From assembly GCA_041645555.1 (NCBI GenBank), contig JBAZPX010000004.1, positions 10,334 to 74,333 of the forward strand: a stretch of DNA of 64,000 bases, written 5' to 3'. Positions 1 through 64,000 of this stretch are shown here, one piece after another. Each line of letters starts with the position of its first letter. The first letter of the stretch is position 1. The notes below the pieces were generated by a model. The model searched no databases. It was given only the letters and a program-made list of their open reading frames with translations, and was not told the origin of the DNA. The translations under genes were made by a program, and so were the position numbers. Source of the stretch: Patescibacteria group bacterium (GTDB lineage: Bacteria > Patescibacteriota > Patescibacteriia > Patescibacteriales > JAQTRU01).

Positions 1-337
1 AACAGCTAACATAAAAGTATTACGGTTAAACATCGGCTGCCTCTTTCTTTTTAAATTTGAACGCGTTTTAGAGGAATTTCTATCAATTCCCCTTGTTTTT
101 ACATCTATCTTGGGTTTCTTTATAATTTTACTTTATTTTAAGGTATTTATTGAATTTTTAAGGTACGGCTTAGATTAATAAACACTATACCATAATTAAT
201 ATCTAGTGTCAACCACCAACCAAAAATTGCCAAAACCCCTTGCCTTAAACTTGCCGAAGGGCCCACCTTTTGCTAAAGTTAAATCATAAAATAACCATAT
301 TCGCATAATTCGCAATTCGCGGCATTCGCATTAATTT

Positions 338-384
338 GTCCCGCCACCTTATTATTGTGGGCGGGATCCCGCCATGGCGGTGAT
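338..384 (+). repeat. GC-rich two-hairpin element upstream of the methyltransferase CDS (copy 1; copy 2 at 42770-42825)
   Basis: Sequence gtcccgccac..gtgggcgggatcccgccatggcggtgat. The same arms in the same order recur upstream of trmD. The element ends 18 nt before ATG 403. Confidence 0.5.
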
Positions 385-402
385 AGATTAGCATTATTTT
401 AT

Positions 403-1620
403 ATGAAATACTTCTTCATCCTAGGCAACAATCCAACCCTATCTATAGCCGAAATTTCGGCTGTTTTTAGCCTGGGCGATAATCCAAAAGCAGAAATCCT
501 TGGCCAGGAGGTTTTTTTATTAGAAACTGAAAATAATTTTAATCCGGCCGAATTAATTAAAAAACTGGGCGGAATAATTAAAATTGGCTCGATCTCCAAT
601 GAATTTAATTTTGATAACCAAAAAATAATAGCCGAAGCGGAAAAATTAATTGATACAAATTATCAGGGAAAAATAAAATTTGGGATTTCTCATTATGGCA
701 ATAAACAACTGAATCTTAAAGTTATCGGCATGGAAATAAAAAAATGCTTGAAAGAAAAAGGCATTAGCGTCCGCTGGGTGGTAGGCCGAGATAAAGTTTT
801 ATCAAGCGTCGTGGTTGAACAAAATAAATTAATCTCACAGGGCGCGGAGATAATTTTAATTCAAAAAGATAACCACGTTTTAATCGGCAAAACTTTAGCG
901 GTCCAGCCGTTTAAAGAACTATCTTTCCGCGATTATGGCCGACCGGGCCGGGATGATTATTCCGGCATGCTCCCGCCGAAGCTGGCACAGATTATGATAA
1001 ATTTAGCCCTACCCCACCCCTCCGGCTCCTCTCTCCTAATTAGGAGAGAGGACGGGGGTGAGGTCATCCTTGACCCCTTCTGCGGCTCTGGCACGATTTT
1101 AACTGAAAGCCTGTTGATGGGCTATAAAAATTTAATCGGTTCTGATATTTCCCCGAAAGCAATTGAAGATACGAAAAAAAATGTTAAATGGATAATTGAA
1201 AATTGGAAATTGAAAATTGGAAATTTAAAATTTTATCAGCAAGATGCGCAAAAAATATCTCAGGAGATTAAATCTAACTCAATAGATTATATAATTACTG
1301 AACCCTACCTTGGCCCGCAAAGAGGGAAAATTGACATAAAAAAAATTGTCCAAGAACTAGAACAATTATATACCAAGTCATTGTCAGAATTCAGTAAAAT
1401 TTTAAAACCGGATGGATGGATAGTTATGATCTGGCCGGTCTTTCGCATAACGCATAACGTAGAACGCATAACGCCAAACATTATTGGCTTTCAAATAATC
1501 AACCCCATTCCGGAAAATTTACGGCAAGACAAGAGAATAAAATTAACCGACAGAAACACGATTATTTACGGACGTGAACAACAAAAAGTCTGGCGGGAAA
1601 TCGTGATATTAGAAAAATAA
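403..1620 (+). CDS. SAM-dependent RNA methyltransferase (Trm11/RlmL-like, THUMP-like N-terminal half)
   Basis: ORF 355-1620 trimmed to ATG 403 (MKYFFILGNNP). Class I methyltransferase motif I ILDPFCGSGT and motif IV-like ITEPYLG. Confidence 0.6.
   Translation: MKYFFILGNNPTLSIAEISAVFSLGDNPKAEILGQEVFLLETENNFNPAELIKKLGGIIKIGSISNEFNFDNQKIIAEAEKLIDTNYQGKIKFGISHYGNKQLNLKVIGMEIKKCLKEKGISVRWVVGRDKVLSSVVVEQNKLISQGAEIILIQKDNHVLIGKTLAVQPFKELSFRDYGRPGRDDYSGMLPPKLAQIMINLALPHPSGSSLLIRREDGGEVILDPFCGSGTILTESLLMGYKNLIGSDISPKAIEDTKKNVKWIIENWKLKIGNLKFYQQDAQKISQEIKSNSIDYIITEPYLGPQRGKIDIKKIVQELEQLYTKSLSEFSKILKPDGWIVMIWPVFRITHNVERITPNIIGFQIINPIPENLRQDKRIKLTDRNTIIYGREQQKVWREIVILEK
1012..1063. repeat. GC-rich palindromic element inserted in-frame in the methyltransferase CDS
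   Basis: Perfect palindrome cctctctcctaa/ttaggagagagg (1028-1051) flanked by ccccacccc and gggggtgagg. It encodes PHPSGSSLLIRREDGGEV just before motif I. Same motif set as the DUF559 gene flanks at 36531-37028. Confidence 0.6.
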
Positions 1621-2390
1621 TTTAAATTAAAAAAGCTGGATTTCTCCAGCTTTTTTGGTAAGAACGGGCCGAGGATATCGGCCGTGTTTTTTATTATAAA
1701 TTCTACTTCCTCAACTACGTTTGCGAAGACTGCCTTTAGAAAATTAACTATTACCTCGCCGTCCCAACCCATAGTCTTAAAGAAAGAAACAATGAACGAT
1801 CCGGCCGCGACCACAACCCCTAGCATCATTAAATTAAATGCGAGAAACGCAACCGTGGCAATAACGAACTTTCCGACTGACGCGCCCAGCCAAACAGCCA
1901 AACCGATAGCGGCCGCTCCTAACCCAGCCGTAAAAAGAGAACTAAGGGATATCTCGGCGGCCTTGTTTGCGCCATCAAGAATTTTGTAGGTAAAACTCCG
2001 CCCGTCATTGTACAAAAAATTCAAGGCCGGACTAATTCCGTCTCGAACAAAGGAGATGCGCACGCTCCGGCCGGATTCAATGTCTCTCGCATTTACGAAC
2101 TGCTCGCCATTTTTATTCTGGAAAGACAAAGCAAGAAAAATTTTCTTTCCCGAATCCGACACGAATTCAATGATTTTTTCCTTGCCGGGATTATCGGCAA
2201 GATACTCAATCGTTGGCCATTGCGCTTTCGCAACACTGGCGATTTGCACATCACTCCCAGAAAGGATTATATCGCTTTTCGCTTCTCTCTTTCCGTCTGG
2301 GGAAAGTATGCAACTAGAGACCAAAAGATTTAAAATTGCGCCCACCAAAAAAACACGCGCAATCTTACTCAAAGCGATTTCAAAGAACAT
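1566..2390 (-). CDS. hypothetical lipoprotein/membrane protein
   Basis: ORF 1566-2420 trimmed to Met11 (MFFEIALSK). Lipobox-like LVSSC and C-terminal hydrophobic helices. The 3' end reads through the hairpin at 1630-1657 and overlaps the convergent gene, so the true C-terminus is uncertain. Confidence 0.45.
   Translation of the reverse strand: MFFEIALSKIARVFLVGAILNLLVSSCILSPDGKREAKSDIILSGSDVQIASVAKAQWPTIEYLADNPGKEKIIEFVSDSGKKIFLALSFQNKNGEQFVNARDIESGRSVRISFVRDGISPALNFLYNDGRSFTYKILDGANKAAEISLSSLFTAGLGAAAIGLAVWLGASVGKFVIATVAFLAFNLMMLGVVVAAGSFIVSFFKTMGWDGEVIVNFLKAVFANVVEEVEFIIKNTADILGPFLPKKLEKSSFFNLNYFSNITISRQTFCCSRP
1630..1657. terminator. bidirectional intrinsic terminator
   Basis: aaaaagctgga-tttc-tccagctttttt: stem agctgga/tccagct, with an A-run on one side and a T-run on the other. 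Confidence 0.6.
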
Positions 2391-2469
2391 CACATTCCTC
2401 CTTGTAAAAATGAACGGCAATTATCGTTTCTTCTGCGTAAGTCAGCCAAAGTCCGTATTATTTGGTATT

Positions 2470-3528
2470 TTATTTATTGACTAAAAAATTGCAAATATCT
2501 CCATCCCGGACAATATAATCTTTGCCTTCCGTCCTGATAAAGCCTTTCTCCCGCGCTTTTTGCTCCCCGCCGGCTTCAATAAACTTCTGCCAATTCATTA
2601 CCTCGGCCCGGACAAAACCTTTAGTAAAATCCGTATGAATAACACCGGCGGCCTCTGGCGCTTTAACGCCCTCTTTAATAGTCCAGGCCCTGGTTTCATC
2701 CGCCCCGGTGGTAAAAAATGTTATTAAATTAAGTAATTTATAAGAAGCTTTTATAAGTTTAGCCAGTCCGCTTTCAGAAAGGCCTAGCTCTTTAATGTAT
2801 TCTCCTTGTTCTTCCTCGGGCAAATTTGAAATCTCTTCTTCTAATTTAGCGTTTAAAGCAATAATTTCTCCGTCTTCAACTTTCAATTTGTCTTTTTGAT
2901 CATCACTATTTAAAACATAAATAATCGGCTTAACCGTCAAAAGATTTAAAGATTTAACTATCCATTTTTCCTCATCAGTTAAGATAAGCTGGCGGGCCGG
3001 TTTCCCGGCGGCTAATATTTCTTTTAGGCGGGAAAGCAGACCGGCTAATTTAGCTAGCTCTTTATCTCCGCTCTTAGCTTCCTTGGAAACTTTAGCCAGT
3101 CTTTTTTCAACTGTAGCCAGGTCAGCCAGAATTAATTCAAGGCTGATAGTTTCCCGGTCATCTGCCGGGTCAATTTTGCCGCCGACGTGGATAACGTTCT
3201 CGTCAGTAAAACCCCTGATCACTTCGCAGATGGCGTCGCACTCGCGGATATGAGATAAAAACTGGTTGCCCAGGCCTTCGCCGGTGCTGGCTCCTTTTAC
3301 CAGACCGGCGATATCCACAAATTCCACAACTGTTGGAATAATTTTTTTTGGCTTGGAAATAACCGCAATTTTTTCCAGCCGCTCATCAGGAACCTTAACC
3401 ACGCCGACATTAGGATCAATCGTGCAAAAAGGATAATTAGAAGCCTCGGCCTTATTTTTTGTTAAAGCATTAAACAAAGTTGATTTTCCAACATTGGGCA
3501 GGCCGACGATGCCAATTGATAATGACAT
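2470..3528 (-). CDS. ychF: ribosome-binding ATPase YchF (Obg-like GTPase family)
   Basis: 352 aa. G1 motif [18 protein letters not shown], and the C-terminal TGS-like end [15 protein letters not shown]. Confidence 0.9.
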
Positions 3529-3620
3529 AAAATTAAATTAAAACAGATAATTGTATCTTAAGATTTAACCCAAATAAAGTCAACCACGCTTAAAAATGAG
3601 ATTTCTAACGTGGCCAAATA

Positions 3621-3650
3621 AAAAGGGGCCCAGACGGGCCCCTTCTTTTA
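3621..3650. terminator. intrinsic terminator hairpin (bidirectional)
   Basis: aaaaggggccc-agac-gggccccttctttt: 9-bp GC stem with flanking A and T runs. Confidence 0.55.
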
Positions 3651-4103
3651 TATAAAATAAATGAATTTATAGGCCGATGCTGAGCCCCAGCCCCAAAGGT
3701 TTATTCCTTAATCCATCTAAAAAGATAGACAAGAAAATCCCTTCCTTCGAGGATAAAGCTTTTTTGCTGACTTGGAAAAAGCAACTTTTTACCGATTTGC
3801 GGTAGGACCCAACTAATTTTTGCAAATTATCAGATTCCACCTCTTTTTTGTTTTTGTTTTTTAGTTTGCTACGTCAGCTTTAGCAAAAATAAATCAGTAA
3901 AAAGCAAAGAAATTTCTCAAAAAACCAATTTTTGGGGAAATCTCTTTAAAAATATTGATTTTCAAAGAATGTCCAATAATTGTCCTATTATTATAATACC
4001 ATATAAAAACCAAAGGGTCAATTATCAGCTACTTCCAAAAAATTTAGCTAAAGTAAGCTAACATTAGTCAAAATTGTTTTTCTTATTATTTTTTAAATTT
4101 TAG

Positions 4104-4177
4104 TTGTCCACACTTAAGTCTACTAATTTGTAGACTTAAGTCCTATACTTATCCACATAGATAACAAGTTATCCACA
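4104..4177. promoter_or_regulatory. DnaA-box cluster
   Basis: TTGTCCACA at 4104-4112, and perfect TTATCCACA at 4149-4157 and 4169-4177. An AT-rich tract lies immediately upstream (3841-4100). Confidence 0.4.
4112..4141. repeat. 30-bp palindrome P1 (acttaagtctac-N6-gtagacttaagt)
   Basis: Perfect 12-bp arms with a 6-nt AT spacer. One of six related palindromes in the window. Confidence 0.8.
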
Positions 4178-4188
4178 ACTTCACTCAT

Positions 4189-4218
4189 ACTTAAGTCCAC
4201 TAAAATGTGGACTTAAGT
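4189..4218. repeat. 30-bp palindrome P2 (acttaagtccac-taaaat-gtggacttaagt)
   Basis: Perfect 12-bp arms with a 6-nt spacer. Confidence 0.8.
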
Positions 4219-4265
4219 GTTTTTAATCACATTTTCTCTATCAAAAGAACAAAAGATAAAAATAT

Positions 4266-4290
4266 TTAAGTCCACTATAAACTGGACTTT
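4266..4290. repeat. palindrome P3 (ttaagtccac-tataaa-ctggacttt), imperfect
   Basis: Same half-site family. It ends 8 nt from the tRNA-Cys 3' end. Confidence 0.65.
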
Positions 4291-4298
4291 AAAAAAAG

Positions 4299-4369
4299 AG
4301 GCCTGAGCGGGAATCGAACCCGCGATTGAAGTTTTGCAGACTCCTGCCTTACCACTTGGCTATCAGGCC
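4299..4369 (-). tRNA. tRNA-Cys (GCA)
   Basis: The reverse complement folds as a cloverleaf: acceptor GGCCTGA/TCAGGCC, anticodon arm GGAGT-CTGCAAA-ACTTC, T arm GCGGG-TTCGATT-CCCGC. Confidence 0.9.
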
Positions 4370-4486
4370 GTGGATATTTATTTTATATTATAAATATATC
4401 AGAACTTCCTTTAAAAAACAAGGATAAACCCCTCCCATTTTTAAAAAAATAAAAAACCCTCTTGCAAGGGCTACTGACTGTCTAAA

Positions 4487-4513
4487 TTCGCATGTGCCGC
4501 ATTTGTAGCGCGG
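4487..4513. repeat. 27-nt hairpin motif ttcgcatgtgccgcatttgtagcgcgg (second copy at 42217-42244)
   Basis: Near-identical string at both loci; contains the hairpin ccgc-atttgtag-gcgg. Confidence 0.6.
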
Positions 4514-4575
4514 CTTTTTCCCGACCGCGTGTCGCTAAAGCTTTAGCGGTGGCGCAAGGGAAAAATAACTTAAAT

Positions 4576-5076
4576 TCAATCTAAAATCTCAATTTTTGCT
4601 AACTTTACGCCAAATGCTCGAGCATCCTGTTTTTCAACCATCCAAACATCAACTCGATCAGAAAAACGGGTGTTCATCCTATCCCGCACTATGAAGACCT
4701 TGTCCCCGAATAATTCCGGGATCCTCACCTTAGTCCCGAATTTTAAGAAATTAGCAGCAATCGTGTCTTCTTCCCCATGTTCGCAGACATTAAAACCATT
4801 AGCGGTAATACAGGGAGAATCATCACATTGCCCGACTTCCGAATTGTAAGCCGTAATGACCCGGTTTACCACCTTCTTAGCCGCCCACACGTTATTTTCC
4901 GGCAAATGGTTAACAACAACCAACCCTGGCTCATTTATCTCTTCCAGAGCAATTTCTTGAAGCATTTCCTGTGTTTGTGCCTCTTCTGCCGCTTCTAAGG
5001 CCAGCGCCGGCATAGGAAAAAGAAAGAAATCAAACAAAAATACTAAAATTAGCAAAAAAATTAACTTTTTTGCCAT
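4576..5076 (-). CDS. 3D-domain (RlpA/MltA-like) cell-wall-associated protein
   Basis: ORF trimmed to MAKKLIFLLILVF (signal/TM). The C-terminal IAANFLKFGTKVRIP..FIVRDRMNTRFSDRVDVWM fits the 3D-domain Asp pattern. Confidence 0.6.
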   Translation of the reverse strand: MAKKLIFLLILVFLFDFFLFPMPALALEAAEEAQTQEMLQEIALEEINEPGLVVVNHLPENNVWAAKKVVNRVITAYNSEVGQCDDSPCITANGFNVCEHGEEDTIAANFLKFGTKVRIPELFGDKVFIVRDRMNTRFSDRVDVWMVEKQDARAFGVKLAKIEILD

Positions 5077-5439
5077 TTTTAAGGATATAAATTTTGCCCG
5101 ATTTTGCTTTAAGGCTTCCATTTGTATATAAAAATCCCTACCTTTCCATATAGTATGAAAAAATGTAGGGATTTTCTTATCTATGTTATTATCTTATCAC
5201 AGGCAATGAAAAAAGTCAACCAAATTTTTAGAATTTTCACTAAGATTAAACAAAAATAGCTTATTTCTCTTTTGATTTCCTGCTTTGCTCAAAAAATAGC
5301 TTTAATTTCCTAAAATTCAAGATATTGACAAAAATTTTCGTTTATAGTATGATACTATAATGTTCTTTGAGAAATATGGCATTTTACTATATTCTTTACC
5401 AATAAAACAACTCGTTTCCTCTTAGAAGGAGGGTTTGAA

Positions 5440-5982
5440 ATGAAAAGGATCGCGACAATGATTTCGGTGCCGATCATGGTTTTATTAATGGTCGGCTGCG
5501 CCAGTATGCGGAGCGCAACTGTGTCAACAAGCGGAAGCAGCATAAGCTTCAAAGAAAAAAATTTCAGCTTGTTGAGCCCGTCGATTAACCCATACGAGAT
5601 GGCCGAACTGATTGACGCCCAGGCCAGGGCAGAATACATGAAAAACCTGGTCAACAAAACCGGGAGCGGAAAAAAGCTCGGCAACTATTTGATAGCAATC
5701 ATCAATAATGACCCGAGCCAGGAAGCCTATTTCTTTAATCCCGAAATCCCGGGATCGAGAATAACCCTTAAACCCAACGGCGGATTTTTTTTCTTGTCGG
5801 TCCAAACCATACCGGCGGAAATAGCCCTCTACAGGAAAAATGGGGGAAACGCCGAAATATTTTACAAGTTGTATCCGCTTGACGATATGAGTGTGGGGCG
5901 ATACAACGACAGCGTTGGATACAAAAAAAGCGTAATGGGGGTCGAAGTCGACCAAAGGTACATTATTAATAAGATCTATTAA
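5440..5982 (+). CDS. hypothetical lipoprotein
   Basis: Strong SD (aaggaggg) 6 nt upstream. Signal peptide with lipobox LMVGC. No recognisable domain. Confidence 0.6.
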   Translation: MKRIATMISVPIMVLLMVGCASMRSATVSTSGSSISFKEKNFSLLSPSINPYEMAELIDAQARAEYMKNLVNKTGSGKKLGNYLIAIINNDPSQEAYFFNPEIPGSRITLKPNGGFFFLSVQTIPAEIALYRKNGGNAEIFYKLYPLDDMSVGRYNDSVGYKKSVMGVEVDQRYIINKIY

Positions 5983-5996
5983 CGAGAACAAACGAA

Positions 5997-6026
5997 AAGG
6001 ATGCCCGCACCGGACATCCTTTTTTC
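5997..6026 (+). terminator. intrinsic terminator
   Basis: aaggatgcccg-cac-cggacatcc followed by a T-run. Confidence 0.6.
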
Positions 6027-6049
6027 ATTTTTATTATATTTTCGCTATT

Positions 6050-6520
6050 CTAACCTTTAGACACATCAGCCCCGCCAACCCAATTCATACTGTTAAACAC
6101 GAAATAAGTAATGGCATAAGCTGAAACTGTAATAATTAAGCCGATTACCGCCCGCCAGATTGTTTCTTTCGCTTCCGTCATTTTTTCTTCATTGCCGGAC
6201 GCGGTCATCCATTTATACCCGGCCGTAATCATCAAAACTAAAAAAATAACGCCCAACAATCCTAAAAAAGCCTGGATTACCACGGCCAAAATTCCCGCAA
6301 AAGATGATCCGGTGGCGGCGGCAAAACCGGATTTACCCCTAAAAGCTTCCGCCTGCTCGCTACCTGCCGGGCCAAACCCTTGGGCTAAAGCCAAATCAGC
6401 GATTCTAAAATTTAAGACAGACAACACTAAAAATGCTAAAAAATAGTTTACCCCGTTAGCCCCGCTTAGAAATTTATTTCTAACGGGGTTAATAGGGTTT
6501 GTTTTTTTATAAAAATTCAT
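6050..6520 (-). CDS. TrbC/VirB2-like (T4SS pilin-like) small membrane protein, paralog 1
   Basis: Signal region plus two TM helices. Shared loop motif ITAGYKWMTASGNEEKM. Confidence 0.7.
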   Translation of the reverse strand: MNFYKKTNPINPVRNKFLSGANGVNYFLAFLVLSVLNFRIADLALAQGFGPAGSEQAEAFRGKSGFAAATGSSFAGILAVVIQAFLGLLGVIFLVLMITAGYKWMTASGNEEKMTEAKETIWRAVIGLIITVSAYAITYFVFNSMNWVGGADVSKG

Positions 6521-6554
6521 AGAAAATTATATAAGTAATTATAACATCTGACCT

Positions 6555-7055
6555 CTACTCAAGATCAAGAATATCCTGACAATCACCTCCCCGCAGTTCT
6601 TTGCCCTCGCCGCAGGGCCCTGGCTCAACTGGTACTACTCCACTACCCGACGGAGTTAAAGTCTGCCTGGTTATCCGGTCAAAGATAAAGAAACTAATGG
6701 CATAAGACGCAACAACAATAATTAAGCCAATAACCGCAGCCTTAATTATATCCTTGGCCCTAGTGACTTCCTCTTCACTGCCCCGCGCCATCATCCATAT
6801 ATAACCGCCGTAAAGCATTAAGGCTATAAAAATAACGCCTAAAACGCTTAAGAAAGCGCTTACCGCTGTGCCGGCAATGGCTGAAACCGTAGTTTGGTTA
6901 ACATTAGTTGAATAACCGCTGGCAGTTCCCAATCCTTCAAGCCCGCTTTTTATTGTCGGGCCCTTATAACCTTCTGCCCCGAAAACAAAATAAGGAAAAA
7001 TTAAAATCAGGACCAACAAAATTAAAATGGATATTTGCTTTATTATTTTTAACAT
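6555..7055 (-). CDS. TrbC/VirB2-like small membrane protein, paralog 2 (Cys-containing C-terminal extension)
   Basis: ORF trimmed to Met31 (MLKIIKQISILILL). Motif LYGGYIWMMARGSEEEV. Extra tail ..PCGEGKELRGGDCQDILDLE. Confidence 0.7.
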   Translation of the reverse strand: MLKIIKQISILILLVLILIFPYFVFGAEGYKGPTIKSGLEGLGTASGYSTNVNQTTVSAIAGTAVSAFLSVLGVIFIALMLYGGYIWMMARGSEEEVTRAKDIIKAAVIGLIIVVASYAISFFIFDRITRQTLTPSGSGVVPVEPGPCGEGKELRGGDCQDILDLE

Positions 7056-7062
7056 ATATATA

Positions 7063-7503
7063 TTAATTAAAACCGGTAACAGCTGACTGAAAATAATTTT
7101 TAGCCAGCATATATAAGACAAAATAAGTAACGGCGTAAGCGGCAATAATAATAATTAAACCTATAACCGCGCTTGTTATCAGATCTTTAGCTTTAGTGAC
7201 CTGCTCCTGATTGCCCCGGGCATTCATCCAGAGATAACCGCCGTAAAGGGTTAAGAGTACGAAAATAACTCCCAGAACAGAAAGAAAGACCCCTATAATC
7301 CCGCCGGCAACCGTGGCTATGCTTATTTCTCCGCTTTGCACTTTTGCTGTTTCGTATTTAGCCGATTTAGCCGTTTCTTCCAATAAAGAACCGACCGAAG
7401 CCGGCTGTTCGCTCCCGGCTTGAACCGCGTTCATGGCGAATGAGCTTATTAAAACAGCTAAAATGGTAAAAATAATTTTTTTTAAAAATGTCTTATAAAC
7501 CAT
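7063..7503 (-). CDS. TrbC/VirB2-like small membrane protein, paralog 3
   Basis: Signal peptide ..MNAVQAGS. Motif LYGGYLWMNARGNQEQV. Confidence 0.7.
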   Translation of the reverse strand: MVYKTFLKKIIFTILAVLISSFAMNAVQAGSEQPASVGSLLEETAKSAKYETAKVQSGEISIATVAGGIIGVFLSVLGVIFVLLTLYGGYLWMNARGNQEQVTKAKDLITSAVIGLIIIIAAYAVTYFVLYMLAKNYFQSAVTGFN

Positions 7504-7636
7504 ATAATTTGAAACTCCCTCAAGCTAATACTCGGGGAATCTTTAACTTCGTTTCGTCGGAGTTGAAATCCGCCGAAGCGAAAAAGCTATTTATCCCTCA
7601 ATCTAACTATTGGAAAATTTCGCGAAGGCGGATAAA

Positions 7637-8071
7637 TTAGATCGTATAGCCTTCCAGGCCGGCAAAAGTTTTAACGAAGAAATAAGCCAGGAAGTATAAA
7701 ACGGAAAAAATTACGATGCCAATAACCGCGTTTCTAATTCTCTTTTTTGACAGCTGGATTTTTTCGATGTTGCCGGCGGCCGTCATCCATTCATAACCGG
7801 CTATCACTATCCTCACTATAAACATAAAACCGAGGAAAGGAGCGATAAAAAGAACTCCGCCGATATATTTAGCGATTGTCGCCGCCGCGCCCCCTTCCGC
7901 CAATTTAGTATCATAAACGCCCGTCTCCGAAACCCCTTTGTCTAAATTTTTTCCCCAATCGCCGATCTTAGGCTCTTCGGCCTGCGCCCAGCTTATATTT
8001 AACGCGAAAGCGAAAAAAAGGAAAAAAATAAGAAACCAAACCGTTATTTTTGCCGCGTCTGCCTTGCCCAT
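7637..8071 (-). CDS. TrbC/VirB2-like small membrane protein, paralog 4
   Basis: Signal peptide ..ISWAQAEE. Motif IAGYEWMTAAGNIEKI. Confidence 0.7.
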   Translation of the reverse strand: MGKADAAKITVWFLIFFLFFAFALNISWAQAEEPKIGDWGKNLDKGVSETGVYDTKLAEGGAAATIAKYIGGVLFIAPFLGFMFIVRIVIAGYEWMTAAGNIEKIQLSKKRIRNAVIGIVIFSVLYFLAYFFVKTFAGLEGYTI

Positions 8072-8074
8072 ATC

Positions 8075-8512
8075 TTAAATCTTAAAAATATTAAACCCAA
8101 CGCCGAATCCTCCGCTGGCTATGCTTAAAACAACATAAGCGAATATATAAGCGGCGAAAACTATTAAAACGCCGATCGCGCCGTTTTTTATTTTATCCTT
8201 TCCCTTTTTCACTTCTTCATCATTGCCGCCGGCGCCGACAATATCAAGCGCTCCCATCCAGATTAAAACCATAAAAACAACGCCGGTAAAAGCCATAACG
8301 GCTCCGATAATTTTTCCGATTAAAGAGGCAATCTCGGTTTTGGCTGTTGTACCCTCAGTTCCAGCTCCATAACCTATGCCTTTGCCGGTATTTTCCAAAC
8401 CGCCCAAAGGTGATTTTTCGGCACTTACCGCTCCCGCGGCCAAGAGGAAAGAAAAAACAAAAAAAGATAATATGGCCAGACTTATTAGTTTTTTGCTGTA
8501 TAAAAAAACCAT
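8075..8512 (-). CDS. TrbC/VirB2-like small membrane protein, paralog 5 (divergent loop)
   Basis: Same topology. Loop WMGALDIVGAGGNDEEV. Confidence 0.6.
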   Translation of the reverse strand: MVFLYSKKLISLAILSFFVFSFLLAAGAVSAEKSPLGGLENTGKGIGYGAGTEGTTAKTEIASLIGKIIGAVMAFTGVVFMVLIWMGALDIVGAGGNDEEVKKGKDKIKNGAIGVLIVFAAYIFAYVVLSIASGGFGVGFNIFKI

Positions 8513-8684
8513 TTCTCTATTTAGACCCGCTACTTAATAATCTTTCGTCGCGAAATGAAGAAATTTAGAGCGAAAAATTTAAAAAGCGACGATGTTTATA
8601 TGCTTATATAAGCGGAGGAGCTTTTTTAATTTTGCAGCCGAAATTTCAAATTGCAGCAGAAAAAATTATTAAGCAGCGGGTCTA

Positions 8685-9095
8685 CTATAAAACTTTGTTT
8701 AAAATCGTTTCGCCAAGGAACCTGGTGATTAAATAAGCAGTGGCTACTATAATTAAGCCGATAGAAGCTTGGGTGATTATACTGATGGCCTTGCCGACCT
8801 GCTCTTCATTGCCCCGGGCCGTCATCCAGAGATAGCCGCCGTAAATAACTAAAACAAAAAATAAAATACCGATAAAAGACAGGCCGACGCCGATAATCCC
8901 GCCGATAAGACTGGGGACATCGGTTTGGCTTGGGACTTTGCCAAATCCCTCCTTAGCCGTATCTTCCAGCCCCTTTGACGCCTTTTCTAAGCCCGTGGCA
9001 TTATCAGCCGCTTGGACCAGACAGATTTGCCCGGCAAAAACCGTGAAAGATAAAACCGCGACAAAAATTATAATGAAAATTTTCCTCATATCCAA
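8685..9095 (-). CDS. TrbC/VirB2-like small membrane protein, paralog 6
   Basis: Motif IYGGYLWMTARGNEEQV. Signal peptide ..LVQAADN. Confidence 0.7.
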   Translation of the reverse strand: MDMRKIFIIIFVAVLSFTVFAGQICLVQAADNATGLEKASKGLEDTAKEGFGKVPSQTDVPSLIGGIIGVGLSFIGILFFVLVIYGGYLWMTARGNEEQVGKAISIITQASIGLIIVATAYLITRFLGETILNKVL

Positions 9096-9199
9096 AAAAT
9101 TTAATTTCTTATTTTCCCCTTAACTTTCCACTTGCTCCGGACACAACAAATATTATGTCCAGAGGAGTGGATCCCCGCCAAAGGCGGGGAAACCACCTA

Positions 9200-9221
9200 T
9201 TCTTAAAACCGGTTTTAAGAA
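9200..9221 (-). terminator. perfect palindrome/terminator after paralog 7
   Basis: ttcttaaaacc/ggttttaagaa lies directly downstream of the stop at 9223. Confidence 0.45.
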
Positions 9222-9222
9222 T

Positions 9223-9642
9223 TTATGCTGCTCCTGCGCCAGTTTTCGTGTATAACGTGTCAATGACAAACTTGGCGATTCCCCAGGCAGCTAGAACAAT
9301 AATTAAGCCGATTATGCCGGCTGTTATTAATTTTTTGGATTCTTCCACTTTTTCTTCGTTGCCTCCGGCTGTCATCCATTTAAATCCGCCCAAGAGGATT
9401 ATAACTACGGCGATAATACCCAAAAATCCCAAGGCGACGTTAATAACACTAGCCGCTATTTCTCTCGGATCCTTGTCTCCCAAACCTATTTCACCTTGTA
9501 CAGCATCTTCCGTGCCTCCCCAAAGCAACGTATCTGCTTCTCCCGCCGCCTGCGCGACAGGCAGAGCTAAAACAAATGCCGGGGCCATAATTAGCATAAT
9601 CATGGCCGCTACGAATAGATTTTTATAAAGCTTTTCTCTCAT
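9223..9642 (-). CDS. TrbC/VirB2-like small membrane protein, paralog 7
   Basis: Motif LLGGFKWMTAGGNEEKV. Signal peptide ..PVAQAAGE. Confidence 0.7.
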   Translation of the reverse strand: MREKLYKNLFVAAMIMLIMAPAFVLALPVAQAAGEADTLLWGGTEDAVQGEIGLGDKDPREIAASVINVALGFLGIIAVVIILLGGFKWMTAGGNEEKVEESKKLITAGIIGLIIVLAAWGIAKFVIDTLYTKTGAGAA

Positions 9643-9715
9643 ATTTCACCTCCCCTCTAAATCCTGGCCAATATTTAAAATATCACCAAGAGTTATTTGT
9701 TTTAATAATAAATAT

Positions 9716-11686
9716 TTATAAACATCCTTTAACCTCGGAAATCGCCATTTTATAAGAATTCAAAGCCTCCTGATAAAGAATTTTAAATTCCGAATATTTC
9801 TGTTTTGTTGAATCTAAATTAAACGGGCTGAGGCTGATACTATCTAATTTTGCTACGGCGGCCGCAATCTTACCCTCTGAAGCGGTTATACTTGCGGAAG
9901 CCGCGGTGCAAGTCATGGTTGTCGCAACGTTTTTTATATTATTAAGATTAGCATTTAAACTATTTAACGATTTAGACCCGTTATAAAGATAGCTAAAAAC
10001 TTTATGCCCGGAATAACCATTTATTTGTTTATAGATTGCCTGCGAATCATTGGTTAAAACAACAATCTTTTTGCCGAGCGGATCAGAGCCATCCCGTAAT
10101 TCTTCCATTATTTTATCTTTTATGGCGCCCGCTTTTGTCTTTAAGGTAGCAGAAAAGAAACCGTCAATTCCTGTTTTATAATCTTCTGTTTTGGCAATAA
10201 TAGAATTAATATTGCTCAATCCCTTTAATATCACAGCCACTTGTTTATATCTGCCGTCTTTTTTTAAAGAACTATTGTCATTAGAAACCGTGGCATAGTC
10301 GTTCCAAGGCTTCCCCCCTATATATCCGTTATACAAAACTACGGAACCGTCTATTATTGTATTATAACCCGCCATTATAGTAGCCGCCGCGAAAACCTTG
10401 CTTAGATATTTTTTATTTGTATTGTTGGAATATTCCTTAAATTTAATAAGCTTCCCATTAACATTATTCACGTAATACAAAGATTCATAAACCAGTTTAG
10501 TAAGTTTATACTGGTCGTCCTTTTCTAAACTGCCGTATAAACTCTTTATAACCGTTAAATTATTAGTGGCATTAGTAATATTTGCCGTTGATAGCTTGCT
10601 GGACAAAATCTTTTTCTCAAAATTATCTCTATAATAGCTTATGGCCTTGTCTATATGCTTACCGCTGCCATTAAATTCGGCCTTTGCCGCCGCGGGAATT
10701 AAAAGGTCAGAAAAACCTCCTGCCTTAGTTCTATAACTTTCAAATTTTTCGTAATAACCATTGCACTTTGTGTAAATTTTAAGCTTATATTTTAATAATT
10801 CAACCTGAGTTTTCTGGATAGAGTCTAGAGCGGCTATTTTATTAGTAATAACTGCCGGATCTGTTCCTGACTGGACAGAAGTCAGTTCTGCCGCTAATGG
10901 CGTCAAAATCGGAGTAACCTCGTTATTAAAATCAGTGAGCGTCGCCGTCTCTAATTTTTTATTCTTCGCTATGTAATCCTTATATCCGTTTAAAGTTTTC
11001 TGTATTTGCAAATTTTTATTTTTATAGCTATCTTTTAAATTCGCAATATCTTGCACTTCGGGGGTCGTAACATTGCTACTGACAAAACCCGAGCATCCTA
11101 CATCATACCCCAGTTCGGTATCACTATTTATCTTATTGCCGTTGCACGCCTGGATTTTAATACTATATGAAGTATTAGAAACAAGGCTTCCAAGTGTAGT
11201 TGTATATGTCCCTTGGGCAATTTCCCTATAAGTATAAGTGCTGGTCGCTGTCGCTTTATAGCCAACCTGATATAAAGTTGCCCCGGTAATGGAGTCCCAA
11301 TTTAAAGTGATAGAATCTGAAGTTTTTAAAGAAGTTACCTTCGGCTTAGCCGGATTAGTCGAACAATTAATTTCAGCAAAACCAGAACACTCGCTCGCGC
11401 CGTTACAAGCCTGGACCCTGATATTATATTCTCGGCCGGATTCTAGGCCACCTATGCTAGCCGAGGTTTCAGTTGCGCTTTTCAGGGTTCCAGCGCTTCC
11501 AATCTTATACTTGTAAGACGAAGTGTCAATAACTGCGGTCCAGGTCGCTTTTATAGAGCTTAGAGTGGCCGCGGCATTATCGCACGCGAGGCCAGTCGGT
11601 AGGCCGGGAGCCGCCGCTTCCGCCACCAGGAGGGGAGAAGCGAAGAAAAAAAACCCGGCAATAAATAAAAATTTCAAAAAATTCAT
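9716..11686 (-). CDS. secreted surface protein with FN3-like repeats and a long Asn/Lys-rich C-terminal region
   Basis: 656 aa with an N-terminal signal peptide. Repeats each end ..Y.I.VQACNG..C.GF. Confidence 0.6.
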   Translation of the reverse strand: MNFLKFLFIAGFFFFASPLLVAEAAAPGLPTGLACDNAAATLSSIKATWTAVIDTSSYKYKIGSAGTLKSATETSASIGGLESGREYNIRVQACNGASECSGFAEINCSTNPAKPKVTSLKTSDSITLNWDSITGATLYQVGYKATATSTYTYREIAQGTYTTTLGSLVSNTSYSIKIQACNGNKINSDTELGYDVGCSGFVSSNVTTPEVQDIANLKDSYKNKNLQIQKTLNGYKDYIAKNKKLETATLTDFNNEVTPILTPLAAELTSVQSGTDPAVITNKIAALDSIQKTQVELLKYKLKIYTKCNGYYEKFESYRTKAGGFSDLLIPAAAKAEFNGSGKHIDKAISYYRDNFEKKILSSKLSTANITNATNNLTVIKSLYGSLEKDDQYKLTKLVYESLYYVNNVNGKLIKFKEYSNNTNKKYLSKVFAAATIMAGYNTIIDGSVVLYNGYIGGKPWNDYATVSNDNSSLKKDGRYKQVAVILKGLSNINSIIAKTEDYKTGIDGFFSATLKTKAGAIKDKIMEELRDGSDPLGKKIVVLTNDSQAIYKQINGYSGHKVFSYLYNGSKSLNSLNANLNNIKNVATTMTCTAASASITASEGKIAAAVAKLDSISLSPFNLDSTKQKYSEFKILYQEALNSYKMAISEVKGCL

Positions 11687-11728
11687 ATTTTTATTTTAAA
11701 TATCTATTAGAATCCCGCTTATTATGAA

Positions 11729-12100
11729 TTAGAGGGCGTCAATACCGCTATCGTCAATATCTTTATCTTCTTCCAGATTAACATCACTGTCGTCAATTCC
11801 CGAATCGTCAATCACCGCGTCTTCCTCTACGGCATTCGCATTCATCTTGTTAGAATTTTTCTCCAAGTCGTCTAAATATTTTTTAAGATCTTCCTTACTT
11901 TTAGGAACCTCCTTTATTGCTCCGGTCTCCCCCGCTCCGGTATCGGATTGTAAATAGCCTCTTTGCACGGGCTGGTCTTCCTGACTAGTGTCTTCCGGCG
12001 AAATAACCGTATCGGCTGGCTGATTTTTACCGCAACCGGCCAAACCAAAAACTAAAAAAGGCAAGAGGAAAAATAATAAAAGAAGTTTTTTGTTGGACAT
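11729..12100 (-). CDS. acidic lipoprotein, hypothetical
   Basis: Lipobox GLAGC. Asp/Glu-rich with repeated IDDSGIDD. Confidence 0.5.
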   Translation of the reverse strand: MSNKKLLLLFFLLPFLVFGLAGCGKNQPADTVISPEDTSQEDQPVQRGYLQSDTGAGETGAIKEVPKSKEDLKKYLDDLEKNSNKMNANAVEEDAVIDDSGIDDSDVNLEEDKDIDDSGIDAL

Positions 12101-12219
12101 ATATTTTTGAATTATTAGACTATTAACCTTATATATTTGCTATATACACCATATTTGATAAACCATAGAGGTTATCAACATTTCTTATATTTTACCATAT
12201 CTAAGAAATAAAACAAAAT

Positions 12220-12247
12220 AACCCCGCCCCCTGAGAGGGGCGGGGTT
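12220..12247 (-). terminator. intrinsic terminator
   Basis: aaccccgcccc-ctgaga-ggggcggggtt; on the minus strand it is followed by a T-rich run. Confidence 0.6.
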
Positions 12248-12370
12248 AAAAGAAGGGGCCTGTCACTGCCTACTGAAATTATCCTGTCTTTATGCCCTGC
12301 AGTAAAAAGGCACGACATTTTAATATATAAAATAAGTTTTAGCTAATAAGTTATCTCCTATATTTTTGAG

Positions 12371-13720
12371 TTAGAATAATTTATTTTCTCCAGAATTACC
12401 AGAAGAATCATCTTTTTTCTCTGCCGAAGGCGGATTTTCCGGGCTTTCTTTATTTACCCGCTGCTCCTTGACCAACTCCCTGTTCACCCAGAATATCCAG
12501 CCGATTACAGCCAATATAAATATAATAAATATTATCAGATTCATGCCCAATCCCCCTTGTCCCTGATTACTTTCATTAATCAGGCCGGGAGAGCTCTTTC
12601 CTTTTTTCGTTATCTGGCCATTCACCTCCGCCGTCTCTTTTTTAGAAACACTTTCCTTATTCTCTATGTCCCCGCTCGGAGAAATAGAGAGTGGAGATTC
12701 TTGCCCGCTTTCAGAAACCGGCTCCTCAATTTTGCCTACCAACCCATCCTTTTCTTCCCGGGCTCCCTCGCTAATAACCGGCTGGCGCACAGAAAAATAA
12801 ACAATATTTGACCGCTTGCTTTCCTTGCCGCGGCTATCAGTGGCCGTTGTATAAACGGAATGGCTTCCTCTGGCCAAACTTAAAGATTTAAAAGCAAAAT
12901 TAGCCGTGCCGGAAAGATGATTGGCTACCTCGAATTGTCCGGTTAGTTTATTATCAATAAAAACTTTTACGGAAGAATTGTTTTTGGACAAACCAACGAT
13001 AAAAGGTTGATTATATTGGGTCTGGCTGTTTACTACGGGGGAAAACAAAGTCGGAGCCGGCATCGGTTTTTGAACTAAAAACTCTAAAATATTAGAAATT
13101 CCGCTTTTTTTGCCTAAATCGTCTTCAGCTACGGCCCAAATTTTATGCGATCCTATTTCTAAATTCAGGAATGGCTTATAGGCGAAATTGGCTGTGCCTG
13201 ATTCGTGGGATAAAATTTCCGTCCGCCCGTTATAAACGCCGTCAATATAAATATAGACAAAACTCCAATTACTAACTAAGCCGGTTATATAGGGCTTGGG
13301 CTCCCCAATTATCTTTCCGGACGCCGGGCTCACTAAAGTCGGGGCGGCCAGGGGAGGAATTATATATTTCATCTCCACCGGCGGGGATAAAACCAAAGAG
13401 GTTTTATCTCGAGCAATGAGCTTTACTTCATTCCCGCCGGCCAAAGCCGTTGAATGCTCATAATAAAAGCTATCGCTAGCCGTCCCCTCGCTTTTTACCT
13501 TGGCAAAATCGGTATAAATCCCGTCAATATAAACTAAAACTTCGGTGTTAGCCGGAGTTAATCCTTTTATAAAAAGCTGGCGGGAAAATTCTTGGCCCTT
13601 TTTATCCCCTAATTGGACAATAGTCGGAGAATCAACCTGCCCAGCCAGAGCCTCGCCAGCAGAAAAGAGAATTAGAAGAGTAAAAAAAATAAAGGGGGCG
13701 GCTTTCTTTAATAAAATCAT
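12371..13720 (-). CDS. surface protein with three Ig-like repeats and a C-terminal membrane anchor
   Basis: Signal peptide. ~95-aa repeats (..V.VYIDG..SGTANFA.K...L..GSH.....A.D..GK.S..SN). TM NLIIFIIFILAVIGWIFWV near the C-terminus. Confidence 0.6.
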   Translation of the reverse strand: MILLKKAAPFIFFTLLILFSAGEALAGQVDSPTIVQLGDKKGQEFSRQLFIKGLTPANTEVLVYIDGIYTDFAKVKSEGTASDSFYYEHSTALAGGNEVKLIARDKTSLVLSPPVEMKYIIPPLAAPTLVSPASGKIIGEPKPYITGLVSNWSFVYIYIDGVYNGRTEILSHESGTANFAYKPFLNLEIGSHKIWAVAEDDLGKKSGISNILEFLVQKPMPAPTLFSPVVNSQTQYNQPFIVGLSKNNSSVKVFIDNKLTGQFEVANHLSGTANFAFKSLSLARGSHSVYTTATDSRGKESKRSNIVYFSVRQPVISEGAREEKDGLVGKIEEPVSESGQESPLSISPSGDIENKESVSKKETAEVNGQITKKGKSSPGLINESNQGQGGLGMNLIIFIIFILAVIGWIFWVNRELVKEQRVNKESPENPPSAEKKDDSSGNSGENKLF

Positions 13721-14030
13721 AAAATTATCTTCCTCCTTAATTTCTTTACTTTATTTTTCATTCTCTCAAACAATAATTATTCCTTTTTAATCATTAAATT
13801 ATTTAATCTTCTTATTTTTAATCATTGGTTAATTAGGGCTAATGGGGTGCAGATCAGCGAGGCCGATTTGACCTTTTTAGCCCTAATAACTAATGATAGT
13901 TTTACTTTATCCGGCTCCCGTTTCTCCGTCAAGTAAATAACTCGTTAATAAGCTGGGGGAAAGCCGGAAAAAACTGTGCAAAAAAATGTGGATAAAACGG
14001 GGATAAATACCCCTATATTTTGATAATATT

Positions 14031-14390
14031 TTAAATAACATCCTTATAATGTTTAATCTTAGCCATTTTTTCCTGCCGGCTGATATCGACAGAAATGAAG
14101 TCCAGCCTAACTAAATTTTCATCTAGATTATTTTCATAAATATAAAATTCCAGAGCCTTTTTCAGATTACTCAATTTTTTAGATTCAAAAGCGTCCTCGG
14201 CGCTTCCAAAAATTGATGATAATCTGGTTTTTACCTCAACAAAAATCAGCGTTTCCCCAACCCGGGCAATAATATCTATTTCCTTAAAACTAATTTTTAC
14301 ATTGATGTCTATGATCTTATAGCCATGTTTTAATAAATAGTCCCTAGCCAAATTCTCGCCAAATTTTCCCACCACCTGTTTATAATTCAT
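14031..14390 (-). CDS. yraN: YraN-family endonuclease (UPF0102)
   Basis: GENLARDYLLKHGYKII..EIDIIA..LIFVEVKTR..RLDFISV matches the YraN pattern. Confidence 0.75.
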   Translation of the reverse strand: MNYKQVVGKFGENLARDYLLKHGYKIIDINVKISFKEIDIIARVGETLIFVEVKTRLSSIFGSAEDAFESKKLSNLKKALEFYIYENNLDENLVRLDFISVDISRQEKMAKIKHYKDVI

Positions 14391-14457
14391 ATGACCAGAA
14401 AAATAAAAAGACCTTAATCGGCCTTTTTATTTTATTATTTTATTATTTTTTTATTTT

Positions 14458-14868
14458 TTAAGGTATGTATTTTTTATATTCCTTTTCCTCCTCAAGCTTT
14501 TTTTTCCTTTCCGGTATTTTCAACAGGGATTTAGCAATAAAAACAAGCCAAACCAGCATAAAAACCGCCCAAAGAAGAAGCCAAAAACGGGAGGACAGGA
14601 AGGGAATAAATTCATAATTAAAAAAAAGTAGAATTAAACCGATAAAAGCATTGGCCAGGGAGAAAGAAGAAAGCCGCCGCCAAAAAGAAGCATAAAGGCC
14701 TCCTTTTTTAGCGATAAAAAGACGGTAGAAAAGAAAAAAAACGACCAAAGCCAAAACAAAAATAATAAAAATCTTTTGGTAAATAGGCAGAAGCGCGTCC
14801 GGCCTGAGATTAAACCAAAATTTTAGTGATAAAAGATTCCCCATAATTTTAAAAATAAAATAATACAA
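14458..14868 (-). CDS. hypothetical membrane protein
   Basis: Four hydrophobic helices and a K/E-rich C-terminus. The start may be the internal Met at 14844. Confidence 0.45.
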   Translation of the reverse strand: MYYFIFKIMGNLLSLKFWFNLRPDALLPIYQKIFIIFVLALVVFFLFYRLFIAKKGGLYASFWRRLSSFSLANAFIGLILLFFNYEFIPFLSSRFWLLLWAVFMLVWLVFIAKSLLKIPERKKKLEEEKEYKKYIP

Positions 14869-14941
14869 GAATAAAATAATAAAGTAATTTATTTCAGCAT
14901 CCTATTATTTTATTTTTATATTATTTTGTTATTTTATTATT

Positions 14942-15496
14942 TTACAGCTTAACAAATAAAATCCCAAAATGATACTGGCCGGCTTCAAATTCGTCCTCTA
15001 TTTCCAACCCTAATTTCTTTGCTCCAATTTTCAAGAGATCCGGCTTAACCCTTTCTTCTGGCGGCGGCCCAAAAGGGGAAGACACGTTCTTCCACTCTAC
15101 TACTAATAATTTCGCCCCTTTTTTGAGCATCCTTATGGCTTCCCGCAAGATTTCCACTCTTTTATGGGATTGATACAAGGTATTTATAAGCAAAGCCACA
15201 TCAAGGCTGCCCGATTCTATCCTGGTGGCTTTAAAAACCTCCAAATCGCTCCAAACCGTCCTGATGTTCCCTATGTTTTCCTGCTTAACCCTTTTATCAA
15301 TTCCCCCTAAAACCGTTTTTAAAATATCAACGGCATAGACAACGCCTCTTTTGCCAACCATTTTCGCGGCGGGAAAAATAAAATGCCCGGAAGCGCCGCA
15401 GCCCAAATCAGCTACTTTTATATTTTCCGTGATTTGCGCTTTGCTTAATATAAAATCCGCGTCAAGCAAAGCATTTCCTCCTGTAACCCTAAACAT
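14942..15496 (-). CDS. class I SAM-dependent methyltransferase
   Basis: Motif I VADLGCGASGHF; 184 aa. Confidence 0.65.
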   Translation of the reverse strand: MFRVTGGNALLDADFILSKAQITENIKVADLGCGASGHFIFPAAKMVGKRGVVYAVDILKTVLGGIDKRVKQENIGNIRTVWSDLEVFKATRIESGSLDVALLINTLYQSHKRVEILREAIRMLKKGAKLLVVEWKNVSSPFGPPPEERVKPDLLKIGAKKLGLEIEDEFEAGQYHFGILFVKL

Positions 15497-15515
15497 AAAA
15501 TTAAAAATTTATATC

Positions 15516-16199
15516 TTACTCGTTCACCAATACCTGCCGATAGAGAACCGCCCCGCGACCATATTTCTTTTTGGCGGTTACGGTTATAGTATTTAACCCT
15601 GATTTTAAATTAATTCTTTCCGTGAAAAAACTCTCGTTTTCTCCGGGACTTAAAGCGACCGGCCCCCCGTTAATTTCAACTTGCGCTTCCGGCTCCGTTT
15701 TCCCGAAAACAACCACGAAATTATTATTAGTGACTGAATTATCCAGCGGCTCAATTATAAGAAGCATCGGCGGCGATATTATTTTTTTTAAACAAAAACC
15801 CAAATAAACAAAAAGGGCAAAAACAATAACGATTATAACAAAACTTCTTACGATTTTGGGAACGACTAAAAAATTATGTTTTTTCACGACCTGCTGAGAA
15901 AAAATCTCTCTGCCCTTGCTCGCCCCGCCCAAACTCCTATCCGCCTCGAGTTCTTTTAATAATTTCTTGAAGTTAAGCCCTAAATAAACGGCATATTCCC
16001 TTAAAAAATTTTTCCCATACACCCCGGCCGGTAATTTAGCATATTCTCCATTCTCCAGGGCTTCAAGATATTCATACTTTATATTTAATTTTTTGGCAAT
16101 ATCCTTAAGATTTAAATTCTTTTCCTGCCGGCGCTTGATGAGCTCTCCGGCCACCATCTCGGAAGCTGACAATATTTTATTCGGCCTGAATTCATTCAT
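15516..16199 (-). CDS. RodZ-like helix-turn-helix membrane protein
   Basis: N-terminal HTH (NLKDIAKKLNIKYEYLEALENGEYAKLP), a central TM helix and a beta-rich C-terminal domain. Confidence 0.6.
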   Translation of the reverse strand: MNEFRPNKILSASEMVAGELIKRRQEKNLNLKDIAKKLNIKYEYLEALENGEYAKLPAGVYGKNFLREYAVYLGLNFKKLLKELEADRSLGGASKGREIFSQQVVKKHNFLVVPKIVRSFVIIVIVFALFVYLGFCLKKIISPPMLLIIEPLDNSVTNNNFVVVFGKTEPEAQVEINGGPVALSPGENESFFTERINLKSGLNTITVTAKKKYGRGAVLYRQVLVNE

Positions 16200-16220
16200 A
16201 GAGGCAAATCAATAAGTAGC

Positions 16221-16673
16221 TTATTTCTTAAACCAATTGGAACTTGCCCAACGCTCGCCTCCCGGGACCCCTAAAGTAGAAAAAATAAAACCAATAATTA
16301 TATAAGCGGTAAAAACAATTACCAAACCGATAACAGCATTTTCTATAGCGTCTTTGCCTATATTAATCTTTTTATCTTTACCGCCTTCGGCCCTAGTGCT
16401 CACACCAGCTAAAATCATCATTAACCCTCCATAAATAAACATCAACAAAGCCAATGAGCCGACAATCCCCAAAATCCACTGAGTAACGCTTATGCCCACT
16501 CTAACAAAATCGTTTAAAGTAAAATCACCTTTTTCCAAAGAACCTTCGTATTTTACCGGGCTGCTGTTTCCTAGCAGAGACTGTGCCCAACACGCATTAG
16601 CAGACAAAACAATAAAACAATAAAACAATAAAACAATAAAACAAATAAATTTTTTACTTTTAATAAATTTCAT
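16221..16673 (-). CDS. TrbC/VirB2-like small membrane protein, isolated paralog 8
   Basis: ORF trimmed to MKFIKSKKF. Loop IYGGLMMILAGVSTRAEGG and the same two-TM topology. Confidence 0.6.
   Translation of the reverse strand: MKFIKSKKFICFIVLLFYCFIVLSANACWAQSLLGNSSPVKYEGSLEKGDFTLNDFVRVGISVTQWILGIVGSLALLMFIYGGLMMILAGVSTRAEGGKDKKINIGKDAIENAVIGLVIVFTAYIIIGFIFSTLGVPGGERWASSNWFKK
16606..16646. repeat. 8-bp tandem repeat (aaaacaat x4 plus one imperfect unit) inside the signal-peptide coding region
   Basis: Read directly: units at 16606, 16614, 16622 and 16630. Encodes FIVLLFYCFIVL. The unit length is not a multiple of 3. Confidence 0.85.
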
Positions 16674-16730
16674 AATTCTCCTGCCCGCTCGCAAGCTTGC
16701 CTTGCAGGCGGGTAATTCTTAATTCATGCT

Positions 16731-18143
16731 TTATAATTCTTCCTTCGTTATCGTCTGCTGGACCCTTTTCGCCCCCAAATTTAGAATTTCTTCAATTTTC
16801 CCATCGCCCGCTACCGCCGAATCAATCATCTCCCCCATAATTAGTTCAGCCGCATTGGCATCTTCGCCATGATACCAGCTTTGGGCGGTTAGAACCTGGC
16901 CGGCAAAAACGTTTACATTCTCGTCTTCAATCTGCTCATTAACTAAAGAGCGCAGAGCGGTCGGTTTTTTTGTCTTAGCCAGATATAATTTTGCCTGTTC
17001 GGCCTTAGTGGCAAATTGGATAAAATCCCAGGCTTCGTTTATATATTTGCTTTTATTAGAAACCGTCTCCACCCAATAATTGGCAAAGTTTGTATTACCT
17101 AAGTTGCCCTCTATCTGCGGCAGTTTAGCAATGGCGAAATTCAATTTCGGCGCCCTGGCCTCTATAGTCGGAAGATGGTAAGCATAGCCAAACATCAAGG
17201 CAAGTTTGCCGGCGATAAACATTTCTAGGGAATTATCCAAACTGCTGTTCCAGCTGTAAACCTCTTTGGCTGGGTTGGAAAAATCCGTATAAAAACGCAG
17301 GGCCTCCAGACCGGGGCTGTACTTCTGTTCTTTTAAAGCCTCGGGAATCAGGTTAAAAACAATGTTACCGCTTTCATCCTCCATAACTGCGCCGTTCTGC
17401 ATCATTAGGATAGACAAAATATCACCATAGCGCTCTATATTTTTGCTTCCTCCCAAAGCCACGCCTGATTGGATAATCTTCCCGGCGGTATCCTGTTTGG
17501 TCAATTTTTTTACGGTCTGTTGAAATTCCTGGTTCCAAAAAGAAGGCGGCTCGGCCACGCCGGCGTTATTAAAAAGGTCCTTGTTATAATACATGGCTAG
17601 GGTATCAAGAGCTAGGGGCAAACCGAATATTTGTTCGCTTGTTTTACCGGTCTTTGAGTCTGTAACCGGCAGGACTATATCATCATACACTACATCAACG
17701 AAATTATCTTTTACATTCCGGAAATTTATGCTTTTTGTTGTTTTTAATTCCTGTACGATTTCTTTTTTAATCGTGCCTTTTTCAACCGGATAAACCATAG
17801 TAATTTCCGCCGGCAAAGGCGCCAGTTTGCTTTGGTATTTTTTTATCCAGGTATTGTGGAGGGAAAGAATGTCCGGTCCCTTATCTTCGGCCATCGCTTC
17901 TAAGAGCGCCTGCTCATATTCGTTATAGCGCAATTTTCGATAGTTAATTGTTATGTAGGGATGAAGAGTTTTATAATTGGCCATAATTTCCTCAAAAGCG
18001 TCCGGACCGTCCCAAACCCGCCAATAATTTAAAACTACCGGCTTCATCGCCTCTTGCGTTGCCTTGTCCGCTCCCTTACAGCCAAAACCAGAGGTTAAAA
18101 GAAAAGAAAAAATAAGCAAAAGAATAAATAATTTGTTCCTCAT
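16731..18143 (-). CDS. ABC transporter substrate-binding lipoprotein (family 1, sugar-type)
   Basis: 470 aa. Lipobox SGFGC. Typical extracellular solute-binding protein layout. Confidence 0.7.
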   Translation of the reverse strand: MRNKLFILLLIFSFLLTSGFGCKGADKATQEAMKPVVLNYWRVWDGPDAFEEIMANYKTLHPYITINYRKLRYNEYEQALLEAMAEDKGPDILSLHNTWIKKYQSKLAPLPAEITMVYPVEKGTIKKEIVQELKTTKSINFRNVKDNFVDVVYDDIVLPVTDSKTGKTSEQIFGLPLALDTLAMYYNKDLFNNAGVAEPPSFWNQEFQQTVKKLTKQDTAGKIIQSGVALGGSKNIERYGDILSILMMQNGAVMEDESGNIVFNLIPEALKEQKYSPGLEALRFYTDFSNPAKEVYSWNSSLDNSLEMFIAGKLALMFGYAYHLPTIEARAPKLNFAIAKLPQIEGNLGNTNFANYWVETVSNKSKYINEAWDFIQFATKAEQAKLYLAKTKKPTALRSLVNEQIEDENVNVFAGQVLTAQSWYHGEDANAAELIMGEMIDSAVAGDGKIEEILNLGAKRVQQTITKEEL

Positions 18144-18153
18144 ATATTATTTT

Positions 18154-18247
18154 CTACAAATTACAAATCTATTACAAATTTACGAATACAATATAAAACT
18201 TTTTAGCAAGAATTTGTAAATTTGTAAGGAATTTGTAATTCGTAAGG
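18154..18247. repeat. TACRAAT hairpin element, copy E1
   Basis: ctacaaattacaaat..tacgaataca / ..tttgtaaatttgtaagg..tttgtaattcgtaagg: inverted arms built from tacaaat/tacgaat heptamers. Confidence 0.8.
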
Positions 18248-18328
18248 TATATTATTATTATAACAAATTTGAGAAAAAATAGAAAATCCAACCTTCCCAT
18301 CACCTAACACCTAATACCTAAATCTAAT

Positions 18329-19867
18329 TTACTCCACTCTCGGCCGGTACTGCAAGGCCTCGGCGATATGCGGAGTTAAAACCTTTTCCTCGCCGGCTAA
18401 ATCCGCAATGGTCCGGCCTAATTTCAAAATCCTAAAATAAGCCCGGGCGGAAAGGTGCATCTGGTCAACGGCCGCGCGCAGAAGCTCGTGCGAAGAATTG
18501 TCCACCTGGCAGAACTCTTTTACCGCTTCGGAATTCATTTCCGAATTAGTGACAAAAGGAGTATTTTTAAATCTCTCGGCCTGAATCTTCCGAGCCGCTT
18601 CAATTCTAACCTTTATAGCCTCCGAAGTTTCTCCCCGGCCCTCGCTTGTAAGCTTATCAAACTTCAGGCGCGGCACTTCAATGTGAAGGTCAATGCGGTC
18701 AATAATCGGGCCGGAAATTCTTTTGCGGTAATTTATAATCTGCCCGGGGGCGCAGGTGCATTGCCTTTCCTTATCTCCGTAAAACCCGCAAGGGCAGGGA
18801 TTCATGGCCGCCACTAAAATAAACTTAGCCGGAAACCTTAAGTTGCCCGCGGCCCGGCTCACGTTAATTACTCCGTCTTCCAGGGGCTGGCGCAGGTTTT
18901 CCAAAACCTGGCGGGGAAATTCCCCGAATTCATCCAAAAAAAGAACGCCGCGATGAGCCAAAGAGATTTCGCCCGGCCTGGGCCACGTGCCGCCGCCAAC
19001 CAAGGCCACGCCCGAAGCCGTATGATGAGGAGAGCGAAAAGGCCGGGTGGTGAGCAAAGCCGTTTCGGTCGGCAGCTGGCCGGCCACGCTATAAATTTTG
19101 GTTATTTCTAAGGCTTCATCTAAAGTTAAATTGGGTAAAATTGAAGGCATGGTCCGGGCAATTAAAGTTTTACCGGCTCCGGGCGGTCCGAACATTAAAA
19201 CATTATGAGCCCCGGCCGCGGCAATTTCTACCGCCCGCTTGGCATGCTCCTGGCCCCGGACATGAGCCATATCGGAAAAAATCTTTTCGTTGGAAAAATT
19301 AAATTCTTTATAACCGGCGGGCGGGATTGGTTCCTCCCCATTCAAATGCCGGGCCAGCTGGCCTAAATTATCAAGAGGAATAACCTCCAGCTCTTGTATC
19401 AGCTTAGCTTCGGGAGCGTTTTCTTTTGGCACAAAAATAGTCTTTATGCCGACCTGCTTAGCTTTTAGGGCAACCGGCAAAATACCATTTACGGACCGCA
19501 CCTGGCCGGACAAAGCCAGCTCCCCGACAAAAAGCATTTTCTCACTATCGGGGGGAGAAAAAATACAATTGGTTTTTACTAAAATGCTAACGGCAATCGG
19601 CAGGTCATAACTCGGCCCGTATTTTTTTAAATCCGCCGGCGCTAAATTAACCGTTACTTTTACCCTAGGAAAATTGAACCCCGAATTCTTTATCGCGCTT
19701 CTTACCCTTTCCCTTGATTCCGAAACCGCCGCATCCGGCAGGCCGACAATCGCAAAAGTGCCAAGCTGCCCGCCGCCTGTATCCGCTTCTACTTCTACCA
19801 GTTCCGCTTCCAAGCCAACCACGGCCGCCGAAATTATTTTTGAAGACATAGTCTTAGAAATTTTCAA
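18329..19867 (-). CDS. comM: YifB/ComM-family Mg-chelatase-like AAA+ ATPase
   Basis: 512 aa. Lon-like N-terminal domain, Walker A GPPGAGKT, Cys cluster CPCGFYGD..CTC. Confidence 0.85.
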   Translation of the reverse strand: MKISKTMSSKIISAAVVGLEAELVEVEADTGGGQLGTFAIVGLPDAAVSESRERVRSAIKNSGFNFPRVKVTVNLAPADLKKYGPSYDLPIAVSILVKTNCIFSPPDSEKMLFVGELALSGQVRSVNGILPVALKAKQVGIKTIFVPKENAPEAKLIQELEVIPLDNLGQLARHLNGEEPIPPAGYKEFNFSNEKIFSDMAHVRGQEHAKRAVEIAAAGAHNVLMFGPPGAGKTLIARTMPSILPNLTLDEALEITKIYSVAGQLPTETALLTTRPFRSPHHTASGVALVGGGTWPRPGEISLAHRGVLFLDEFGEFPRQVLENLRQPLEDGVINVSRAAGNLRFPAKFILVAAMNPCPCGFYGDKERQCTCAPGQIINYRKRISGPIIDRIDLHIEVPRLKFDKLTSEGRGETSEAIKVRIEAARKIQAERFKNTPFVTNSEMNSEAVKEFCQVDNSSHELLRAAVDQMHLSARAYFRILKLGRTIADLAGEEKVLTPHIAEALQYRPRVE

Positions 19868-19990
19868 TTTTAAATTTTAAATTTTCAAACACCTTATAAC
19901 TCTATAGACTTTCTGACTTTTGACTAATTCCATTATACCACAAAACAAAAAACCGCCCCGAGACTGTGGGACGATTTTTTGGCAGGTAAA

Positions 19991-20422
19991 TTATTTTTTC
20001 TTACAGATCCCGCCTGAGGAAACATTACAGACAAATTCTTCATCTAAACCGCATTTTGACCAGCACTCATCATTGCAACTATTGGGCGTAGCGACCGGGC
20101 AATTACTAGGGTCTATAACGCATGAGCCGCCTTGCGCCGGATCGCATTGGAATATTCTATTATCGCTACAATCCGCCCAGCATTCGCCGTTGCAGCTGTT
20201 AGGCGTAGCAACCGGGCAATTGCTGGCATCAGCCAGACACATTCCTCCTTGCGTTGGATCGCACTTAAATACTTTATTGGCGCCGCAATCCGACCAGCAT
20301 TGGCCGTTGCATTCATTGGGCATTCCCTCGCCGCACTTAAGCGCAGAGCCAGCGCACCCGCTCAAAATCACCGTAAAGAATAATAGCAAGATTGTCTTAA
20401 TGATTATGTTTGCTTTTTTCAT
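19991..20422 (-). CDS. Cys-rich secreted lipoprotein with three ~36-aa repeats
   Basis: Lipobox LSGC. Repeats of the form CPVATPNSCNGECWADC....F.CDP.QGG.C. G+C-richer than its neighbours. Confidence 0.6.
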   Translation of the reverse strand: MKKANIIIKTILLLFFTVILSGCAGSALKCGEGMPNECNGQCWSDCGANKVFKCDPTQGGMCLADASNCPVATPNSCNGECWADCSDNRIFQCDPAQGGSCVIDPSNCPVATPNSCNDECWSKCGLDEEFVCNVSSGGICKKK

Positions 20423-20535
20423 ATTTTTTATAAATATGAATTAATTATTTTAATTTTTTTAAAAAACTGTACATAAGCTTATGCCTCTATTTTACCAATA
20501 TTTCGCTTAAATAGCAAAACTGATTAACTGCTTAA

Positions 20536-23190
20536 CTATTTAACTAATTCGCTATTTTCAAGCTTAATAGAAAGCAACTTGCTTACCCCGTCATCGCCCA
20601 TAGTCACGCCATAAAGAATATTGGCCCGGCGCATGGACGCGCGGTTATGGGTAATAACGATAAACTGGGTTCTGTGGGAAAGATCGTCTAAAATTTTAGC
20701 CAGCCGCTCCGAGTTAGCTTCGTCTAAAGCGGCGTCCACCTCGTCTAAAACCACGAACGGCGAAGGGTTGGCGCTGATAATCGCGCAAATCAAAGCAATG
20801 GCGGTTAAAGCCCGCTCCCCGCCGGAAAGCATAGCCACGGATTTAATTTTTTTACCCGGAGGCGTGGCCTGAATTTCAATCCCGGCCAGGCCGGTGGCAT
20901 TATGCTTTCTTAAAAATTTTATTTTCTTTAAATCCAAGCCGGATTTTTCTTCCTTTTCCTTTGTGCCTCCGTCCGGGATTTTTGCTTCTAAATCGCCCGC
21001 CTCATCAGGAACTTGCTCGGGAGGTTCCTTTTCCTCCTCTTCCATTACTTTTATAATTTTAGCCACCCCGCCGTTAAATAGAATTTTAAAATATTCCTCA
21101 AATTTTCCGGAAATAATTTTAAATTCTTTATCAAATCTCTCCTTTATAGTTAAGTCCAGCTCCTCAATAATTTTTTCCAAAGATTTAATGCCGGCCATTA
21201 AATCTTTAATCTGGCCGGACAGAAAGTCAAAGCGTTCTTTAGTTTCCTTATATTCTTTAGTCGTTTCCGGATCGATCCCGCCGATTAATTCAAGCTGATG
21301 TTTCAGCTGCCCAATCTTTTCTTTAGCTTCTTCCGGATCGATGGCTCCGGAAAACTTTTTCTCCCCTACCTCCTTTAAATCGCCAAGACTATCTCTTATC
21401 TCGGCTTCTAAATCCTCAAGTCTTGTTTCAAACCGCGTAGAATTAATTTTTAAATCATTAAGCTGGCGGCTTAAATTATTAATTTCATTCTGCAGATTAT
21501 GGATTTCTTTCTGCAGGGAAAATAAGCGGTCCTTCTCTTTCTCCTCTTCAAGATTCAAATTATCAATCTTGGCGTTTATTTCCCCGACTTCAGCTTCAAT
21601 TTTTTCTAATCTTCTCTTTAACTCAATTTTTTCTTTGTCTGTTTCCTCCCGGCCGAACTCGGCTTGGTTCTGTCTTAGCTTATCTTCTATCCCCTCCGCC
21701 TCTTTCTGCCAGGCTTGTAATTTTTCCCGAAGCAGTTTCGCCCTTTCCGTCCAGGCCAAAGTCCTCAAATTATTTTCATTGATTTTTACCGCCGCCGCTT
21801 CCCCGGCCTTTGTTAATCCGATAATTTCCTTCTGCGCTTCCTCCAATCCTCCCGCATCTTCCTGGCTGAAGTCTTTTACCACCCGCCTGAATTCTTCCTT
21901 TATTTTTCTCAACACCTCCCTTAATTTTCCTTCTTCTTTCTCTTTATCCGCCGCCTCTAATTTCCCAAGCAGTTTTTCCAAAATTTCTTTTATTTTCGCT
22001 TTTGTCCCGCCGGATGAGCCCGAACTTAATTTTATTAAGTTATCATTGGCCACAGCCAGGCGCTTATCTGTCTCTTTCTTCTCCGCCTCCAGTCCGGCAA
22101 AGCCGTCTTTACTGAACTTAATATTTTTTTCCAAAGACTCAATTTCTTCCTTTACTTTTTTTATTTCCCCGGCTAACTCTTCTCTTTTATTATTAAGCCA
22201 GGACAAATCAAACTGGCCCCGGGCTTCCAGCTTTATTTCCAATTGGGCGTCTAGTCTCGCGATCTGCTTCATTACTTCTTCTTTTTTATTCTGCAGCCCG
22301 CCCAAAGACTTTTGCCACTCTTCAAACTCCGGGCTTCTCTTATCCTTTACCCTTATTTTTTCCAGCTCATGATTTAATTGCTCTAATTTTTTCTCTTTAG
22401 CCAGCTTAATTTTTTCCAGATTAAGAAACTGGTTATTAAACTCATTAAATTTATCATTTATCTCATGCCAGACCTTGCGGTAATAATTTAATTGCAATTC
22501 TTTAACCTCCGCTTCAATCTTTTCCCTTTTCTCCAATCTATTAACCTGCCGCGTCAGGCTCTTAAGGCGCGGTTCAATTTCAGAAAGGAGCAGACTGACT
22601 TGATTTAAATTTTCATAGCTCGTCTGGAGTTTGCCCAAAGAATCATCCCGCTTAATCTGAAATTGCTTAACGCCGGTCGCTTCGTCAAAAAATTCTTTCC
22701 TTTCGGTTAAACTGGTATTCAAAAACCCTTCCACCATGCCCTGGCCGATAACGCTATAGGTTTTTTGCCCGAACTTGGCTTTAGCCAAAAGCATCTGCAC
22801 ATCAGAGAGGCGGACGCGGGACTGATTTATTAAATATTCGCTGTCTCCGTCCCGAAATAGCCGGCGGGTTAAAATCACTTCGGAATAATCGATTGGAGCT
22901 TTTTTATCCTCGTTATTTAAAAACAGGGAAACTTCCGCCATGCCTAACCTGCCTTTTCTGTCCGAGCCGGAAAAGATAATATCTTCGCTTTTTTTGCCGC
23001 GCAGGGTTTTCATGCTCTGCTCCCCCAAAGCCCAGCGCACCGAGTCGGCAATATTAGACTTGCCCGAGCCGTTAGGACCGACAACAGCCGTAATGCCCCG
23101 CCGGTCCTTCGTAATCATACCGGGAAAAACCAACTTGTTTTTATTGGCGAAAGATTTAAAGCCCTGAATTTCAAGCTTTTCTAGATACAT
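20536..23190 (-). CDS. smc: SMC-like chromosome segregation ATPase, short form without a recognisable hinge
   Basis: 884 aa. Walker A GPNGSGKSN, signature LSGGERALTAIAL, Walker B VLDEVDAALD. The middle is continuous coiled coil with only LSSGSSGGT at the apex. Confidence 0.8.
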   Translation of the reverse strand: MYLEKLEIQGFKSFANKNKLVFPGMITKDRRGITAVVGPNGSGKSNIADSVRWALGEQSMKTLRGKKSEDIIFSGSDRKGRLGMAEVSLFLNNEDKKAPIDYSEVILTRRLFRDGDSEYLINQSRVRLSDVQMLLAKAKFGQKTYSVIGQGMVEGFLNTSLTERKEFFDEATGVKQFQIKRDDSLGKLQTSYENLNQVSLLLSEIEPRLKSLTRQVNRLEKREKIEAEVKELQLNYYRKVWHEINDKFNEFNNQFLNLEKIKLAKEKKLEQLNHELEKIRVKDKRSPEFEEWQKSLGGLQNKKEEVMKQIARLDAQLEIKLEARGQFDLSWLNNKREELAGEIKKVKEEIESLEKNIKFSKDGFAGLEAEKKETDKRLAVANDNLIKLSSGSSGGTKAKIKEILEKLLGKLEAADKEKEEGKLREVLRKIKEEFRRVVKDFSQEDAGGLEEAQKEIIGLTKAGEAAAVKINENNLRTLAWTERAKLLREKLQAWQKEAEGIEDKLRQNQAEFGREETDKEKIELKRRLEKIEAEVGEINAKIDNLNLEEEKEKDRLFSLQKEIHNLQNEINNLSRQLNDLKINSTRFETRLEDLEAEIRDSLGDLKEVGEKKFSGAIDPEEAKEKIGQLKHQLELIGGIDPETTKEYKETKERFDFLSGQIKDLMAGIKSLEKIIEELDLTIKERFDKEFKIISGKFEEYFKILFNGGVAKIIKVMEEEEKEPPEQVPDEAGDLEAKIPDGGTKEKEEKSGLDLKKIKFLRKHNATGLAGIEIQATPPGKKIKSVAMLSGGERALTAIALICAIISANPSPFVVLDEVDAALDEANSERLAKILDDLSHRTQFIVITHNRASMRRANILYGVTMGDDGVSKLLSIKLENSELVK

Positions 23191-23369
23191 GGTAAAAAAA
23201 TAAAAAATAAAAATGAAAAATTTTTCATTCCATCTCTATTATAGAACAAATTGCGATTTTTTAAAAATGCCCCCCCCTCGTTAAAGGGGGACTAAGGGGG
23301 ATTTTCTTGCTTTAAGTGAAATTATATGGTGAAATTATAATATAAGATAACTTTAGAATACAAAAATAT

Positions 23370-23960
23370 ATGATAATCTCTATCAGCGGCACCTCGGGTT
23401 CGGGCAAAAGCACAGTCGCTAAAAAATTGGCAAAAAAATTAAAGTGGTCCCGTTATTATATGGGGGGTATGAGAAGAGAATTGGCAAAAAAACGAGGTCT
23501 GACTTTGGCCGAATATAATAAACTTGGGGAAAAAGACCCAGTGACTGATTTAGAAGTAGATAAATACCAAAAAAAATTAGGAGAGACTAAGGATAATTTT
23601 GTTATTGAGGGCCGAACTTCCTGGTATTTTATCCCCCATTCCTTAAAAATTTATCTTGACGTGGGCGAAAAAGTTGCCGCGGAGCGCATTTTTAAAGAAC
23701 TAAAAGGCAAGCATAGCCGGAACGAAGATAAAAATTTAGAAACCGTGGCTCAGGTTTTAAAGAGCCAACGGGCGAGAAAAAAAAGTGATAAAAAACGGTA
23801 CATGAAATATTATAAAATTGATGTCTATGATAAAAAAAATTATGATTTTATTTTAGATACGACCAAGTTAAACAAAAATCAGGTTTTTGCTAAAGTTTAC
23901 GGTTTTATTAAATCCAAGCCAAATCTTGACCCCACTCCGCCTCACTGTTGCTCGGCTTAG
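23370..23960 (+). CDS. cmk: cytidylate kinase, archaeal/short type
   Basis: MIISISGTSGSGKSTVAKKLA..., EGR motif, KRY..YKIDV.D...YD.ILDT. The last ~12 codons run into a repeat (atcttgaccccactccg). Confidence 0.75.
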   Translation: MIISISGTSGSGKSTVAKKLAKKLKWSRYYMGGMRRELAKKRGLTLAEYNKLGEKDPVTDLEVDKYQKKLGETKDNFVIEGRTSWYFIPHSLKIYLDVGEKVAAERIFKELKGKHSRNEDKNLETVAQVLKSQRARKKSDKKRYMKYYKIDVYDKKNYDFILDTTKLNKNQVFAKVYGFIKSKPNLDPTPPHCCSA

Positions 23961-24128
23961 AGGGGCGAGAAGAAGCGGCATGGAATCTGAATTTTAAAAA
24001 CAGGCTATTCGCGTGCGACCGAGCGGTATTTCGAACGCCTTGACAAAAGATAATTTTTATTATAGGATTAGACAAGAATTAAGAATTAAAAATCTCGCCT
24101 TAAGCGGCGATATTTATTTTAAAAATAT

Positions 24129-24467
24129 ATGAGCGAAGAAAAAAAGAAAATTCCGGAAATAAAACCCGGCATGACGGTTCGCATTTTCCAAAAAATCAAA
24201 GAGCAAAATATTAAGGGCGAAGAAAAAGAAAGAACCCAATATTTTGAAGGCATTATTATCGCCAAAAAGCACGGGAAGGAAAAAGGCGGAACCATAACGG
24301 TTAGGAAAGTTTCTGACGGAGTGGGCGTGGAAAAAATATTTCCGCTCAACCTTCCAACTATAGAAAAAATCGAGATTAAAAAACAGGAAAAGGTAAAGCG
24401 GGCCAAACTCTATTTCTTAAGAAAAGGATATAAGAAGAAACTCAAAGAGGTAAAAATTTCTCAATAA
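24129..24467 (+). CDS. rplS: 50S ribosomal protein L19
   Basis: IKPGMTVRIFQKI..GEEKERTQYFEGIIIAKKH..ITVRK...GVGVEKIFPL. Confidence 0.9.
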   Translation: MSEEKKKIPEIKPGMTVRIFQKIKEQNIKGEEKERTQYFEGIIIAKKHGKEKGGTITVRKVSDGVGVEKIFPLNLPTIEKIEIKKQEKVKRAKLYFLRKGYKKKLKEVKISQ

Positions 24468-24489
24468 CTCCAAAATCGCCATAGATTTG

Positions 24490-24575
24490 GGGCGGATGGC
24501 GGAACTGGTAGACGCGCAAGCTTGAGGGGCTTGTGGCCGAAAGGTCGTGGAGGTTCAAGTCCTCTTCCGCCCACC
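24490..24575 (+). tRNA. tRNA-Leu (GAG), long variable arm
   Basis: Acceptor GGGCGGA/TCCGCCC, anticodon arm CAAGC-TTGAGGG-GCTTG, T arm GGAGG-TTCAAGT-CCTCT. A partial CC follows the discriminator. Confidence 0.9.
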
Positions 24576-24747
24576 GCTGAGATTTTAAATTTTCGATTTC
24601 AGATTGCCGATTTAATTTTCTAAATAACTGGTTCTAAAATTATTGGCACACAGCGAAACAACTTCTCACTAAGCTAAAATAAAAATTCAGTTTAACAGGC
24701 ATAAATTGATACTTGCAAATCGTTAATCGCCAATCGCGAATCGGCAC

Positions 24748-24932
24748 GGGCGCATAGCTTCCTCCTTCGTCCCGCCAAAGGCGGGACTTCGGACGGACAA
24801 GCAGTTGGCCCGCCTCGCCGAGCTGAAGCTCGGCTTCAGCGAGGCGGGTTAGAGCATCTCGTTTACACCGAGAGGGCCCTGGGTTCGTCGGGTCATCCGA
24901 CCCGACGCCCAGCCGGATGACTGGGCGAATCC
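24748..24932 (+). pseudogene. tRNA-Val(TAC)-like copy interrupted by three ~40-nt GC-rich hairpin insertions and lacking the 3' acceptor strand
   Basis: Segments gggcgcatagct / cagttgg / ttagagcatctcgtttacaccgagagggccctgggttcg / aatcc are identical to the intact gene at 24977-25050. Inserts lie at 24760-24801, 24809-24848 and 24888-24927. Confidence 0.75.
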
Positions 24933-24976
24933 GCCGTAATAATTTATTAAATAGTTAAAAAAATTAATCATAAGTT

Positions 24977-25050
24977 GGGCGCATAGCTCAGTTGGTTAGA
25001 GCATCTCGTTTACACCGAGAGGGCCCTGGGTTCGAATCCTAGTGCGCCCA
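24977..25050 (+). tRNA. tRNA-Val (TAC)
   Basis: Acceptor GGGCGCA/TGCGCCC, anticodon arm TCTCG-TTTACAC-CGAGA, T arm CTGGG-TTCGAAT-CCTAG. Confidence 0.9.
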
Positions 25051-25057
25051 CATAAAA

Positions 25058-25090
25058 AACAGCTCCGAGCGCTCGGGGTTGTTTTTTTAT
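25058..25090 (+). terminator. intrinsic terminator after the tRNA cluster
   Basis: cagctccgagcgctcggggttg followed by ttttttt. Confidence 0.6.
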
Positions 25091-25126
25091 CTTTATTTTT
25101 TGAAGAAAATAAACTACAATTAAACT

Positions 25127-25609
25127 ATGAAGAAAATAATAACCAATTCGGAAAAAAAAACTTTGGCCTTGGCTAAAAAATACGCCAAAACTTTAAAAAG
25201 CGGGACAATACTGGGCTTAATCGGAAATTTAGGCGCGGGTAAAACCGTTTTTATTAAAGGCCTAGCCCAAGGTTTGGGGCTTAAAAAAAATATTACCAGC
25301 CCGACTTTTGTAATAATGAAGGTTTACCCTATTAAATCGCGCTCAACGCGAATTTTGCCAAAGGCAAAATTATTTGACGGGGCATACCCCATTAAAAAGG
25401 GAAAAATTAAAAACCTTGTCCATATTGACGCTTACCGCCTTAAATCGGCCGGGGATTTAATCGCTATCGGCGCGGGAGAGTACTTTAACCGGACCGGGAC
25501 CTTAACCGTAATTGAATGGGCGGACAAGATTAAAAAAGTCTTGCCAAAAAGGACAAAATACGTTAAGATAAAAATCTTAGAAGGTAATAAAAGGGAAATT
25601 AAATATTAA
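25127..25609 (+). CDS. tsaE: tRNA t6A biosynthesis ATPase TsaE
   Basis: GNLGAGKTVFIKGLAQGLG..SPTF..HIDAYRL. Carries a 20-codon insertion (separate feature). Confidence 0.8.
   Translation: MKKIITNSEKKTLALAKKYAKTLKSGTILGLIGNLGAGKTVFIKGLAQGLGLKKNITSPTFVIMKVYPIKSRSTRILPKAKLFDGAYPIKKGKIKNLVHIDAYRLKSAGDLIAIGAGEYFNRTGTLTVIEWADKIKKVLPKRTKYVKIKILEGNKREIKY
25325..25396. repeat. 60-nt in-frame insertion in tsaE bounded by a 12-nt direct repeat
   Basis: taccctattaaa (25325-25336), then a 48-nt segment with hairpins tcgcg-ctcaa-cgcga and ttttgcc-aaa-ggcaaaa, then taccccattaaa (25385-25396). Duplicates the peptide YPIK. Confidence 0.7.
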
Positions 25610-25611
25610 TT

Positions 25612-26463
25612 ATGTTCAGAGAAAATTTTTTAGCCCAACTTAACGAAGACGAACAATTAACAGCCGCCGAAGATAAAGTTTGCGATGAAATGAGAAGAGT
25701 TAAAGAACCGAGCCTTAAAGAAAAAGATTTTGAAGGGATTTATTCAAAGACGGAAGTAGAAAGAGACCTTGAATTAACCCAGAAATTAGAAAAGGGGCAT
25801 GTTCTCCGCACGGAAAGAGGGGAAATATTGGAAAAAGTTTTACGACGGGAAATTTATAATTCCTGCTGGTTTGGCGACAACTGCGAAACGGTCCAGACTA
25901 CAAAGTTTGATGATTATGTTAACCATACGGATTTCGTAATTGAGTTGGACACTGACGACAGGATTAAACTGGCGGTTGACACTACCGTGACTAATGATAC
26001 GGAGGTAATAGAAAAAAAAGTTATAAAAATAAAAAATGAGCTTGATAGAAAAATAGGAACAACTATTAAATACTTCCAATCTAATTTAACCTGGGAAGAT
26101 AATCCGGAGAAAGGCGAAATTAAGGATATCCCTAGCGTTATCATCGCTTTTGATTATGAGAATTTACAAAAAATGTGTGAAATCATGGCTGGTCCCGGCG
26201 GGAAAGAAAAATTAGGAAGAACATCACTCCAAATATATATTTTAGAAGACGTAATCAACCAGCTTGAAATCCAGGGAGAATACTTGGAAAAAAATATAAA
26301 AGGCGGAAGCGACACAAATATCTATAAAAATATCAAAAGAGCAGAGGAATATTTGAGAGAAATTCTTGAGAGTAAAAGAGAATCAGCTGAAATCGAAAAT
26401 AAGGGAAACGTCAGAAACGAGTCTATCTCGGCAAGGGAAAAAATTACCCTTTTGGCCGCATAA
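25612..26463 (+). CDS. hypothetical protein (283 aa, acidic, no recognisable domain)
   Basis: Long ORF starting 3 nt after the tsaE stop, with coding-like composition. Confidence 0.5.
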   Translation: MFRENFLAQLNEDEQLTAAEDKVCDEMRRVKEPSLKEKDFEGIYSKTEVERDLELTQKLEKGHVLRTERGEILEKVLRREIYNSCWFGDNCETVQTTKFDDYVNHTDFVIELDTDDRIKLAVDTTVTNDTEVIEKKVIKIKNELDRKIGTTIKYFQSNLTWEDNPEKGEIKDIPSVIIAFDYENLQKMCEIMAGPGGKEKLGRTSLQIYILEDVINQLEIQGEYLEKNIKGGSDTNIYKNIKRAEEYLREILESKRESAEIENKGNVRNESISAREKITLLAA

Positions 26464-26684
26464 TAAAAACCCCTGCTTCTTGGTGAAAACAGGAGTTTCT
26501 CTTTATCCTTCCTCCTTTTGGGCCGGAGGAATTAACACTTTTTTAAAAATTCTGCCCACACCCAAGGGCCTAGGTTCATCTCTCCTGGTTTCTTTACCGG
26601 GCGGTAAATCCCCAGGTCCAGTTTCGGGGGGTTTTTTTTTAATTTTTTCTTCCAACCTTCCCTCCCTTGCAAAGGACGAATATT

Positions 26685-27140
26685 TTAATTTCTCTTTTTA
26701 TAAAAAATTAAGGCTAGTCCCAAAACTCCGCCCACTATCATCGCATCTGCAATATTAAAGACCGTAAAATATTTCAGGTCTAAATAATCAACCACAAATC
26801 CATACCTTAAACGATCTAGCATATTACTTATAGCACCAAATATAATAAATGTCAAGAGGGCGACCTTACCCCACTCCTGCCTTTGCCCTAAAAACAGCAG
26901 TTCATACAGCAAAAAAATGATTATCAGGATAATCAGAATATTCAAAAAAATTCCGGAAAGGGGCAGGGAAAAGGCGATATTATAATTAGGGATAAAATTA
27001 AATTTAAAAAAATCTCCGGCAATTGAAATAGATTTATCAAAATAACCGCCATAAGCTAAAAATTTAAAAAACCGGTCTAAGATAACAAAAAACATGGCCA
27101 ATAAAATCCAGGAAGCCATGTTTTTTTTGTATTTTAACAT
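26685..27140 (-). CDS. lspA: lipoprotein signal peptidase II
   Basis: Four TM helices, NIAFSL (NxGAAF-like) and FNIADAMI motifs. The start is ambiguous (Met at 27140 or 27119); the longest ORF would overlap the upstream gene. Confidence 0.75.
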   Translation of the reverse strand: MLKYKKNMASWILLAMFFVILDRFFKFLAYGGYFDKSISIAGDFFKFNFIPNYNIAFSLPLSGIFLNILIILIIIFLLYELLFLGQRQEWGKVALLTFIIFGAISNMLDRLRYGFVVDYLDLKYFTVFNIADAMIVGGVLGLALIFYKKRN

Positions 27141-27151
27141 AAAAGCAAAAT

Positions 27152-27553
27152 TTAACTGTTTTGCAGTTTGGTTTTGCATTCCACGCAAGCGCTCGCTACC
27201 GGCCGGGCCAGCATTCTCTTTTTGCCAATCGGATTTTTACAATACTTGCAGATGCCGTAAGTGCCTTTTTCTATTCTGTCTAAGGAATTTTCAATATCGC
27301 GCAAAGTATTTTCCAAAACTTTTTCCGTGGCTAAATTAGTGGTATATTCACCGATTTCCTGCGCGTTCTCATCCGGTTTTTCGCCGTAATCGGGAAATAA
27401 GGCTTTATGCTCATCTTTATCATGCTTATCTTTGCCGGTTATATCTCCCAAATCCTCTAATATCTGCCTTTTTCTGGTTAGCAAATCCTTTCTTATCCCC
27501 TCAAGGGTCTTTTTATCTATGTCATTATCTCCTTGTTTTTTCACCGCTGTCAT
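27152..27553 (-). CDS. DksA/TraR-family C4 zinc-finger protein
   Basis: C-terminal CKYCKNPIGKKRMLARPVASACVECK preceded by a coiled-coil region. Confidence 0.7.
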   Translation of the reverse strand: MTAVKKQGDNDIDKKTLEGIRKDLLTRKRQILEDLGDITGKDKHDKDEHKALFPDYGEKPDENAQEIGEYTTNLATEKVLENTLRDIENSLDRIEKGTYGICKYCKNPIGKKRMLARPVASACVECKTKLQNS

Positions 27554-27750
27554 ATGTTTGCTTTCGGTTCGACTGCTCTAGTCTTGAACCGCTCTAAATT
27601 AAAATAAAAACCAATAATATATTGGTCAATTTGACTAACTCCAGTATACCTCAAATCCAATTTTTTGGCAAGGGTTTTTGCCAAAATAAACTCCGCCCAA
27701 GTTTCCTGTAGAAGCAAGACTTTATACGGGATGGACGGGACTTAAAAAAC

Positions 27751-28452
27751 CTATTTTGGCAATTTTGAAAAGAGGGGCCGGTACATATCCTCTTGAATAT
27801 CAATATGCAGTTCCTGGCGGTTAATTTTATCGCAAAATTCAATCGGCGCCTTTTCAATAATTGCCAAGGGTTGCTGTTCGTCCCCTTCGCCCATTACGAA
27901 AACGGCAGCCGTGGCCAGACTGTCAGCGACATCGGTGCGGGAAAATTTAAATTTTCTCCCGAAAATATCAGGTGTGCCGCGATAGTCTTTAATTCCGCGG
28001 AAACCAGCATATCCAAGAGCCACTCCGGTTACACCAGCCCGGAGAGGTATCGTGCGGCTGTCGGTAATAAGAACGCCTAGTTGCTTAACGCCGTATTCTT
28101 TCTGCAATTTTTTGCGCAAAAGACGGGCGGTATTAAAACTGTCTTTTGGCAAAAGTATGAGTTTGCCCTTGGCGTTAGATTCGTCAATTCCGGCCGAAGC
28201 CATTACCATGCCGTCTTTAATAGTAAGCCAAACATACTTAGTCGGTATGGCCAGCTCGCTTTCGGCGCGAATCAACTTTTCTTTAGTCTTATTATTTTTT
28301 ACGACAGCCGTTCGTTTTTCTGCCAAAGCGACAATCTTAGAGGTAACAACAACCACGGACCGCTCCGGAAGCTTCTTAAAATAAAGCATGATGAAAGTAA
28401 AGAGGCCCTCGCCTTCTTGAAAGACACGAGTTTTAATCGGTTTGATAATCAT
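27751..28452 (-). CDS. CofE-like (F420-0:gamma-glutamyl ligase family) protein
   Basis: VVVVTSKIVALAEKR..SAGIDESNA..ITDSRT.PLR.G..GVALGYAG..DYRG..D.FGR family pattern. Confidence 0.6.
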   Translation of the reverse strand: MIIKPIKTRVFQEGEGLFTFIMLYFKKLPERSVVVVTSKIVALAEKRTAVVKNNKTKEKLIRAESELAIPTKYVWLTIKDGMVMASAGIDESNAKGKLILLPKDSFNTARLLRKKLQKEYGVKQLGVLITDSRTIPLRAGVTGVALGYAGFRGIKDYRGTPDIFGRKFKFSRTDVADSLATAAVFVMGEGDEQQPLAIIEKAPIEFCDKINRQELHIDIQEDMYRPLFSKLPK

Positions 28453-29120
28453 ATTTTGTTGGTTAATAGCGCATGATTTTCTTTATTATGTTCTTGAAGC
28501 AAATAAATACCAATATAGCAAAGCGGGGTATAGAGCGCGCCCATCGCTACTTTATAAAGCCACCAGGAGATAATTATACTGATGAGAGTACGGGTTGAGT
28601 ACACGCCCGCGAACGCTATGACCATAAAGACTGTCGCATCAAGCAGCTGCGACCAAAGATTGGATAGAAGCGAGCGCAGCCAGAAATATTTTATTTTTAA
28701 TTTCTCGCGAAAAAAGAAAAAAGAAAAAACGTCCTGATACCCAGCGATTAGAAACGCCGCGAGCGAAGCAATGGCCATGCGCACCGAGACGCCAAAAATC
28801 TGATTATACCCCTGCCTTGCCCATTCGCCGTCAGCCGACCAGGGCAGAGCCAGCGACAGAAACGAATAGGCGATGAACAACGCCGTGCTGATAAACCCGA
28901 TCTTAACAAATAATTTTGCCGCGGGCCGGCCGTAAACTTCCCCGATAACATCGGTCATAAGAAACACAACCGGAAAAGAAAATACCGCGACCGACAGATG
29001 GGAGCCGAAGATAAACGGCATTATCTTTAGCCCGAGAGTGTTCGCCGCGAAAAGCGAAGTTAAATATATAGCCAGCGCAATTAGTAATTTTTTGAAAGAA
29101 TGTTCAGTAAGTTGAATCAT
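28449..29120 (-). CDS. yhhQ: queuosine-precursor transporter YhhQ (VUT family)
   Basis: Six TM helices and FPVVFLMTDVIGEVYG motif. 4-nt overlap with the downstream cofE-like gene. Confidence 0.7.
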   Translation of the reverse strand: MIQLTEHSFKKLLIALAIYLTSLFAANTLGLKIMPFIFGSHLSVAVFSFPVVFLMTDVIGEVYGRPAAKLFVKIGFISTALFIAYSFLSLALPWSADGEWARQGYNQIFGVSVRMAIASLAAFLIAGYQDVFSFFFFREKLKIKYFWLRSLLSNLWSQLLDATVFMVIAFAGVYSTRTLISIIISWWLYKVAMGALYTPLCYIGIYLLQEHNKENHALLTNKI

Positions 29121-29150
29121 AACTATAATTTTTTAAGTTAATAAGACAAA

Positions 29151-29176
29151 CAAAAAACCGCCCGATAGGGCGGGAG
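29151..29176 (-). terminator. intrinsic terminator inside the yhhQ 5' leader (possible attenuator/riboswitch expression platform)
   Basis: Minus strand reads ctcccgccc-tatc-gggcgg-tttttt, ~35 nt upstream of ATG 29120. Confidence 0.45.
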
Positions 29177-29378
29177 CAAATATAAAAATCAACTCTTGCC
29201 CTACCGGTTGAGAAAGACCTTGTAAATAAAACCAGACCAGGTTTTTATTAAATGATTGTAAAGCATAAAAGTTGAATCACATAAAAAATTTTAGCATGTT
29301 TATAATAACCCTGCTTTCGTTCGTCTTTGCGGACTGTGTCCGCCGTAGTCGATCCCGCTTGAGCGGGAGAGGCGAAGG

Positions 29379-29452
29379 CGGAGCGGACGGGACTCGGACC
29401 CGCGACCTCCTGCGTGACAGGCAGGCGTTCTAACCAACTGAACTACCGCTCC
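29379..29452 (-). tRNA. tRNA-Asp (GTC)
   Basis: Reverse complement: acceptor GGAGCGG/CCGCTCC, anticodon arm CCTGC-CTGTCAC-GCAGG, T arm GCGGG-TCCGAGT-CCCGT. Confidence 0.85.
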
Positions 29453-29583
29453 AAAATAAAAATAGTTTTTCAACTATTAAAAATCCTTAGCTAAACAATA
29501 ACAAAAAATAAGGTAATAGTCAATATAAGCCAATATAAAAAATCCCGCCAGAATTCAGCGGGATTTCAAAAGACTCTTTTTTA

Positions 29584-29934
29584 CTAATTTGGGATCATGA
29601 ACTTGCCACAACGGCACTTTACTAATTTCCTCTCTCCCATGCCATCAATATCAACGGTGATTGTGGGATTCGGAGAATGTCCACAATACCAGCATTGGCC
29701 GTCGTAATCTCTGGCATAAGACAGGCCGCAAAATTCTGAATAGCTTATTCTTGGTTTCTCCGGCGCTTTTGGCTTTGCTGGTTCCTTTTTCCGGAAAAAG
29801 GAAAGCGGAATCGGCGTGGTTGAACCGATTGGAAAAAATTTTTCGCCGCACACATAGCCGAAACGGCGGCCACCGTCTTTTGGCATCTTACCATTGTGCG
29901 TAATTACTATGATCTGCGCTCCAGCGTCTGACAT
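29584..29934 (-). CDS. hypothetical small Cys-containing protein (zinc-ribbon-like C-terminus)
   Basis: 116 aa. CWYCGH...CRCG. G+C-richer than the surroundings. A G9 tract lies 4 nt upstream of the ATG. Confidence 0.45.
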   Translation of the reverse strand: MSDAGAQIIVITHNGKMPKDGGRRFGYVCGEKFFPIGSTTPIPLSFFRKKEPAKPKAPEKPRISYSEFCGLSYARDYDGQCWYCGHSPNPTITVDIDGMGERKLVKCRCGKFMIPN

Positions 29935-29938
29935 GCTA

Positions 29939-29947
29939 CCCCCCCCC
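29939..29947. repeat. homopolymer C9 (G9 on the coding strand) 4 nt upstream of the start codon
   Basis: Read directly: gacatgcta-ccccccccc-tg. Confidence 0.9.
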
Positions 29948-30135
29948 TGTTTAAGAGAAAAATGAACAATTTTTCTTTACCTTAAACCATTATTTTTAAA
30001 ATGTCAACTGAAAAATAATTTTCCCTTGACCTTTCTTCTGGATTATGTTAATTTTATAATATTCTAATAACTTAATATCTAATGACCTTTTCTTGGATAT
30101 GGCTTGGCGCCCATTTCTCGGATAAGGCAAAAACT

Positions 30136-30525
30136 ATGCTTACCAGAAAAGACAAGCAAAAAATCATCGCTAAATTCAGAACCCATGATAATGACACGGG
30201 TTCGCCCCAGGTCCAGATTGCAATTTTAACTGAAGAAATTAAGCAACTGACCGAACATTTAAAAAACCATAAGCATGACCATTCTTCCCGGCGCGGACTT
30301 TTAAAGAAGGTCGGGGAAAGAAGAAGATTATTAAAATATCTGCAGAAGGAAGATGAAAAATCTTTTAAGGATTTAACAGGCCGGCTTAAATTAAAAATCG
30401 CCAAAAGAATGCAGGAAGAGGAAGACGAAAGAATAAGGATAGAAGAAGAACTGAATAAAAAAGATGAAATAAAAGTAGAGGAAGAAGAAGCGGTTGAGCC
30501 GGCTAAAGAAGACGAAGAAGAATAA
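30136..30525 (+). CDS. rpsO: 30S ribosomal protein S15 with a ~40-aa acidic C-terminal extension
   Basis: ORF trimmed to MLTRKDKQKII. GSPQVQIAILTEEI..L..HLK.HKHDHSSRRGLL then ..EEEDERIRIEEE..EEEE. Confidence 0.85.
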   Translation: MLTRKDKQKIIAKFRTHDNDTGSPQVQIAILTEEIKQLTEHLKNHKHDHSSRRGLLKKVGERRRLLKYLQKEDEKSFKDLTGRLKLKIAKRMQEEEDERIRIEEELNKKDEIKVEEEEAVEPAKEDEEE

Positions 30526-30601
30526 TTCTAGGAAATCCCGTTTTTTCAGATTATTAACCTAATATCTAATAAGAAGTTACACGGTTCGCCAAATTTTAAT
30601 T

Positions 30602-30698
30602 CCCACAAATCAACAAATCTTTTCACAAATTTACAAATACGCTATAAAACGTTTCTACAAAAATTTGTAAATTTGTAATAAATTCGTAATTTGTAAAG
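30602..30698. repeat. TACRAAT hairpin element, copy E2
   Basis: cccacaaatcaacaaat..cacaaatttacaaatac / ctacaaaaatttgtaaatttgtaataaattcgtaatttgtaaag. It ends 1 nt before ATG 30700. Confidence 0.75.
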
Positions 30699-30699
30699 T

Positions 30700-31194
30700 A
30701 TGATAAAGCATGAAGAACAGCGGGTGGGTGTTTTTGTTGATGTGTCCAACATGTACCATTCCGCCAAGAATCTTTACAGTAAGAAAGTTAATTTCAAAGA
30801 AATCCTGAAAGATGCGGTGGCCGGGCGGAAACTAATCCGGGCTACCGCTTATGTTATAAAAACGGAAAGTGAGGAAGAATTGCACTTTTTTGAGGCCTTA
30901 AGCCAGCAGGGCTTTGAAGTCAGGATGAAAGACTTGCAGATTTTTGCCGGGGGCATAAAAAAAGCGGACTGGGACGTAGGCATAGCGGTTGACGCCATAA
31001 AGTTAGGAGATAAGCTTGACGTCATAATTTTAGTTTCAGGAGACGGCGATTATTTGCCCTTAATGAGTTATCTGCAAAATACCAAGGGGTGCCTGGTGGA
31101 AGTAATGGCTTTCCGGCAGACCGCCTCTTCAAAATTAATAGAAGAGTCAGACGATTTCACAAATTTAAGCGATAATAGAAAATATCTAAGATAA
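30700..31194 (+). CDS. NYN-domain (LabA/DUF88-like, PIN-related) putative RNase
   Basis: VGVFVDVSNMYHSA..ATAYV..DWDVGIAVDAI...DVIILVSGDGDYLPL. Confidence 0.75.
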   Translation: MIKHEEQRVGVFVDVSNMYHSAKNLYSKKVNFKEILKDAVAGRKLIRATAYVIKTESEEELHFFEALSQQGFEVRMKDLQIFAGGIKKADWDVGIAVDAIKLGDKLDVIILVSGDGDYLPLMSYLQNTKGCLVEVMAFRQTASSKLIEESDDFTNLSDNRKYLR

Positions 31195-31200
31195 TAACTC

Positions 31201-31292
31201 CTACAAATTACGAATTTATTACGAATTTACAAATATAATATAAAACGTTTTAATGAAAATTCGTAAATTTGTATAAGATTTGTAATTCGTAG
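31201..31292. repeat. TACRAAT hairpin element, copy E3
   Basis: ctacaaattacgaatttattacgaatttacaaata / aattcgtaaatttgtataagatttgtaattcgtag. Confidence 0.8.
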
Positions 31293-31326
31293 ATAATAAA
31301 TTACTAATTAACTAATTACTAACTTA

Positions 31327-31389
31327 CCTTGGCCGTTAGATAGATAGCGCTGTGAGTGCTCCTCATAGTTCTGTAATCTAGCGGTCAGG
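31327..31389 (+). promoter_or_regulatory. pnp 5' leader stem-loop
   Basis: ccttggccgttagat (31327-31341) pairs with atctagcggtcagg (31376-31389). The pairing includes three G-U pairs that work only on the + (mRNA) strand. It ends 9 nt before the ATG. Confidence 0.45.
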
Positions 31390-31398
31390 ACTAAAAAA

Positions 31399-33678
31399 AT
31401 GAAACAAGAAGAACAAGTTTTTGAAACGAAGTGGCTTGACCGCCCACTCACTATTAAAACGGGCAAATTAGCTAAACAGGCAGATGCCGCCGTTACCGTC
31501 CAGTACGGGGAAACGGTAGTTATGGCTACGGTCGTGGAATCAAAAGGAGAAAGAGAGGGAATTGATTATTTCCCTTTGATGGTCGATTTTGAAGAACGGC
31601 TTTATGCCGCCGGAATTATTAAGGGTTCGCGCTGGATAAAAAGAGAAGGCCGGCCTTCGGATGAGGCGGTTTTAACCGGCCGGATGATAGACCGGGCAAT
31701 CCGGCCTCTTTTTAACGAAGCGTCCCGAAAAGACGTCCAGGTTATTATTACGGTCCTGTCCGTTGACCAGGAAAACGATTATGATATCGCTTCTTTAGTC
31801 GCCGCTTCCGCGGCCCTGTCTATTGCCGGCGTTAATTGGAACGGTCCGATTGCCGGTATAAGGGTCGGCCGTCTTGAGGGCAAATTTATTTTTAATCCGA
31901 CCTATGAAGAAAGAATAAAAAGCGACCTTGATTTAATCGTGGCCGGAACAGAGAAAAAAGTAATAATGCTAGAAGCCGGAGCGAGCGAAGTAAAAGAAGA
32001 AGAAATAGAAAAAGCTATTATGGCCGGGCAGAAGAATCTTCAGGAAGCGATAAAGTTAATTAAAAAAATGGTTAGCGCAGTTAAGCCAGAAGCAAAAATA
32101 GCCAAAAATAAATTAAAAAGCCAGGAAGAGATAGAAGCGGAAAAAGAAAAAGAAAAACTATTCACGGAAACGAAAAAATGGCTTAAAGAAAATATCGCTC
32201 CGATTCTTTTTGATAAAACTTATTATACTAAAGGAGAGAGAAAAGCAGCTGTCAAAGCGATTGAGGAAAAACTGGACGAATATCTTTTCTCGTCCGGCAT
32301 CGGACGCGACCGCCGGCAGGAAATAATTAAAAAACTGGTTTCTCCGGCAGTTGAAGCTGAGGTCACAACGGCAATTTTAGAAAATAAAAAACGAGTTGAC
32401 GGAAGGAAACTTGATGAAATAAGACCTTTGACGGCCGAAGCCGGGATCCTCCCGCGCAATCACGGTTCCGGACTCTTTTCCCGCGGCGAAACCCAGATTA
32501 TGTCTATTGTCACTTTGGGCGCGCCCGGATTAGAGCAGTCTTTAGAAGGCCTTGAAGGCAACAGTAAAAAAAGATTCATGCACCATTATAATTTTCCGCC
32601 CTATAGCGTCGGTGAAGTAAGCCCCTTGAGAGGAGCGGGCCGAAGAGAAATCGGGCATGGCGCTTTGGCGGAAAAAGCTTTAATGACTCTTATCCCAGCT
32701 AAAGAAGATTTTCCCTATACGATCAGATTGGTGAGCGAAACCCTTGGTTCAAACGGATCTTCTTCTATGGGCTCAACTTGCGCCTCCAGCTTAGCCATGA
32801 TGGACGCCGGCGTGCCAATTAAAAAAGCCGTAGCCGGAATTGCTATGGGCCTGGCTTCTAACGCCGACATGAGCCAATGGGAAATATTAACCGACATCCA
32901 GGATTTAGAAGACGGTAAAGGCGGCATGGACTTTAAAGTCGCCGGGACTCGAGACGGTTTAACCGCCATTCAGCTTGATACTAAAACCGACGGTCTGTCT
33001 GAAGAAATAATTAAAAAAACTTTAAAGCAGGGAAGGATAGCTTTAGATAAAGTTTTGGCAGTTATGGAAAAAGAGATTAAGGAACCGCGGCCGGAACTGT
33101 CTAAATACGCTCCCCGCATTATTTCTTTCCGCATTGATCCGGAGAAAATCGGTTCAGTTATCGGTCCGGGCGGAAAAATTATTAATAAAATAATCGCGGA
33201 AACGGAAGTAACGATTGATATCGAAGACGACGGCTTAGTGATGATTTGCGGCCTTAACCCGGAAAAATGCCAGGAAGCGGCTAAGCAGGTAAAAGACATA
33301 GTCCGGGAATTCGCGGCCGGAGAAATCTTTACCGGCAAAGTTGTCCGGATGCTTGATTTCGGAGCCTTCATTGAATTAGTCCCGGGCCATGACGGCATGG
33401 CGCACGTGAGCGAACTGGCGCCTTACCGCATCGGCAAGCCAAGCGATTTCTTAAAAGTCGGGGATACAGTCACGGTTAAAATTAAAGAGATAGACGAGCA
33501 GGGCCGGGTTAACTTAACTTTGAAAGGTTTGCCGGAAAACGAGCATCTCTGGAAAGACGGTAAAGGTAAATCTGAAGGCAACGGATTCGGGGGCGGCGAT
33601 GGAAGGCCAAGATTCGGAGGCGGAGGCGGACGAGACAAATTCTCCGGACGCGGAGGCGGAGGCGGACGAAGGTTCTAA
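31399..33678 (+). CDS. pnp: polynucleotide phosphorylase with a Gly/Arg-rich C-terminal tail
   Basis: 759 aa. Two RNase PH domains, KH and S1 (FTGKVVRMLDFGAFIEL). Tail GGGDGRPRFGGGGGRDKFSGRGGGGGRRF. Confidence 0.9.
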   Translation: MKQEEQVFETKWLDRPLTIKTGKLAKQADAAVTVQYGETVVMATVVESKGEREGIDYFPLMVDFEERLYAAGIIKGSRWIKREGRPSDEAVLTGRMIDRAIRPLFNEASRKDVQVIITVLSVDQENDYDIASLVAASAALSIAGVNWNGPIAGIRVGRLEGKFIFNPTYEERIKSDLDLIVAGTEKKVIMLEAGASEVKEEEIEKAIMAGQKNLQEAIKLIKKMVSAVKPEAKIAKNKLKSQEEIEAEKEKEKLFTETKKWLKENIAPILFDKTYYTKGERKAAVKAIEEKLDEYLFSSGIGRDRRQEIIKKLVSPAVEAEVTTAILENKKRVDGRKLDEIRPLTAEAGILPRNHGSGLFSRGETQIMSIVTLGAPGLEQSLEGLEGNSKKRFMHHYNFPPYSVGEVSPLRGAGRREIGHGALAEKALMTLIPAKEDFPYTIRLVSETLGSNGSSSMGSTCASSLAMMDAGVPIKKAVAGIAMGLASNADMSQWEILTDIQDLEDGKGGMDFKVAGTRDGLTAIQLDTKTDGLSEEIIKKTLKQGRIALDKVLAVMEKEIKEPRPELSKYAPRIISFRIDPEKIGSVIGPGGKIINKIIAETEVTIDIEDDGLVMICGLNPEKCQEAAKQVKDIVREFAAGEIFTGKVVRMLDFGAFIELVPGHDGMAHVSELAPYRIGKPSDFLKVGDTVTVKIKEIDEQGRVNLTLKGLPENEHLWKDGKGKSEGNGFGGGDGRPRFGGGGGRDKFSGRGGGGGRRF

Positions 33679-33726
33679 ATAACAAAATAATATAAAAATA
33701 AAATAATAAAATAAAATTTGTATAAA

Positions 33727-33764
33727 CGTAGGGGCAGCACAATATGCTGCCCCTACGTGTTTTT
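33727..33764 (+). terminator. intrinsic terminator after pnp
   Basis: cgtaggggcagca-caata-tgctgcccctacg followed by tgttttt. Confidence 0.75.
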
Positions 33765-33798
33765 ATACTATTTTGTTATTCTCTATTTTATCTCCTTA

Positions 33799-33838
33799 CT
33801 TGACATAATGTTTAAAGTATGATATGATTAAATATTAA
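33799..33838 (+). promoter_or_regulatory. sigma70-type promoter, cassette A (40-nt copy identical to 35740-35779)
   Basis: TTGACA (33800-33805), 17-nt spacer, TATGAT (33823-33828). Confidence 0.65.
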
Positions 33839-33899
33839 TTGTACATTACATTTCATAACAATTTTTTATAGCACAACAATTTTTCTGATGAGGTGTGAG

Positions 33900-34124
33900 A
33901 TGAAAGACTGGCGAGACGTACTGCTCCTAATTTTAGTCGTTTTTGTCATCGCCTCAACTGTGATGACTGTCTTTGGATTGTATTTGCCGATGTATTTGCC
34001 TCATTTAACTATGGCGAAAACATTCCCCATCATAGCAAAATTTTCCCAGATATGGAGCTTCGGATTTATGCTTATGGGGGTCATCCGTCTTATACATTAC
34101 TTAAGTACAAAAATGAAGGAGTAA
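33900..34124 (+). CDS. small membrane protein (74 aa), cassette A only
   Basis: SD gaggtg upstream of ATG 33900. Two or three hydrophobic helices. Confidence 0.45.
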   Translation: MKDWRDVLLLILVVFVIASTVMTVFGLYLPMYLPHLTMAKTFPIIAKFSQIWSFGFMLMGVIRLIHYLSTKMKE

Positions 34125-34169
34125 AACTGTAAACTGCTGATAATCCGTTGGAAAACCAAGGAGGAGAAC

Positions 34170-34634
34170 GTGAAAAAGAGACTGCAAATCCGCATGCAAA
34201 CCGACAACAACAGCGTTCGGGCCAGCCAGGCCGGTATTAACCGCTATTATGAGGGAAAATACCTTATTTCCGATATTACTTCGATAACCGACGTCTTCTG
34301 CGGCTCCACCATCGCCAGTCTTCAAACGACTTTGGCCGCCTGTTGTGCAAATGGCATGAAGCTCCCCTTGCACGAAACCGACCTCAGCAGCCTCGGAACA
34401 ACCGAGGAAATGCCCGCGGCCGATCTCGTCCAGGCGGCTATCCGAGATGCTTTCACCAAAATCAAGAACGGCGGTCACGGTCTTATCTTCTGCGACCTCC
34501 GGACCATTCAGGTGATTATTTCCTCGTTCGGCCTTAATATTATCGACACTCATCCCAGACCCTGCGAAGGTTTCATGTTCGAGCAGGACGACCAGGACGA
34601 AATCACCGTCCCCGGAATCCTCCGGATACTTTAA
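34170..34634 (+). CDS. GC-rich Cys/His-rich protein of unknown family, paralog A (154 aa)
   Basis: SD ccaaggagga plus a GTG start. Shares MKKRLQIR, TDVFCGS, ACCANG, GHGLIF and CEG.M.EQDD..ITV.GIL with paralog B, and many aligned codons differ only at the third position. Confidence 0.7.
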   Translation: MKKRLQIRMQTDNNSVRASQAGINRYYEGKYLISDITSITDVFCGSTIASLQTTLAACCANGMKLPLHETDLSSLGTTEEMPAADLVQAAIRDAFTKIKNGGHGLIFCDLRTIQVIISSFGLNIIDTHPRPCEGFMFEQDDQDEITVPGILRIL

Positions 34635-34665
34635 CTCCACTACCCATCAAACAGATCATGGGCAT

Positions 34666-34717
34666 GGACCGAAGTTGAAAAGCGAGAAACTTTGCTTTTC
34701 AACTTCGGTCCTTTTTT
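34666..34717 (+). terminator. long-stem intrinsic terminator, cassette A
   Basis: ggaccgaagttgaaaagc-gagaaacttt-gcttttcaacttcggtcc followed by tttttt. Confidence 0.8.
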
Positions 34718-34733
34718 ATATTATTTTATTATT

Positions 34734-35747
34734 TTATAACGTCGTAATCGGCCGAGACTGGGTAATATAAAATTTTCCTTTTTCCAAAGCCCACTCTATA
34801 TCCTGCGGCTTTTTATAATGCTTTTCAATCTTGGCGCAAAGTTTAGCCAGCTCTATAATTTCCTTACCGGTTAAAGTCTGCTTGCCCTGGTCCGCTTTCG
34901 GAACTTTCTTCCAGATATTTCCGCCCCGCATGTTTTGCACCAGCATTTTTTCCTGCTCGGAGACGTTTATATCAGACAAGCTAAAATCCCGTTTATCAAT
35001 TACATAAGTGTCTGGGGTAATTTGGCCGGAGACGATGGCTTCGCCTAAGCCATACCCGGCTTCAATTACCATCTGGTTTCTGTCTTTCGTAATCGGATGG
35101 ACCGTAAAGCAAATTCCGGAAATTTCCGACTGGACCATTTTCTGAATTACCACGGCCACTGACACTTTCTGGTCAACCATTTTTTTTTCAAAGCGGTAAA
35201 AAATCGCCCGCGGGGTAAAAAGAGACGACCAGCATTTTTTCACGTTGGTAAGCAATCCTTTTTCTTCGGTATTAAGATAAGTTTCCAACTCTCCGGCCCA
35301 GGAAGCGATAGAAGAATCTTCGGCCGTGGCTGAAGACCTGACGGCCACGTACTTAGCTTTAAGTTTTTTAAACTCAGTTGTAATTTCCTTAGCCAGTGGT
35401 CCCGGAATCATCGTGTCCTGCATAATATCGCGGATAACGTTTGAAGCCTGGTCAATGGAATTAGTGTCGTCGTAATTCACTTTGGAAATCTGGGCTTCTA
35501 TATCCAAGCCGGTTTCAGAGGCCGGAGACTTTGGCGTGTTAACCATGAAATAATCAAAAGCCGGAGCCAAAATTACGAATCCAGGTGGAACCGGGTTTGA
35601 TTTAGCCTGCCCGCCGCCCGCCTGCCGGCGAGGCAGGAAGAGGTGGGTCATTTCCCCTAAAGAAGCGCCTTTGCCTCCAGCAATCCCAACATTTTTTTTG
35701 CTAATTTTAGAGAAATCTTTAATAAATTCCTGTTTTTTCCTTGACAT
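34734..35747 (-). CDS. stand-alone PEP/pyruvate-binding ATP-grasp domain protein (PPDK_N, N-terminal module of PEP synthase/RPH-type dikinases)
   Basis: VGIAGGKGASLGEM..VPPGFVI..VAVRSSATAEDS..SFAG-like..QDIEWALEKGKFYITQSRPIT. No swivel or PEP-binding TIM-barrel domain in this ORF. Confidence 0.8.
   Translation of the reverse strand: MSRKKQEFIKDFSKISKKNVGIAGGKGASLGEMTHLFLPRRQAGGGQAKSNPVPPGFVILAPAFDYFMVNTPKSPASETGLDIEAQISKVNYDDTNSIDQASNVIRDIMQDTMIPGPLAKEITTEFKKLKAKYVAVRSSATAEDSSIASWAGELETYLNTEEKGLLTNVKKCWSSLFTPRAIFYRFEKKMVDQKVSVAVVIQKMVQSEISGICFTVHPITKDRNQMVIEAGYGLGEAIVSGQITPDTYVIDKRDFSLSDINVSEQEKMLVQNMRGGNIWKKVPKADQGKQTLTGKEIIELAKLCAKIEKHYKKPQDIEWALEKGKFYITQSRPITTL
35605..35649. repeat. GC-rich hairpin stretch inside the ATP-grasp CDS
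   Basis: gcctgcccgccgcccgcctgccggcgaggcagg, with hairpin cctgcc-ggcga-ggcagg. It encodes LPRRQAGGGQA between the conserved GEM and VPPGF blocks. Confidence 0.5.
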
Positions 35748-35779
35748 AATGTTTAAAGTATGATATGATTAAATATTAG
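35740..35779 (+). promoter_or_regulatory. sigma70-type promoter, cassette B (40-nt copy identical to 33799-33838)
   Basis: TTGACA (35741-35746), 17-nt spacer, TATGAT (35764-35769). The -35 box overlaps the ATG (35745-35747) of the divergent ATP-grasp gene. Confidence 0.65.
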
Positions 35780-35881
35780 TATATTTTGTTTTTTACAATT
35801 CGCAATCGTAATAATAGCAACAAAACCAGTAGCAAAAACCACAACCGCTGGTAAATTGCCGGCAAAACCAAGGAGGAAACC

Positions 35882-36439
35882 TTGAAGAAGAGACTGCAAA
35901 TTCGTAGACACACCGACAAGAACGGCGAGCAGGCCAGCCAGGCCGGACTTGGCCGTTTCCGCCACGAAAATCTCGTCGACGCTCCCAAAACCGTCACCGA
36001 TGTTTTCTGTGGCTCCCATCTCAGCCGAACCGCCCAGACCGCCCTCGGTGCCTGTTGCGCCAACGGCATCAAGGCCTGTGTCCATGAAGCCGATCCGAGA
36101 TTCGGCACCTCCGAGATGTTCGACGGCTGGAAAGCCAGAGGGCTCCTCGACAAAGTCAAGGCAGCCGGAAGCCTGTACGCCGCGCTCCTGCTGATTCTCG
36201 ACGAGAAGGAACTCGACCTGGTTCGGACCGCCCTCAAGAACGCGACCGAAGAGGCCTTCTGCAAGATCGAAGATGATGGACACGGGCTCATCTTCCACCA
36301 TTCGCCCTTGGTGGAACTGACCGCCACGATCTTCGGCTATCCCGCCGAAACCCTCAAGCTCGCTTCCTGCGAGGGGATCATGCTTGAACAGGACGATGAC
36401 GGCGACATCACCGTCACCGGAATCCTTTACGCCGCCTGA
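35882..36439 (+). CDS. GC-rich Cys/His-rich protein of unknown family, paralog B (185 aa)
   Basis: SD ccaaggagga plus a TTG start. Same conserved blocks as paralog A, plus a ~30-aa internal insertion. Confidence 0.7.
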   Translation: MKKRLQIRRHTDKNGEQASQAGLGRFRHENLVDAPKTVTDVFCGSHLSRTAQTALGACCANGIKACVHEADPRFGTSEMFDGWKARGLLDKVKAAGSLYAALLLILDEKELDLVRTALKNATEEAFCKIEDDGHGLIFHHSPLVELTATIFGYPAETLKLASCEGIMLEQDDDGDITVTGILYAA

Positions 36440-36461
36440 TCCCTCGGCACAACATCATGAA

Positions 36462-36517
36462 GACCGATTCTTCTAAGCAAGAAACATTTGCTTTAGGAGA
36501 CTCGGTCCTTTTTTTTT
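36462..36517 (+). terminator. long-stem intrinsic terminator, cassette B
   Basis: gaccgattcttctaagcaa-gaaacat-ttgctttaggagactcggtc followed by ttttttttt. The loop region is similar to the cassette A terminator. Confidence 0.75.
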
Positions 36518-36530
36518 ATCCAAACACCGC

Positions 36531-37028
36531 ACCTCACCCCCCGTCCAAACTACCTCACCCCCGACCCCTCCCCTAGTCAGGGGAGGGGGAATTAAATAAA
36601 TCTTTTCTGATTTTATTTAAAACTGCTTCTATATTATTCTCAACTTCTTTATTTTTAAATCTTATAATTTTATAGCCGGCTTGCTTTAAGATATCTTCTC
36701 TAATTAAGTCCACTTCTTTTATCTCCCTTTTATTATGAACTCCGCCGTCAATTTCTATTATCAATCTTTTTTGGGGACAATAAAAATCAATAATAAAATT
36801 ATAAACTCCCAAAACCAATGGCTCCTGCCGCCTAAATCTAAAGCCTAATTTTCCATCCCCTAGTTCTCTCCAAAGTATTTTTTCGGCTTTGGTCATATCC
36901 TGCCGAAGCGCTTTAGCTATATATAATATTTTTGTATTTCCCGACATATAGATATCATCTCCCCCGGCCCCTCTCCTGACTAGGAGAGGGGAAGCGATCC
37001 GCCAGCTGGCGGAGAGACGGGGTGAGGT
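36531..37028. mobile_element. DUF559 endonuclease gene unit bounded by inverted GC-rich ends (putative selfish element)
   Basis: acctcacccc (36531-36540) is the exact reverse complement of ggggtgaggt (37019-37028). Internal palindromes cccctcccc-tagtca-ggggagggg (36565-36588) and cccctctcctgac/taggagagggg (36968-36991). Confidence 0.45.
36573..36947 (-). CDS. DUF559 (Vsr/restriction-endonuclease-like) domain protein
   Basis: ORF trimmed to MSGNTKILY. LR...T.AE..LW..L......FRRQ....Y..DFYC....L.IE.DG..H, then IIRF.N.EV. Confidence 0.7.
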   Translation of the reverse strand: MSGNTKILYIAKALRQDMTKAEKILWRELGDGKLGFRFRRQEPLVLGVYNFIIDFYCPQKRLIIEIDGGVHNKREIKEVDLIREDILKQAGYKIIRFKNKEVENNIEAVLNKIRKDLFNSPSPD

Positions 37029-37041
37029 GCGGGCCGTAAAA

Positions 37042-37977
37042 TCACCCAACAATCGAAATTTTCGTTCCATCAATCACAACCTCATCTCCATTTTTTAAAA
37101 TCTTAGTCGCATTTTTAACGTTCACCAGGCAGGGTTTTTTTGCCTCCCGCGCCAAAGTCGCGACGTGGCAGGTCAAACTTCCTCTTTCTATAATAAAGCC
37201 AGAGATATGGCTGCGCAAGGTCGGCAATAATTTCATATCTGAATCAGGCAAAACTACAATATCTCCTTTAACAACTTTATTTTTATCTTTAGCGGTTTTT
37301 ATAATTCTAACTTTGCCTTTGGCCTTGCCGGGTGCGGCCAAAACTCCGGATAACTCTTTAAAAGGACTAGCCCTTAATTCTTTCTCCAATTCTTTTTTCA
37401 TATTTTTAAAATCTTTTATTAAAATGGTTTTTATGCCCATTCTTTTAGCGTCAATCAAATTACTCTCATTATCATCTATATAAATTACTTCTTCCGGTTT
37501 TACCTTAAACCTTTTTAAGACTAACCTCAAGGTCTCTTCGCTCGCTTTAGGCAAATTAAGCTCCCAGGTATTGATAATATTTTTAAATATTTTTTTTAAA
37601 CCAAATTTTTTTGTTACGTCCGCCAGCTGGCTGCGGGTATTTTTGGAAAGAAGCAAGGTCTTATAACCCCCTTTATTAAGCTCCCGATTTAATTTAACCG
37701 TTTCTTTATTAAGTTTCATTAAGCTATAATGCAATTTTTTAATTTCCGGCAGAGAAATCGGCAATTTAAAATAATCAATCGGTTCAAGCCAGGCTTGTTT
37801 CTGCGTGATCTTCCTGGTGGCAGCTAAATTCATATATTTATGATAAAAAACCTTGTGGTAATCCTGCCAGCGGCCGCCGAATTCCTTAGCCAAAGCTTTG
37901 GCGGTATTGGGATAACCCTCATTTAAAACTAAACCATAGCAATCAAAAATAATAAGCTTTATTTTATTCTTTCCCAT
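37042..37977 (-). CDS. HAD-like hydrolase fused to a PEP-utilising phosphohistidine swivel domain
   Basis: HAD motifs IIFDCYG, LLLSKNT and YIDDNESN. C-terminal GSLTCHVATLAREAKKPCLV. Confidence 0.7.
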   Translation of the reverse strand: MGKNKIKLIIFDCYGLVLNEGYPNTAKALAKEFGGRWQDYHKVFYHKYMNLAATRKITQKQAWLEPIDYFKLPISLPEIKKLHYSLMKLNKETVKLNRELNKGGYKTLLLSKNTRSQLADVTKKFGLKKIFKNIINTWELNLPKASEETLRLVLKRFKVKPEEVIYIDDNESNLIDAKRMGIKTILIKDFKNMKKELEKELRASPFKELSGVLAAPGKAKGKVRIIKTAKDKNKVVKGDIVVLPDSDMKLLPTLRSHISGFIIERGSLTCHVATLAREAKKPCLVNVKNATKILKNGDEVVIDGTKISIVG

Positions 37978-37979
37978 AA

Positions 37980-39533
37980 TTATTTAATAATTCTTACTAA
38001 ACCCTTGTCCGCGTCCACCTCTACCCTATCTCCATCTTTTAAAACTTTAGTGGCGATTTTCGTCCCGACCACGCAGGGAATTTTTAATTCCCGAGCCACA
38101 ATCGCCGCGTGGCAGGTCAAGCCGCCGATATTAGTGACAATGGCCGCGGCTTTTTTCATAGCCGGCACCAAGGCCGGATAAGTGGTTTCCGAAAGCATAA
38201 TGTCCCCTGGCTTCATTTTCGGCATATCTTCAATCGTTTCTATAATTTTTACTATTCCCCGGGCTTTGCCAGGAGAAGCGGTCTGGCCGGAAAGCTCATT
38301 AACTTTCTTAATTTTTTCTTTCTCCCACTTCGTCTTTTTTAAAAAATCATGCGCCCTTTTCCCGGAATAAACATAAACTTTTTTCCAGGTGCCGTGCATA
38401 ACAGAAAATTTAGGTCTTTCGTCCAGGTCCCTGGTGTTAAATTTACCAGCCAGGAGCGCTTCCCCAAACTCTTCCCTGGTCATAAATTCCGCCTGCTTGT
38501 AGCTTATAAACAACCGCCGGGCAATTTCTTTAACAAACTGGTTGGCCACATAAGCGCCAAAATACATGCAATCCTTGCGGTAAGCTTTCAGCCAGACAAT
38601 ATAGCGGGCCTCCCTAAAAAGTTCTTCGCGCTTGGCATCAAATTTTAATTTAGCCAGAAAATTTTTCTGCTCTTTTTTTAGCTTGCTATATTTAACTTCT
38701 GATTCTTTAAGATACTCTCTAGTTTTTCCTTCCCGAATAAGGCCTCGCCAAACCTCAAGGAAATAATCAAATTCCAAAATCGGCCCGCGATAATTATAAT
38801 GAAGCCAAAACCATTTTTTCTGATGATTTTCTATCTTTTTAAATAAAGCTGGTTTTTGCTTTTTAAGCTCCTTCTCTATTTTAAAAACGTCATCATTCTT
38901 CTTAAAAGTCAGAGCGGCTTTTTTATCTTTAGAAATTTCATAAGCCATTTTTAGGCTTTCCTGATTTTCAATTTCTACAAAACTGGGGCGTAAGGGCGTG
39001 GTAACAAGAGGAAAAACGCTGGACGGCTCAAGCTTTAATTTATCTTTTTTAATTTTGTCTTTTAAATAATTAAAAAGGTAATTGGAAAATAACTGGTAAT
39101 CGGCATCAATCAGCCAGGTCGTGGCCTGGCCGAAGCCGTGGCTTCTGATCTGCAATTCAAGCAACCGGTCAAATTTTTTTATCAACTGTGCGTCGGATAA
39201 TTTTTTTAAATTAAAATTCAATAAAGATTTAGAAAAAAGCAAATATTCTTTGGCAAAAATTTCCACATTCCTATTCATCTTTGCCAGCCAGGGCAAATCC
39301 GTTGTCGCTTTGAAAAAAATATTTTTTACCATTTTATCAAATTCTCTCCGCACGTAACAAAGATTAAAAACCCCGTCTCTTATCACCCAAATTAGCTGCT
39401 TGAGAGCGTCTCCCAACCCTTGTTGCTTCAAACGTCTGCCATAATCAATAAAAACATTATAGGTCATAATATAATTAGCATCCGGAATTCTTTCCGCCAC
39501 AAACCAGATGGTTTGTTTCTTGTTTTTTGCCAT
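37980..39533 (-). CDS. unknown helical domain fused to a C-terminal PEP-utilising swivel domain
   Basis: 517 aa. C-terminus PGKARGIVKII..MKPGDIML..GGLTCHAAIVARELKIPCVVGT. Confidence 0.7.
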   Translation of the reverse strand: MAKNKKQTIWFVAERIPDANYIMTYNVFIDYGRRLKQQGLGDALKQLIWVIRDGVFNLCYVRREFDKMVKNIFFKATTDLPWLAKMNRNVEIFAKEYLLFSKSLLNFNLKKLSDAQLIKKFDRLLELQIRSHGFGQATTWLIDADYQLFSNYLFNYLKDKIKKDKLKLEPSSVFPLVTTPLRPSFVEIENQESLKMAYEISKDKKAALTFKKNDDVFKIEKELKKQKPALFKKIENHQKKWFWLHYNYRGPILEFDYFLEVWRGLIREGKTREYLKESEVKYSKLKKEQKNFLAKLKFDAKREELFREARYIVWLKAYRKDCMYFGAYVANQFVKEIARRLFISYKQAEFMTREEFGEALLAGKFNTRDLDERPKFSVMHGTWKKVYVYSGKRAHDFLKKTKWEKEKIKKVNELSGQTASPGKARGIVKIIETIEDMPKMKPGDIMLSETTYPALVPAMKKAAAIVTNIGGLTCHAAIVARELKIPCVVGTKIATKVLKDGDRVEVDADKGLVRIIK

Positions 39534-39542
39534 ATCAAAAAA

Positions 39543-41420
39543 TTAACTCTTTTTTAATATTTTTACTAAGCCCTTATCCGCATCCACCTCTACTATATCC
39601 CCATCTTTTAAAACTTTAGTGGCGATTTTCGTGCCGATAACGCAGGGGGTATTTATCTCCCGGGCGACAATCGCGGCGTGCGAAGTTACTCCGCCCTGGT
39701 CTGTGACAAAAGCCGCGGCTTTTTTCATGGCCGGCAATAAATCCGGCTGGGTGGAGATGGAAACTAAAATATCTCCCGGTTTCATCTTCCCCATATCACG
39801 AATTACATTTATAATTCGAACCACTCCTTTGGCATACCCCCTGGCCCCGCATTGGCCCTTTATTTCCGAGACCTCCTTTATTTCATCTGGCTCTATATAT
39901 TTTACTATTTTTTTGGCCTCCTCGCCACTATAGAAAAGATGCTCACCCTTAGCCGTGTAATAAACGGAAAAGTTAACTCTTTTTTTTATCTCTCCTTTAT
40001 CTAAAACACCGCTAAATAAACCGTTATAAATTTCTTCGCTGGTCATGAACTTTACCTCCTTTAAGGAGAGACCCAGGCGCCGGCCAATTTCGGAAAGCAC
40101 CGGCACCATCCGATAAATAGCAAAAATCTGGGCATAGCGCCGATAAATTTTTGTTACCATAAACTCGCCCCAGGCGTTAAAAAATTTCAGGAGCCGGCCT
40201 TCTATTTTTAATTTTTTAATCAGCAATTCCCGCTCGAGCCAGTCCTTTTTCCGTTTAGCCTCGCTTTCCTTAAATGCCTTGGCCAAATTATTATTATTGC
40301 TGACCAACCTCACTAAAGCTTTTAAATAATGCTCGAGGCTATAAATGCCCTGCTCTTCGGTAAAGAGAAATTTAGTATAAAAATATTTAGTATAATGGCT
40401 TTCCAAATCGTCTAATATGTCCTTTCTGATTTTGCCTTTCAACTGCCTTACTTTTTCTTCAAATTTCTCTTCGTATTCGGGGCTGTGGGCGTATAAATCG
40501 AATTTCTTTACTTCCTCGTCCTTGAATCTTTTAAAAAGTTCCCTGAATAAATTAAGCTGCTTTTTATCTTCCTGAATTTTGATGCCTATTTTTATAAGAT
40601 CATTTTCTTCTATCGCGAGCAAAGATAATTTTTCCGGCTGGGCAAGAATTACTAAGCTCTGGCCGATATTTTTTTCCGATACCCCCAGGCCGGTTAAGAT
40701 TTTTTCTCCCCGGCCGGTTAAATTATTAGAAAACATATCCGCTGCGACCGGAATCCAGCCCCATTGGTAATATTCGGTATGGATGTCTTCATGGCCCTTA
40801 TACAAATTCCAAAGCTCCTTATCGGATAATTTTCCCAAATTATCTTCGGGCAGTTTAGAAACATACTGCCGGAGCTTATCAGAATGATTGACAATTTCTT
40901 TATTGACCTTGTCCATAAAATCCTGATCGCTCTCGAATTTATCAACCAGATGCTCCCCCACTTCATAAGCGTCTTTTTTATCATAATAAAACCAGAGATT
41001 GTATTTCTTATGGACCGAGACCACTTTTTTATAAGCCCGGCCGCCCGGAGAAGCAAATTCATCCACGAAACAGTTGGCAAATATTTGGTAAAAAAACGGG
41101 TCAGTATTCTTTAATTCTTCGGCCAGCAGCCACTCGGTCTCAAATTTACTTTTTGAGTCACCGGCCCTGTTTTTATTAAATAAATTTATCAGCTCTTTCG
41201 CGGAGTTAAAATTAGAATTTAGGCCATAATATTTTTTATTGCCTTTGCTAATTACTTTTATTACTTCCTCTCGGGCTAATTTCGTAAGCTCCCTGGTAAT
41301 ATTAGCCGGGTCTTTGCTTAACTTTGAGGCAATCTCTGATAAATAAAAAGTCTTGCCTTGATTTTGGGTTAATAAATCAAGGATTTCGTAAGAAGTTTTG
41401 GATTTAAATAAATTTTTCAT
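39543..41420 (-). CDS. winged-HTH domain plus unknown helical domain plus C-terminal PEP-utilising swivel domain
   Basis: ORF trimmed to MKNLFKSK. N-terminal wHTH (YLSEIASKLSKDPANITRELTKL). C-terminal GGVTSHAAIVAREINTPCVIGT. Confidence 0.7.
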   Translation of the reverse strand: MKNLFKSKTSYEILDLLTQNQGKTFYLSEIASKLSKDPANITRELTKLAREEVIKVISKGNKKYYGLNSNFNSAKELINLFNKNRAGDSKSKFETEWLLAEELKNTDPFFYQIFANCFVDEFASPGGRAYKKVVSVHKKYNLWFYYDKKDAYEVGEHLVDKFESDQDFMDKVNKEIVNHSDKLRQYVSKLPEDNLGKLSDKELWNLYKGHEDIHTEYYQWGWIPVAADMFSNNLTGRGEKILTGLGVSEKNIGQSLVILAQPEKLSLLAIEENDLIKIGIKIQEDKKQLNLFRELFKRFKDEEVKKFDLYAHSPEYEEKFEEKVRQLKGKIRKDILDDLESHYTKYFYTKFLFTEEQGIYSLEHYLKALVRLVSNNNNLAKAFKESEAKRKKDWLERELLIKKLKIEGRLLKFFNAWGEFMVTKIYRRYAQIFAIYRMVPVLSEIGRRLGLSLKEVKFMTSEEIYNGLFSGVLDKGEIKKRVNFSVYYTAKGEHLFYSGEEAKKIVKYIEPDEIKEVSEIKGQCGARGYAKGVVRIINVIRDMGKMKPGDILVSISTQPDLLPAMKKAAAFVTDQGGVTSHAAIVAREINTPCVIGTKIATKVLKDGDIVEVDADKGLVKILKKS

Positions 41421-41640
41421 ATTAATTCGGATGAGCGCAATTTGTAGAATGCGCATTTAATACTTATTTTTGTTTAATAAACAATAATTTTTGTCTATTA
41501 AACATAATACCTCTCTTCTCGCCTAAATGTCAAGACCGAAAAAGGAACTTGACTTCTATTAAAGATTAAGTTAATATCAAACTATTAAATCATTAAAGGC
41601 AGTCTATATTTCTAGCTCTCTAGGAAGCTGCAAAATAATT

Positions 41641-42021
41641 ATGTTGATAATAAGATTATCAAGAATCGGAAAAAAGAATAAGCCGATGTATCGCTTAATA
41701 ATATCGGAAAAGAGCCGCGATTTATACGGCCAGTCTTTAGAAATTCTGGGCTCTTATAACCCCCATAGCAAGGAATTACAAGCCAAGGCGGAAAGAATAA
41801 ACTATTGGCTGGGTAAAGGCGCCGGCATGTCTCCCACAGTTAATAATCTCCTAATTGAAAAGGGGATAATTAAAGGTGAAAAAATCAAAGCTTCTAAAGC
41901 CGGGAAAAAGGGCGAGGCAGCCCCGGTTGCGGCTCAAACACCAAAAGAAATTAAGGAAGTAAAACCAGCAGAGGTAGAGGTGAAAGAAGAAAAGGGAACC
42001 GAGCCGGAAAAGACTGAATAA
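41641..42021 (+). CDS. rpsP: 30S ribosomal protein S16 with a Lys/Glu/Ala-rich C-terminal extension
   Basis: MLIIRLSRIGKKNKPMYRLII...LG.YNP........INYWL.KGA..S. Confidence 0.85.
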   Translation: MLIIRLSRIGKKNKPMYRLIISEKSRDLYGQSLEILGSYNPHSKELQAKAERINYWLGKGAGMSPTVNNLLIEKGIIKGEKIKASKAGKKGEAAPVAAQTPKEIKEVKPAEVEVKEEKGTEPEKTE

Positions 42022-42216
42022 GTAAACACCTATTGACAAATGTTTATAATGTGTTATAATAGTAATATCCTAGAACTTGCTGAATTTATATAAGGTCCCA
42101 CATCTTTCAAGAAAGATACGGGGCAAGCAAGCAGTAATAATTAACCGTGAGCTCTTTCAAATCTGACAGATACAAAAATGCGAGTTAATATCATTTACAG
42201 AGATTCAGTCTCTGCA

Positions 42217-42244
42217 TTCGCATGTCCCGCATTTGTAGTGCGGG
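42217..42244. repeat. hairpin motif ttcgcatgtcccgcatttgtagtgcggg (copy of 4487-4513)
   Basis: Near-identical to the copy downstream of the 3D-domain gene. This copy lies in the rpsP-khpA spacer. Confidence 0.6.
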
Positions 42245-42288
42245 TTGCCGAAGGCAATAACGTCAATTTGGAAGAAAAAGAAAAAACT

Positions 42289-42624
42289 ATGGCGAAAGTT
42301 GAACAAGACAAGGAGTTCTTGGAAATGATCGTAAAAACCATTGTCTCCAACCCTGACAAGGTAAAAGTGGAAAGGACAGTGGACGAAATGGGCGTTCTTT
42401 TGACCTTAAAAGTTGACCCGTCTGACATGGGTTACGTAATAGGTCGAAAAGGACAAACCGCTCAAGCAGTTAGAACTCTCTTAAAGATTGTCGGAGCTAA
42501 AAACAACGCTCGGGTCAATTTAAAAATTTTTGACCCAGAAGGAGCTCAAAGGCCAGCGGGTGGCAGAAGGGATTCCAGAAGCGCTGACATTGATACTTCA
42601 TCTGTTGATGATTTAAAAATCTAA
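42289..42624 (+). CDS. khpA: KH-domain RNA-binding protein KhpA with a C-terminal extension
   Basis: ORF trimmed to MAKVEQDKEF. VDPSDMGYVIGRKGQTAQAVRTLLK. Sits in the rpsP-khpA-trmD order typical of this operon. Confidence 0.8.
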   Translation: MAKVEQDKEFLEMIVKTIVSNPDKVKVERTVDEMGVLLTLKVDPSDMGYVIGRKGQTAQAVRTLLKIVGAKNNARVNLKIFDPEGAQRPAGGRRDSRSADIDTSSVDDLKI

Positions 42625-42645
42625 AACAAAATTAGATAGATAAAC

Positions 42646-42684
42646 AAAAAACCACAACTTCTTAGCTAGTGGTTTTTTGTTTTA
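42646..42684 (+). terminator. intrinsic terminator after khpA
   Basis: aaaaaccac-(13-nt loop)-gtggtttttt followed by gtttt. Confidence 0.55.
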
Positions 42685-42769
42685 ATATGATATAATTTAT
42701 ATATGAATAACCAATAACCAAATTCCAATAATCAAATAATAAATAATTGAATATTGCTTATTTAATATT

Positions 42770-42825
42770 GTCCCGCCACTTTATTATAAAATTAATTGAG
42801 GGCGGGATCCCGCTAAAGCGGTGAT
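42770..42825 (+). repeat. GC-rich two-hairpin element upstream of trmD (copy 2 of 338-384)
   Basis: gtcccgccac..gagggcgggatcccgctaaagcggtgat. It ends 32 nt before ATG 42858. Confidence 0.5.
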
Positions 42826-42857
42826 TTGGAATTTAATTATTGGTTATTAAAATTTTT

Positions 42858-43556
42858 ATGCAATTTCACATCATCACAATTTTTCCTGAAATTTTTGCCT
42901 CATACTTCAATGAGTCAATTTTAAAGCGGGCGCAAAAAAATAAAATCGTAGATATTAAAATCCACGACTTGCGACAATGGGCAGAGGGCAAGCACCGGAC
43001 TGTTGATGATACCCCTTATGGCGGCGGCGCCGGCATGGTTATGAAAATAGAACCGATCTTTAAGGCCCTGCTGGCTTTAAAATTCCAAATTTCAAATTCC
43101 AAATTTCAAACAAAATCCAAAATCCAAATTTCAAAAACTAAAACTGTTTTATTATCAGCTAAGGGGAAAAAATGGGACCAGCAGCTGGCGAGAAAATATT
43201 CCAAGCTTGATGAAATAATTCTAATCTGCGGGCGCTACGAAGGAGTGGATGAAAGAGTAAAAAAATTCGTTGACGAGGAAATTTCTATCGGCGATTACGT
43301 TTTAACCGGCGGAGAAATCCCGGCTATGGCGATAGTCGATTCTATCACCCGCCTCCTGCCGGGCGTTCTAGGCAATGCTTCAAGCGCTAAAGACGAGTCG
43401 CATTCCGTTCCCGGAGTTTTAGAATACCCGCAATATACCCGGCCGGAAATTTTTACAGCCAAAGGGAAAAAATACCAGGTACCAAAGATCCTCTTATCTG
43501 GAAATCACAAAAAGATAGAGCAATGGCGAAGGGGAAAACAAAAAAGATTAAAATAA
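42858..43556 (+). CDS. trmD: tRNA (guanine37-N1)-methyltransferase
   Basis: ORF trimmed to [26 protein letters not shown] and [10 protein letters not shown] motifs. Confidence 0.9.
43078..43143. repeat. AT-rich low-complexity insertion (ttccaaatttcaaa-type) inside trmD
   Basis: aaaattccaaatttcaaattccaaatttcaaacaaaatccaaaatccaaatttcaaaaac encodes [22 protein letters not shown] similar string in the other orientation lies at 1198-1232. Confidence 0.55.
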
Positions 43557-43604
43557 TAAAAAGGTGCGCTCTAACTAACGTACCTTTTTTATATTATTTT
43601 ATTT

Positions 43605-44612
43605 TTATATTATTTTAAAATGGTTGCCTTCTTTTTCTATTTTCCCTTCTAAGACAAACCCGGAAGCCTTGGTATGCCCCCCGCCTCCTAACTTATTGGC
43701 CAGGGTGGAAACATCCACTTTCGGGTGCGCGCTGCGCAGGCTTCCTTTTAATTTTCCTCCTTTTTCTTCCCGCAAAAACAAAACTCCTTTCACCCCGTAT
43801 AAATTGCTTAAGAATCCGGAGATGGAATCAAAAACATCTTCATTGTCGTCCGGGGAAAATTTTTCTATTTCGGCTAAAGTCAAAACGGAAAAAGCGAAAT
43901 TATATTTTTTGTTTATTTTTAAATTATTTAAAGCCAGGCCCCAGACTTTCATGGCCGGCAGGCTTTTATTATACAAAGTGTTTTTCACAATCCGGGGAAA
44001 CCTGGCTCCGCAAAGAAGCATTTCCGAGGCGATATTAATTGATTTTTGCGAAGTCGCGGAATAGAGAAAATTGCCGGTATCGGTTAAGATCCCGGTTAAA
44101 ACACAATCAGCAATATTTTTATTTATTTTTATTTTATTAGCCTTGAAAAAATAATAGAGAATTTCAGTGGTGGCGACCGCTTCGGGTTTTCTTATTTCTA
44201 AATCCGAGCGGTTGCCGTTTTTCAGATGGTGGTCAAGTTCGATGAAAAACTGGTTAAAGCCCCTGCCTTCTATTTCTTTTCCCAGTCCGGTCCGCTCTAA
44301 GCTGCCGCAGTCCAAAGCGATTATTAAGGTAAAATCCCCAAAGTCCAGCTGCGGGTTTCCCGAAGAAAACGCTAGCTTATCGAAAATAATTTTTTCCGTA
44401 TGGGGGAGAAACGAATACTGATTGATGGGCTCGCCCGGGCAGAAAGCCGTATATTTTTTGCCCAAACCTTTGCATAGCTCAATCATCGAGCAAAGCGAAG
44501 ATACCGCATCGCCGTCAGCGCGCTCGTGAGTCACTAAAAGAATATTTTCCGCTTCTTTTATTTTCTGATAAACTTCCAGAAATTTAGCGGTTATAGCTTT
44601 ATCTAGATTCAT
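43605..44612 (-). CDS. nrnA: DHH/DHHA1 phosphoesterase (NrnA-like oligoribonuclease/pAp phosphatase)
   Basis: HERADGDAVSS, DHH motif ELDHH, GGGGHTKASGF. Confidence 0.75.
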   Translation of the reverse strand: MNLDKAITAKFLEVYQKIKEAENILLVTHERADGDAVSSLCSMIELCKGLGKKYTAFCPGEPINQYSFLPHTEKIIFDKLAFSSGNPQLDFGDFTLIIALDCGSLERTGLGKEIEGRGFNQFFIELDHHLKNGNRSDLEIRKPEAVATTEILYYFFKANKIKINKNIADCVLTGILTDTGNFLYSATSQKSINIASEMLLCGARFPRIVKNTLYNKSLPAMKVWGLALNNLKINKKYNFAFSVLTLAEIEKFSPDDNEDVFDSISGFLSNLYGVKGVLFLREEKGGKLKGSLRSAHPKVDVSTLANKLGGGGHTKASGFVLEGKIEKEGNHFKII

Positions 44613-44704
44613 AAAGATTTTCTATCATAACAAAAAAGAACCAAAAAGGCAAGGGACTGTCTTCTTGGTTCTTTCTTTATTTAGAGACGCATAATTATGC
44701 GTCT

Positions 44705-45037
44705 CTACATTTCTTTTATTTCTTCCAATAATTTTTCAATCTTACTGGCTTCTTCCTCGGTTGAATCAATCACCCAGCCAAATTTCGGGATATGCCTTAA
44801 GCGGGTTTTCTTTTTTAAAATTCCGGTAAATAAGCTTGAATGCCCCCTTAAAACTTTTAAAGCCGTGCCGGAGAGATTAACCGGCAGAACGGAAATTCCG
44901 ATTTTGGCCCTGGTTAAATCAGGGGAGCAATCGACAAAACTCACTGTGATCAGGCCGTCCTTTAAATAAACCTCCCGGTTGATTAAATCGGCTATATTTC
45001 TTTTTATCAGCTCATTAACTCGTTCTGGTTGGGGCAT
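44705..45037 (-). CDS. rbfA: ribosome-binding factor A
   Basis: 110 aa. RVNELIKRNIADLI... Immediately downstream of infB, as in the nusA-infB operon. Confidence 0.8.
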   Translation of the reverse strand: MPQPERVNELIKRNIADLINREVYLKDGLITVSFVDCSPDLTRAKIGISVLPVNLSGTALKVLRGHSSLFTGILKKKTRLRHIPKFGWVIDSTEEEASKIEKLLEEIKEM

Positions 45038-45047
45038 ATAAATAGCT

Positions 45048-45140
45048 CTACGAATTACGAATTTTTTACGAATGTACGAATACTAATATAAACATTCTTA
45101 ATATAAAATTCGTATATTTGTACTTATTCGTAATTCGTAG
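45048..45140. repeat. TACRAAT hairpin element, copy E4
   Basis: ctacgaattacgaattttttacgaatgtacgaatac / aattcgtatatttgtacttattcgtaattcgtag. Fills the infB-rbfA spacer. Confidence 0.8.
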
Positions 45141-45144
45141 TAAA

Positions 45145-47124
45145 TTAAATTTTTTCTTTCACTTTCTCTGTTTTATAGAACTGCAGGATATCGCCTTCTT
45201 TTATTATTGGCTTGCCTTCATACTGCAACCCGCATTCCTGGTTCTCTTCCGCCGAATCAATATTTTTCTTGTTTAATTGCAAACGGATTACTTTGCCTTT
45301 TTCAATCACCTCGCCTCCCCGCGTTACTTCCGCTAAACTGTTAGCCTCTATCCGGCCGGATAAGACTTTACCGCCGACAATTTGGCTTCCCGGGTCGGTT
45401 CGGAAAATCGCCAGGACTTTTAAGCGCCCCAAATCAACCATTTTTATTTCCGGTTCCACTAATTTTTCCATCTCCTCTTTAATATAATCAAGCAAATCAT
45501 AAATTATTTTAAAAACATTAACTTTAATTTCTTTTTCTCTGATTAAATTTTCAATTGTCGGCGGAATCTTGACGTTAAACCCGATTACTTGAGCCCCCGA
45601 ATCTTCCGCTTTCTTTATATCCCCCTCGGTAATATTACCCAGCCCCTTGCTTATAATTTTAACTTTTATATTCTCGCCGCTTATCTTAGCCAGAGACTCT
45701 TCAATCGCCTCGGCCGAGCCCAAAACATCGCTCTTTATAACCAAATTGACTTTTCTAACCTCATCATCGCCGTTTTCGGCCTGCTGGACGACATTGGTCT
45801 TTCCCCGCCTTACTTTTGACTCAAGGGAATGAACGTTTTTCATTCTCTCTCCTTCCCCGACTTCTAAAATATCCCCGACGGCCGGCGAAACTTTTAAGCC
45901 TAGGACCCGGGCCGGATTGGAAGGCCCGGCTTCGGTAATATTCTCGCCCTTATAATTTTTTAAAGCCCGCACCTTGCCGTAAGCGTTATTATTAAAGCAA
46001 AGGCTGTCGCCCACCCTTAAAGTTCCGTTCTGGATTAAAATCGTGGCCACCGGACCGGCGCCTTTGTCGACATGGGATTCAATGACGGTTCCGGCCGCGG
46101 CCGAATCCGGATTGGCTTTCATATTGCCGGCTTCCATGTCCGCCACGAGTAAAATCATATCCAGCAAATCTTCCACGCCCTGGCCGGTCTTAGCCGAAAC
46201 CGGGGCGCAGATAATTTTTCCGCCCCAGTCTTCGGGCTGAATATTAAGCTGAGCGGCCAATTCCTGCTTAGTTTTATTTATATCGACTTCCGGTTTGTCT
46301 ACTTTGTTTATGGCGACGACAAAAGGGATATGAGCCGCTTCAATAATCCGGAAAGCTTCAACCGTCTGCGGCTTTACTCCGTCGTCAGCCGCCACAACCA
46401 GGATAGCAATGTCAGCGACGCGAGCGCCGCGGCTGCGCATCGCCGTGAAAGCTTCATGCCCGGGAGTATCAATAAAAGTAATGGCCCGGTTTTTTCTCAT
46501 TACCTGGTAAGCTCCTATATGCTGGGTTATGCCTCCGGCTTCACCGGCCACCACGTCGGTTTTTCTGATAGCGTCTAAAAGCTTTGTTTTGCCATGGTCA
46601 ACATGGCCCATAACCACAATTACCGGCGCCCGGTTCTGCAGGTTTTTTTTCTCTTCCCGGCCTAAAATTTCGCCTAATTTATTTTCTCGGTTGTCCTCTT
46701 CCCCTTCTTTTCTTTCATCAAACTTAATTTCTAAACCCAAATTTTCCCCGACAATCGCCGCTGTGTCAAAATCAATTTTTTCATTCATGGAAGTAAAAAT
46801 CCCGTTTTTCATCAGTTCAGCCAAAACTTTATTAACCGGCAGGCCGGCCAAAGCGGCAAAATCCCTGACAATAATAAAATTAGGCACTAAAACAATTTTT
46901 TTCTCCTCAACTTTTTTTTCTTCTATAACCTCCTCTTTATTTTCCGCCTCTTTCTCCCTTTTAAGCTGCCTCATCAGACCCGGCCATTCTTTAATAATTT
47001 TTTGCGCTTCCCGATTATCAATCTTAATAGCTTTTTGGCCAATATGAAAACCGAGCTGCGGCAAGAGGTCGCGCAGTTCCTGCGGATTAACTTTTAGGAT
47101 TCTGGCTAATTCAGTTACATTCAT
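45145..47124 (-). CDS. infB: translation initiation factor IF-2
   Basis: 659 aa. [17 protein letters not shown] and NKVDK G-motifs. Confidence 0.9.
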
Positions 47125-47179
47125 AATTTATTTAACTTTACAACAATTTTTGCCTTTCGTCAATGATTAAAATAACCCC

Positions 47180-47254
47180 AAAAAAAGTTGCCCTCCTTGT
47201 AAAGGAGGGATGGGGAGGTTTTTAAACCCCCTTTGTCCCCCTTTCGAAGGGGGA
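47180..47254 (-). terminator. tandem GC hairpins (terminator region) between the 91-aa gene and infB
   Basis: ccctcctt-gtaa-aaggaggg (47191-47209) is followed on the minus strand by caacttttttt. A second hairpin gtccccctt-tcg-aagggggac lies at 47235-47254. Confidence 0.5.
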
Positions 47255-47320
47255 CATTTTAAAAGTAAACAATAAAAAATAACCCCCAGTCTTAAGGATC
47301 ATTTTTACATCGCAAAAAAA

Positions 47321-47596
47321 CTATTTTTTCCCTTCCCAATATTTTTCGGCCTCTTTTTCTAATTTTTCCAGCCGAGTGTAGTAATCAGGAAATTCATTAA
47401 GATGCGCCAAGGCGATTTTTCCGGTTATAAGGGAATCGCTATTAGTAACATTAGTATGCTGGCTTACTAGGCCGTGTTCTAATTCAACGTCCAGGCCGGC
47501 CCGGAATTGCTCTACGTCAAATTTATCCCACTTAATTCCCAAAGCTTCGCCGATATTTTTCGCTTCCTCGTTGGTAAAATTTTTTTTGTCGGTCAT
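47321..47596 (-). CDS. hypothetical small protein (91 aa)
   Basis: Clean ORF with coding-like composition. No domain recognised with certainty. Confidence 0.5.
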   Translation of the reverse strand: MTDKKNFTNEEAKNIGEALGIKWDKFDVEQFRAGLDVELEHGLVSQHTNVTNSDSLITGKIALAHLNEFPDYYTRLEKLEKEAEKYWEGKK

Positions 47597-47672
47597 AATT
47601 TTAAATAATAAAAATTAATTTACTTTTTATTATCTTGATGCCTAAATTCGCTTGGAGCGAAGTCGCAACCCT

Positions 47673-47713
47673 GTCATTGCGAGTCCTGCCCGCAGGCGGG
47701 GCGAAGCAATCTC
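47673..47713. repeat. gtcattgcgag...cgaagcaatc element, copy a
   Basis: gtcattgcgagtcctgcccgcaggcggggcgaagcaatctc, with an internal hairpin cctgcccgc-a-ggcgggg. Confidence 0.7.
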
Positions 47714-47806
47714 TGGTTATTTAGAAATAACAAAAAAATTAAAAAATATTATTTTACCCTAGCGAATATTGATTATAGCCATTTAATAAAATTAGGCTTC
47801 GTGCCT

Positions 47807-48466
47807 TTAAACCTGAGATTGCTTCGTCGCTACGCTCCTCGCAATGACATGCGCCACACCAGCCACTGGCCCGAAACTAAAACGATGAATCGGGCAGGGC
47901 CCGTATTTTTTTAAATTCTCCAAATGCAATTTAGTGCCATAGCCTTTATGCCGGTCAAAGCCGTACTGCGGATACTGTTCATGGAATTTTTTCATCAATC
48001 TGTCCCGGGTTACTTTGGCGATAATGGAAGCGGCCGCAATGGAAAAAACAAGGCTGTCCCCCTTTATAATATTTTTCTGCTCACCAGAATAATTGGGGAT
48101 TTTAAATCCGCCGTCAAGCAAAACGAAATCCGGTTTTTCCTTTAAAGCCCCCAAAGCTTTTTTCATGGCCAAAAAAGTCGCCTGAAAAATATTTATTTTA
48201 TCAATGGTTTTATTGTCGCAAATGCCGATTCCGATTCCAAATTGCTCTTCAATAACAGAGAACAGTTCTTCCCGCCGGGAAGCGTTTAAAATTTTAGAAT
48301 CCGCTATCAGTTTTAATTTCTCATCTTCGGCAATAAATCCGGCCGGCAAAACCACGCAGGCGGCCACGACCGGGCCGGCTAAAGGCCCCCGACCGGCTTC
48401 GTCCAGGCTGGCGATTAGTTTATAACCTAAAGAAAATAAATTTTTTTCTTCTAATAAATCCAACAT
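47807..48466 (-). CDS. rnhB: ribonuclease HII
   Basis: DEAGRGPLAGPVVAA and DSK motifs. The last ~14 codons come from the repeat element. Confidence 0.85.
   Translation of the reverse strand: MLDLLEEKNLFSLGYKLIASLDEAGRGPLAGPVVAACVVLPAGFIAEDEKLKLIADSKILNASRREELFSVIEEQFGIGIGICDNKTIDKINIFQATFLAMKKALGALKEKPDFVLLDGGFKIPNYSGEQKNIIKGDSLVFSIAAASIIAKVTRDRLMKKFHEQYPQYGFDRHKGYGTKLHLENLKKYGPCPIHRFSFGPVAGVAHVIARSVATKQSQV
47815..47848. repeat. gtcattgcgag...cgaagcaatc element, copy b (inverted; forms the rnhB C-terminal tail)
   Basis: gagattgcttcgtcgctacgctcctcgcaatgac encodes ..VIARSVATKQSQV at the end of rnhB. Confidence 0.7.
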
Positions 48467-48472
48467 AAATTA

Positions 48473-49912
48473 TTAGCGATTTTTTTTCAAGACCCTGACG
48501 ATGCCCTTATTAGCGTCAACCTCTATTAAATCGCCATCTCTTAAAATTTCAGTAGCGACTTTCGTACCGACGATACATGGGATACCTAACTCCCTGGAGA
48601 TAATAGCGGTGTGGCAGATAATACCCCCTTCATCCGTGACGATAGCTTTGGTTTTTCTCATAGCCGGAACAAAATCCTGCCTGGTCACGGCGGCCACCAT
48701 AATATCGCCCCTTTTTACTTTATCTAAGTCTTTATTGGTATAAACTACTTTTACTCTGCCTCTGGCAAATCCTTGGCAGGCGATAACTCCTTTTATTTCC
48801 TTTGATCTTCTGGCTCTGCTAAAATCTAACTCGTTTTTAAACTTACTTGCAGCCTGGCTACCGGAATAAATTTTTACTTTGTTTCCCTTTTGGATCAATA
48901 AATAATTTTTTTCTCTTTTTTTTGTCTCTCCTCTCGGAAACTTCTTATGGCTTTTTAAATACCCAATAATTTCGTCATTCGTTAAAACTGCTGCTTCTTT
49001 TACCCCCAAACCCAACCGTTTTCCAGCTTCAGAATAAAATTCCCTTAGCTCAAGATTTAATTTTTGCCTGATCATGTCCCGATAATCCCTTAAAAAAACA
49101 TTCTCTTTCAAAAATTGAAGCAAATTTTTTAATTTTTTATCCGGTTTTATCTCTCTTGTTATTTTTTTAAAATTTTTCCGGTTTTTCAGGAATAATCTTT
49201 TTAATTTTCCCAATTCCTTATCTGGATTTTTTATATCTTTTAACTCTTGCAAAAAATGGCTTGCCGTATATGGCTCATGGTCAAAATCAAACATCGGAAT
49301 ATGCTGATATTTTTTAGTATGCCTCTTTATCCTCTCTAAAAACTCCCTTTTGCTTAACTTATTTTTTGCCCTAGCTAATTCCAAAATATCAATTCTTTCT
49401 TCCAAAACATTATTCGGGGTTAATTGAGAAGATAACTTTAAAAGATACTCATCCGTCTTACTTTTATCTCCTAAAGGTCTCCCTGATTCCTTTTTAAAAA
49501 TAACCGCTAAGGGCTCGGCAATATTAAAAACCGTCCACATTCTTGCATAAAACTGCTCTACGTTCGGCAACAGAAAATTTACATATATTTTTAATAATTC
49601 TGCATCAGACAACTCTGATAAATTTCTATTAAATTTTTTTTCTATATCTTCCAATATACCTTCTAATTTACTTCTAGCTTCCTTGTGAAAATTTTTAACA
49701 AATTTCTCATTGCGCAATAGTCTATATAAACCTTCCTCATAGTTTTCGTATTGCTTTTTATCAACATAATATTCTGTTTTATTAGAATCCCTAAAAATCA
49801 GAGTGTTTTCCAAAGAAACTCCATAAACTTTTTTCATTGCCTTGCCCCAGCCGAAATTCCAGGCTTGGGCCACCTGAACGGCCAGCCTTCTTGTAATATA
49901 TTTAGACCACAT
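48473..49912 (-). CDS. unknown helical domain fused to a C-terminal PEP-utilising swivel domain (fourth swivel paralog)
   Basis: 479 aa. C-terminus GFARGRVKVVY..VKRGDIMV..GGIICHTAIISRELGIPCIVGT. Confidence 0.7.
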   Translation of the reverse strand: MWSKYITRRLAVQVAQAWNFGWGKAMKKVYGVSLENTLIFRDSNKTEYYVDKKQYENYEEGLYRLLRNEKFVKNFHKEARSKLEGILEDIEKKFNRNLSELSDAELLKIYVNFLLPNVEQFYARMWTVFNIAEPLAVIFKKESGRPLGDKSKTDEYLLKLSSQLTPNNVLEERIDILELARAKNKLSKREFLERIKRHTKKYQHIPMFDFDHEPYTASHFLQELKDIKNPDKELGKLKRLFLKNRKNFKKITREIKPDKKLKNLLQFLKENVFLRDYRDMIRQKLNLELREFYSEAGKRLGLGVKEAAVLTNDEIIGYLKSHKKFPRGETKKREKNYLLIQKGNKVKIYSGSQAASKFKNELDFSRARRSKEIKGVIACQGFARGRVKVVYTNKDLDKVKRGDIMVAAVTRQDFVPAMRKTKAIVTDEGGIICHTAIISRELGIPCIVGTKVATEILRDGDLIEVDANKGIVRVLKKNR

Positions 49913-49917
49913 AATTA

Positions 49918-50871
49918 TTATTTCTTTTCCTCAATCTGCAAATACTGATAAGCGCCCAGAGCCGCGATCGCTCCTTGGGCCGCCGCGGTTATAATCTGCT
50001 TAAAATTGCTCCCGTTCGTAAAATCCCCGGCCGCGAAGAGGCCCTTAGTCTTAGTCATTTGGTTTTTATCCACGGTTATAAAATTTTCCGGGTCAAGATC
50101 GATAAAATTTTCCAAGATCTCGGTATTCGCGGCGCGCCCGATTTCAATCAAGACTCCGTCCAGGGTTATTTCCCGCTCGCCGCCGGCCTTTATATTTTCC
50201 ACAATAATTTTTTTAACCTTATCCGCCCCGATTATTTCTTTAATTTTAGAATCTAAAACCAACTCAATATTTTCCCTCTTTTTAACCTCATCAATTAAAT
50301 ACTCAAAACCCTTAAATTCCTGATGGCGATGAATTAAATAGGCCTTGTTCGCTATTTTCGATAAAATTTCCGCGGCGTCCAAAGCCGCATTGCCTCCGCC
50401 GACTACCGCCACTATTTTCCCTTTAAAAAACGGCCCATCGCAATTGGCGCAATAGGAAACTCCTTTTCCGTTAAGTTCTTTTTCTCCGGGCACGCCCAGT
50501 TTGCGCGGGGCCATGCCCAGGCACGCGATTATGGTTTTCGCTTCGTACTCCTTGCCGCCGGCTTTCAATAAGAAAGTTTTATCTTTTTGCTCCATAATTG
50601 AACTTACTTCTCCCGTTATTATTTCCACGCCCACGTTTTTTACCTGCGCCTGCATTTTCGTTATCAGGTCAAAACTTTCAATTGATAAAAATCCCGGATA
50701 ATTTTCAATTGCCGAAGCCCAGGCCATCTGCCCGCCCAATTCTTTGCCGATTACTAAAGTTTTCATTTCCCGCCTGGCCGCGTAAATAGCCGCGGTCATT
50801 CCGGCCGGCCCGGAACCGATTATTACTGTGTCAAAAACCCCATTAGAAATTTTGTCATTTTTTTTCTCCAT
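49918..50871 (-). CDS. trxB: thioredoxin-disulfide reductase
   Basis: VIIGSGPAGMTAAIYAAR, redox CANC(DG), GGGNAALDAA, AAGD. Confidence 0.85.
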   Translation of the reverse strand: MEKKNDKISNGVFDTVIIGSGPAGMTAAIYAARREMKTLVIGKELGGQMAWASAIENYPGFLSIESFDLITKMQAQVKNVGVEIITGEVSSIMEQKDKTFLLKAGGKEYEAKTIIACLGMAPRKLGVPGEKELNGKGVSYCANCDGPFFKGKIVAVVGGGNAALDAAEILSKIANKAYLIHRHQEFKGFEYLIDEVKKRENIELVLDSKIKEIIGADKVKKIIVENIKAGGEREITLDGVLIEIGRAANTEILENFIDLDPENFITVDKNQMTKTKGLFAAGDFTNGSNFKQIITAAAQGAIAALGAYQYLQIEEKK

Positions 50872-51052
50872 AAAATAATATTTTTATATTTTAATATCCC
50901 CCGCATTAACCCAGCCCAAAATTATTTCTAACGGGGCACGTTATCCTTTTATTATCTTAATTATAAATTTATTGTATATTTTTTTATATTTTTAGGCAAG
51001 AAAAAACCCCGAGAGAGAATCCCCCGGGGTTTTACGCAATTTATGCAGGCAG

Positions 51053-51508
51053 TCATTTTTTTACAAAAAAATTGAAAATTATAGGAGGATAAACAATAAC
51101 AATGTTTGTAGGTCCTGAAGAGGAAATAACATCCTCTGACGGTTGTACCTTTCTCAACATTCTTGAGCGTATATACTCCTCAGTCACAAAACCCAACACC
51201 GCAGTCAGTTCGGAGACCGGAAGATGGTATCGGCCGGGGTTAGAAAAGTCAAAATAAAGGATCAAAGTCCCAAATAACCACCAGATAACCACCCACCAAC
51301 CACCAGGCCTGTTCATCGTGGGGATATTTAGCTGCCTTTTCGCGTTATTGGCAGTAACATACTCCCTTAGGAAACCAATAAACACAACTACGAGAATACC
51401 AGATGCTGGGTCGTTAATATAGCAATTGAATTTCAGCCAGAGAAAAATAAGGGTCGAAATACTCCAAACATCAATCATCCGGAAAAATCTTTTATTCTTG
51501 TCCAACAT
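51053..51508 (-). CDS. hypothetical membrane protein (orphan, SD-led)
   Basis: SD ggagg 7 nt upstream. Three or four hydrophobic helices. G+C-richer than the core genes. Confidence 0.45.
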   Translation of the reverse strand: MLDKNKRFFRMIDVWSISTLIFLWLKFNCYINDPASGILVVVFIGFLREYVTANNAKRQLNIPTMNRPGGWWVVIWWLFGTLILYFDFSNPGRYHLPVSELTAVLGFVTEEYIRSRMLRKVQPSEDVISSSGPTNIVIVYPPIIFNFFVKK

Positions 51509-51832
51509 GGCGGACCTCCATTTTCTATTGTTTTACCTTTTTAATGTACCTGTTAATGTGCCCGCATAAACATTACACTATACCAAAGTTTCTTTCTTTT
51601 GTCAAGGATTATGTACACCCTGGTACCAAGCGCGAGAACTTGTTTTAAAACCTTAGGTTATATATTGCTTCGTCTCGTCCCCGCGCCATCGCCAAAGCTA
51701 TAGCGGCGTGCGATCGAAGTCCCGCAGCATTGTGGGACGGAGTGGGGTCAAGATATTTATAAAATTAAATCATGCTTTCCCCAGGTTATCCACGGCTATA
51801 ATTTTAGCTAACATTAGCAAAAATAAAAAGAA

Positions 51833-51854
51833 AAGTCCACTAAAACGTGGACTT
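51833..51854. repeat. palindrome P4 (aagtccac-taaaac-gtggactt)
   Basis: Same half-sites as P1-P3. Flanked by the DnaA-box-like TTATCCACG (51786-51794) and TTATCCCCA (51853-51861). The string agctaacattag is shared with 4058-4069. Confidence 0.7.
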
Positions 51855-51874
51855 ATCCCCAATTTATAAAAAAT

Positions 51875-51906
51875 GACTTAAGTCTACAAAAACGTGGACT
51901 AAAGTC
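51875..51906. repeat. palindrome P5 (gacttaagtctac-aaaaac-gtggactaaagtc), imperfect
   Basis: Same family, with two arm mismatches. Confidence 0.6.
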
Positions 51907-51915
51907 TTAACAAAT

Positions 51916-51948
51916 GTCATTGCGAGGAGTGTAGCGACGAAGCAATCT
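51916..51948. repeat. gtcattgcgag...cgaagcaatc element, copy c
   Basis: gtcattgcgaggagtgtagcgacgaagcaatct. Confidence 0.7.
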
Positions 51949-52002
51949 AACGAATGATGTGTGGGCACAAAATAACATTTTTAGATTAAAATCATTGTGC
52001 GT

Positions 52003-52055
52003 GAGATTGCTTCGTCAGTCGTCCCGAAGGCTCGGGACTCCTTCCTCGCAATGAC
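52003..52055. repeat. gtcattgcgag...cgaagcaatc element, copy d (inverted, with a nested hairpin insertion)
   Basis: gagattgcttcgtc-[agtcgtcccgaaggctcgggactcc]-ttcctcgcaatgac. Confidence 0.65.
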
Positions 52056-52154
52056 ATGATAAATGTTCTACGAAAAACAATTAGCCAAAAAACAAAAAAG
52101 CCCACCTATCAGTTTTTACTGAAGTGGACTTTTACATTTACGAAGACTGGCAGA

Positions 52155-52319
52155 TCAGGAATAACGTTTCTCTCCGGTTGCGTCATTCCATTCCGGATGC
52201 CTACCGTCCCGAAGACGACCCTCAATACAGCGGTACCAACCAGTAGCGAAACATTTACCAGGCCTCCAAACAAACTGGTGTTCATACTGGCCAATAGGAA
52301 GCCACTCAATCACGCCCAT
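52155..52319 (-). CDS. possible small protein (54 aa, Trp/Arg/Cys-containing), below the ORF-track cutoff
   Basis: aaggatgaaatat-ATG. MGVIEWLPIGQYEHQFVWRPGKCFATGWYRCIEGRLRDGRHPEWNDATGEKRYS. A hairpin plus T-run lies downstream (52090-52140 on the minus strand). Confidence 0.35.
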   Translation of the reverse strand: MGVIEWLPIGQYEHQFVWRPGKCFATGWYRCIEGRLRDGRHPEWNDATGEKRYS

Positions 52320-52455
52320 ATATTTCATCCTTTTAAAGGGTTAATCCAATACGGGAAAAAACATGACTTTGTATGATGTAAAATATAAAAATCTTTGTCA
52401 ATATAAATATCGCTAAAAAGTTCTACAAAGAACTTTTATTCAATATTAGCCAAAA

Positions 52456-52695
52456 TCATACTAAATGCTTATTAGTAAAAGCACAACCAGAACTTGATTT
52501 TAGATATTTCTCAAATTTATAAGCTTTTTGTTTCTCAGCAAAAGCGGAATACCATCTTAGTATATAAGGTCGCCTTGTGCTTGAATATCGCGCATTCCCG
52601 GAATTATGCTCTTCTAATCTTCGTTTTAAATCAGAAGTCACGCCAATATAGCGGCTTTCATCCTTTTTGCTCTGCAATATATAAGTATAATACAT
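52456..52695 (-). CDS. GIY-YIG nuclease-family protein (UPF0213/YhbQ-like)
   Basis: YYTYILQS..SRYIGVTSDLKRRLEEHN. Confidence 0.75.
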   Translation of the reverse strand: MYYTYILQSKKDESRYIGVTSDLKRRLEEHNSGNARYSSTRRPYILRWYSAFAEKQKAYKFEKYLKSSSGCAFTNKHLV

Positions 52696-52823
52696 ACATT
52701 TTGCGGCCCCACTCCGTCAAGACTCCGCGGGGCACCACTTCGCCTATTTTATGTTTGTTATACTTAATCAATTTTATATGTGCTGTGCACCGCGAAGCTC
52801 CGAGGTTAAACCGAGGAGCGAAG

Positions 52824-52900
52824 TGGTGGACCTTAAGGGATTCGAACCCTTGACCCCTTCCATGCCATGGAAGTGCTCTAGCCAGCTGAGCTAAAGGCCC
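52824..52900 (-). tRNA. tRNA-Ala (GGC), CCA encoded
   Basis: Reverse complement: acceptor GGGCCTT/AAGGTCC with the G3-U70 identity pair, anticodon arm CTTCC-ATGGCAT-GGAAG, T arm AAGGG-TTCGAAT-CCCTT. Confidence 0.9.
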
Positions 52901-53030
52901 GGACATTAACCATTAACTTTTAACAGTTAACAATTAACAGATTAATGTTCTACGTAAAACTTTTAAATGGTTATAACTAACTTTTTGGCTAATATTAAAT
53001 AAAAAACTAATAAAACGTTATCAAATTATG

Positions 53031-53057
53031 ACTTTAGTCTACAATAATGTGGACTTT
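53031..53057. repeat. palindrome P6 (actttagtctac-aataat-gtggacttt)
   Basis: Same half-site family. Lies between tRNA-Ala and the tRNA-Arg fragment. Confidence 0.6.
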
Positions 53058-53127
53058 ACCGATTTACAAACCAAATTCAGAAAAAACGGTTTGACCTCTG
53101 TAATCCCGCCAAGGGCGGGACGAAAGT

Positions 53128-53196
53128 GGGTGCTCTTGGCAGGAACCCCACAGTAATATTCACTTCGTTCATATTGCGCGGGGCAAGTCGAACCTG
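53128..53196 (-). pseudogene. duplicated tRNA-Arg 3' fragment (T arm plus acceptor strand) carrying a 42-nt insertion in the T loop
   Basis: gggtgctcttggcaggaa (53128-53145) and tcgaacctg (53188-53196) match 53243-53269 of the intact gene. The insert ccccacag...cgcggggcaag lies at 53146-53187. Confidence 0.7.
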
Positions 53197-53242
53197 AAAA
53201 TCAGGCCAAAAGGCCTCTGCCCTCCCCACCTGCCATCGCCTG

Positions 53243-53314
53243 TGCTCTTGGCAGGAATCGAACCTGCATCTAGGGCTTAGGAGTCCCTTGTTCTATCCAT
53301 TGAACTACAAGGGC
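53243..53314 (-). tRNA. tRNA-Arg (CCT)
   Basis: Reverse complement: acceptor GCCCTTG/CAAGAGC (one C-A mismatch at 3:70), anticodon loop CTCCTAA, T arm GCAGG-TTCGATT-CCTGC. Confidence 0.75.
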
Positions 53315-53611
53315 GAGAAAAAATCAAATTGCTTAAAAATAAAAAGTTTACCCCGTTAGAAAAATACCTTTGACTAAGTCGAAGGTATATAATATTCTAT
53401 CGCAATTAGCAATAAAAAGCTACTGGGAAACAACGCATTTCTAATGGGGTGAATTAGAAATCCACAGTCTAAATACCATCTTAACCTATATTTTTACTTT
53501 TGACAAACCCCCCTCATTAACCTACAATTAACTAGAAGGAGGATCTTAAAATGATAACTCTAAAAGGCAAATAAACTCGGGTAAAAAGGGGGATTTGCCT
53601 GCCTAAAAACT

Positions 53612-53986
53612 ATGTTTAAATCACAGGGCGACAAAGAAAAAATCAAGGAGGTGGAAACGATCATCGGGCCGTCAATCAAGGTCAAGGGCAATTTTAACGG
53701 CCAGGGCAATATCGTCGTGGAAGGAATCCTGGAGGGGAGCTTAAAAACCAACGGCGACGTCTTTATTGGAGACAAGGCCAAAATCGCCGCTACCATTGAA
53801 GCGCACGAAGCCAGAATCGGCGGCGAAGTTTCGGGCAACATAAAAATTAAAAAGTATGTGGAAATTGCCGCTTCCGCCAAAATCTTCGGGGATATTGAAT
53901 GCGCCTCCATGTCTGTTGAAAGGGGAGCAATCTTAAACGGCAAATGCACTATGATCCCGGAAAGAAAAGATGAGGTGAAAAGTTAA
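53612..53986 (+). CDS. bactofilin-family cytoskeletal protein
   Basis: Repeated beta-helix pattern: IKVKGNFNGQGNIVVEGILEGSLKTNGDVFIGDKAKI...IGGEVSGNI. Confidence 0.75.
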   Translation: MFKSQGDKEKIKEVETIIGPSIKVKGNFNGQGNIVVEGILEGSLKTNGDVFIGDKAKIAATIEAHEARIGGEVSGNIKIKKYVEIAASAKIFGDIECASMSVERGAILNGKCTMIPERKDEVKS

Positions 53987-54057
53987 GTTAATCATTCTTG
54001 CTTTATTAAAAAAGTTCCAACTTTTAACTTTTGAATTTTAACTTTTGATTTTTTTGT

Positions 54058-54831
54058 ATGCATATTTACATTTACGACGATTACGTAAATACAAAAAAAT
54101 ACGATAACGCTTTGGCGCGCATTGAAACCCGGATTACGGACCTGGGACTAAACGGAAAAATTATCCGCCTGGGTCTTTTGCGGAACATTAACGAAGCCGT
54201 GGAGAACGAAATAAAGAGGGGAGCCAAGACCATTGTCGCGGTCGGCAATGACGGAACGGTCAATAAAATAATCAACGCCATTATCAGCGCGGGAATAAAC
54301 AACCAGATGGACGTTGAGGTGCCTTTGGGCATTATTCCGGTTGGAAACGAGGGCAACCTAATCGCCGAAACTTTAGGAATCGGCAAAGAAGAAGAAGCCG
54401 GAGACGTTTTGTCCGCCCGCCGGATTGAAAAATTAGATATTGCCCAAGCGGGCAATAGTTTTTTTATCTCCCAAGCGAGAATCGCGAGCCAGGGCACGAC
54501 TTTAGAAATTGAAAAAAATTATTCCATAGAAATAATGGAGCCGGGAGAAATAAACGTTATTAATCTTTCAGTCTTTTCCGACCTCCCCGAGGAAGCGCAA
54601 GCCAACCCACGGGACGGAATTTTAGAACTCTATATAAAAACCAAAGCCGGAAGGAAACTCACTAAATTAAACCCTTCCTCTAACCAAAGTCTTTTTTCTT
54701 TAAAAAAACTAACGATTATAAACAAAAAATACCCAATTATCCTGGATAACGCCATTGAAATTTCCACCCCGGCTGAAATAAGCGTCAACAGGAGTTTGAA
54801 TGTGATTGTGGGGAAGGAACGACGATTCTAG
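54058..54831 (+). CDS. diacylglycerol/lipid kinase catalytic-domain protein (YegS/BmrU-like)
   Basis: IVAVGNDGTVNKIINAI (GGDGT-like motif), then IPVGNEGN. Confidence 0.55.
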   Translation: MHIYIYDDYVNTKKYDNALARIETRITDLGLNGKIIRLGLLRNINEAVENEIKRGAKTIVAVGNDGTVNKIINAIISAGINNQMDVEVPLGIIPVGNEGNLIAETLGIGKEEEAGDVLSARRIEKLDIAQAGNSFFISQARIASQGTTLEIEKNYSIEIMEPGEINVINLSVFSDLPEEAQANPRDGILELYIKTKAGRKLTKLNPSSNQSLFSLKKLTIINKKYPIILDNAIEISTPAEISVNRSLNVIVGKERRF

Positions 54832-54927
54832 GTTTTGGGTTTTGGATGTTGGATGCTAGGTTTTAGGATTTAGAAAATAAAGAAGTTCGGATAAAAATGA
54901 GTTAAGTGAAACAATTTTAATATTTTT

Positions 54928-55473
54928 ATGAAAACGATTTTGGTTATAGCTCTGCTTATACCCACAATAGTATTTGCTCAAAAAAACGATAATTATGAGT
55001 GTATCGCTGAAACAATATTACAAGATTGCAAAGACCGTCTTATTCTGACATCTTCGGGCGATGAACTATGGTGGCCAATAAGTGAACAAAATAGAAATGT
55101 TACCTTTCTAACTCAATATATAATCAATAAAGAAGCGGGGTACCGAGAAAAATACAAAAATATTATTGACATAGGCTGGTTTGATTTTGTTTTATATTGC
55201 GAAAAACCAGGAGAAGGTGTAGTAACACATAAAAATAATACATTGAGCTACAACCAAAATCATTTTTTATGGTTAGATAGACCTATTGATTGTGCAGTTA
55301 AAAAATACGAGGAAAGCAACTTTATTAAATTTGAACCATCGATTAGTTTTTTTAGCTTTGCCCCCTTCTCAATCAATTTTTTTCCTATCTCAATAATTGG
55401 AGGCATAGCTGTTCTATTTTTTATTAATCGTAAGTATCAATTTATACAGATTAACATAAATAAAAAGAATTAA
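54928..55473 (+). CDS. hypothetical secreted/membrane protein
   Basis: N-terminal signal peptide and a C-terminal TM helix. Very AT-rich. Confidence 0.45.
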   Translation: MKTILVIALLIPTIVFAQKNDNYECIAETILQDCKDRLILTSSGDELWWPISEQNRNVTFLTQYIINKEAGYREKYKNIIDIGWFDFVLYCEKPGEGVVTHKNNTLSYNQNHFLWLDRPIDCAVKKYEESNFIKFEPSISFFSFAPFSINFFPISIIGGIAVLFFINRKYQFIQININKKN

Positions 55474-55534
55474 AATTGCATCGCCTAACACGGCATATTT
55501 GGTTCGCGAGCTAAATAAAATTATTTTGTAAAAT

Positions 55535-55912
55535 ATGGAAATACTAGGATATATACTTTACGCGATCCTCCTATTTGTCACGGCAGTGTGGATGTATGGC
55601 GTAAGAAAAAAAGTGGATGTAATGTACCCAACAGTGCTTGGCAGTATTTACTTTGTAATTGTAAGCATAATTTTCCCGCTGTATAATATTAATTTCCTGC
55701 ACATTTTATGGGTCGGACCGCTTATCTATATATCCATCATAACCATAAATACCTTATTTTTCATAATAAAAATTCCTTTGATTTATGATCTACTACGTTT
55801 TATTTGCGATCTGTATACCTCAATATTAAGAATAGGACTGGACAAAAACAAAATAAAGCATCAACAGGAAAAATTAGATAAGGAATTTGTAGAAAATTAT
55901 TTTAAAAAATAA
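55535..55912 (+). CDS. hypothetical membrane protein
   Basis: Three hydrophobic helices. Very AT-rich. Confidence 0.45.
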   Translation: MEILGYILYAILLFVTAVWMYGVRKKVDVMYPTVLGSIYFVIVSIIFPLYNINFLHILWVGPLIYISIITINTLFFIIKIPLIYDLLRFICDLYTSILRIGLDKNKIKHQQEKLDKEFVENYFKK

Positions 55913-55999
55913 GATTTTCCCGTTGCGGCAGAGTCTCTCACGGAGGACTCTGCCGATAATTTACACCAAACAATAATAATTTATCCTTTAATTATAAAT

Positions 56000-56563
56000 A
56001 TGGAAAAAACAATTTCTTATTTAAACAGCAAGATTTGGTATAGATTAGTAAAAGTCGCATACATTTTTTCTTTTCTAGCAGCGTGCGCTTTAACGGTTTT
56101 TATATTATTCTCGTTTTGTTATAAAACCTCTGAAGTTATTGATAATCCCAACACTAAAATAATTTGTCAGACAGGAAACAAGAAACAATTTTTAATAAAA
56201 GATGTTTTTAGTAATAATGACATACCAACTACTATACCAGATTATTATGTTGCAACTGATAAATTTTCTAAAAAAATATCCAACTTTTGTATAACGCCGC
56301 TTGACCCGGAAAAGAAATCATACACCTTGGAAGAATTACAAGCCTCCTCTCTAGAAGAATTACAAGCCGTAGGTGCAAAACCTAAAGATGGATTTATTCC
56401 TTATCCATACAGAATTGAAAAAAAGTATATAGAGGTCAAGGAAGGTGCTACAATATCAGTAATTTATTCACTAATCGGCTTGATTATAATGGCTCTTATT
56501 TTTGAAACTCTGAAACGAGTGTTTTATTATGTTGTACTTGGAACAATAAAACCTAAAAAATAA
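56000..56563 (+). CDS. hypothetical membrane protein
   Basis: N-terminal and C-terminal TM helices. Internal repeat LEELQA x2. Confidence 0.45.
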   Translation: MEKTISYLNSKIWYRLVKVAYIFSFLAACALTVFILFSFCYKTSEVIDNPNTKIICQTGNKKQFLIKDVFSNNDIPTTIPDYYVATDKFSKKISNFCITPLDPEKKSYTLEELQASSLEELQAVGAKPKDGFIPYPYRIEKKYIEVKEGATISVIYSLIGLIIMALIFETLKRVFYYVVLGTIKPKK

Positions 56564-56580
56564 AATTCTCCCGAATAATA

Positions 56581-56620
56581 CTGCCGCCGGCTCCAAGCTC
56601 CGCGTGGAGCTGACGGGGCG
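56581..56620 (+). repeat. direct-repeat element R1 (ctgccgccggctccaagctccgcgtggagctgacgggg)
   Basis: Hairpin agctcc-gcgt-ggagct. Copies in the same orientation at 57569 and 59337, each just after a gene end. Confidence 0.7.
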
Positions 56621-56709
56621 AAACACATAATTTATTACCACCGGATTTTTGTCCTTTGACAGAATGTTTTTAAAAGATTACCCCCAAATAAAACAACAGG
56701 AGGCGCGAC

Positions 56710-56874
56710 ATGGCACAATTAGTTAAAAAAGATCAACTTTCAGGAAAATCTGGTTTGGTGGCTACAAGCCGAACCCCCTTTCCCGAAGACGAGATTCGCA
56801 GATTAACCGCCAAACTGGAAAGATTTGCCCTCGTGCAAGAGGATGAAGATCTTTTCCAAATTTTCGGTGAATAA
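56710..56874 (+). CDS. small protein (54 aa), SD-led, below the ORF-track cutoff
   Basis: caggagg-N7-ATG. MAQLVKKDQLSGKSGLVATSRTPFPEDEIRRLTAKLERFALVQEDEDLFQIFGE. A terminator follows directly. Confidence 0.45.
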   Translation: MAQLVKKDQLSGKSGLVATSRTPFPEDEIRRLTAKLERFALVQEDEDLFQIFGE

Positions 56875-56883
56875 ACTTCACCC

Positions 56884-56910
56884 GGGGACGGAACATCGTC
56901 CCCGTCTTTT
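56884..56910 (+). terminator. intrinsic terminator
   Basis: ggggacg-gaacat-cgtcccc followed by gtctttt. Confidence 0.65.
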
Positions 56911-56976
56911 AAAAGCATTTTGTTATTTCTCTTTATCTACGGTTCTTATTTTAGAAACGGCAAAAAGGCGAAAAAC

Positions 56977-57006
56977 TGCTCTTCAAAACGAATATTTTTA
57001 GGAAGC
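56977..57006 (+). promoter_or_regulatory. 30-nt conserved upstream box, copy 1 (tgctcttcaaaacgaatatttttaggaagc)
   Basis: Differs by a 1-nt substitution and a 1-nt indel from 57169-57198. Both copies lie 32-33 nt upstream of an SD-led ATG. Confidence 0.45.
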
Positions 57007-57039
57007 TAACTAATCCAACAATTTAAAAGGAGGGGCGCC

Positions 57040-57159
57040 ATGCCTACTTTTTTGACTATAACGGCTATTACACTGGGTGTGGTTGCCGTTTTGGCAATCA
57101 TATTCCGCGAAAAAATCGGGGAAGCCTGGGAGTGGTTTTCTTACACGGCTGGATGGTGA
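57040..57159 (+). CDS. small hydrophobic peptide (39 aa), SD-led
   Basis: aaggagg-N6-ATG. MPTFLTITAITLGVVAVLAIIFREKIGEAWEWFSYTAGW has a single TM helix. Confidence 0.4.
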   Translation: MPTFLTITAITLGVVAVLAIIFREKIGEAWEWFSYTAGW

Positions 57160-57168
57160 GAGAAAATT

Positions 57169-57198
57169 TGCTCTTCAAAACTAATATTTTCAGGAAGC
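57169..57198 (+). promoter_or_regulatory. 30-nt conserved upstream box, copy 2
   Basis: tgctcttcaaaactaatattttcaggaagc. Confidence 0.45.
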
Positions 57199-57230
57199 GA
57201 AAACAACAAATGAAATGAAGGGAGGGCCGT

Positions 57231-57494
57231 ATGGCAGATCTAACAAGACTAAATGAAGCGCGTGTCCAAGATGGAGCTGGCGGAACCAGATTAGTCGGGC
57301 CGGGAGACCAGGTAAATTTATCGCCCGAGATGGATATTGAATCCGCGCGTGAGTGGCTCGGCCAGGGGCCGTATACTATCTTATGGATAGGCCAATGGCC
57401 ATGTGGCCAAGTAATGCTCCACCTAAAGACCACGGGCGGGCAGAATAGCGGAGAGGTAAACGCTCCTGCCTCTGAGTTCAAATGCGCTGCATAA
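57231..57494 (+). CDS. hypothetical small protein (87 aa), SD-led, G+C-rich
   Basis: gggaggg-N4-ATG. A terminator follows. The antisense 137-aa ORF is judged an artefact. Confidence 0.5.
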   Translation: MADLTRLNEARVQDGAGGTRLVGPGDQVNLSPEMDIESAREWLGQGPYTILWIGQWPCGQVMLHLKTTGGQNSGEVNAPASEFKCAA

Positions 57495-57520
57495 CAGCGA
57501 TCTCCATTCAATCTATGACA

Positions 57521-57551
57521 TGGGGAGACAATTTTCGTCTCCCCACTTTCT
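57521..57551 (+). terminator. intrinsic terminator
   Basis: tggggagac-aattttc-gtctcccca followed by ctttct. Confidence 0.6.
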
Positions 57552-57568
57552 AAAAGTATTTGTTTTAA

Positions 57569-57598
57569 CTGCCGTCGGCTTTAGCTCCGCGTGGAGCT
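57569..57598 (+). repeat. direct-repeat element R2
   Basis: ctgccgtcggctttagctccgcgtggagct. Confidence 0.7.
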
Positions 57599-57609
57599 AG
57601 AGAGATAAA

Positions 57610-57745
57610 CCCCACCTCACCTCCGCCTCGGCAAGCCTCCGGCCCGCTTCTCCGCCAGCTGGCGGATTCAGCGAGGCGAGCGAGACGGGCTAGCCCTCTC
57701 CTTAAATCCCCCTTACCCCCTTTACCGAAAGGGGGTATAAAAAGG
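57610..57745. repeat. composite of GC-rich palindromic modules
   Basis: cccacctcacc, ccgcctcggcaagcc, tccgccagctggcgga (also at 36998-37013), ttcagcgaggcg (also in tRNA-Val insert 2), and the cccctttaccgaaaggggg hairpin. Confidence 0.6.
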
Positions 57746-57757
57746 GGGCAAAATAAT

Positions 57758-58135
57758 ATGGAAAATAAAATTAGTAAAAGTTTATACTGGACGCCAAGAA
57801 TTTTATCAATAATCTTCTTATTGTTCCTCGCGATGTTCTCATTGGACGTTTTTGAAACGGGATTGACCGCCGGGCAAATAGCCATCGGTTTATTTATGCA
57901 TAATATCCCTGTTTTTATTCTGGCGATTGTCCTTTTGATATCATGGAAATACGAAATTGTCGGAGGGATAGGATTTATTCTGGCCGGGCTGGTTTATATC
58001 GCTCTGCTTATGAGAAACCCATTCCAGTGGTATATGTTATCCTGGGCTATCCAAATTTCCGGAATGGCTTTTTTAACAGGAATATTATTTCTTATCGGCT
58101 GGTTTAAAAAAAATAAAAAAAGCCTTCCTTTATAG
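57758..58135 (+). CDS. hypothetical membrane protein (4 TM)
   Basis: 125 aa with four hydrophobic helices. Confidence 0.5.
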   Translation: MENKISKSLYWTPRILSIIFLLFLAMFSLDVFETGLTAGQIAIGLFMHNIPVFILAIVLLISWKYEIVGGIGFILAGLVYIALLMRNPFQWYMLSWAIQISGMAFLTGILFLIGWFKKNKKSLPL

Positions 58136-58157
58136 AAGGCGGCGGGACAAAAAAAAT

Positions 58158-58553
58158 ATGAAAAAAAATTTTTGTTCAGGTATTCATATCCTAATTCAAA
58201 AAGGAAATCAATATCTTCTCTTATATAGAAACCCCAAAGACAAAGAAGATCCTAAATGCTGGGATTTGCCCGGAGGCGGTATTCATTTCGGAGAACAACC
58301 GCTCAAAGCGGCTATCCGAGAAGCGAAAGAAGAAACGGGAATTGATATAAAAATTACAAAGATTCTCGCCCTTGGAGCTATGCCTTATAGAGGGGCCTGG
58401 TCAATTGGGACGACAGTGGCCGGGAAGTATTGCCGTGGTAAAATTAGACTAAGCAAGGAACACACCGATTACAAATGGGTTAGTAAGCGCGAATTGCGTT
58501 CAATAAAACCGAAAAGCGAAAACCTTGAGTCCCTGTTTAAATATTCATTGTAA
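58158..58553 (+). CDS. NUDIX hydrolase
   Basis: Nudix box GGGIHFGEQPLKAAIREAKEETGI. Confidence 0.8.
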   Translation: MKKNFCSGIHILIQKGNQYLLLYRNPKDKEDPKCWDLPGGGIHFGEQPLKAAIREAKEETGIDIKITKILALGAMPYRGAWSIGTTVAGKYCRGKIRLSKEHTDYKWVSKRELRSIKPKSENLESLFKYSL

Positions 58554-58576
58554 AAATTTAATCCGCCCTGAATAAT

Positions 58577-58936
58577 ATGTTAATAAAAGATTTACAAAAT
58601 TGTGAAGAAATAATTGCCGGAGATAAGACAATCCTCCGCGAAGTTTTGCATCCAAAAAATAAGGATTTACAGATTCGCTATAGTTTAGCTCATTCAATTG
58701 TAAAACCCGGCGAAACTTCATCGCCTCATAAACTTAAAACTTCTGAAGTTTATTATATTCTGGAAGGGGAGGGTATAATGTATATTGAAAATGAATCGGA
58801 AAAGGTTCATTCTGGCCAAGCTGTCTATATTCCGCCGAACGCCAAACAATATATTAAAAATACCGGAAATTTAGACTTAAAATTTTTATGCATCGTGGAC
58901 CCGGCTTGGAGGCCGGAGGATGAAGAAGTTGTTTAG
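58577..58936 (+). CDS. cupin-domain protein
   Basis: G.TSSPHKLKTSEVYYILEGEG......E...V..G.AVYIPPNA. Confidence 0.7.
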   Translation: MLIKDLQNCEEIIAGDKTILREVLHPKNKDLQIRYSLAHSIVKPGETSSPHKLKTSEVYYILEGEGIMYIENESEKVHSGQAVYIPPNAKQYIKNTGNLDLKFLCIVDPAWRPEDEEVV

Positions 58937-58960
58937 ACATAAAATAAGCAGATAACAGCT

Positions 58961-59335
58961 ATGAAAATTATTAAAAGAGAAGAATCTTTATCCGCGGAAA
59001 AACCCGAGGGAATAAACGTCCGCTATTATTTACGCGATGAATACGAAGTGCATTATAACGAGCAGGCGGCGGGTTCAACGCAAACCTGGCACCATCACGA
59101 TAAAATCCTGGAGACTTTGTACATTATCAAAGGCGAATTAATCGCTAAATGGAGAATAGGCGATAAAATTGAGCAGCAGATTGTTGAAACCGGCGACCTG
59201 GTTGAAACGGAAAACACCCCGCATACTTTTATTAACAACACGGATAAAGTTGTAAAATTTATTGTTATAAAACAAGTGCCAACGGGAATAAATAAGAAGG
59301 ATATTTTAAAGGGAGATAAAGTAATTGACCAATAA
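58961..59335 (+). CDS. cupin-domain protein
   Basis: TQTWHHHDKILETLYIIKGEL...GDLVETENTPHTFIN. Confidence 0.65.
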   Translation: MKIIKREESLSAEKPEGINVRYYLRDEYEVHYNEQAAGSTQTWHHHDKILETLYIIKGELIAKWRIGDKIEQQIVETGDLVETENTPHTFINNTDKVVKFIVIKQVPTGINKKDILKGDKVIDQ

Positions 59336-59336
59336 A

Positions 59337-59374
59337 CTGCAGTCGGCTCCTTGCTCCGTATAGAGCTGACGGGG
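59337..59374 (+). repeat. direct-repeat element R3
   Basis: ctgcagtcggctccttgctccgtatagagctgacgggg, followed by ctccgcctcggcaagcc, which is shared with 57621-57637. Confidence 0.65.
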
Positions 59375-59448
59375 AAATCCCCCCCAACCCTCCGCCTCGG
59401 CAAGCCGATAGGCGAGATGGGCCTTTATCAAGGGGGCAATAAAATAAT

Positions 59449-59958
59449 ATGGAACAACCAAAAACTTACGAAAACTACCCCGGCTGTATAATCTTCGCTT
59501 CTAATTTCGTTTCTATCGCAACCTACCTTATCGGCGCCTTTATTATGGCACAAATCGGCCTTATCTGGCTGGTTTTATATTTATTGTATATAGCGGGGCT
59601 AGAAATAAGATTGATGAAATGGCACTGTACCAGTTGTTATTATTACGGAAAATATTGCGCTTTTGGCAAAGGCAAAATCAGCTCCTGGTTTTTTAAAAAA
59701 GGCGACCCTAATAATTTCCTAAGAAATAAAATTACCTTTAAAGATATCCTGCCGGATTTTTTAGTTTCCATAATTCCCTTAATCGCCGGCCTTGTTTTAT
59801 TAATCTCAAATTTCAACTGGCTGATTCTAGCTTTAATTATTTTACTGGTAATCCTCGCTTCGGCCGGAAGCGGATTTGTCCGCAAAAATTTAGCCTGTAA
59901 ATTCTGCAAACAAAGGGAAATCGGCTGCCCGGCTGAACAATTATTTAATAAAAAATAA
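59449..59958 (+). CDS. hypothetical membrane protein with Cys motifs
   Basis: Four TM helices. WHCTSCYYYGKYCAFGKG and CKFCKQREIGCP. Confidence 0.5.
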   Translation: MEQPKTYENYPGCIIFASNFVSIATYLIGAFIMAQIGLIWLVLYLLYIAGLEIRLMKWHCTSCYYYGKYCAFGKGKISSWFFKKGDPNNFLRNKITFKDILPDFLVSIIPLIAGLVLLISNFNWLILALIILLVILASAGSGFVRKNLACKFCKQREIGCPAEQLFNKK

Positions 59959-60022
59959 AAGGCCATGCGGAATTGTTCACGCATGACCCTTGAAAAAAAA
60001 CTGATTTTGAAAGGGAAGGGCC

Positions 60023-60319
60023 TTAGTAAGCAAGTTGCTGTACGACCCCGAACCCCTTGCTTCGCAGGAAGTCAATTGCCTCAAGTTCGGTCCTGCATCC
60101 CAATACGGAAAATCCGATAAAACCGCGCTTGGGCTTTTTTGCCTTCCTGACGCCGTTGAATTTTCGGCTAAAAACGGCAACGAGCCGATTAAAAAGTTGC
60201 GGCCTCCGGCCTCCGGCGCAACGGACCTTCACGGCCAGAATAACCCCTCTCGGAACGCCATCATCACGGATGACGCGCGTTGACACTCTCGTCTCAATAC
60301 CATTTACCAAAAGATTCAT
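60023..60319 (-). CDS. hypothetical basic protein (98 aa), SD-led, G+C-rich
   Basis: gggaggtg-N5-ATG on the minus strand. Chosen over three overlapping ORFs that lack start signals. Confidence 0.45.
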   Translation of the reverse strand: MNLLVNGIETRVSTRVIRDDGVPRGVILAVKVRCAGGRRPQLFNRLVAVFSRKFNGVRKAKKPKRGFIGFSVLGCRTELEAIDFLRSKGFGVVQQLAY

Positions 60320-60430
60320 TTTTCACCTCCCAGGGTTCAAGCGTTGTCCGGCAATCAAATTAATTTATTACCTTACAGGAAAATATAAAAAAAGTCAAGG
60401 TTATTAATAAACAAAAATTCTCTAACCGCC

Positions 60431-60919
60431 ATGGAGAAAAAAATATTGAAAGAATTGAATAATTTTTTGGGAAAAGCCGCTTTGGCCACCTATGCCGGCG
60501 GCGGACCCGAAGTTGACCCGGAAGAACCGGGTTTTAAAGAACTGGGATTTGGAGAGGGCCGATGGCGCTATAAAGACAGCTACACGGGATTTTTCCAGTC
60601 CTTCGGCCAAGAAACGGTTTGGTTTAAGGGTAAGCCCTTCTGGACCCAAATTTACGGCGGCGGAATGGAAAAAAATTTTTGCCATGACGCCAAATTCGCC
60701 CATCAAACTTTCGCCTTTTTAAAAAAAGCCCTGTCCGCGGGAGAAAAACAAAAAAAATTCCAGCCGCGCGGCCCGAAAAAATTCGCTGATAGCGGCTGGG
60801 AATATTATTGCCGGTGGCAGGGTGATATTACAAAATTCAAAGGCCAAGAAAAAATTTTATTTAAGAAAAAAATCGTATTTACGCACGACTTTCTGGGAAG
60901 TTTAATTATTTCAGGATAG
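60431..60919 (+). CDS. hypothetical conserved protein (162 aa)
   Basis: Clean ORF. The Trp/Gly/Tyr-rich motif W.YKDSYTGFF...G.E.VW..GKPFW...YGGGM suggests a conserved domain that I cannot name with confidence. Confidence 0.5.
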   Translation: MEKKILKELNNFLGKAALATYAGGGPEVDPEEPGFKELGFGEGRWRYKDSYTGFFQSFGQETVWFKGKPFWTQIYGGGMEKNFCHDAKFAHQTFAFLKKALSAGEKQKKFQPRGPKKFADSGWEYYCRWQGDITKFKGQEKILFKKKIVFTHDFLGSLIISG

Positions 60920-60941
60920 CACAACCTTTTAAGTAATTAAT

Positions 60942-61997
60942 ATGATGTTTAATCCAAACAATTTAGAAAGTATGCTCAGCGGCAGCTTTGTGAACTTTAA
61001 AAAACGGGAACGCCCGCCGCTTTCAGAACCGGAACGCGAATTTAAATTAAAAAACGAAAAAAAGCTAAAGGAAGGAATCGGAGTCTTGCGAAAATTAAGA
61101 ACCCAGGCGCTAGATGAAGAGGACCCTGCCGAGCAACAGAATATTTTAGAAGAAGCCCACCAACTTTCTAGCAAGATGGCGGAAGTGATTTTAAGCCAGT
61201 CTTTAGGAGACAAACCGTCCCCGATTGACCCCTCTTTCTTAGAAACGCTCCGGCAAGCGCGGAGCAAGCACGTTGATAAAGACGCCGGCTCCGGACATGG
61301 TCTTCCCCCGCAATTTTCAATCCAAAATCTTTTTCGCGCCACAGACGACATGCTTGCCCGCATTGAGGAAAAAGCCCAATCAATCGAAACACCGGACCAC
61401 AAATTAACGCCAGGAGAAATGAGGTATGTGCTCCAGGAATTTTTAAGAGGAACGAACGACCTGACCGTCAACACCATAGAAAAATTTTTTGAAAAAGATA
61501 CAAAGGTAGGCGGTATTTTGAGCGGCGGAAGCGTTTATGTTGAATTGGTTAAAAAAATCGTTGAGAGATACGGCGACCCCTCTCTTAAAGTCAATTCTTT
61601 TGCTATTGCCGTAGATAAGGAAAATAAAAAAGCGGTCTTTGAGGCAAGCGAATCCGATGCGGCCACTCAAGCCGTTATTGTAACGGATGATATAATTGAT
61701 AAAGGCGGCACTGTCCTGACCGCTCTCTGGGCGGCCGGGGAGCAATTCCCCAACGCCATCATATATTCCGGCAAAGGCACGGACCACTCCGGCGGCTTTG
61801 AAAAACGCCGGGCAGAATTACACCTGGGCCATCTCACGGGTTTGTTCCAAGATTTCGCGGATCTTTCCGAAGAGGGGCGAAACGATGAAGCGCTGGCTAT
61901 TTTCAGGCAAGCCGAAGAATACGCCAAAGAAAATAAAGTCAAATTGCAACCGGGCTGGTATAAGCGAAAAGAATGTATAGAAAAAAGCATAAAATAA
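60942..61997 (+). CDS. phosphoribosyltransferase-like protein with an unknown N-terminal domain
   Basis: PRPP-binding-type motif AVIVTDDIIDKGGTV in the C-terminal half. Confidence 0.5.
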   Translation: MMFNPNNLESMLSGSFVNFKKRERPPLSEPEREFKLKNEKKLKEGIGVLRKLRTQALDEEDPAEQQNILEEAHQLSSKMAEVILSQSLGDKPSPIDPSFLETLRQARSKHVDKDAGSGHGLPPQFSIQNLFRATDDMLARIEEKAQSIETPDHKLTPGEMRYVLQEFLRGTNDLTVNTIEKFFEKDTKVGGILSGGSVYVELVKKIVERYGDPSLKVNSFAIAVDKENKKAVFEASESDAATQAVIVTDDIIDKGGTVLTALWAAGEQFPNAIIYSGKGTDHSGGFEKRRAELHLGHLTGLFQDFADLSEEGRNDEALAIFRQAEEYAKENKVKLQPGWYKRKECIEKSIK

Positions 61998-62005
61998 ATA
62001 ATCAT

Positions 62006-62497
62006 ATGGCAAATAAAATTATCATCTATTATTCTTTGGAAGGCAGCACAAGATTGATGGCCGAAACCATGGCCGAGACCATAGACGCGGATATTTTAGA
62101 ATTAAAACCCCTTAAAGAAATAAATCCGAACGGATTTTTAAAATATTTTTGGGGCGGACGACAGGTAGTTTTTAAAGAAAAGCCAAAACTGGAAATTTTT
62201 GATAAAAATCCTTTGGATTATGATATAGTTATAATAGGCACCCCGGTCTGGGCTTTTACTTACGCCCCGCCCCTGAGGTCGTTTTTTAAGCGGGTGAAGC
62301 TAAGAGATAAAAAAATCGGAATATTTTGCTGCCATGAAGGCAATCCCGGGAAAACTTTAGAAAATTTAATTAAAGAATTAGCGGGGAATACGATTGTCGG
62401 GCAAACGGATTTTTTAAACGTAAAAAAAGACCAGGAAAAAAATATAGAGAAAGCTAAAGATTGGGCGCTAAAAATAAAGCAGCAGTCCTTCTGCTAA
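62006..62497 (+). CDS. flavodoxin-like fold protein
   Basis: ORF trimmed to MANKIIIYYSLEGSTRLMAE. IIIGTPVWAF. Confidence 0.6.
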   Translation: MANKIIIYYSLEGSTRLMAETMAETIDADILELKPLKEINPNGFLKYFWGGRQVVFKEKPKLEIFDKNPLDYDIVIIGTPVWAFTYAPPLRSFFKRVKLRDKKIGIFCCHEGNPGKTLENLIKELAGNTIVGQTDFLNVKKDQEKNIEKAKDWALKIKQQSFC

Positions 62498-62522
62498 AGA
62501 GACTGCTGCTGGGCGGAAAAAT

Positions 62523-62972
62523 ATGATTTATCTTGCTTCAGACCACGCCGGGTTTGAATTAAAAAAAGAAATAGCTTCTTTTTTAAAACAAGCCAACCTT
62601 GATTTTATAGATATCGGCCCCCACCGATACGATGAATCTGACGATTACCCGGATTATATAATTCCGGCAGCCCAGAAAGTAGCTGAAAATCCGGACGGAA
62701 ATAAAGGAATTATTTTAGGAGGATCGGGCCAGGGCGAGGCCCTTGCCGCCAATAAAGTAAAGGGTGTTAAAGCGGCCCTCTTTTACGGCGGGCCAAAGGA
62801 AATAGTCTCTCTGGCAAAAACCCATAATAATACCAACATACTATCGCTTGGCGCAAGGTTTTTAGATAAAGAAGAAGCTATTGGGGCAGTAAAACTTTGG
62901 CTTGAAACCGGCTTTTCGAACGAGGCCAGGCATAAAAGAAGAATCAAAAAAATAAACGATTATGAAAAATAA
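62523..62972 (+). CDS. rpiB: ribose-5-phosphate isomerase B
   Basis: IYLASDHAGFELKKEI..GIILGGSGQGEALAANKVKGVKAAL. Confidence 0.85.
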   Translation: MIYLASDHAGFELKKEIASFLKQANLDFIDIGPHRYDESDDYPDYIIPAAQKVAENPDGNKGIILGGSGQGEALAANKVKGVKAALFYGGPKEIVSLAKTHNNTNILSLGARFLDKEEAIGAVKLWLETGFSNEARHKRRIKKINDYEK

Positions 62973-63477
62973 TCCGAGAGAAAAAGAATATAAATTCTGC
63001 CCTTCTTGTACTACCAAACTTTCAAGAAAACTTATAGACAAACAAAAATTATTATCCTGCCCTAAATGCGGCTTTGTTTTTTGGAATAATCCCAAGCCGG
63101 TGGTTAGCGTCATTCTTAATAAAGAAGGAAAAATCCTCCTGATAAAACGGGCACAAAAACCGCTTATCGGCTATTGGTGTCTGCCCGGAGGTTATGTTGA
63201 TTATTATGAAAAACCCGAAGAGGCAACCATCCGGGAAGTTAAAGAGGAAACCAATCTAAACGTCAAAATTAAAAAATTAATCGGCGTTTATCAGATAGAT
63301 AATGACCCGCGGGGAATAAACTTAGATATAATCTATTCCGGTTTGATAACGAAAGGGGAAATCAAACTCAACGAAGAATCGCAGGAATTCAAATTCTTCA
63401 CGATAGACAAATTGCCGCGATTGATCGCTTATAAACACAGGCAGGCGATACGAGATTGGAAAAAAATTAAAAAATAA
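62962..63477 (+). CDS. NUDIX hydrolase with an N-terminal zinc ribbon (NudC-like layout)
   Basis: CPSC...CPKCG, then the Nudix box GGYVDYYEKPEEATIREVKEETNL. 11-nt overlap with rpiB. Confidence 0.7.
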   Translation: MKNNPREKEYKFCPSCTTKLSRKLIDKQKLLSCPKCGFVFWNNPKPVVSVILNKEGKILLIKRAQKPLIGYWCLPGGYVDYYEKPEEATIREVKEETNLNVKIKKLIGVYQIDNDPRGINLDIIYSGLITKGEIKLNEESQEFKFFTIDKLPRLIAYKHRQAIRDWKKIKK

Positions 63478-63487
63478 ACGAAAAACC

Positions 63488-63790
63488 ATGAACAAAAAAA
63501 TCCATAAATTAATTAAATATTCTCCGGGCGGAATTTTAAGCAAGGTTATTGAAAAAAATGAAAAAATGGACATTACTTTATTTTGCCTGGCCGCTAGAAC
63601 GGAAATTTCCGAGCATACTTCCACAAAACCGGGCTTTGTTTATGTTATTGAGGGAGACGGAATTTTTAATCTTCGGGGAAAAGCCATAATTATGAGCCCC
63701 GGAACGTTAATTTACATGGAAAAAAACGCTGTCCATTCTTTAAGAGCCAATAAGAACACGAGTTTTTTGCTCGCGCTCGCGAATAATTAG
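63488..63790 (+). CDS. cupin-domain protein
   Basis: ISEHTSTKPGFVYVIEGDG......G...YMEKNAVHSL. Confidence 0.6.
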   Translation: MNKKIHKLIKYSPGGILSKVIEKNEKMDITLFCLAARTEISEHTSTKPGFVYVIEGDGIFNLRGKAIIMSPGTLIYMEKNAVHSLRANKNTSFLLALANN

Positions 63791-63793
63791 AAT

Positions 63794-64000
63794 ATGAAAA
63801 TAGAAGTCCATAAATATGTTTTAGAAATAGCGGTGTTTATCTGCGGCGCGGTTGTTATGGTGTTTGAGCTTGTCGGCTCAAGAGTGCTCGGCCCGTATTT
63901 GGGAACTTCTATTTTCGTCTGGACCAGTTTAATCGGCATAATCCTCGGAAGCCTTAGCCTCGGCTACTGGCTGGGCGGGAAAATTGCCGATAAAAAATCC
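63794..64000 (+). CDS. partial CDS: membrane N-terminus of a spermidine-synthase-like/polyamine aminopropyltransferase-type protein (runs off the window)
   Basis: ATG 63794. MKIEVHKYVLEIAVFICGAVVMVFELVGSRVLGPYLGTSIFVWTSLIGIILGSLSLGYWLGGKIADKK, open to the window end. Confidence 0.5.
   Translation, partial: MKIEVHKYVLEIAVFICGAVVMVFELVGSRVLGPYLGTSIFVWTSLIGIILGSLSLGYWLGGKIADKKS

Follow-up and report, generated by a model that had tools for sequence, protein, structure and literature searches.

How does a GC-rich palindrome come to be translated directly in front of the SAM-binding motif of a methyltransferase, and what ties it to a nuclease gene 36 kb away? Both features lie in the 64-kb stretch of Patescibacteria DNA that was analysed as a whole (the window). 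The host gene (403..1620, forward strand) is a 405-aa ORF that matches the Pfam families UPF0020 (E = 1.6e-13, 51.3 bits against a gathering cut-off of 22.3) and Methyltransf_31 (E = 3.1e-13), indicating a Trm11/RlmL-like (UPF0020), SAM-dependent methyltransferase. It is adjoined by ychF, and in relatives the gene stands between rpsF-ssb-rpsR-efp and ychF. Homologs of this enzyme were collected from Patescibacteria (n = 4497). The SAM-binding motif I, ILDPFCGSGT, is conserved in most homologs, and its D, P, C, G, S, and T residues are invariant. An initial annotation had described the palindrome as translated in frame just before this motif, and the reading frame bears this out, as ORF 403-1620 reads ALPHPSGSSLLIRREDGGEV, the in-frame translation of the repeat, immediately N-terminal to ILDPFCGSGT.

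The inserted repeat occupies a variable block of 20 codons (1006..1065, forward strand), delimited by codon comparison with the insert-free L003-L005 and with L001, L173, L174, and L175. Within the block is a perfect palindrome, TCCTCTCTCCTAA/TTAGGAGAGAGGA, which was originally described as 24 nt long and measures 26 nt (1027-1052). An imperfect inverted pair of 10 nt surrounds the palindrome, with ACCCCACCCC (1011-1020, forward strand) and GGGGTGAGGT (1055-1064) being 90% complementary; the left, C-rich arm of this pair is a degenerate copy of the nuclease cassette end CACCTCACCCC. The TM finder places a triplex-motif (TM) core at 1028..1063 on the forward strand, with the architecture given in the description of the E. 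coli TMECO repeats. This core is made up of a C stem CCTCTCTCC (1028-1036), a first loop TAATTA (1037-1042), a G stem GGAGAGAGG (1043-1051), a second loop ACG (1052-1054), and a G-rich third strand GGGGTGAGG (1055-1063), all on the forward strand, and the generic finder counts no mismatches in the hairpin and one in the third strand. As single-stranded DNA, the segment 1005-1070 is predicted to fold with -18.6 kcal/mol (z = -3.86 against shuffles), and whichever way the element is oriented, only one of its three frames is free of stops. The third-strand word GGGGTGAGG occurs four times in the window (at 1055, 36532, 36553, and 37019) where 0.26 copies are expected, a count reached in none of 100 shuffles. 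Similarly, the hairpin pattern CCYCTCYCCT-N4-AGGRGAGRGG occurs three times (at 1028, 36565, and 36968) against 0.00 expected. These counts, well above chance in the window, support the earlier proposal that the element shares its end motifs and its hairpin with the DUF559 unit. At the Rfam gathering threshold, no family was matched by either the element or the DUF559 cassette.

Judged from its architecture, the in-gene segment belongs to the BoxC/PIT/TMECO family of G/C-rich intrastrand triplex motif repeats, of which it is a non-autonomous copy. Known since the 1990s, such repeats can form triplexes in vitro and mark loci that are unstable, and neither an origin nor a function nor a mobility gene is known for them (PMC4666352). 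Holder et al. saw neither mobility genes in the vicinity of TMECOs nor a triplex in vivo, tied the repeats to local instability and variability in E. coli, and described the E. coli copies as always intergenic (2015, NAR, PMC4666352). BoxC and the PIT elements of Hoyne and Maher are earlier descriptions cited in that paper. TMECOs are reportedly absent from Salmonella. According to the third-strand rule, a second G-rich 9-mer lies antiparallel to the purine stem, with G.G, A.A, and T.A contacts (PMC4666352). In the window copy the C stem, loop, and G stem (1028-1051) pair perfectly, and the third-strand portion (1052-1063) has a single mismatched triad where up to one is allowed. TMECO and the window copy are built from the same three blocks of 9 nt, namely a C stem, a G stem that follows it after a loop, and a G-rich third strand set off by a second loop of 3 nt, and their core words (GGAGAGGG and GGGTGAGG) are nearly alike. 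Both kinds of repeat are also widespread, often found as inverted pairs, and tied to local sequence turnover. In contrast, the literal TMECO pattern, CCCTCNCCC-N3-6-GGGNGAGGG-N3-GGGNGAGGG, is not matched by the window copy, in which register and sequence are shifted; it reads CCTCTCTCC...GGAGAGAGG-ACG-GGGGTGAGG and consequently appears to represent a related subfamily rather than the E. coli consensus. Further distinctions are that the window copy lies in frame within a gene, unlike the intergenic E. coli TMECOs, and that repeats of its family bound a DUF559 cassette, whereas the TMECO paper makes no mention of DUF559 (PMC4666352). The pattern CCTCACCCC..CCYCTCYCC..GGRGAGRGG was found in at least 120 stretches from many phyla, with one consensus for the motif across phyla among the matches listed, and miniature forms consisting of an end, one hairpin, and an end recur in other genomes. 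The initial annotation had treated the element without recognition of this known pan-bacterial family (PMC4666352).

Comparison of orthologs indicates that the 60-nt block 1006-1065 is lineage-specific and stands in place of a 24-nt ancestral linker, a net gain of 12 codons. The syntenic orthologs P0002 and P0008 carry the 8-codon linker SGAKNDD(V/T) in place of the block, consistent with the suggestion that an insertion is tolerated in this coding region. The block is likewise absent from the nearest orthologs, the syntenic L003, L004, and L005, which read CTA TCT GGC GCG AAA AAT GAC GAC ACA ATT opposite the 60 nt of the window. The idea of a clean insertion has to be given up, as 24 nt were replaced, and neither a target-site duplication nor a conserved target word was found at the methyltransferase site. 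A basal linker of 9 aa is present in 35 of 119 homologs, and the remaining 84 (71%) have linkers of 11-62 aa in which a GC-rich repeat of some kind, variable in length and sequence, occupies the site. At least 36 of these 84 resemble TMs, and 17 resemble GC hairpins of other kinds. Close relatives differ at the site: elsewhere in the sequence, the insert-free P0002 shares 93% identity with P0003, which has a TM, and P0005, whose hairpin is another one, shares 90% with P0002. No donor-like mosaic was seen in the 99-nt flanks of the P0003 TM allele that would mark it as a transfer from a P0004/P0007-like donor; the allele may stem from an independent insertion or from such a transfer. From these alignments, the methyltransferase site is a hotspot for GC-rich repeats.

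The location of the block in the protein offers a reason for its persistence. In the AlphaFold model of the methyltransferase (pLDDT 87.8, pTM 0.88), residues 206-213 have pLDDT values below 50, and the block is predicted to form a low-confidence loop between helix 192-201 and strand 221-224, ahead of motif I. Because the disordered loop is modelled between the helix preceding motif I and strand beta-1, the block would leave the fold of the enzyme undisturbed. The TM block probably persists because it lies in its only stop-free frame and because the peptide that it encodes, rich in Pro, Gly, Ser, and Arg, falls in a surface loop that is disordered. Two further segments of the methyltransferase, ENWKLKIGNLKF (1198-1233) and FRITHNVERITPN (1441-1480), were considered as additional insertions and rejected; both are present in distant orthologs and are therefore native to the enzyme.

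The other copies of the motif belong to a DUF559 cassette of about 520 bp (36519..37041, reverse strand; ends accurate to about 10 nt), which was delimited by empty-site comparison as an indel relative to syntenic relatives. The cassette sits between the stop codon of a HAD/PEP-utilizer gene (37042-37044) and a shared terminator hairpin. The syntenic site is empty in L178, which reads gttgggtaa followed directly by aaaaagaggaccgag, and L179 lacks the cassette as well, whereas the site in L180 and L131 is filled by a cassette with identical ends. The cassette has perfect terminal inverted repeats of 14 nt, CCGCACCTCACCCC on the left (36527..36540, forward strand) and its reverse complement GGGGTGAGGTGCGG on the right (37019..37032, forward strand), and neither a flanking direct repeat suggestive of a target-site duplication nor a conserved target word was found. 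Its only ORF is the DUF559 gene (36573..36947, reverse strand), which encodes a predicted nuclease of 124 aa with a Vsr-fold, PD-(D/E)XK-like domain. The match to PF04480 is strong (E = 2.8e-32, 111.3 bits against a gathering cut-off of 20.6), and weak Pfam matches were obtained to MTES_1575, PvuRts1I-like_N, and DUF2726, with none to Y1_Tnp. The side chains D52, E63, and D65, which correspond to invariant alignment columns, are intact, and among solved structures PDB 3HRL, an 'endonuclease-like protein', is nearest in sequence (E = 9.2e-14). Pattern matching and the TM finder place a TM at each end of the gene. The TM at the 3' end, CCTCACCCC-CGA-CCCCTCCCC-TAGTCA-GGGGAGGGG (36553..36588, forward strand), holds the TAG stop codon of the DUF559 gene in its hairpin loop. 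The TM at the 5' end (36956..36992, forward strand) consists of the hairpin CCCCTCTCC-TGACTA-GGAGAGGGG and an adjacent block ATCTCCCCC, an arrangement that recurs in L130, L131, and L180. Read on the strand of the gene, the GGGGGAGAT block may double as the ribosome-binding site of DUF559.

The TM family and the DUF559 cassette are associated, and the association extends beyond the window. In 41 metagenomic DUF559 loci, which were picked by similarity to the window protein and scanned with this TM finder and so are not an unbiased sample, a TM lies within 200 nt of the gene in 24, TM density drops 26-fold from 3.06/kb close to the gene to 0.117/kb in the remainder of the locus, and 17 have no TM under the criteria used. 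From the side of the repeat, a DUF559 gene abuts the motif at 6 among the 120 motif loci listed, and most TM copies lie far from any DUF559. Inverted TM copies flank DUF559 in the window and in L123, L055, L113, L129, L136, L144, L145, and others, and two opposite geometries of the TMs around the gene are seen. The TM stems are shared among closely related DUF559 proteins; those beside more distant proteins differ but still obey the triplex rule. TMs are also found at the ends of DUF559 genes in E. coli (ycjD), Deinococcus, Synechocystis, and Picosynechococcus, although dispersed TMs inflate the matches in E. coli and make a TM/DUF559 search there unfit as a phyletic test. TMECO no. 9 in Table 1 of PMC4666352 lies about 170 nt from ycjD in MG1655. 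Terminal inverted repeats, empty sites, adjacency across phyla, and the match between repeat subtype and nuclease clade together tie the TMs to DUF559. A literature search, weak as evidence since its coverage was mostly outside subscription journals, found no work linking DUF559 with repeats or triplexes. We know of no DUF559 protein that acts on TMs, of no description of DUF559 as a transposase or of strand-transfer chemistry for it, and of no PD-(D/E)XK nuclease that transposes DNA unaided.

Insertion into coding sequence is not peculiar to the methyltransferase. TMs are found in frame in Dus, the CCA-adding enzyme, DnaE, and a Wzy_C-like protein, and whole TM-DUF559-TM cassettes lie in frame in LeuRS (two loci), AlaRS, and a Type ISP enzyme. 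Like inteins and free-standing homing endonuclease genes, these cassettes place a nuclease ORF in frame in the essential genes for LeuRS and AlaRS, at conserved positions (in related loci). Unlike inteins, the LeuRS and AlaRS ORFs contain no detected splicing (Hint) domain, with Pfam matching only DUF559 and, weakly, MTES_1575 between the host-domain matches. The insert would therefore remain in the mature protein, joined to it by TM-encoded Pro/Gly linkers.

Comparison with other repeat systems helps to place the element. The initial annotation regarded it as a MITE-style derivative of the DUF559 unit, with the ends joined and the ORF lost. The likeness largely holds: the element is small, has no coding capacity, and has terminal inverted repeats in common with a larger gene-bearing element of the same genome (ACCCCACCCC/GGGGTGAGGT as compared with the cassette ends CCGCACCTCACCCC/GGGGTGAGGTGCGG); the discrete cassette and the miniature forms elsewhere also speak for it. 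Descent from the window unit by loss of its ORF is no more probable than arrival as a solo repeat, and unlike a MITE the element has no target-site duplication, no recognised transposase, and has replaced target sequence. REPs, which are extragenic, are associated with RAYT, an HUH/Y1 transposase of the IS200/IS605 type. REP/RAYT and DUF559/TM both comprise a single-copy gene between inverted copies of a dispersed short palindromic repeat, and in both the repeat sequence tracks the gene clade; unlike RAYT, DUF559 has a Vsr-fold, PD-(D/E)XK-like domain and is not an HUH/Y1 enzyme. Rickettsia palindromic elements (RPEs) were reportedly first described by Ogata et al. in 2000. RPEs are about 100-150 bp long, AT-rich, and restricted to Rickettsia, and to our knowledge have no associated gene. 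They resemble the window element in being short, palindromic, selfish repeats found in frame in genes of a small-genome bacterium and in surface regions of the proteins. The window element differs in being about 50-55 nt long, GC-rich, pan-bacterial, and tied to a nuclease gene, and it does not belong to the RPE family.

The reading that we favor, as reasonably probable, is that a TM repeat entered the methyltransferase gene and that the same repeat family ends a mobile-looking DUF559 cassette, in a relation like that of a MITE to its autonomous element, with a presumptive role for the nuclease. The first step, traced in part by the ortholog comparison, would be the entry of a TM repeat at a recurrently struck site, ousting the 8-codon linker. 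As the cassette is a discrete insertion and DUF559 is flanked by TMs across phyla, the pair resembles a MITE and its autonomous element or REP and RAYT. The DUF559 nuclease may recognize or nick the structured TM ends or the target, and TM copies may then be installed by break repair, such that DUF559, we infer, mobilizes the TM repeats. Such a combination of nuclease and break repair would explain why targets have small deletions and no duplications and why TM sites turn over fast. Counting against the favored reading are the DUF559 loci that lack a TM, the many TM copies remote from DUF559, the report by Holder et al. of neither mobility genes nor an in-vivo triplex, the missing target-site duplication, the replacement of sequence at the methyltransferase site, the two opposite TM geometries, and the presence of only three copies of this subfamily in the window. 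The methyltransferase copy may be a solo or mini element by origin, or alternatively the remnant of a full in-frame cassette that collapsed between its two hairpins. A broader proposal, which we put forward tentatively, is that YcjD-like DUF559 is the missing partner of BoxC/TMECO, the two forming a mobile cassette that is driven by the nuclease, is widespread, has triplex or hairpin ends, and spreads in full or as mini or solo forms. The settling of cassettes in frame in essential genes without splicing would then follow from the translation of the end repeats into flexible Pro/Gly linkers.

A rather unlikely alternative, though one with several observations on its side, is that TMs are autonomous structural repeats that spread by slippage, recombination, or break repair at non-B DNA, with DUF559 a passenger that prefers landing beside TMs or uses them as insulators or terminators; the methyltransferase copy would then be unrelated to DUF559. 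The predominance of solo copies, with DUF559 at so few of the motif loci listed, accords with this explanation, as do the instability of TMECOs without a mobility gene (Holder et al., PMC4666352), the different repeat families, some of them non-TM, at the same methyltransferase site, and the two opposite TM geometries around DUF559. It is difficult to reconcile, however, with the enrichment of TMs at DUF559 ends over the rest of the same loci, with stem sequences that track the DUF559 clade, and with the empty sites (L178; canonical LeuRS and AlaRS), which have no TM. The lack of a pre-existing TM at these sites suggests that TMs and DUF559 arrive as one unit with terminal inverted repeats.

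It is improbable that the methyltransferase element is the in-situ remnant of an in-frame TM-DUF559-TM cassette collapsed by recombination between its near-identical hairpins, which is the initial annotation's joining of ends and loss of the ORF taken literally at this locus, even though full cassettes occur in frame in LeuRS, AlaRS, and the Type ISP enzyme and both end motifs surround a single hairpin, as a collapse would leave. DUF559 was found at the site in 0 of 120 orthologs, and the longest insert (62 aa) is a different repeat; moreover, the closest TM-bearing relatives have only the hairpin and the right end at this site, and the left arm of the window copy is degenerate.

Selection of the block as a feature of the methyltransferase or its mRNA (a regulatory hairpin, a substrate-tuning linker, or a hypermutable site) is more improbable still. 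The stable hairpin, the variation in length and sequence in most orthologs, and the tie of TMs to local variability in E. coli would be expected of such a feature, but the peptide is not conserved among close relatives, its place is taken elsewhere by repeats of unrelated families, the basal form of 9 aa is common, the block is unstructured in the model, and the same DNA motif occurs in intergenic regions and unrelated proteins. Chance likeness of a native Pro/Gly-rich linker to the DUF559 flanks, conceivable for motifs so short and of such low complexity, is effectively refuted by the motif counts in the window, the absence of the block from the nearest orthologs, and the same consensus across phyla.

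The tie between TM repeats and DUF559, a conserved nuclease gene that is called ycjD in E. coli, makes the question of these repeats testable in that species. Housekeeping proteins of small-genome Patescibacteria and some other low-GC lineages carry translated repeats and even whole nuclease cassettes, which are a source of protein-length variation and, after the Rickettsia RPEs, a second independent example of selfish DNA inside ORFs. They also pose a trap for annotation, as what looks like a Pro/Gly-rich "insertion" or an odd extension at the N or C terminus may be a repeat that is translated. In addition to the three copies of the subfamily described above, the window contains three copies of other TM subfamilies. 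Two of these, GCCCTCCTTGTAAAGGAGGGATGGGGAGG and CCCCCTTTGTCCCCCTTTCGAAGGGGG, form an intergenic inverted pair of triplex-type repeats at 47190..47255, located with the TM finder and the ORF map. The third, AAATCCCCCTTACCCCCTTTACCGAAAGGGGGT (57704..57736, forward strand, TM finder), is also intergenic, and its subfamily recurs in frame at the methyltransferase site of the ortholog P0042.

The methyltransferase gene (ORF 403-1620, plus strand) encodes a UPF0020/Trm11-like SAM methyltransferase by Pfam, and inspection of the sequence confirmed the palindrome and flanking blocks that the initial annotation had described within it. A perfect 26-nt palindrome (TCCTCTCTCCTAA/TTAGGAGAGAGGA, 1027-1052) lies between the arms of an outer inverted repeat that is imperfect (ACCCCACCCC, 1011-1020, and GGGGTGAGGT, 1055-1064), and the block is translated as ALPHPSGSSLLIRREDGGEV directly N-terminal of ILDPFCGSGT. 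Since the window is ~40% G+C, this GC-rich block is conspicuous. The sequence GGGGTGAGG is present in four copies in the window (1055, 36532, 36553, and 37019; 0.26 expected), and the hairpin pattern CCYCTCYCCT-N4-AGGRGAGRGG in three (1028, 36565, and 36968; 0.00 expected). Only one of three frames of the element is open in each orientation, and the computed folding energy of its single-stranded DNA is -18.6 kcal/mol (z = -3.86). In the AlphaFold model of the methyltransferase (82 input sequences), which is confident (pLDDT 87.8, pTM 0.88), the block spans residues 202-221 between helix 192-201 and the strand (221-224) leading into motif I. Residues 206-213 have pLDDT <50, and the modeled confidence profile is that expected of a tolerated surface-loop insertion. 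Short direct repeats of the CGCATAACG type are also found inside the gene (1441-1480), where they encode FRITHNVERITPN, with similar CGCATAATTCGCAATTCGC repeats just 5' of it (300-330); the FRITHNVERITPN peptide is probably native to the methyltransferase, being common to distant orthologs.

Homologs of this methyltransferase number in the thousands in Patescibacteria. The loci of homologs P0002, P0004, and P0008 are syntenic (rpsF-ssb-rpsR-efp, methyltransferase, ychF). Whole-protein identity to the query is 78% for P0002 and 72% for P0008, and 82% and 75%, respectively, when the variable site is left out. At that site both have CTA TCT GGC GCG AAA AAT GAC GAC ACA ATT and the window has 60 nt (1006-1065), 20 codons in place of 8. 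A 9-aa basal linker with a common pattern (SGAKNDD, SQAKTED, VQAKLED, and similar) is found in 35 of 119 homologs, while the linker is 11-62 aa long in the other 84, at least 36 of which contain translations of triplex-type repeats (PPLLTRRGAGGEV, SPSPYQGEGRGEV, PPLTKGGRGDF) and 17 those of other GC hairpins (VETQNLASL, PVRTQDFVFP). The DNA of six further orthologs (L001, L173-L177) agrees with this protein-level picture: the hairpin and GGGGTGAGG are present in L001, L173, and L175, L174 shares the left part of the window variant (CTACCC..GGCTC.TCT), L177 has a different triplex motif (GCCCCCTTTAACAAAGGGGGGGAGGGGGGATTT), and L176 has a plain hairpin. The third block is duplicated in L173 (ortholog P0003); this tandem duplication of GGGGGTGAGGT (6336-6400, peptide GGEVGGAGGEV) is a small case of slippage-type instability at a triplex motif.

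Insert states are interspersed on a methyltransferase tree from which the variable site was excluded. P0002, which has no insert, is 93% identical outside the site to P0003, which has a triplex motif, and 90% identical to P0005, which has a different hairpin. The basal linker is taken as the ancestral state because it is present again in distant clades, in which case the long forms would be recurrent gains or replacements. The identical boundaries may reflect either site-specific insertion or allele transfer; a donor-like patch was looked for in the flanks of the site and none was seen. Such peptides also occur in other methyltransferase loops of some orthologs. In homolog P0006, the peptide SLSLRGSESDRSNL at another loop may be a translated hairpin of the TCATTGCGAGTCCTGCCCGCAGGCGGGGCGAAGCAATCTC type, an intergenic GC-rich repeat at 47675-47715 of the window.

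The pattern of CCTCACCCC, spacer, and hairpin was found in at least 120 stretches of a species-representative genome set; the matches listed come from Planctomycetota, Chloroflexota, Bacteroidota, Cyanobacteria, Verrucomicrobiota, Acidobacteriota, many Proteobacteria, and Nomurabacteria, and among them the consensus CCTCACCCC-N2-5-CCCCTCTCC-loop-GGAGAGGGG is near-invariant. The window element is a member of the repeat family named BoxC, later PIT element, and later TMECO or "intrastrand triplex motif" (PMC4666352). Holder et al. (2015) define TMECO as 5'-CCCTCNCCC-N3-6-GGGNGAGGG-N3-GGGNGAGGG (PMC4666352). The window copy (CCTCTCTCC / TAATTA / GGAGAGAGG / ACG / GGGGTGAGG) departs from the exact E. 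coli consensus but has the TMECO architecture with one mismatched triad. TMECO single strands form triplexes in vitro with none detectable in vivo, and in E. coli the motifs are always intergenic, are frequently in inverted pairs, mark loci of raised sequence turnover, and are never seen close to transposases or integrases; neither DUF559 nor any endonuclease is mentioned (PMC4666352).

Repeats of this family also make up the inverted ends of a DUF559 cassette elsewhere in the window (36519-37041, minus strand). The DUF559 gene (36573-36947, minus strand) is a clear Pfam member, its product has the conserved residues D52, E63, and D65, and the closest solved structure by sequence is PDB 3HRL. 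In gene orientation, the cassette consists of CCGCACCTCACCCC, a 27-nt spacer, a hairpin, GGGGGAGAT, the DUF559 gene, a hairpin, GGGGTGAGG, a spacer, and GGGGTGAGGTGCGG; the 14 nt at its two extremities are exact reverse complements of each other, and the DUF559 stop codon lies inside the loop of the 3' hairpin. The cassette is an indel between syntenic relatives. In L178 the HAD/PEP-utilizer stop runs directly into the common terminator (gttgggtaa|aaaaagaggaccgag), and L179 also lacks the cassette, while L131 and L180 each contain a cassette with the ends seen in the window. No triplex motif is present at the empty site, and therefore the repeats and the DUF559 gene came together. Triplex motifs could instead spread unaided with DUF559 merely lodging beside them, but the motif-free empty sites weaken this explanation. 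No target duplication was seen at the cassette.

Several further features were observed around the cassette. Hairpins related to TCATTGCGAGTCCTGCCCGCAGGCGGGGCGAAGCAATCTC fill the empty site in L179. An extra PEP-utilizer gene lies between the HAD/PEP gene and the cassette in L131 (2405-3955) and L180 (4929-6410) and is absent from the window, making this intergenic region a general hotspot of gene-content change. The adjoining stretch at 35753-36440 is GC-rich with several overlapping open frames, both strands containing ORFs of 182-185 aa; at this position, syntenic relatives have a ~200-aa gene, His_Phos_1-like in L179. A 16-nt palindrome in the cassette spacer (TCCGCCAGCTGGCGGA, 36998-37013) has a second copy at 57650-57668, where it shares a GC-rich intergenic cluster, upstream of ORF 57758, with CCCCACCTCACC and a triplex motif.

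Such ends are enriched at DUF559 genes across phyla. A DUF559 ORF directly abuts the motif in 6 of 120 motif loci, from four phyla among the matches listed. Among 41 metagenomic loci whose DUF559 proteins are related to that of the window, a generic rule-based finder placed a triplex motif within 200 nt of the gene in 24, at a density of 3.06/kb near the gene versus 0.117/kb in the remainder of the same loci. The stem varies by locus (AGGAGAGGGG, AAGGGGGAA, GGGAGAGGG, GGAGGGGG, GGGAAGGGG, AAGAGAGG) and is common to closely related DUF559 proteins. Two geometries are found, with third-strand blocks outermost (window type) or innermost (L019, L043). In an annotated Deinococcus record, motifs with a variant third block lie on both sides of DUF559; in Picosynechococcus each flank carries a short motif of the CCCCC/GGGGG/GGGGG type, and Synechocystis has one motif downstream. 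In E. coli, a motif abuts the stop codon of the DUF559 gene ycjD, and TMECO no. 9 of Holder Table 1 lies ~170 nt beyond it, between ycjD and fabI. A published connection between DUF559 and these repeats was absent from the literature searched, in which subscription journals are incompletely covered.

Residence in coding regions extends to other genes. In low-GC loci, 25 triplex motifs lie inside long ORFs and 71 outside. In-frame hosts assigned by Pfam include Dus in a Nomurabacteria genome (L074), a CCA-adding enzyme with the TAATTA loop and LLIRR peptide of the window (L132), DnaE (L172), and a Wzy_C-like membrane protein of two relatives (L173 and L175, from the precomputed annotation of L175). 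Whole cassettes, with a motif on each side of DUF559, are in-frame, again by Pfam, in LeuRS, where both copies share one position between the WIGxSEG motif and the editing domain (L145, 3041-5032; L149, 2987-6265), in AlaRS (L162, 3-1871), and in a Type ISP restriction-modification enzyme (L113, 2007-5570). Motifs flanking the in-frame nuclease domain translate as Pro/Gly-rich linkers on both sides, and Pfam detected no splicing or intein-like domain in these cassette-bearing ORFs.

The finding is real: the methyltransferase block is a lineage-specific replacement in which a repeat family already known across bacteria has recently placed a copy in-frame, and the copy is tolerated. The short copies are likely MITE- or REP-like elements, related to the cassette but non-autonomous. 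The MITE-style origin proposed in the initial annotation is largely right, for an element family that had already been described. The DUF559 nuclease would act on the structured motif ends or on targets, with copies being installed by break repair, a reading that would be in keeping with the missing target duplications, the short stretches of target replaced, and the reported instability of TMECO loci. Alternatively, a complete cassette could once have lain in-frame here and collapsed to leave the methyltransferase copy, but this is weakened by the finding that none of 120 orthologs has DUF559 in this loop. Co-option of the block for a function could also be envisaged but is weakened by a complete lack of peptide conservation. 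Three aspects appear to be new: that the repeats reside in coding regions in Patescibacteria, that a single site is a hotspot, and, most importantly, that the repeats are linked to DUF559 cassettes. This last link makes DUF559 a testable candidate for the enzyme that BoxC/TMECO repeats have been missing.

Another conserved motif of ~45 nt, ACTGC(C/A)G(C/T)CGGCT..GCTCCG(C/T)(G/A)T(G/A)GAGCT(G)ACGGGG, is present in three copies in the window (56580-56625, 57570-57615, and 59338-59385). Small membrane-protein ORFs lie downstream of at least the second and third of these copies. Rfam gave no match to the motif, which could represent a cis-regulatory RNA of no established class or a further family of repeats.

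What the first reader, a model, noticed from the sequence alone, without database searches (positions are those of the whole stretch)
4104..4290. Six 30-bp AGTCYAC-N6-GTRGACT palindromes clustered with DnaA-box-like sequences next to tRNA genes
What the sequence shows:
- Palindromes P1 to P3 lie at 4112-4290, P4 and P5 at 51833-51906, and P6 at 53031-53057. P1 and P2 have perfect 12-bp arms (ACTTAAGTC(T/C)AC) and 6-nt A/T spacers.
- In locus 1 they interleave with two perfect TTATCCACA boxes and one TTGTCCACA, and follow a ~250-bp AT-rich tract.
- In locus 2, TTATCCACG and TTATCCCCA flank P4. The string agctaacattag precedes both loci (4058-4069 and 51806-51817).
- Locus 1 abuts the tRNA-Cys 3' end. 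P6 lies between tRNA-Ala and the tRNA-Arg fragment.

Inference: candidate roles are operator or iteron sites for a dimeric DNA-binding protein, a replication-origin-like module, or recombination sites of an element that targets tRNA-proximal DNA.

Against a chromosomal oriC at 4.1 kb: no dnaA or dnaN gene is nearby, and genes on both sides of the site are on the minus strand, so there is no divergence of gene orientation.
Basis: partly seen in the sequence, partly recalled or inferred. Interest (0 to 1): 0.6.

Follow-up and report, generated by a model that had tools for sequence, protein, structure and literature searches.

The report
Conserved regulator-binding palindromes, not a replication origin
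The six palindromes are real and belong to a DNA motif conserved across ultra-small Patescibacteria, most likely the binding site of an uncharacterised small helix-turn-helix protein. At one locus the motif is interleaved with genuine DnaA boxes, but the chromosome's replication origin lies about 68 kb away beside dnaA.

Summary
Observation confirmed: six AGTCYAC-N6-GTRGACT palindromes are present against 0.11 expected by chance, and two perfect TTATCCACA boxes plus one TTGTCCACA sit at 4.1 kb.

The palindrome ("P") is neither genome-specific nor a ubiquitous repeat. In more than 100 Patescibacteria genome pieces it occupies the same few syntenic positions:
- T1: downstream of tRNA-Cys, with a fixed P-box-box-P-box layout, upstream of the promoter of a ~370-nt structured RNA absent from Rfam.
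- T2: upstream of thioredoxin reductase (trxB).
- Between tRNA-Arg and tRNA-Ala.
- T3: a triple array in front of a ~95-aa winged-helix (HTH_17) protein gene, here called F1.

In loci chosen only for F1 homology, 70 of 75 carry the array upstream, 113 times the density found elsewhere. Arm mismatches show no RNA-hairpin bias, and divergent F1 lineages change all their sites in concert.

Best reading: P sites are operators of an autoregulated lineage-specific regulator, and T1 adds a DnaA-box cluster that is not the origin. The same contig continues to dnaA-dnaN 6.4 kb beyond the window, where the spacer has a box, GC spacer, trinucleotide repeats and an AT-rich tract. Third-codon skew keeps one sign across the window. 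The origin and recombination readings are not supported; the operator reading is. No binding was tested.

The parts
4112..4141 (.). P1: palindrome ACTTAAGTCTAC-TAATTT-GTAGACTTAAGT (core 4117-4136). Member of the tRNA-Cys-locus module (T1).
   Evidence: Same position in the T1 layout in other genomes.
4189..4218 (.). P2: palindrome ACTTAAGTCCAC-TAAAAT-GTGGACTTAAGT (core 4194-4213).
4265..4292 (.). P3: degenerate palindrome TTAAGTCCAC-TATAAA-CTGGACTTTAA (core 4269-4288, 1 mismatch), 6-10 bp from the tRNA-Cys 3' end.
   Evidence: Also flagged as terminator-like on the minus strand.
4149..4177 (+). Tandem perfect DnaA boxes, TTATCCACA at 4149-4157 and 4169-4177, 20 bp start to start, between P1 and P2.
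   Evidence: The P-box-box-P-box layout recurs in many T1 loci. Perfect boxes are 22-fold enriched near P.
4104..4112 (+). Third DnaA box, TTGTCCACA, abutting P1. This is the conserved 'TGTGGAaAA' position of the T1 layout.
4056..4067 (.). AGCTAACATTAG: near-palindromic CTAAYRTTAG motif between the P/DnaA-box module and the RNA promoter.
   Evidence: coordinates. Motif is 11-fold enriched near P, against 4.9-fold for an AT-rich control.
3993..4021 (-). Promoter-like TTGACC-17-(TG)TATTAT. A comparable TTGAC-spacer-TGnTAnnnT match was found in 16 of the 25 loci searched.
3620..3987 (-). ~368-nt conserved non-coding transcript ending in a GC hairpin and T-run. Candidate structured RNA, the apparent downstream target of the T1 module.
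   Evidence: ORFs not conserved in frame; alignment of 11 sequences; 73 predicted pairs, 35 with compensatory changes; no Rfam family.
4298..4369 (-). tRNA-Cys(GCA). Conserved upstream neighbour of the T1 module.
51832..51855 (.). P4: AAAGTCCAC-TAAAAC-GTGGACTT (core 51834-51853). On the minus strand it is preceded by GGGGATA, a DnaA-box-like overlap. Member of the trxB-upstream module (T2).
51876..51905 (.). P5: ACTTAAGTCTAC-AAAAAC-GTGGACTAAAGT (core 51881-51900), 47 bp from P4, the conserved T2 spacing.
51806..51817 (.). AGCTAACATTAG: the CTAAYRTTAG motif, 16 bp from the P4 core. T2 loci show a fixed 16-17 bp offset.
51786..51794 (+). TTATCCACG: conserved one-mismatch DnaA-like box of the T2 layout. 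In relatives it overlaps the -35 region of the trxB promoter (inference).
53031..53060 (.). P6: ACTTTAGTCTAC-AATAAT-GTGGACTTTAC (core 53036-53055), in the tRNA-Arg/tRNA-Ala spacer.
   Evidence: The same position is occupied in L044, L050, L054 and L094 (five copies in L094).
49918..50871 (-). Thioredoxin reductase (trxB), the conserved gene downstream of the T2 palindrome pair. In this window a 151-aa ORF (51053-51508) is inserted between them, and trxA is absent.

Best explanation
The palindromes (consensus aCTTAAGTCYACa-N4-tGTRGACTTAAGt) are operator-type binding sites for a sequence-specific, probably dimeric, DNA-binding protein conserved in Patescibacteria (records labelled Parcubacteria, Falkowbacteria and Patescibacteria group).

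**Most likely binder.** A ~95-aa MerR-type winged helix-turn-helix protein (Pfam HTH_17; I call it F1). Sources label it 'hypothetical' or 'excisionase family DNA binding protein'. Its gene is not in the window. In relatives it is preceded by a triple array of the same palindrome, apparently in the transcribed leader, which suggests autorepression.

**What the window holds.** Three other conserved positions of this small site set:
- T1, 4.1 kb: three P sites downstream of tRNA-Cys, interleaved with a conserved array of consensus DnaA boxes. The module lies roughly 100-300 bp upstream of the strong promoter of a ~370-nt structured non-coding RNA.
- T2, 51.8 kb: a P pair plus a CTAAYRTTAG motif upstream of the trxB operon.
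- 53.0 kb: one P site in the tRNA-Arg/tRNA-Ala spacer.

T1 is therefore a DnaA-box cluster outside the origin that is co-occupied by the P-binding protein. It is not the chromosomal origin, which is most likely in the dnaA-dnaN spacer about 68 kb away.

**Shown:** motif significance, conservation, synteny, F1 co-localisation, DnaA-box enrichment, the position of dnaA-dnaN, and RNA covariation.

**Inferred:** that F1 is the binder, that it binds as a dimer, the direction of regulation, and that DnaA binds T1 and what it does there.
For: 1. **Motif is non-random.** Six sites against 0.11 expected.

2. **Conserved across genomes.** The stricter pattern hit at least 119 stretches of GTDB genomes, mostly Patescibacteria, often as 2-5 sites with recurrent spacings around 45-48, 60-66 and 75-80 bp.

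3. **Fixed syntenic contexts.**
   - 25 clusters lie 3' of tRNA-Cys.
   - 24 lie upstream of trxB.
   - 24 lie directly upstream of F1.
   - Others lie between tRNA-Arg and tRNA-Ala.
   - Single genomes carry several types: for example, L011, L049 and L067 are contigs of one MAG.

4. **Independent test.** In 75 usable metagenome loci selected only by F1 homology, 70 have at least one P (up to 2 mismatches) within 350 bp upstream, usually three. Density is 6.1 per kb upstream against 0.054 per kb elsewhere. Three more have the array slightly further upstream.

5. **Half-site behaviour fits a protein, not a hairpin.**
   - The core is invariant and the spacer is variable.
   - 34% of sites mix C and T arms.
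   - Oriented to transcription, U.G-type arm pairs (28) are not significantly commoner than C.A-type (19).
   - Divergent F1 lineages carry arrays in which most or all sites share a changed symmetric variant: AGTCTAG..CTAGACT, AGTCTAA..TTAGACT, TGTCTAC..GTTGACA.

6. **F1 is a DNA-binding fold.**
   - HTH_17 match at E = 2.6e-5.
   - AlphaFold2 core pLDDT about 90.
   - Best solved-structure matches are Xis, RdfS, BldC, RacA-DNA and GlnR-DNA, all MerR-type winged helices.
   - The family has 477 clusters and none carries a characterised name.

7. **DnaA boxes are real and conserved.** There are 47 perfect boxes in 58.7 kb near P against 29 in 804 kb elsewhere, at fixed offsets in T1. The organism's DnaA has a canonical domain IV, PRQ...GGRDHTT.

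8. **Not the origin.**
   - L205 is 100% identical to window 53488-64000 and continues to rnpA-yidD-yidC(-) | dnaA-dnaN(+).
   - The 255-bp dnaA-dnaN spacer holds TGTTGATAA twice, TTACCCACA, ATATCAACA, and TTATCAACC-GCC-TTATTACTATTACC followed by an AT-rich tract.
   - The third-position GC-skew constant is negative in all three window segments: -0.07, -0.06 and -0.13.
Against: - No F1 gene was found in the ~74 kb known for this organism (window plus L205). Its presence there is assumed from relatives.
- Co-localisation does not prove binding. F1 could be a target of another factor that recognises P.
- Site positions relative to promoters are heterogeneous: about -100 to -300 at T1, about -75 and -120 at T2, and +10 to +130 at F1. 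One simple regulatory logic does not follow.
- Promoter positions are consensus matches only.
- The C/T choice in the two arms is somewhat correlated: CG 78 and TA 42 against about 66 and 30 expected. That could reflect pairing or shared ancestry.
- Fold matches have weak E-values, about 0.02.
- The role of the DnaA boxes at T1 is unexplained. They lie more than 100 bp upstream of the only clear promoter.
Confidence: 0.6

Rival explanations
1. T1 (and perhaps T2) is a DnaA-control or origin-proximal chromosome-organising locus rather than a transcriptional operator set. On this reading, the consensus DnaA-box array flanked by P sites titrates, inactivates or reactivates DnaA, in the manner of E. 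coli datA or DARS with their IHF/Fis sites, or of Bacillus DnaA-box clusters. Alternatively, P arrays bound by a RacA-like winged-helix protein mark the origin-proximal region.
For: - The perfect tandem boxes have conserved 20-bp spacing plus a third box, are tightly interleaved with P sites, and lie more than 100 bp from the nearest promoter.
- All three P loci of this organism lie within ~70 kb of dnaA-dnaN.
- In L062 and L011 the modules lie 2-4 kb from dnaA.
- RacA, an origin-region palindrome binder, is among the best fold matches of F1.
Against: - Only 2 of 119 P-selected loci, and none of the 80 F1 loci, have dnaA within the held flank.
- P sites also sit directly upstream of trxB, tRNA-Ala and F1, as ordinary operators do.
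- Nothing here tests DnaA nucleotide-state effects.
- RacA is no better a fold match than Xis or BldC.
Confidence: 0.15
2. Locus 1 (T1) is a replication origin, either the true oriC or a second origin. DnaA boxes next to an AT-rich unwinding region would be modulated by a palindrome-binding regulator, as CtrA or Spo0A act at other origins.
For: - Three near-consensus DnaA boxes lie within 75 bp, conserved across genomes.
- An AT-rich stretch follows the third box.
- In L062 and L081 the module sits next to yidC or rnpA, genes that often flank origins.
Against: - dnaA-dnaN, with a better-formed box, GC spacer, trinucleotide repeats and AT-rich arrangement, lie 68 kb away on the same contig.
- Third-position GC and AT skew constants do not change sign at 4.1 kb or at 52-53 kb.
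- Gene orientation is not divergent at T1 in 25 genomes.
- In the TTATCCACA orientation the tandem boxes are followed by P2, not by a GC spacer and trinucleotide repeats.
- The 'AT-rich tract' is the promoter and 5' end of an RNA gene.
- L062 has a separate five-box cluster downstream of dnaA.
Confidence: 0.07
3. The palindromes act as nucleic-acid hairpins: intrinsic terminators or processing sites for the tRNA and neighbouring transcripts, or DNA cruciforms.
For: - P2(+), P3(-) and P4(-) satisfy a loose stem-plus-T-run scan.
- The sites lie 3' of tRNA-Cys and of trxA, and between two tRNA genes.
- The arms are long, up to 12 bp.
Against: - The stem sequence, not just pairing, is conserved across very divergent genomes, while loops vary.
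- A third of sites have a mid-stem mismatch, and C.A is about as frequent as U.G on the sense strand.
- Several genomes have a separate GC-rich terminator between tRNA-Cys and the first P.
- Arrays sit upstream of F1, where termination makes no sense.
- No Rfam family matches.
Confidence: 0.05
4. The palindromes are core sites of a site-specific recombination system: dif- or att-like, 12-bp arms around a 6-bp spacer, with F1 as the excisionase-type directionality factor of an element that targets tRNA-proximal DNA.
For: - The 12+6+12 geometry resembles tyrosine-recombinase core sites (established knowledge).
- F1 is annotated 'excisionase family' and matches Xis and RdfS folds.
- Locus 2 in the window shows insertions: a GIY-YIG gene, a 144-bp element with inverted ends, and a duplicated tRNA-Arg 3' end.
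Against: - No tyrosine-recombinase box-II motif was found in 1.2 Mb of P- and F1-bearing loci (crude regex).
- Flanking genes are housekeeping and syntenic across many genomes.
- There are several sites per locus and several loci per genome.
- The insertions at locus 2 lie beside the P sites and are not bounded by them.
Confidence: 0.04

Closest known systems
Autoregulated MerR-superfamily winged-HTH regulators that bind palindromic operators as dimers (for example GlnR/TnrA)
   Same: - Small winged-helix DNA-binding fold.
- Two-fold symmetric sites with a non-conserved centre.
- Sites lie in front of the regulator's own gene and of a few other operons.
   Different: - F1 belongs to the HTH_17 / excisionase-like branch and has its own conserved C-terminal tail, NTKLKNKLNQFGLGQY.
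- Sites come in arrays of 2-5, spaced 44-97 bp.
- The motif is 26-30 bp, longer than the 17-bp GlnR/TnrA site.
- No effector or binding data exist.
Small HTH_17-type proteins that assemble on arrays of sites: Xis / recombination directionality factors and Streptomyces BldC
   Same: - Best fold matches.
- Multiple closely spaced sites per locus.
   Different: - Xis and BldC use direct or head-to-tail repeats, whereas P is a true inverted repeat.
- No recombinase is linked.
- The loci are housekeeping and syntenic.
DnaA-box clusters outside oriC: E. coli datA and DARS1/2, Bacillus subtilis DnaA-box clusters
   Same: T1 is a conserved cluster of three near-consensus DnaA boxes away from the origin, flanked by sites for a second DNA-binding protein. 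This parallels the IHF and Fis sites of datA and DARS2 (established knowledge).
   Different: - Box number, orientation and spacing do not match datA or DARS.
- The accessory sites are P palindromes, not IHF or Fis sites.
- No functional evidence exists here.
- A plain role of DnaA as a transcription factor is equally possible.
Bacterial oriC with the basal unwinding system: DnaA boxes, GC spacer, DnaA-trios, AT-rich region (PMC8287927, PMC6669920)
   Same: T1 has DnaA boxes in tandem in one orientation, with an AT-rich stretch nearby.
   Different: - The defined arrangement is found in this organism's dnaA-dnaN spacer, not at T1.
- There is no skew or gene-orientation switch at T1.

Membership tests
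Chromosomal replication origin (oriC, basal unwinding system) | Cluster of DnaA boxes close to consensus | tested here: met
   Boxes at 4104, 4149 and 4169, conserved in relatives.
Chromosomal replication origin (oriC, basal unwinding system) | A box followed within 16 bp, in the TTATCCACA direction, by a GC-rich spacer, at least three NAN trinucleotide repeats, and an AT-rich region (criteria from PMC8287927) | tested here: not met
   At T1 the tandem boxes are followed by P2. The arrangement TTATCAACC-GCC-TTATTACTATTACC-TTTTTATATAATA is found instead in the dnaA-dnaN spacer, L205 18417-18672. The box orientation relative to the repeats rests partly on my recollection of the B. subtilis origin.
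Chromosomal replication origin (oriC, basal unwinding system) | Sign change of replication-associated strand skew and divergence of gene orientation at the site | tested here: not met
   The third-position GC-skew constant is negative in all three segments of the window. There is no orientation divergence at T1 in 25 genomes. Whole-sequence skew mainly tracks gene orientation.
Chromosomal replication origin (oriC, basal unwinding system) | Replication actually starts there | not testable with these tools
   Needs marker-frequency or coverage data.
Operator set of an autoregulated transcription factor (regulon) | Symmetric motif with conserved half-sites and a variable centre, far above chance, in non-coding DNA | tested here: met
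Operator set of an autoregulated transcription factor (regulon) | The motif sits at orthologous positions in front of the same genes in many genomes | tested here: met
   T1, T2, T3 and tRNA-Arg/Ala contexts.
Operator set of an autoregulated transcription factor (regulon) | The motif is linked to the gene of a DNA-binding protein, tested from the protein side | tested here: met
   70 of 75 F1-selected loci carry the motif, a 113-fold local enrichment. F1 has a winged-HTH fold.
Operator set of an autoregulated transcription factor (regulon) | The regulator gene is present in this organism | tested here: inconclusive
   Not found in the window plus L205, about 74 kb. The rest of the genome is not available.
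Operator set of an autoregulated transcription factor (regulon) | Physical binding, and an effect on transcription | not testable with these tools
   Needs EMSA, DAP-seq or a reporter assay.
Intrinsic terminators / structured RNA hairpins | Pairing is conserved rather than sequence, and G.U is tolerated on the transcribed strand only | tested here: not met
   The arm sequence is invariant. Sense-strand U.G-type pairs number 28 against 19 C.A-type. No Rfam family matches.
Tyrosine-recombinase core sites (dif / att) | Inverted 11-13-bp arms around a 6-8-bp spacer | tested here: met
   12+6+12 in P1 and P2.
Tyrosine-recombinase core sites (dif / att) | Linked recombinase gene, or element boundaries at the sites | tested here: not met
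   No box-II motif in 1.2 Mb of loci (crude regex). Flanks are syntenic housekeeping genes.
Non-origin DnaA-box clusters (datA / DARS / Bacillus clusters) | At least 3 high-affinity DnaA boxes in an intergenic region away from oriC | tested here: met
   T1 lies 68 kb from dnaA-dnaN.
Non-origin DnaA-box clusters (datA / DARS / Bacillus clusters) | Effect on DnaA availability or nucleotide state | not testable with these tools
   Requires genetics or biochemistry.

The most novel reading that the evidence does not exclude
The P palindrome and its winged-helix protein form a master regulatory circuit of ultra-small Patescibacteria that is wired directly to the replication initiator. At the tRNA-Cys locus, DnaA and the P-binding protein co-assemble on an interleaved array. 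There they either control DnaA activity, like datA or DARS, or couple the cell cycle to expression of a previously unknown ~370-nt structured RNA. The same protein also controls thioredoxin reductase, tRNA genes, and its own gene next to an ECF sigma factor operon.
Probability: 0.15. Interest if true: 0.8.

Novelty: new member of a known kind. Interest (0 to 1): 0.55.

Why it matters
Almost nothing is known about gene regulation or replication control in Patescibacteria (the Candidate Phyla Radiation). Few are cultivated, and their regulators are mostly 'hypothetical'.

This finding gives three concrete things to test:
- A 26-30-bp operator, with a named candidate protein family (477 clusters, none carrying a characterised function name in its source annotations) and a short list of conserved target positions.
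- A conserved cluster of consensus DnaA boxes outside the origin, interlocked with that operator.
- A structured ~370-nt RNA, absent from Rfam, directly downstream.

It also places this organism's likely origin in the dnaA-dnaN spacer. That position is useful for coverage-based growth estimates.

If the binder is confirmed, the motif could be used to map this regulon in thousands of metagenome-assembled genomes.

Tried and rejected
1. **Whole-sequence GC skew as an origin marker.** The cumulative minimum at 52-53 kb looked like an origin. Regression shows skew mainly follows gene orientation, with an orientation term of about 0.10-0.15. I used third-position skew with an orientation term instead. 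It shows no sign change.

2. **Side-of-module skew regression across 8-kb loci.** Effects were small and confounded by recurrent gene families. I treated it as uninformative, except for the gene-orientation counts.

3. **Known RNA families.** I searched the loci and the downstream transcript against Rfam at the gathering threshold and at E up to 10, in the window and in 18 relatives. Only tRNAs and noise were found.

4. **Literature.** I looked for a described Patescibacteria origin, palindrome or regulon. Only general statements turned up, about short repeats and DnaA-box-like sequences near skew-defined origins in Peregrinibacteria (PMC4736985). The 2017 paper on Patescibacteria LexA is not held. 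A LexA box is unlikely, because no lexA or recA context recurs among the P loci.

5. **DnaA-trio reading at T1.** NAN runs are trivial in AT-rich DNA, so I did not use them as evidence for T1.

6. **Extending the contig leftward.** This gained only 147 bp. F1 loci were compared with the window plus L205 and none overlapped.

7. **Matching F1 wing or recognition-helix residues to operator variants.** Variants change in concert within arrays, but no clean residue-to-base rule emerged.
Full report
**1. What is in the window**

One search finds AGTCYAC-N6-GTRGACT (up to 2 mismatches) at 4117, 4194, 4269, 51834, 51881 and 53036 and nowhere else. Shuffles expect 0.11.

P1 and P2 have perfect 12-bp arms and A/T spacers. 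Two of the window's three perfect TTATCCACA boxes lie 20 bp apart between P1 and P2, and TTGTCCACA abuts P1. tRNA-Cys (4298-4369, -) lies just beside P3. P6 lies between tRNA-Ala and tRNA-Arg.

The shared AGCTAACATTAG string is real, at 4056-4067 and 51806-51817.

The window is a Patescibacteria-type chromosome segment: YchF, type IV secretion pilin paralogues, SMC, PNPase, IF-2, RNase HII, thioredoxin reductase and bactofilin. It contains no dnaA or dnaN.

**2. The palindrome is a conserved motif at a few fixed positions**

Most were in Patescibacteria, Parcubacteria or Falkowbacteria genomes assembled from metagenomes, plus scattered single hits in unrelated high-GC genomes, as chance predicts.

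With the looser core pattern, many loci hold 2-5 sites at recurrent spacings of about 45-48, 60-66 and 75-80 bp.

Mapping tRNAs and clustering the flanking ORFs gave three main contexts and a minor one:

- **T1 (25 clusters):** 3' of tRNA-Cys.
- **T2 (24 clusters):** between trxA and trxB, downstream of tRNA-Arg and tRNA-Ala.
- **T3 (24 clusters):** directly upstream of a ~95-aa ORF family (F1). F1 is divergent from an ECF sigma factor, a putative anti-sigma protein and a large surface protein, with HU next door.
- **Minor context:** the tRNA-Arg/tRNA-Ala spacer (L044, L050, L054; five copies in L094).

Single genomes carry several types. The window therefore holds T1 (P1-P3), T2 (P4-P5) and the tRNA-spacer site (P6).

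At T2 the window has lost trxA and gained a GIY-YIG gene, a 144-bp element with inverted ends, and a 151-aa ORF.

**3. Protein site or hairpin?**

Evidence favouring a protein site:

- The symmetrised profile shows an invariant core, a strong extension (T-T-A at -3 to -1, A after the core) and a variable centre.
- A third of sites combine a C arm with a T arm.
- Oriented to local transcription, U.G-type combinations (28) are not significantly commoner than C.A-type (19). There is no sign of selection for RNA pairing on one strand.
- Several relatives have an ordinary GC-rich terminator between tRNA-Cys and the first palindrome.
- In divergent F1 lineages, most or all sites of an array carry the same symmetric variant: AGTCTAG..CTAGACT, AGTCTAA..TTAGACT, TGTCTAC..GTTGACA. 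This is expected if one trans-acting factor changed specificity. It is not expected for independent hairpins.

Evidence pointing the other way: P2, P3 and P4 pass a loose terminator scan. The arm choice is also mildly correlated. A secondary hairpin role for some copies cannot be excluded.

**4. The candidate binder**

F1 has a conserved core, WLSVSEAAKxGGVxxKTIRRAI...YKIxxNRYxI...NTKLKNKLNQFGLGQY. It matches Pfam HTH_17 at E = 2.6e-5, just below the curated cut-off. It has 477 homologous clusters, named 'hypothetical' or 'excisionase family DNA binding protein', from Patescibacteria sources.

An AlphaFold2 model has pLDDT of about 90 over residues 21-70. It shows a winged helix-turn-helix followed by short helices. 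The best solved-structure matches are Xis, RdfS, BldC, RacA-DNA, GlnR-DNA and CbpM, all MerR-type winged helices, though E-values are weak at about 0.02.

The decisive test ran from the protein side. A metagenome scan with the F1 alignment returned 80 loci chosen only for F1 homology. Of the 75 with enough upstream DNA, 70 have at least one P (up to 2 mismatches) within 350 bp upstream, typically three. Three more have the array a little further away. Site density is 6.1 per kb upstream against 0.054 per kb in the rest of those loci.

A recurrent promoter-like element, TTGCAT/TTGATT-17-TGnAAAAAT, ends 16-19 nt before the first site in many arrays. The sites therefore probably lie in the transcribed leader, the layout of an autorepressor. 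This last step is an inference from consensus matches.

**5. The DnaA boxes**

Across the P-selected loci, perfect TTATCCACA boxes are 22-fold enriched within 200 bp of palindrome clusters: 47 in 58.7 kb against 29 in 804 kb. Nearly all are in T1, with a fixed layout:

- tRNA-Cys
- P
- TGTGGATAA, 11 nt, TGTGGATAA
- P
- TGTGGAaAA
- an AT-rich stretch with a CTAAYRTTAG-like motif
- a strong promoter

The window follows this exactly. T2 has conserved one-mismatch boxes. One overlaps the arm of the second palindrome. The other, AGTGGATAA, overlaps what looks like the -35 of the trxB promoter. Those may not be DnaA sites at all.

The organism's DnaA has a canonical domain IV, so consensus boxes should be high-affinity sites. 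That step rests on established knowledge, not on a test here.

**6. Not the origin**

- Looking up the last gene of the window returned contig L205. It is 100% identical to window 53488-64000 and extends 9.4 kb further.
- L205 carries murI, yidC, yidD and rnpA on the minus strand, then dnaA (L205 16930-18417) and dnaN (18672-19805) on the plus strand. That places dnaA at window-equivalent 70.4-71.9 kb.
- The 255-bp dnaA-dnaN spacer holds TGTTGATAA twice, TTACCCACA, ATATCAACA, and TTATCAACC-GCC-TTATTACTATTACC-TTTTTATATAATA. This is a box, a GC spacer, NAN-type repeats and an AT-rich tract, the arrangement used to define the basal unwinding system (PMC8287927).
- Raw GC skew in this lineage mostly follows gene orientation. 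I therefore fitted third-position skew with an orientation term. The remaining constant is negative left of T1 (-0.07), between T1 and T2 (-0.06 +/- 0.02) and right of T2 (-0.13 +/- 0.04). The AT constant is positive throughout. One sign across the window fits a single replichore with the origin to its right.
- Gene orientation is not divergent at T1 in 25 genomes.
- In L062, dnaA has its own five-box cluster downstream, separate from T1.

T1 is thus a DnaA-box cluster outside the origin.

**7. What lies downstream of T1**

About 95 bp past the third box there is a promoter-like match (window: TTGACC-17-TGgTATTAT; a comparable TTGAC-spacer-TGnTAnnnT match was found in 16 of the 25 loci searched). 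It is followed by about 370 nt that are conserved in sequence but not in reading frame, and that end in a GC hairpin plus T-run. In the window this spans 3987 to 3620 on the minus strand.

An 11-sequence alignment gives a consensus fold of 73 pairs, 35 of them with compensatory changes. One is a long-range helix, GCYGAC...GTCRGC, exchanged for GTTCAC...GTGAAC. No Rfam 15 family matches in the window or in 18 relatives.

The T1 module therefore sits in the upstream region of an uncatalogued structured RNA gene, at roughly -100 to -300.

**8. Other readings considered**

- **Recombination:** the geometry (12+6+12) and the 'excisionase' label fit. However, no recombinase motif occurs in 1.2 Mb of loci (crude regex), and the flanks are syntenic housekeeping genes.
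- **Centromere-like or DnaA-control role:** this remains possible. All three P loci lie within ~70 kb of dnaA here and within 2-4 kb in L062 and L011, and RacA is among the fold matches. But dnaA is absent from the flanks of nearly all other loci.

**9. Verdict**

The feature is a new member of a known kind: a transcription-factor operator set with an uncharacterised cognate family. It has an unusual composite locus where operators interlock with consensus DnaA boxes upstream of a novel RNA.

The main gaps are that F1 has not been found in this organism's known 74 kb, that no binding has been tested, and that the role of DnaA at T1 is unknown.

Noticed in passing
window 3620-3987 (-): A ~368-nt conserved non-coding transcript with a strong promoter and a GC hairpin terminator. 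An 11-genome alignment gives 73 predicted pairs, 35 with compensatory changes. No Rfam 15 family matches. ORFs in it are not conserved in frame. Candidate new structured RNA of Parcubacteria, always downstream of tRNA-Cys.
   Followed up: partly
L205 16930-19805 (window-equivalent 70.4-73.3 kb); spacer L205 18417-18672: dnaA and dnaN lie just beyond the window's right end on the same contig, preceded by rnpA-yidD-yidC on the other strand. The dnaA-dnaN spacer has TTATCAACA-type boxes and a TTATCAACC-GCC-TTATTACTATTACC-AT-rich arrangement. It is the likely oriC.
   Followed up: partly
window 51914-52057; also 47816-47850: A 144-bp element with inverted ends (ATGTCATTGCGAGGA...TCCTCGCAATGACAT) is inserted next to P5. 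A 35-nt copy of one end (97% complementary) lies at 47816-47850. It looks like a miniature inverted-repeat element.
   Followed up: no
window 52456-52695 (-): A 79-aa stand-alone GIY-YIG nuclease-domain ORF sits downstream of tRNA-Ala, where relatives have trxA. No thioredoxin (WCGPC) gene is present anywhere in the window.
   Followed up: partly
window 53130-53145 and 53242-53257: The 16-nt direct repeat GTGCTCTTGGCAGGAA is a copy of the tRNA-Arg 3' end. The two copies bracket a ~100-bp GC-rich insert, which suggests an insertion with duplication at the tRNA end.
   Followed up: no
window 4480-4560 and 51670-51750: GC-rich, hairpin-prone segments in AT-rich intergenic DNA share a ...CCGCTAWAGCTTTRGCGA... 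core. One lies upstream of tRNA-Cys and one between the T2 module and the next gene. They are an unexplained repeat family.
   Followed up: no
window 18139-18255, 30590-30717, 31186-31299, 45046-45096: An intergenic repeat family built of ACAAATT/ACGAATT heptamer-like units (for example CTACAAATTACGAATTTATTACGAATTTACAAATA) occurs in direct and inverted copies up to 109 nt.
   Followed up: no
window 14420-14960, 33677-33730, 43585-43640: A/T-only 8-bp periodic tracts (TTATTTTA-type) occur at several gene ends. One 32-nt copy is perfectly complementary between 14903 and 33677.
   Followed up: no
window 37980-41456 and 48473-49912 (-): Three paralogous ORFs end in a PEP-utilising-enzyme mobile domain. 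One (39543-41456) has an N-terminal MarR-like HTH. They share 63-74% identical DNA stretches.
   Followed up: no
window 6050-9095 and 16221-16694 (-): An array of at least five small paralogous type IV secretion pilin-like genes.
   Followed up: no
L008, L058, L115, L120 (T1 loci): In one sub-lineage the palindrome arms read GATAAGTCYAC...GTRGACTTATC. A TGTGTATAA box also sits at about +1 of the downstream RNA promoter. The module varies in detail between lineages.
   Followed up: no
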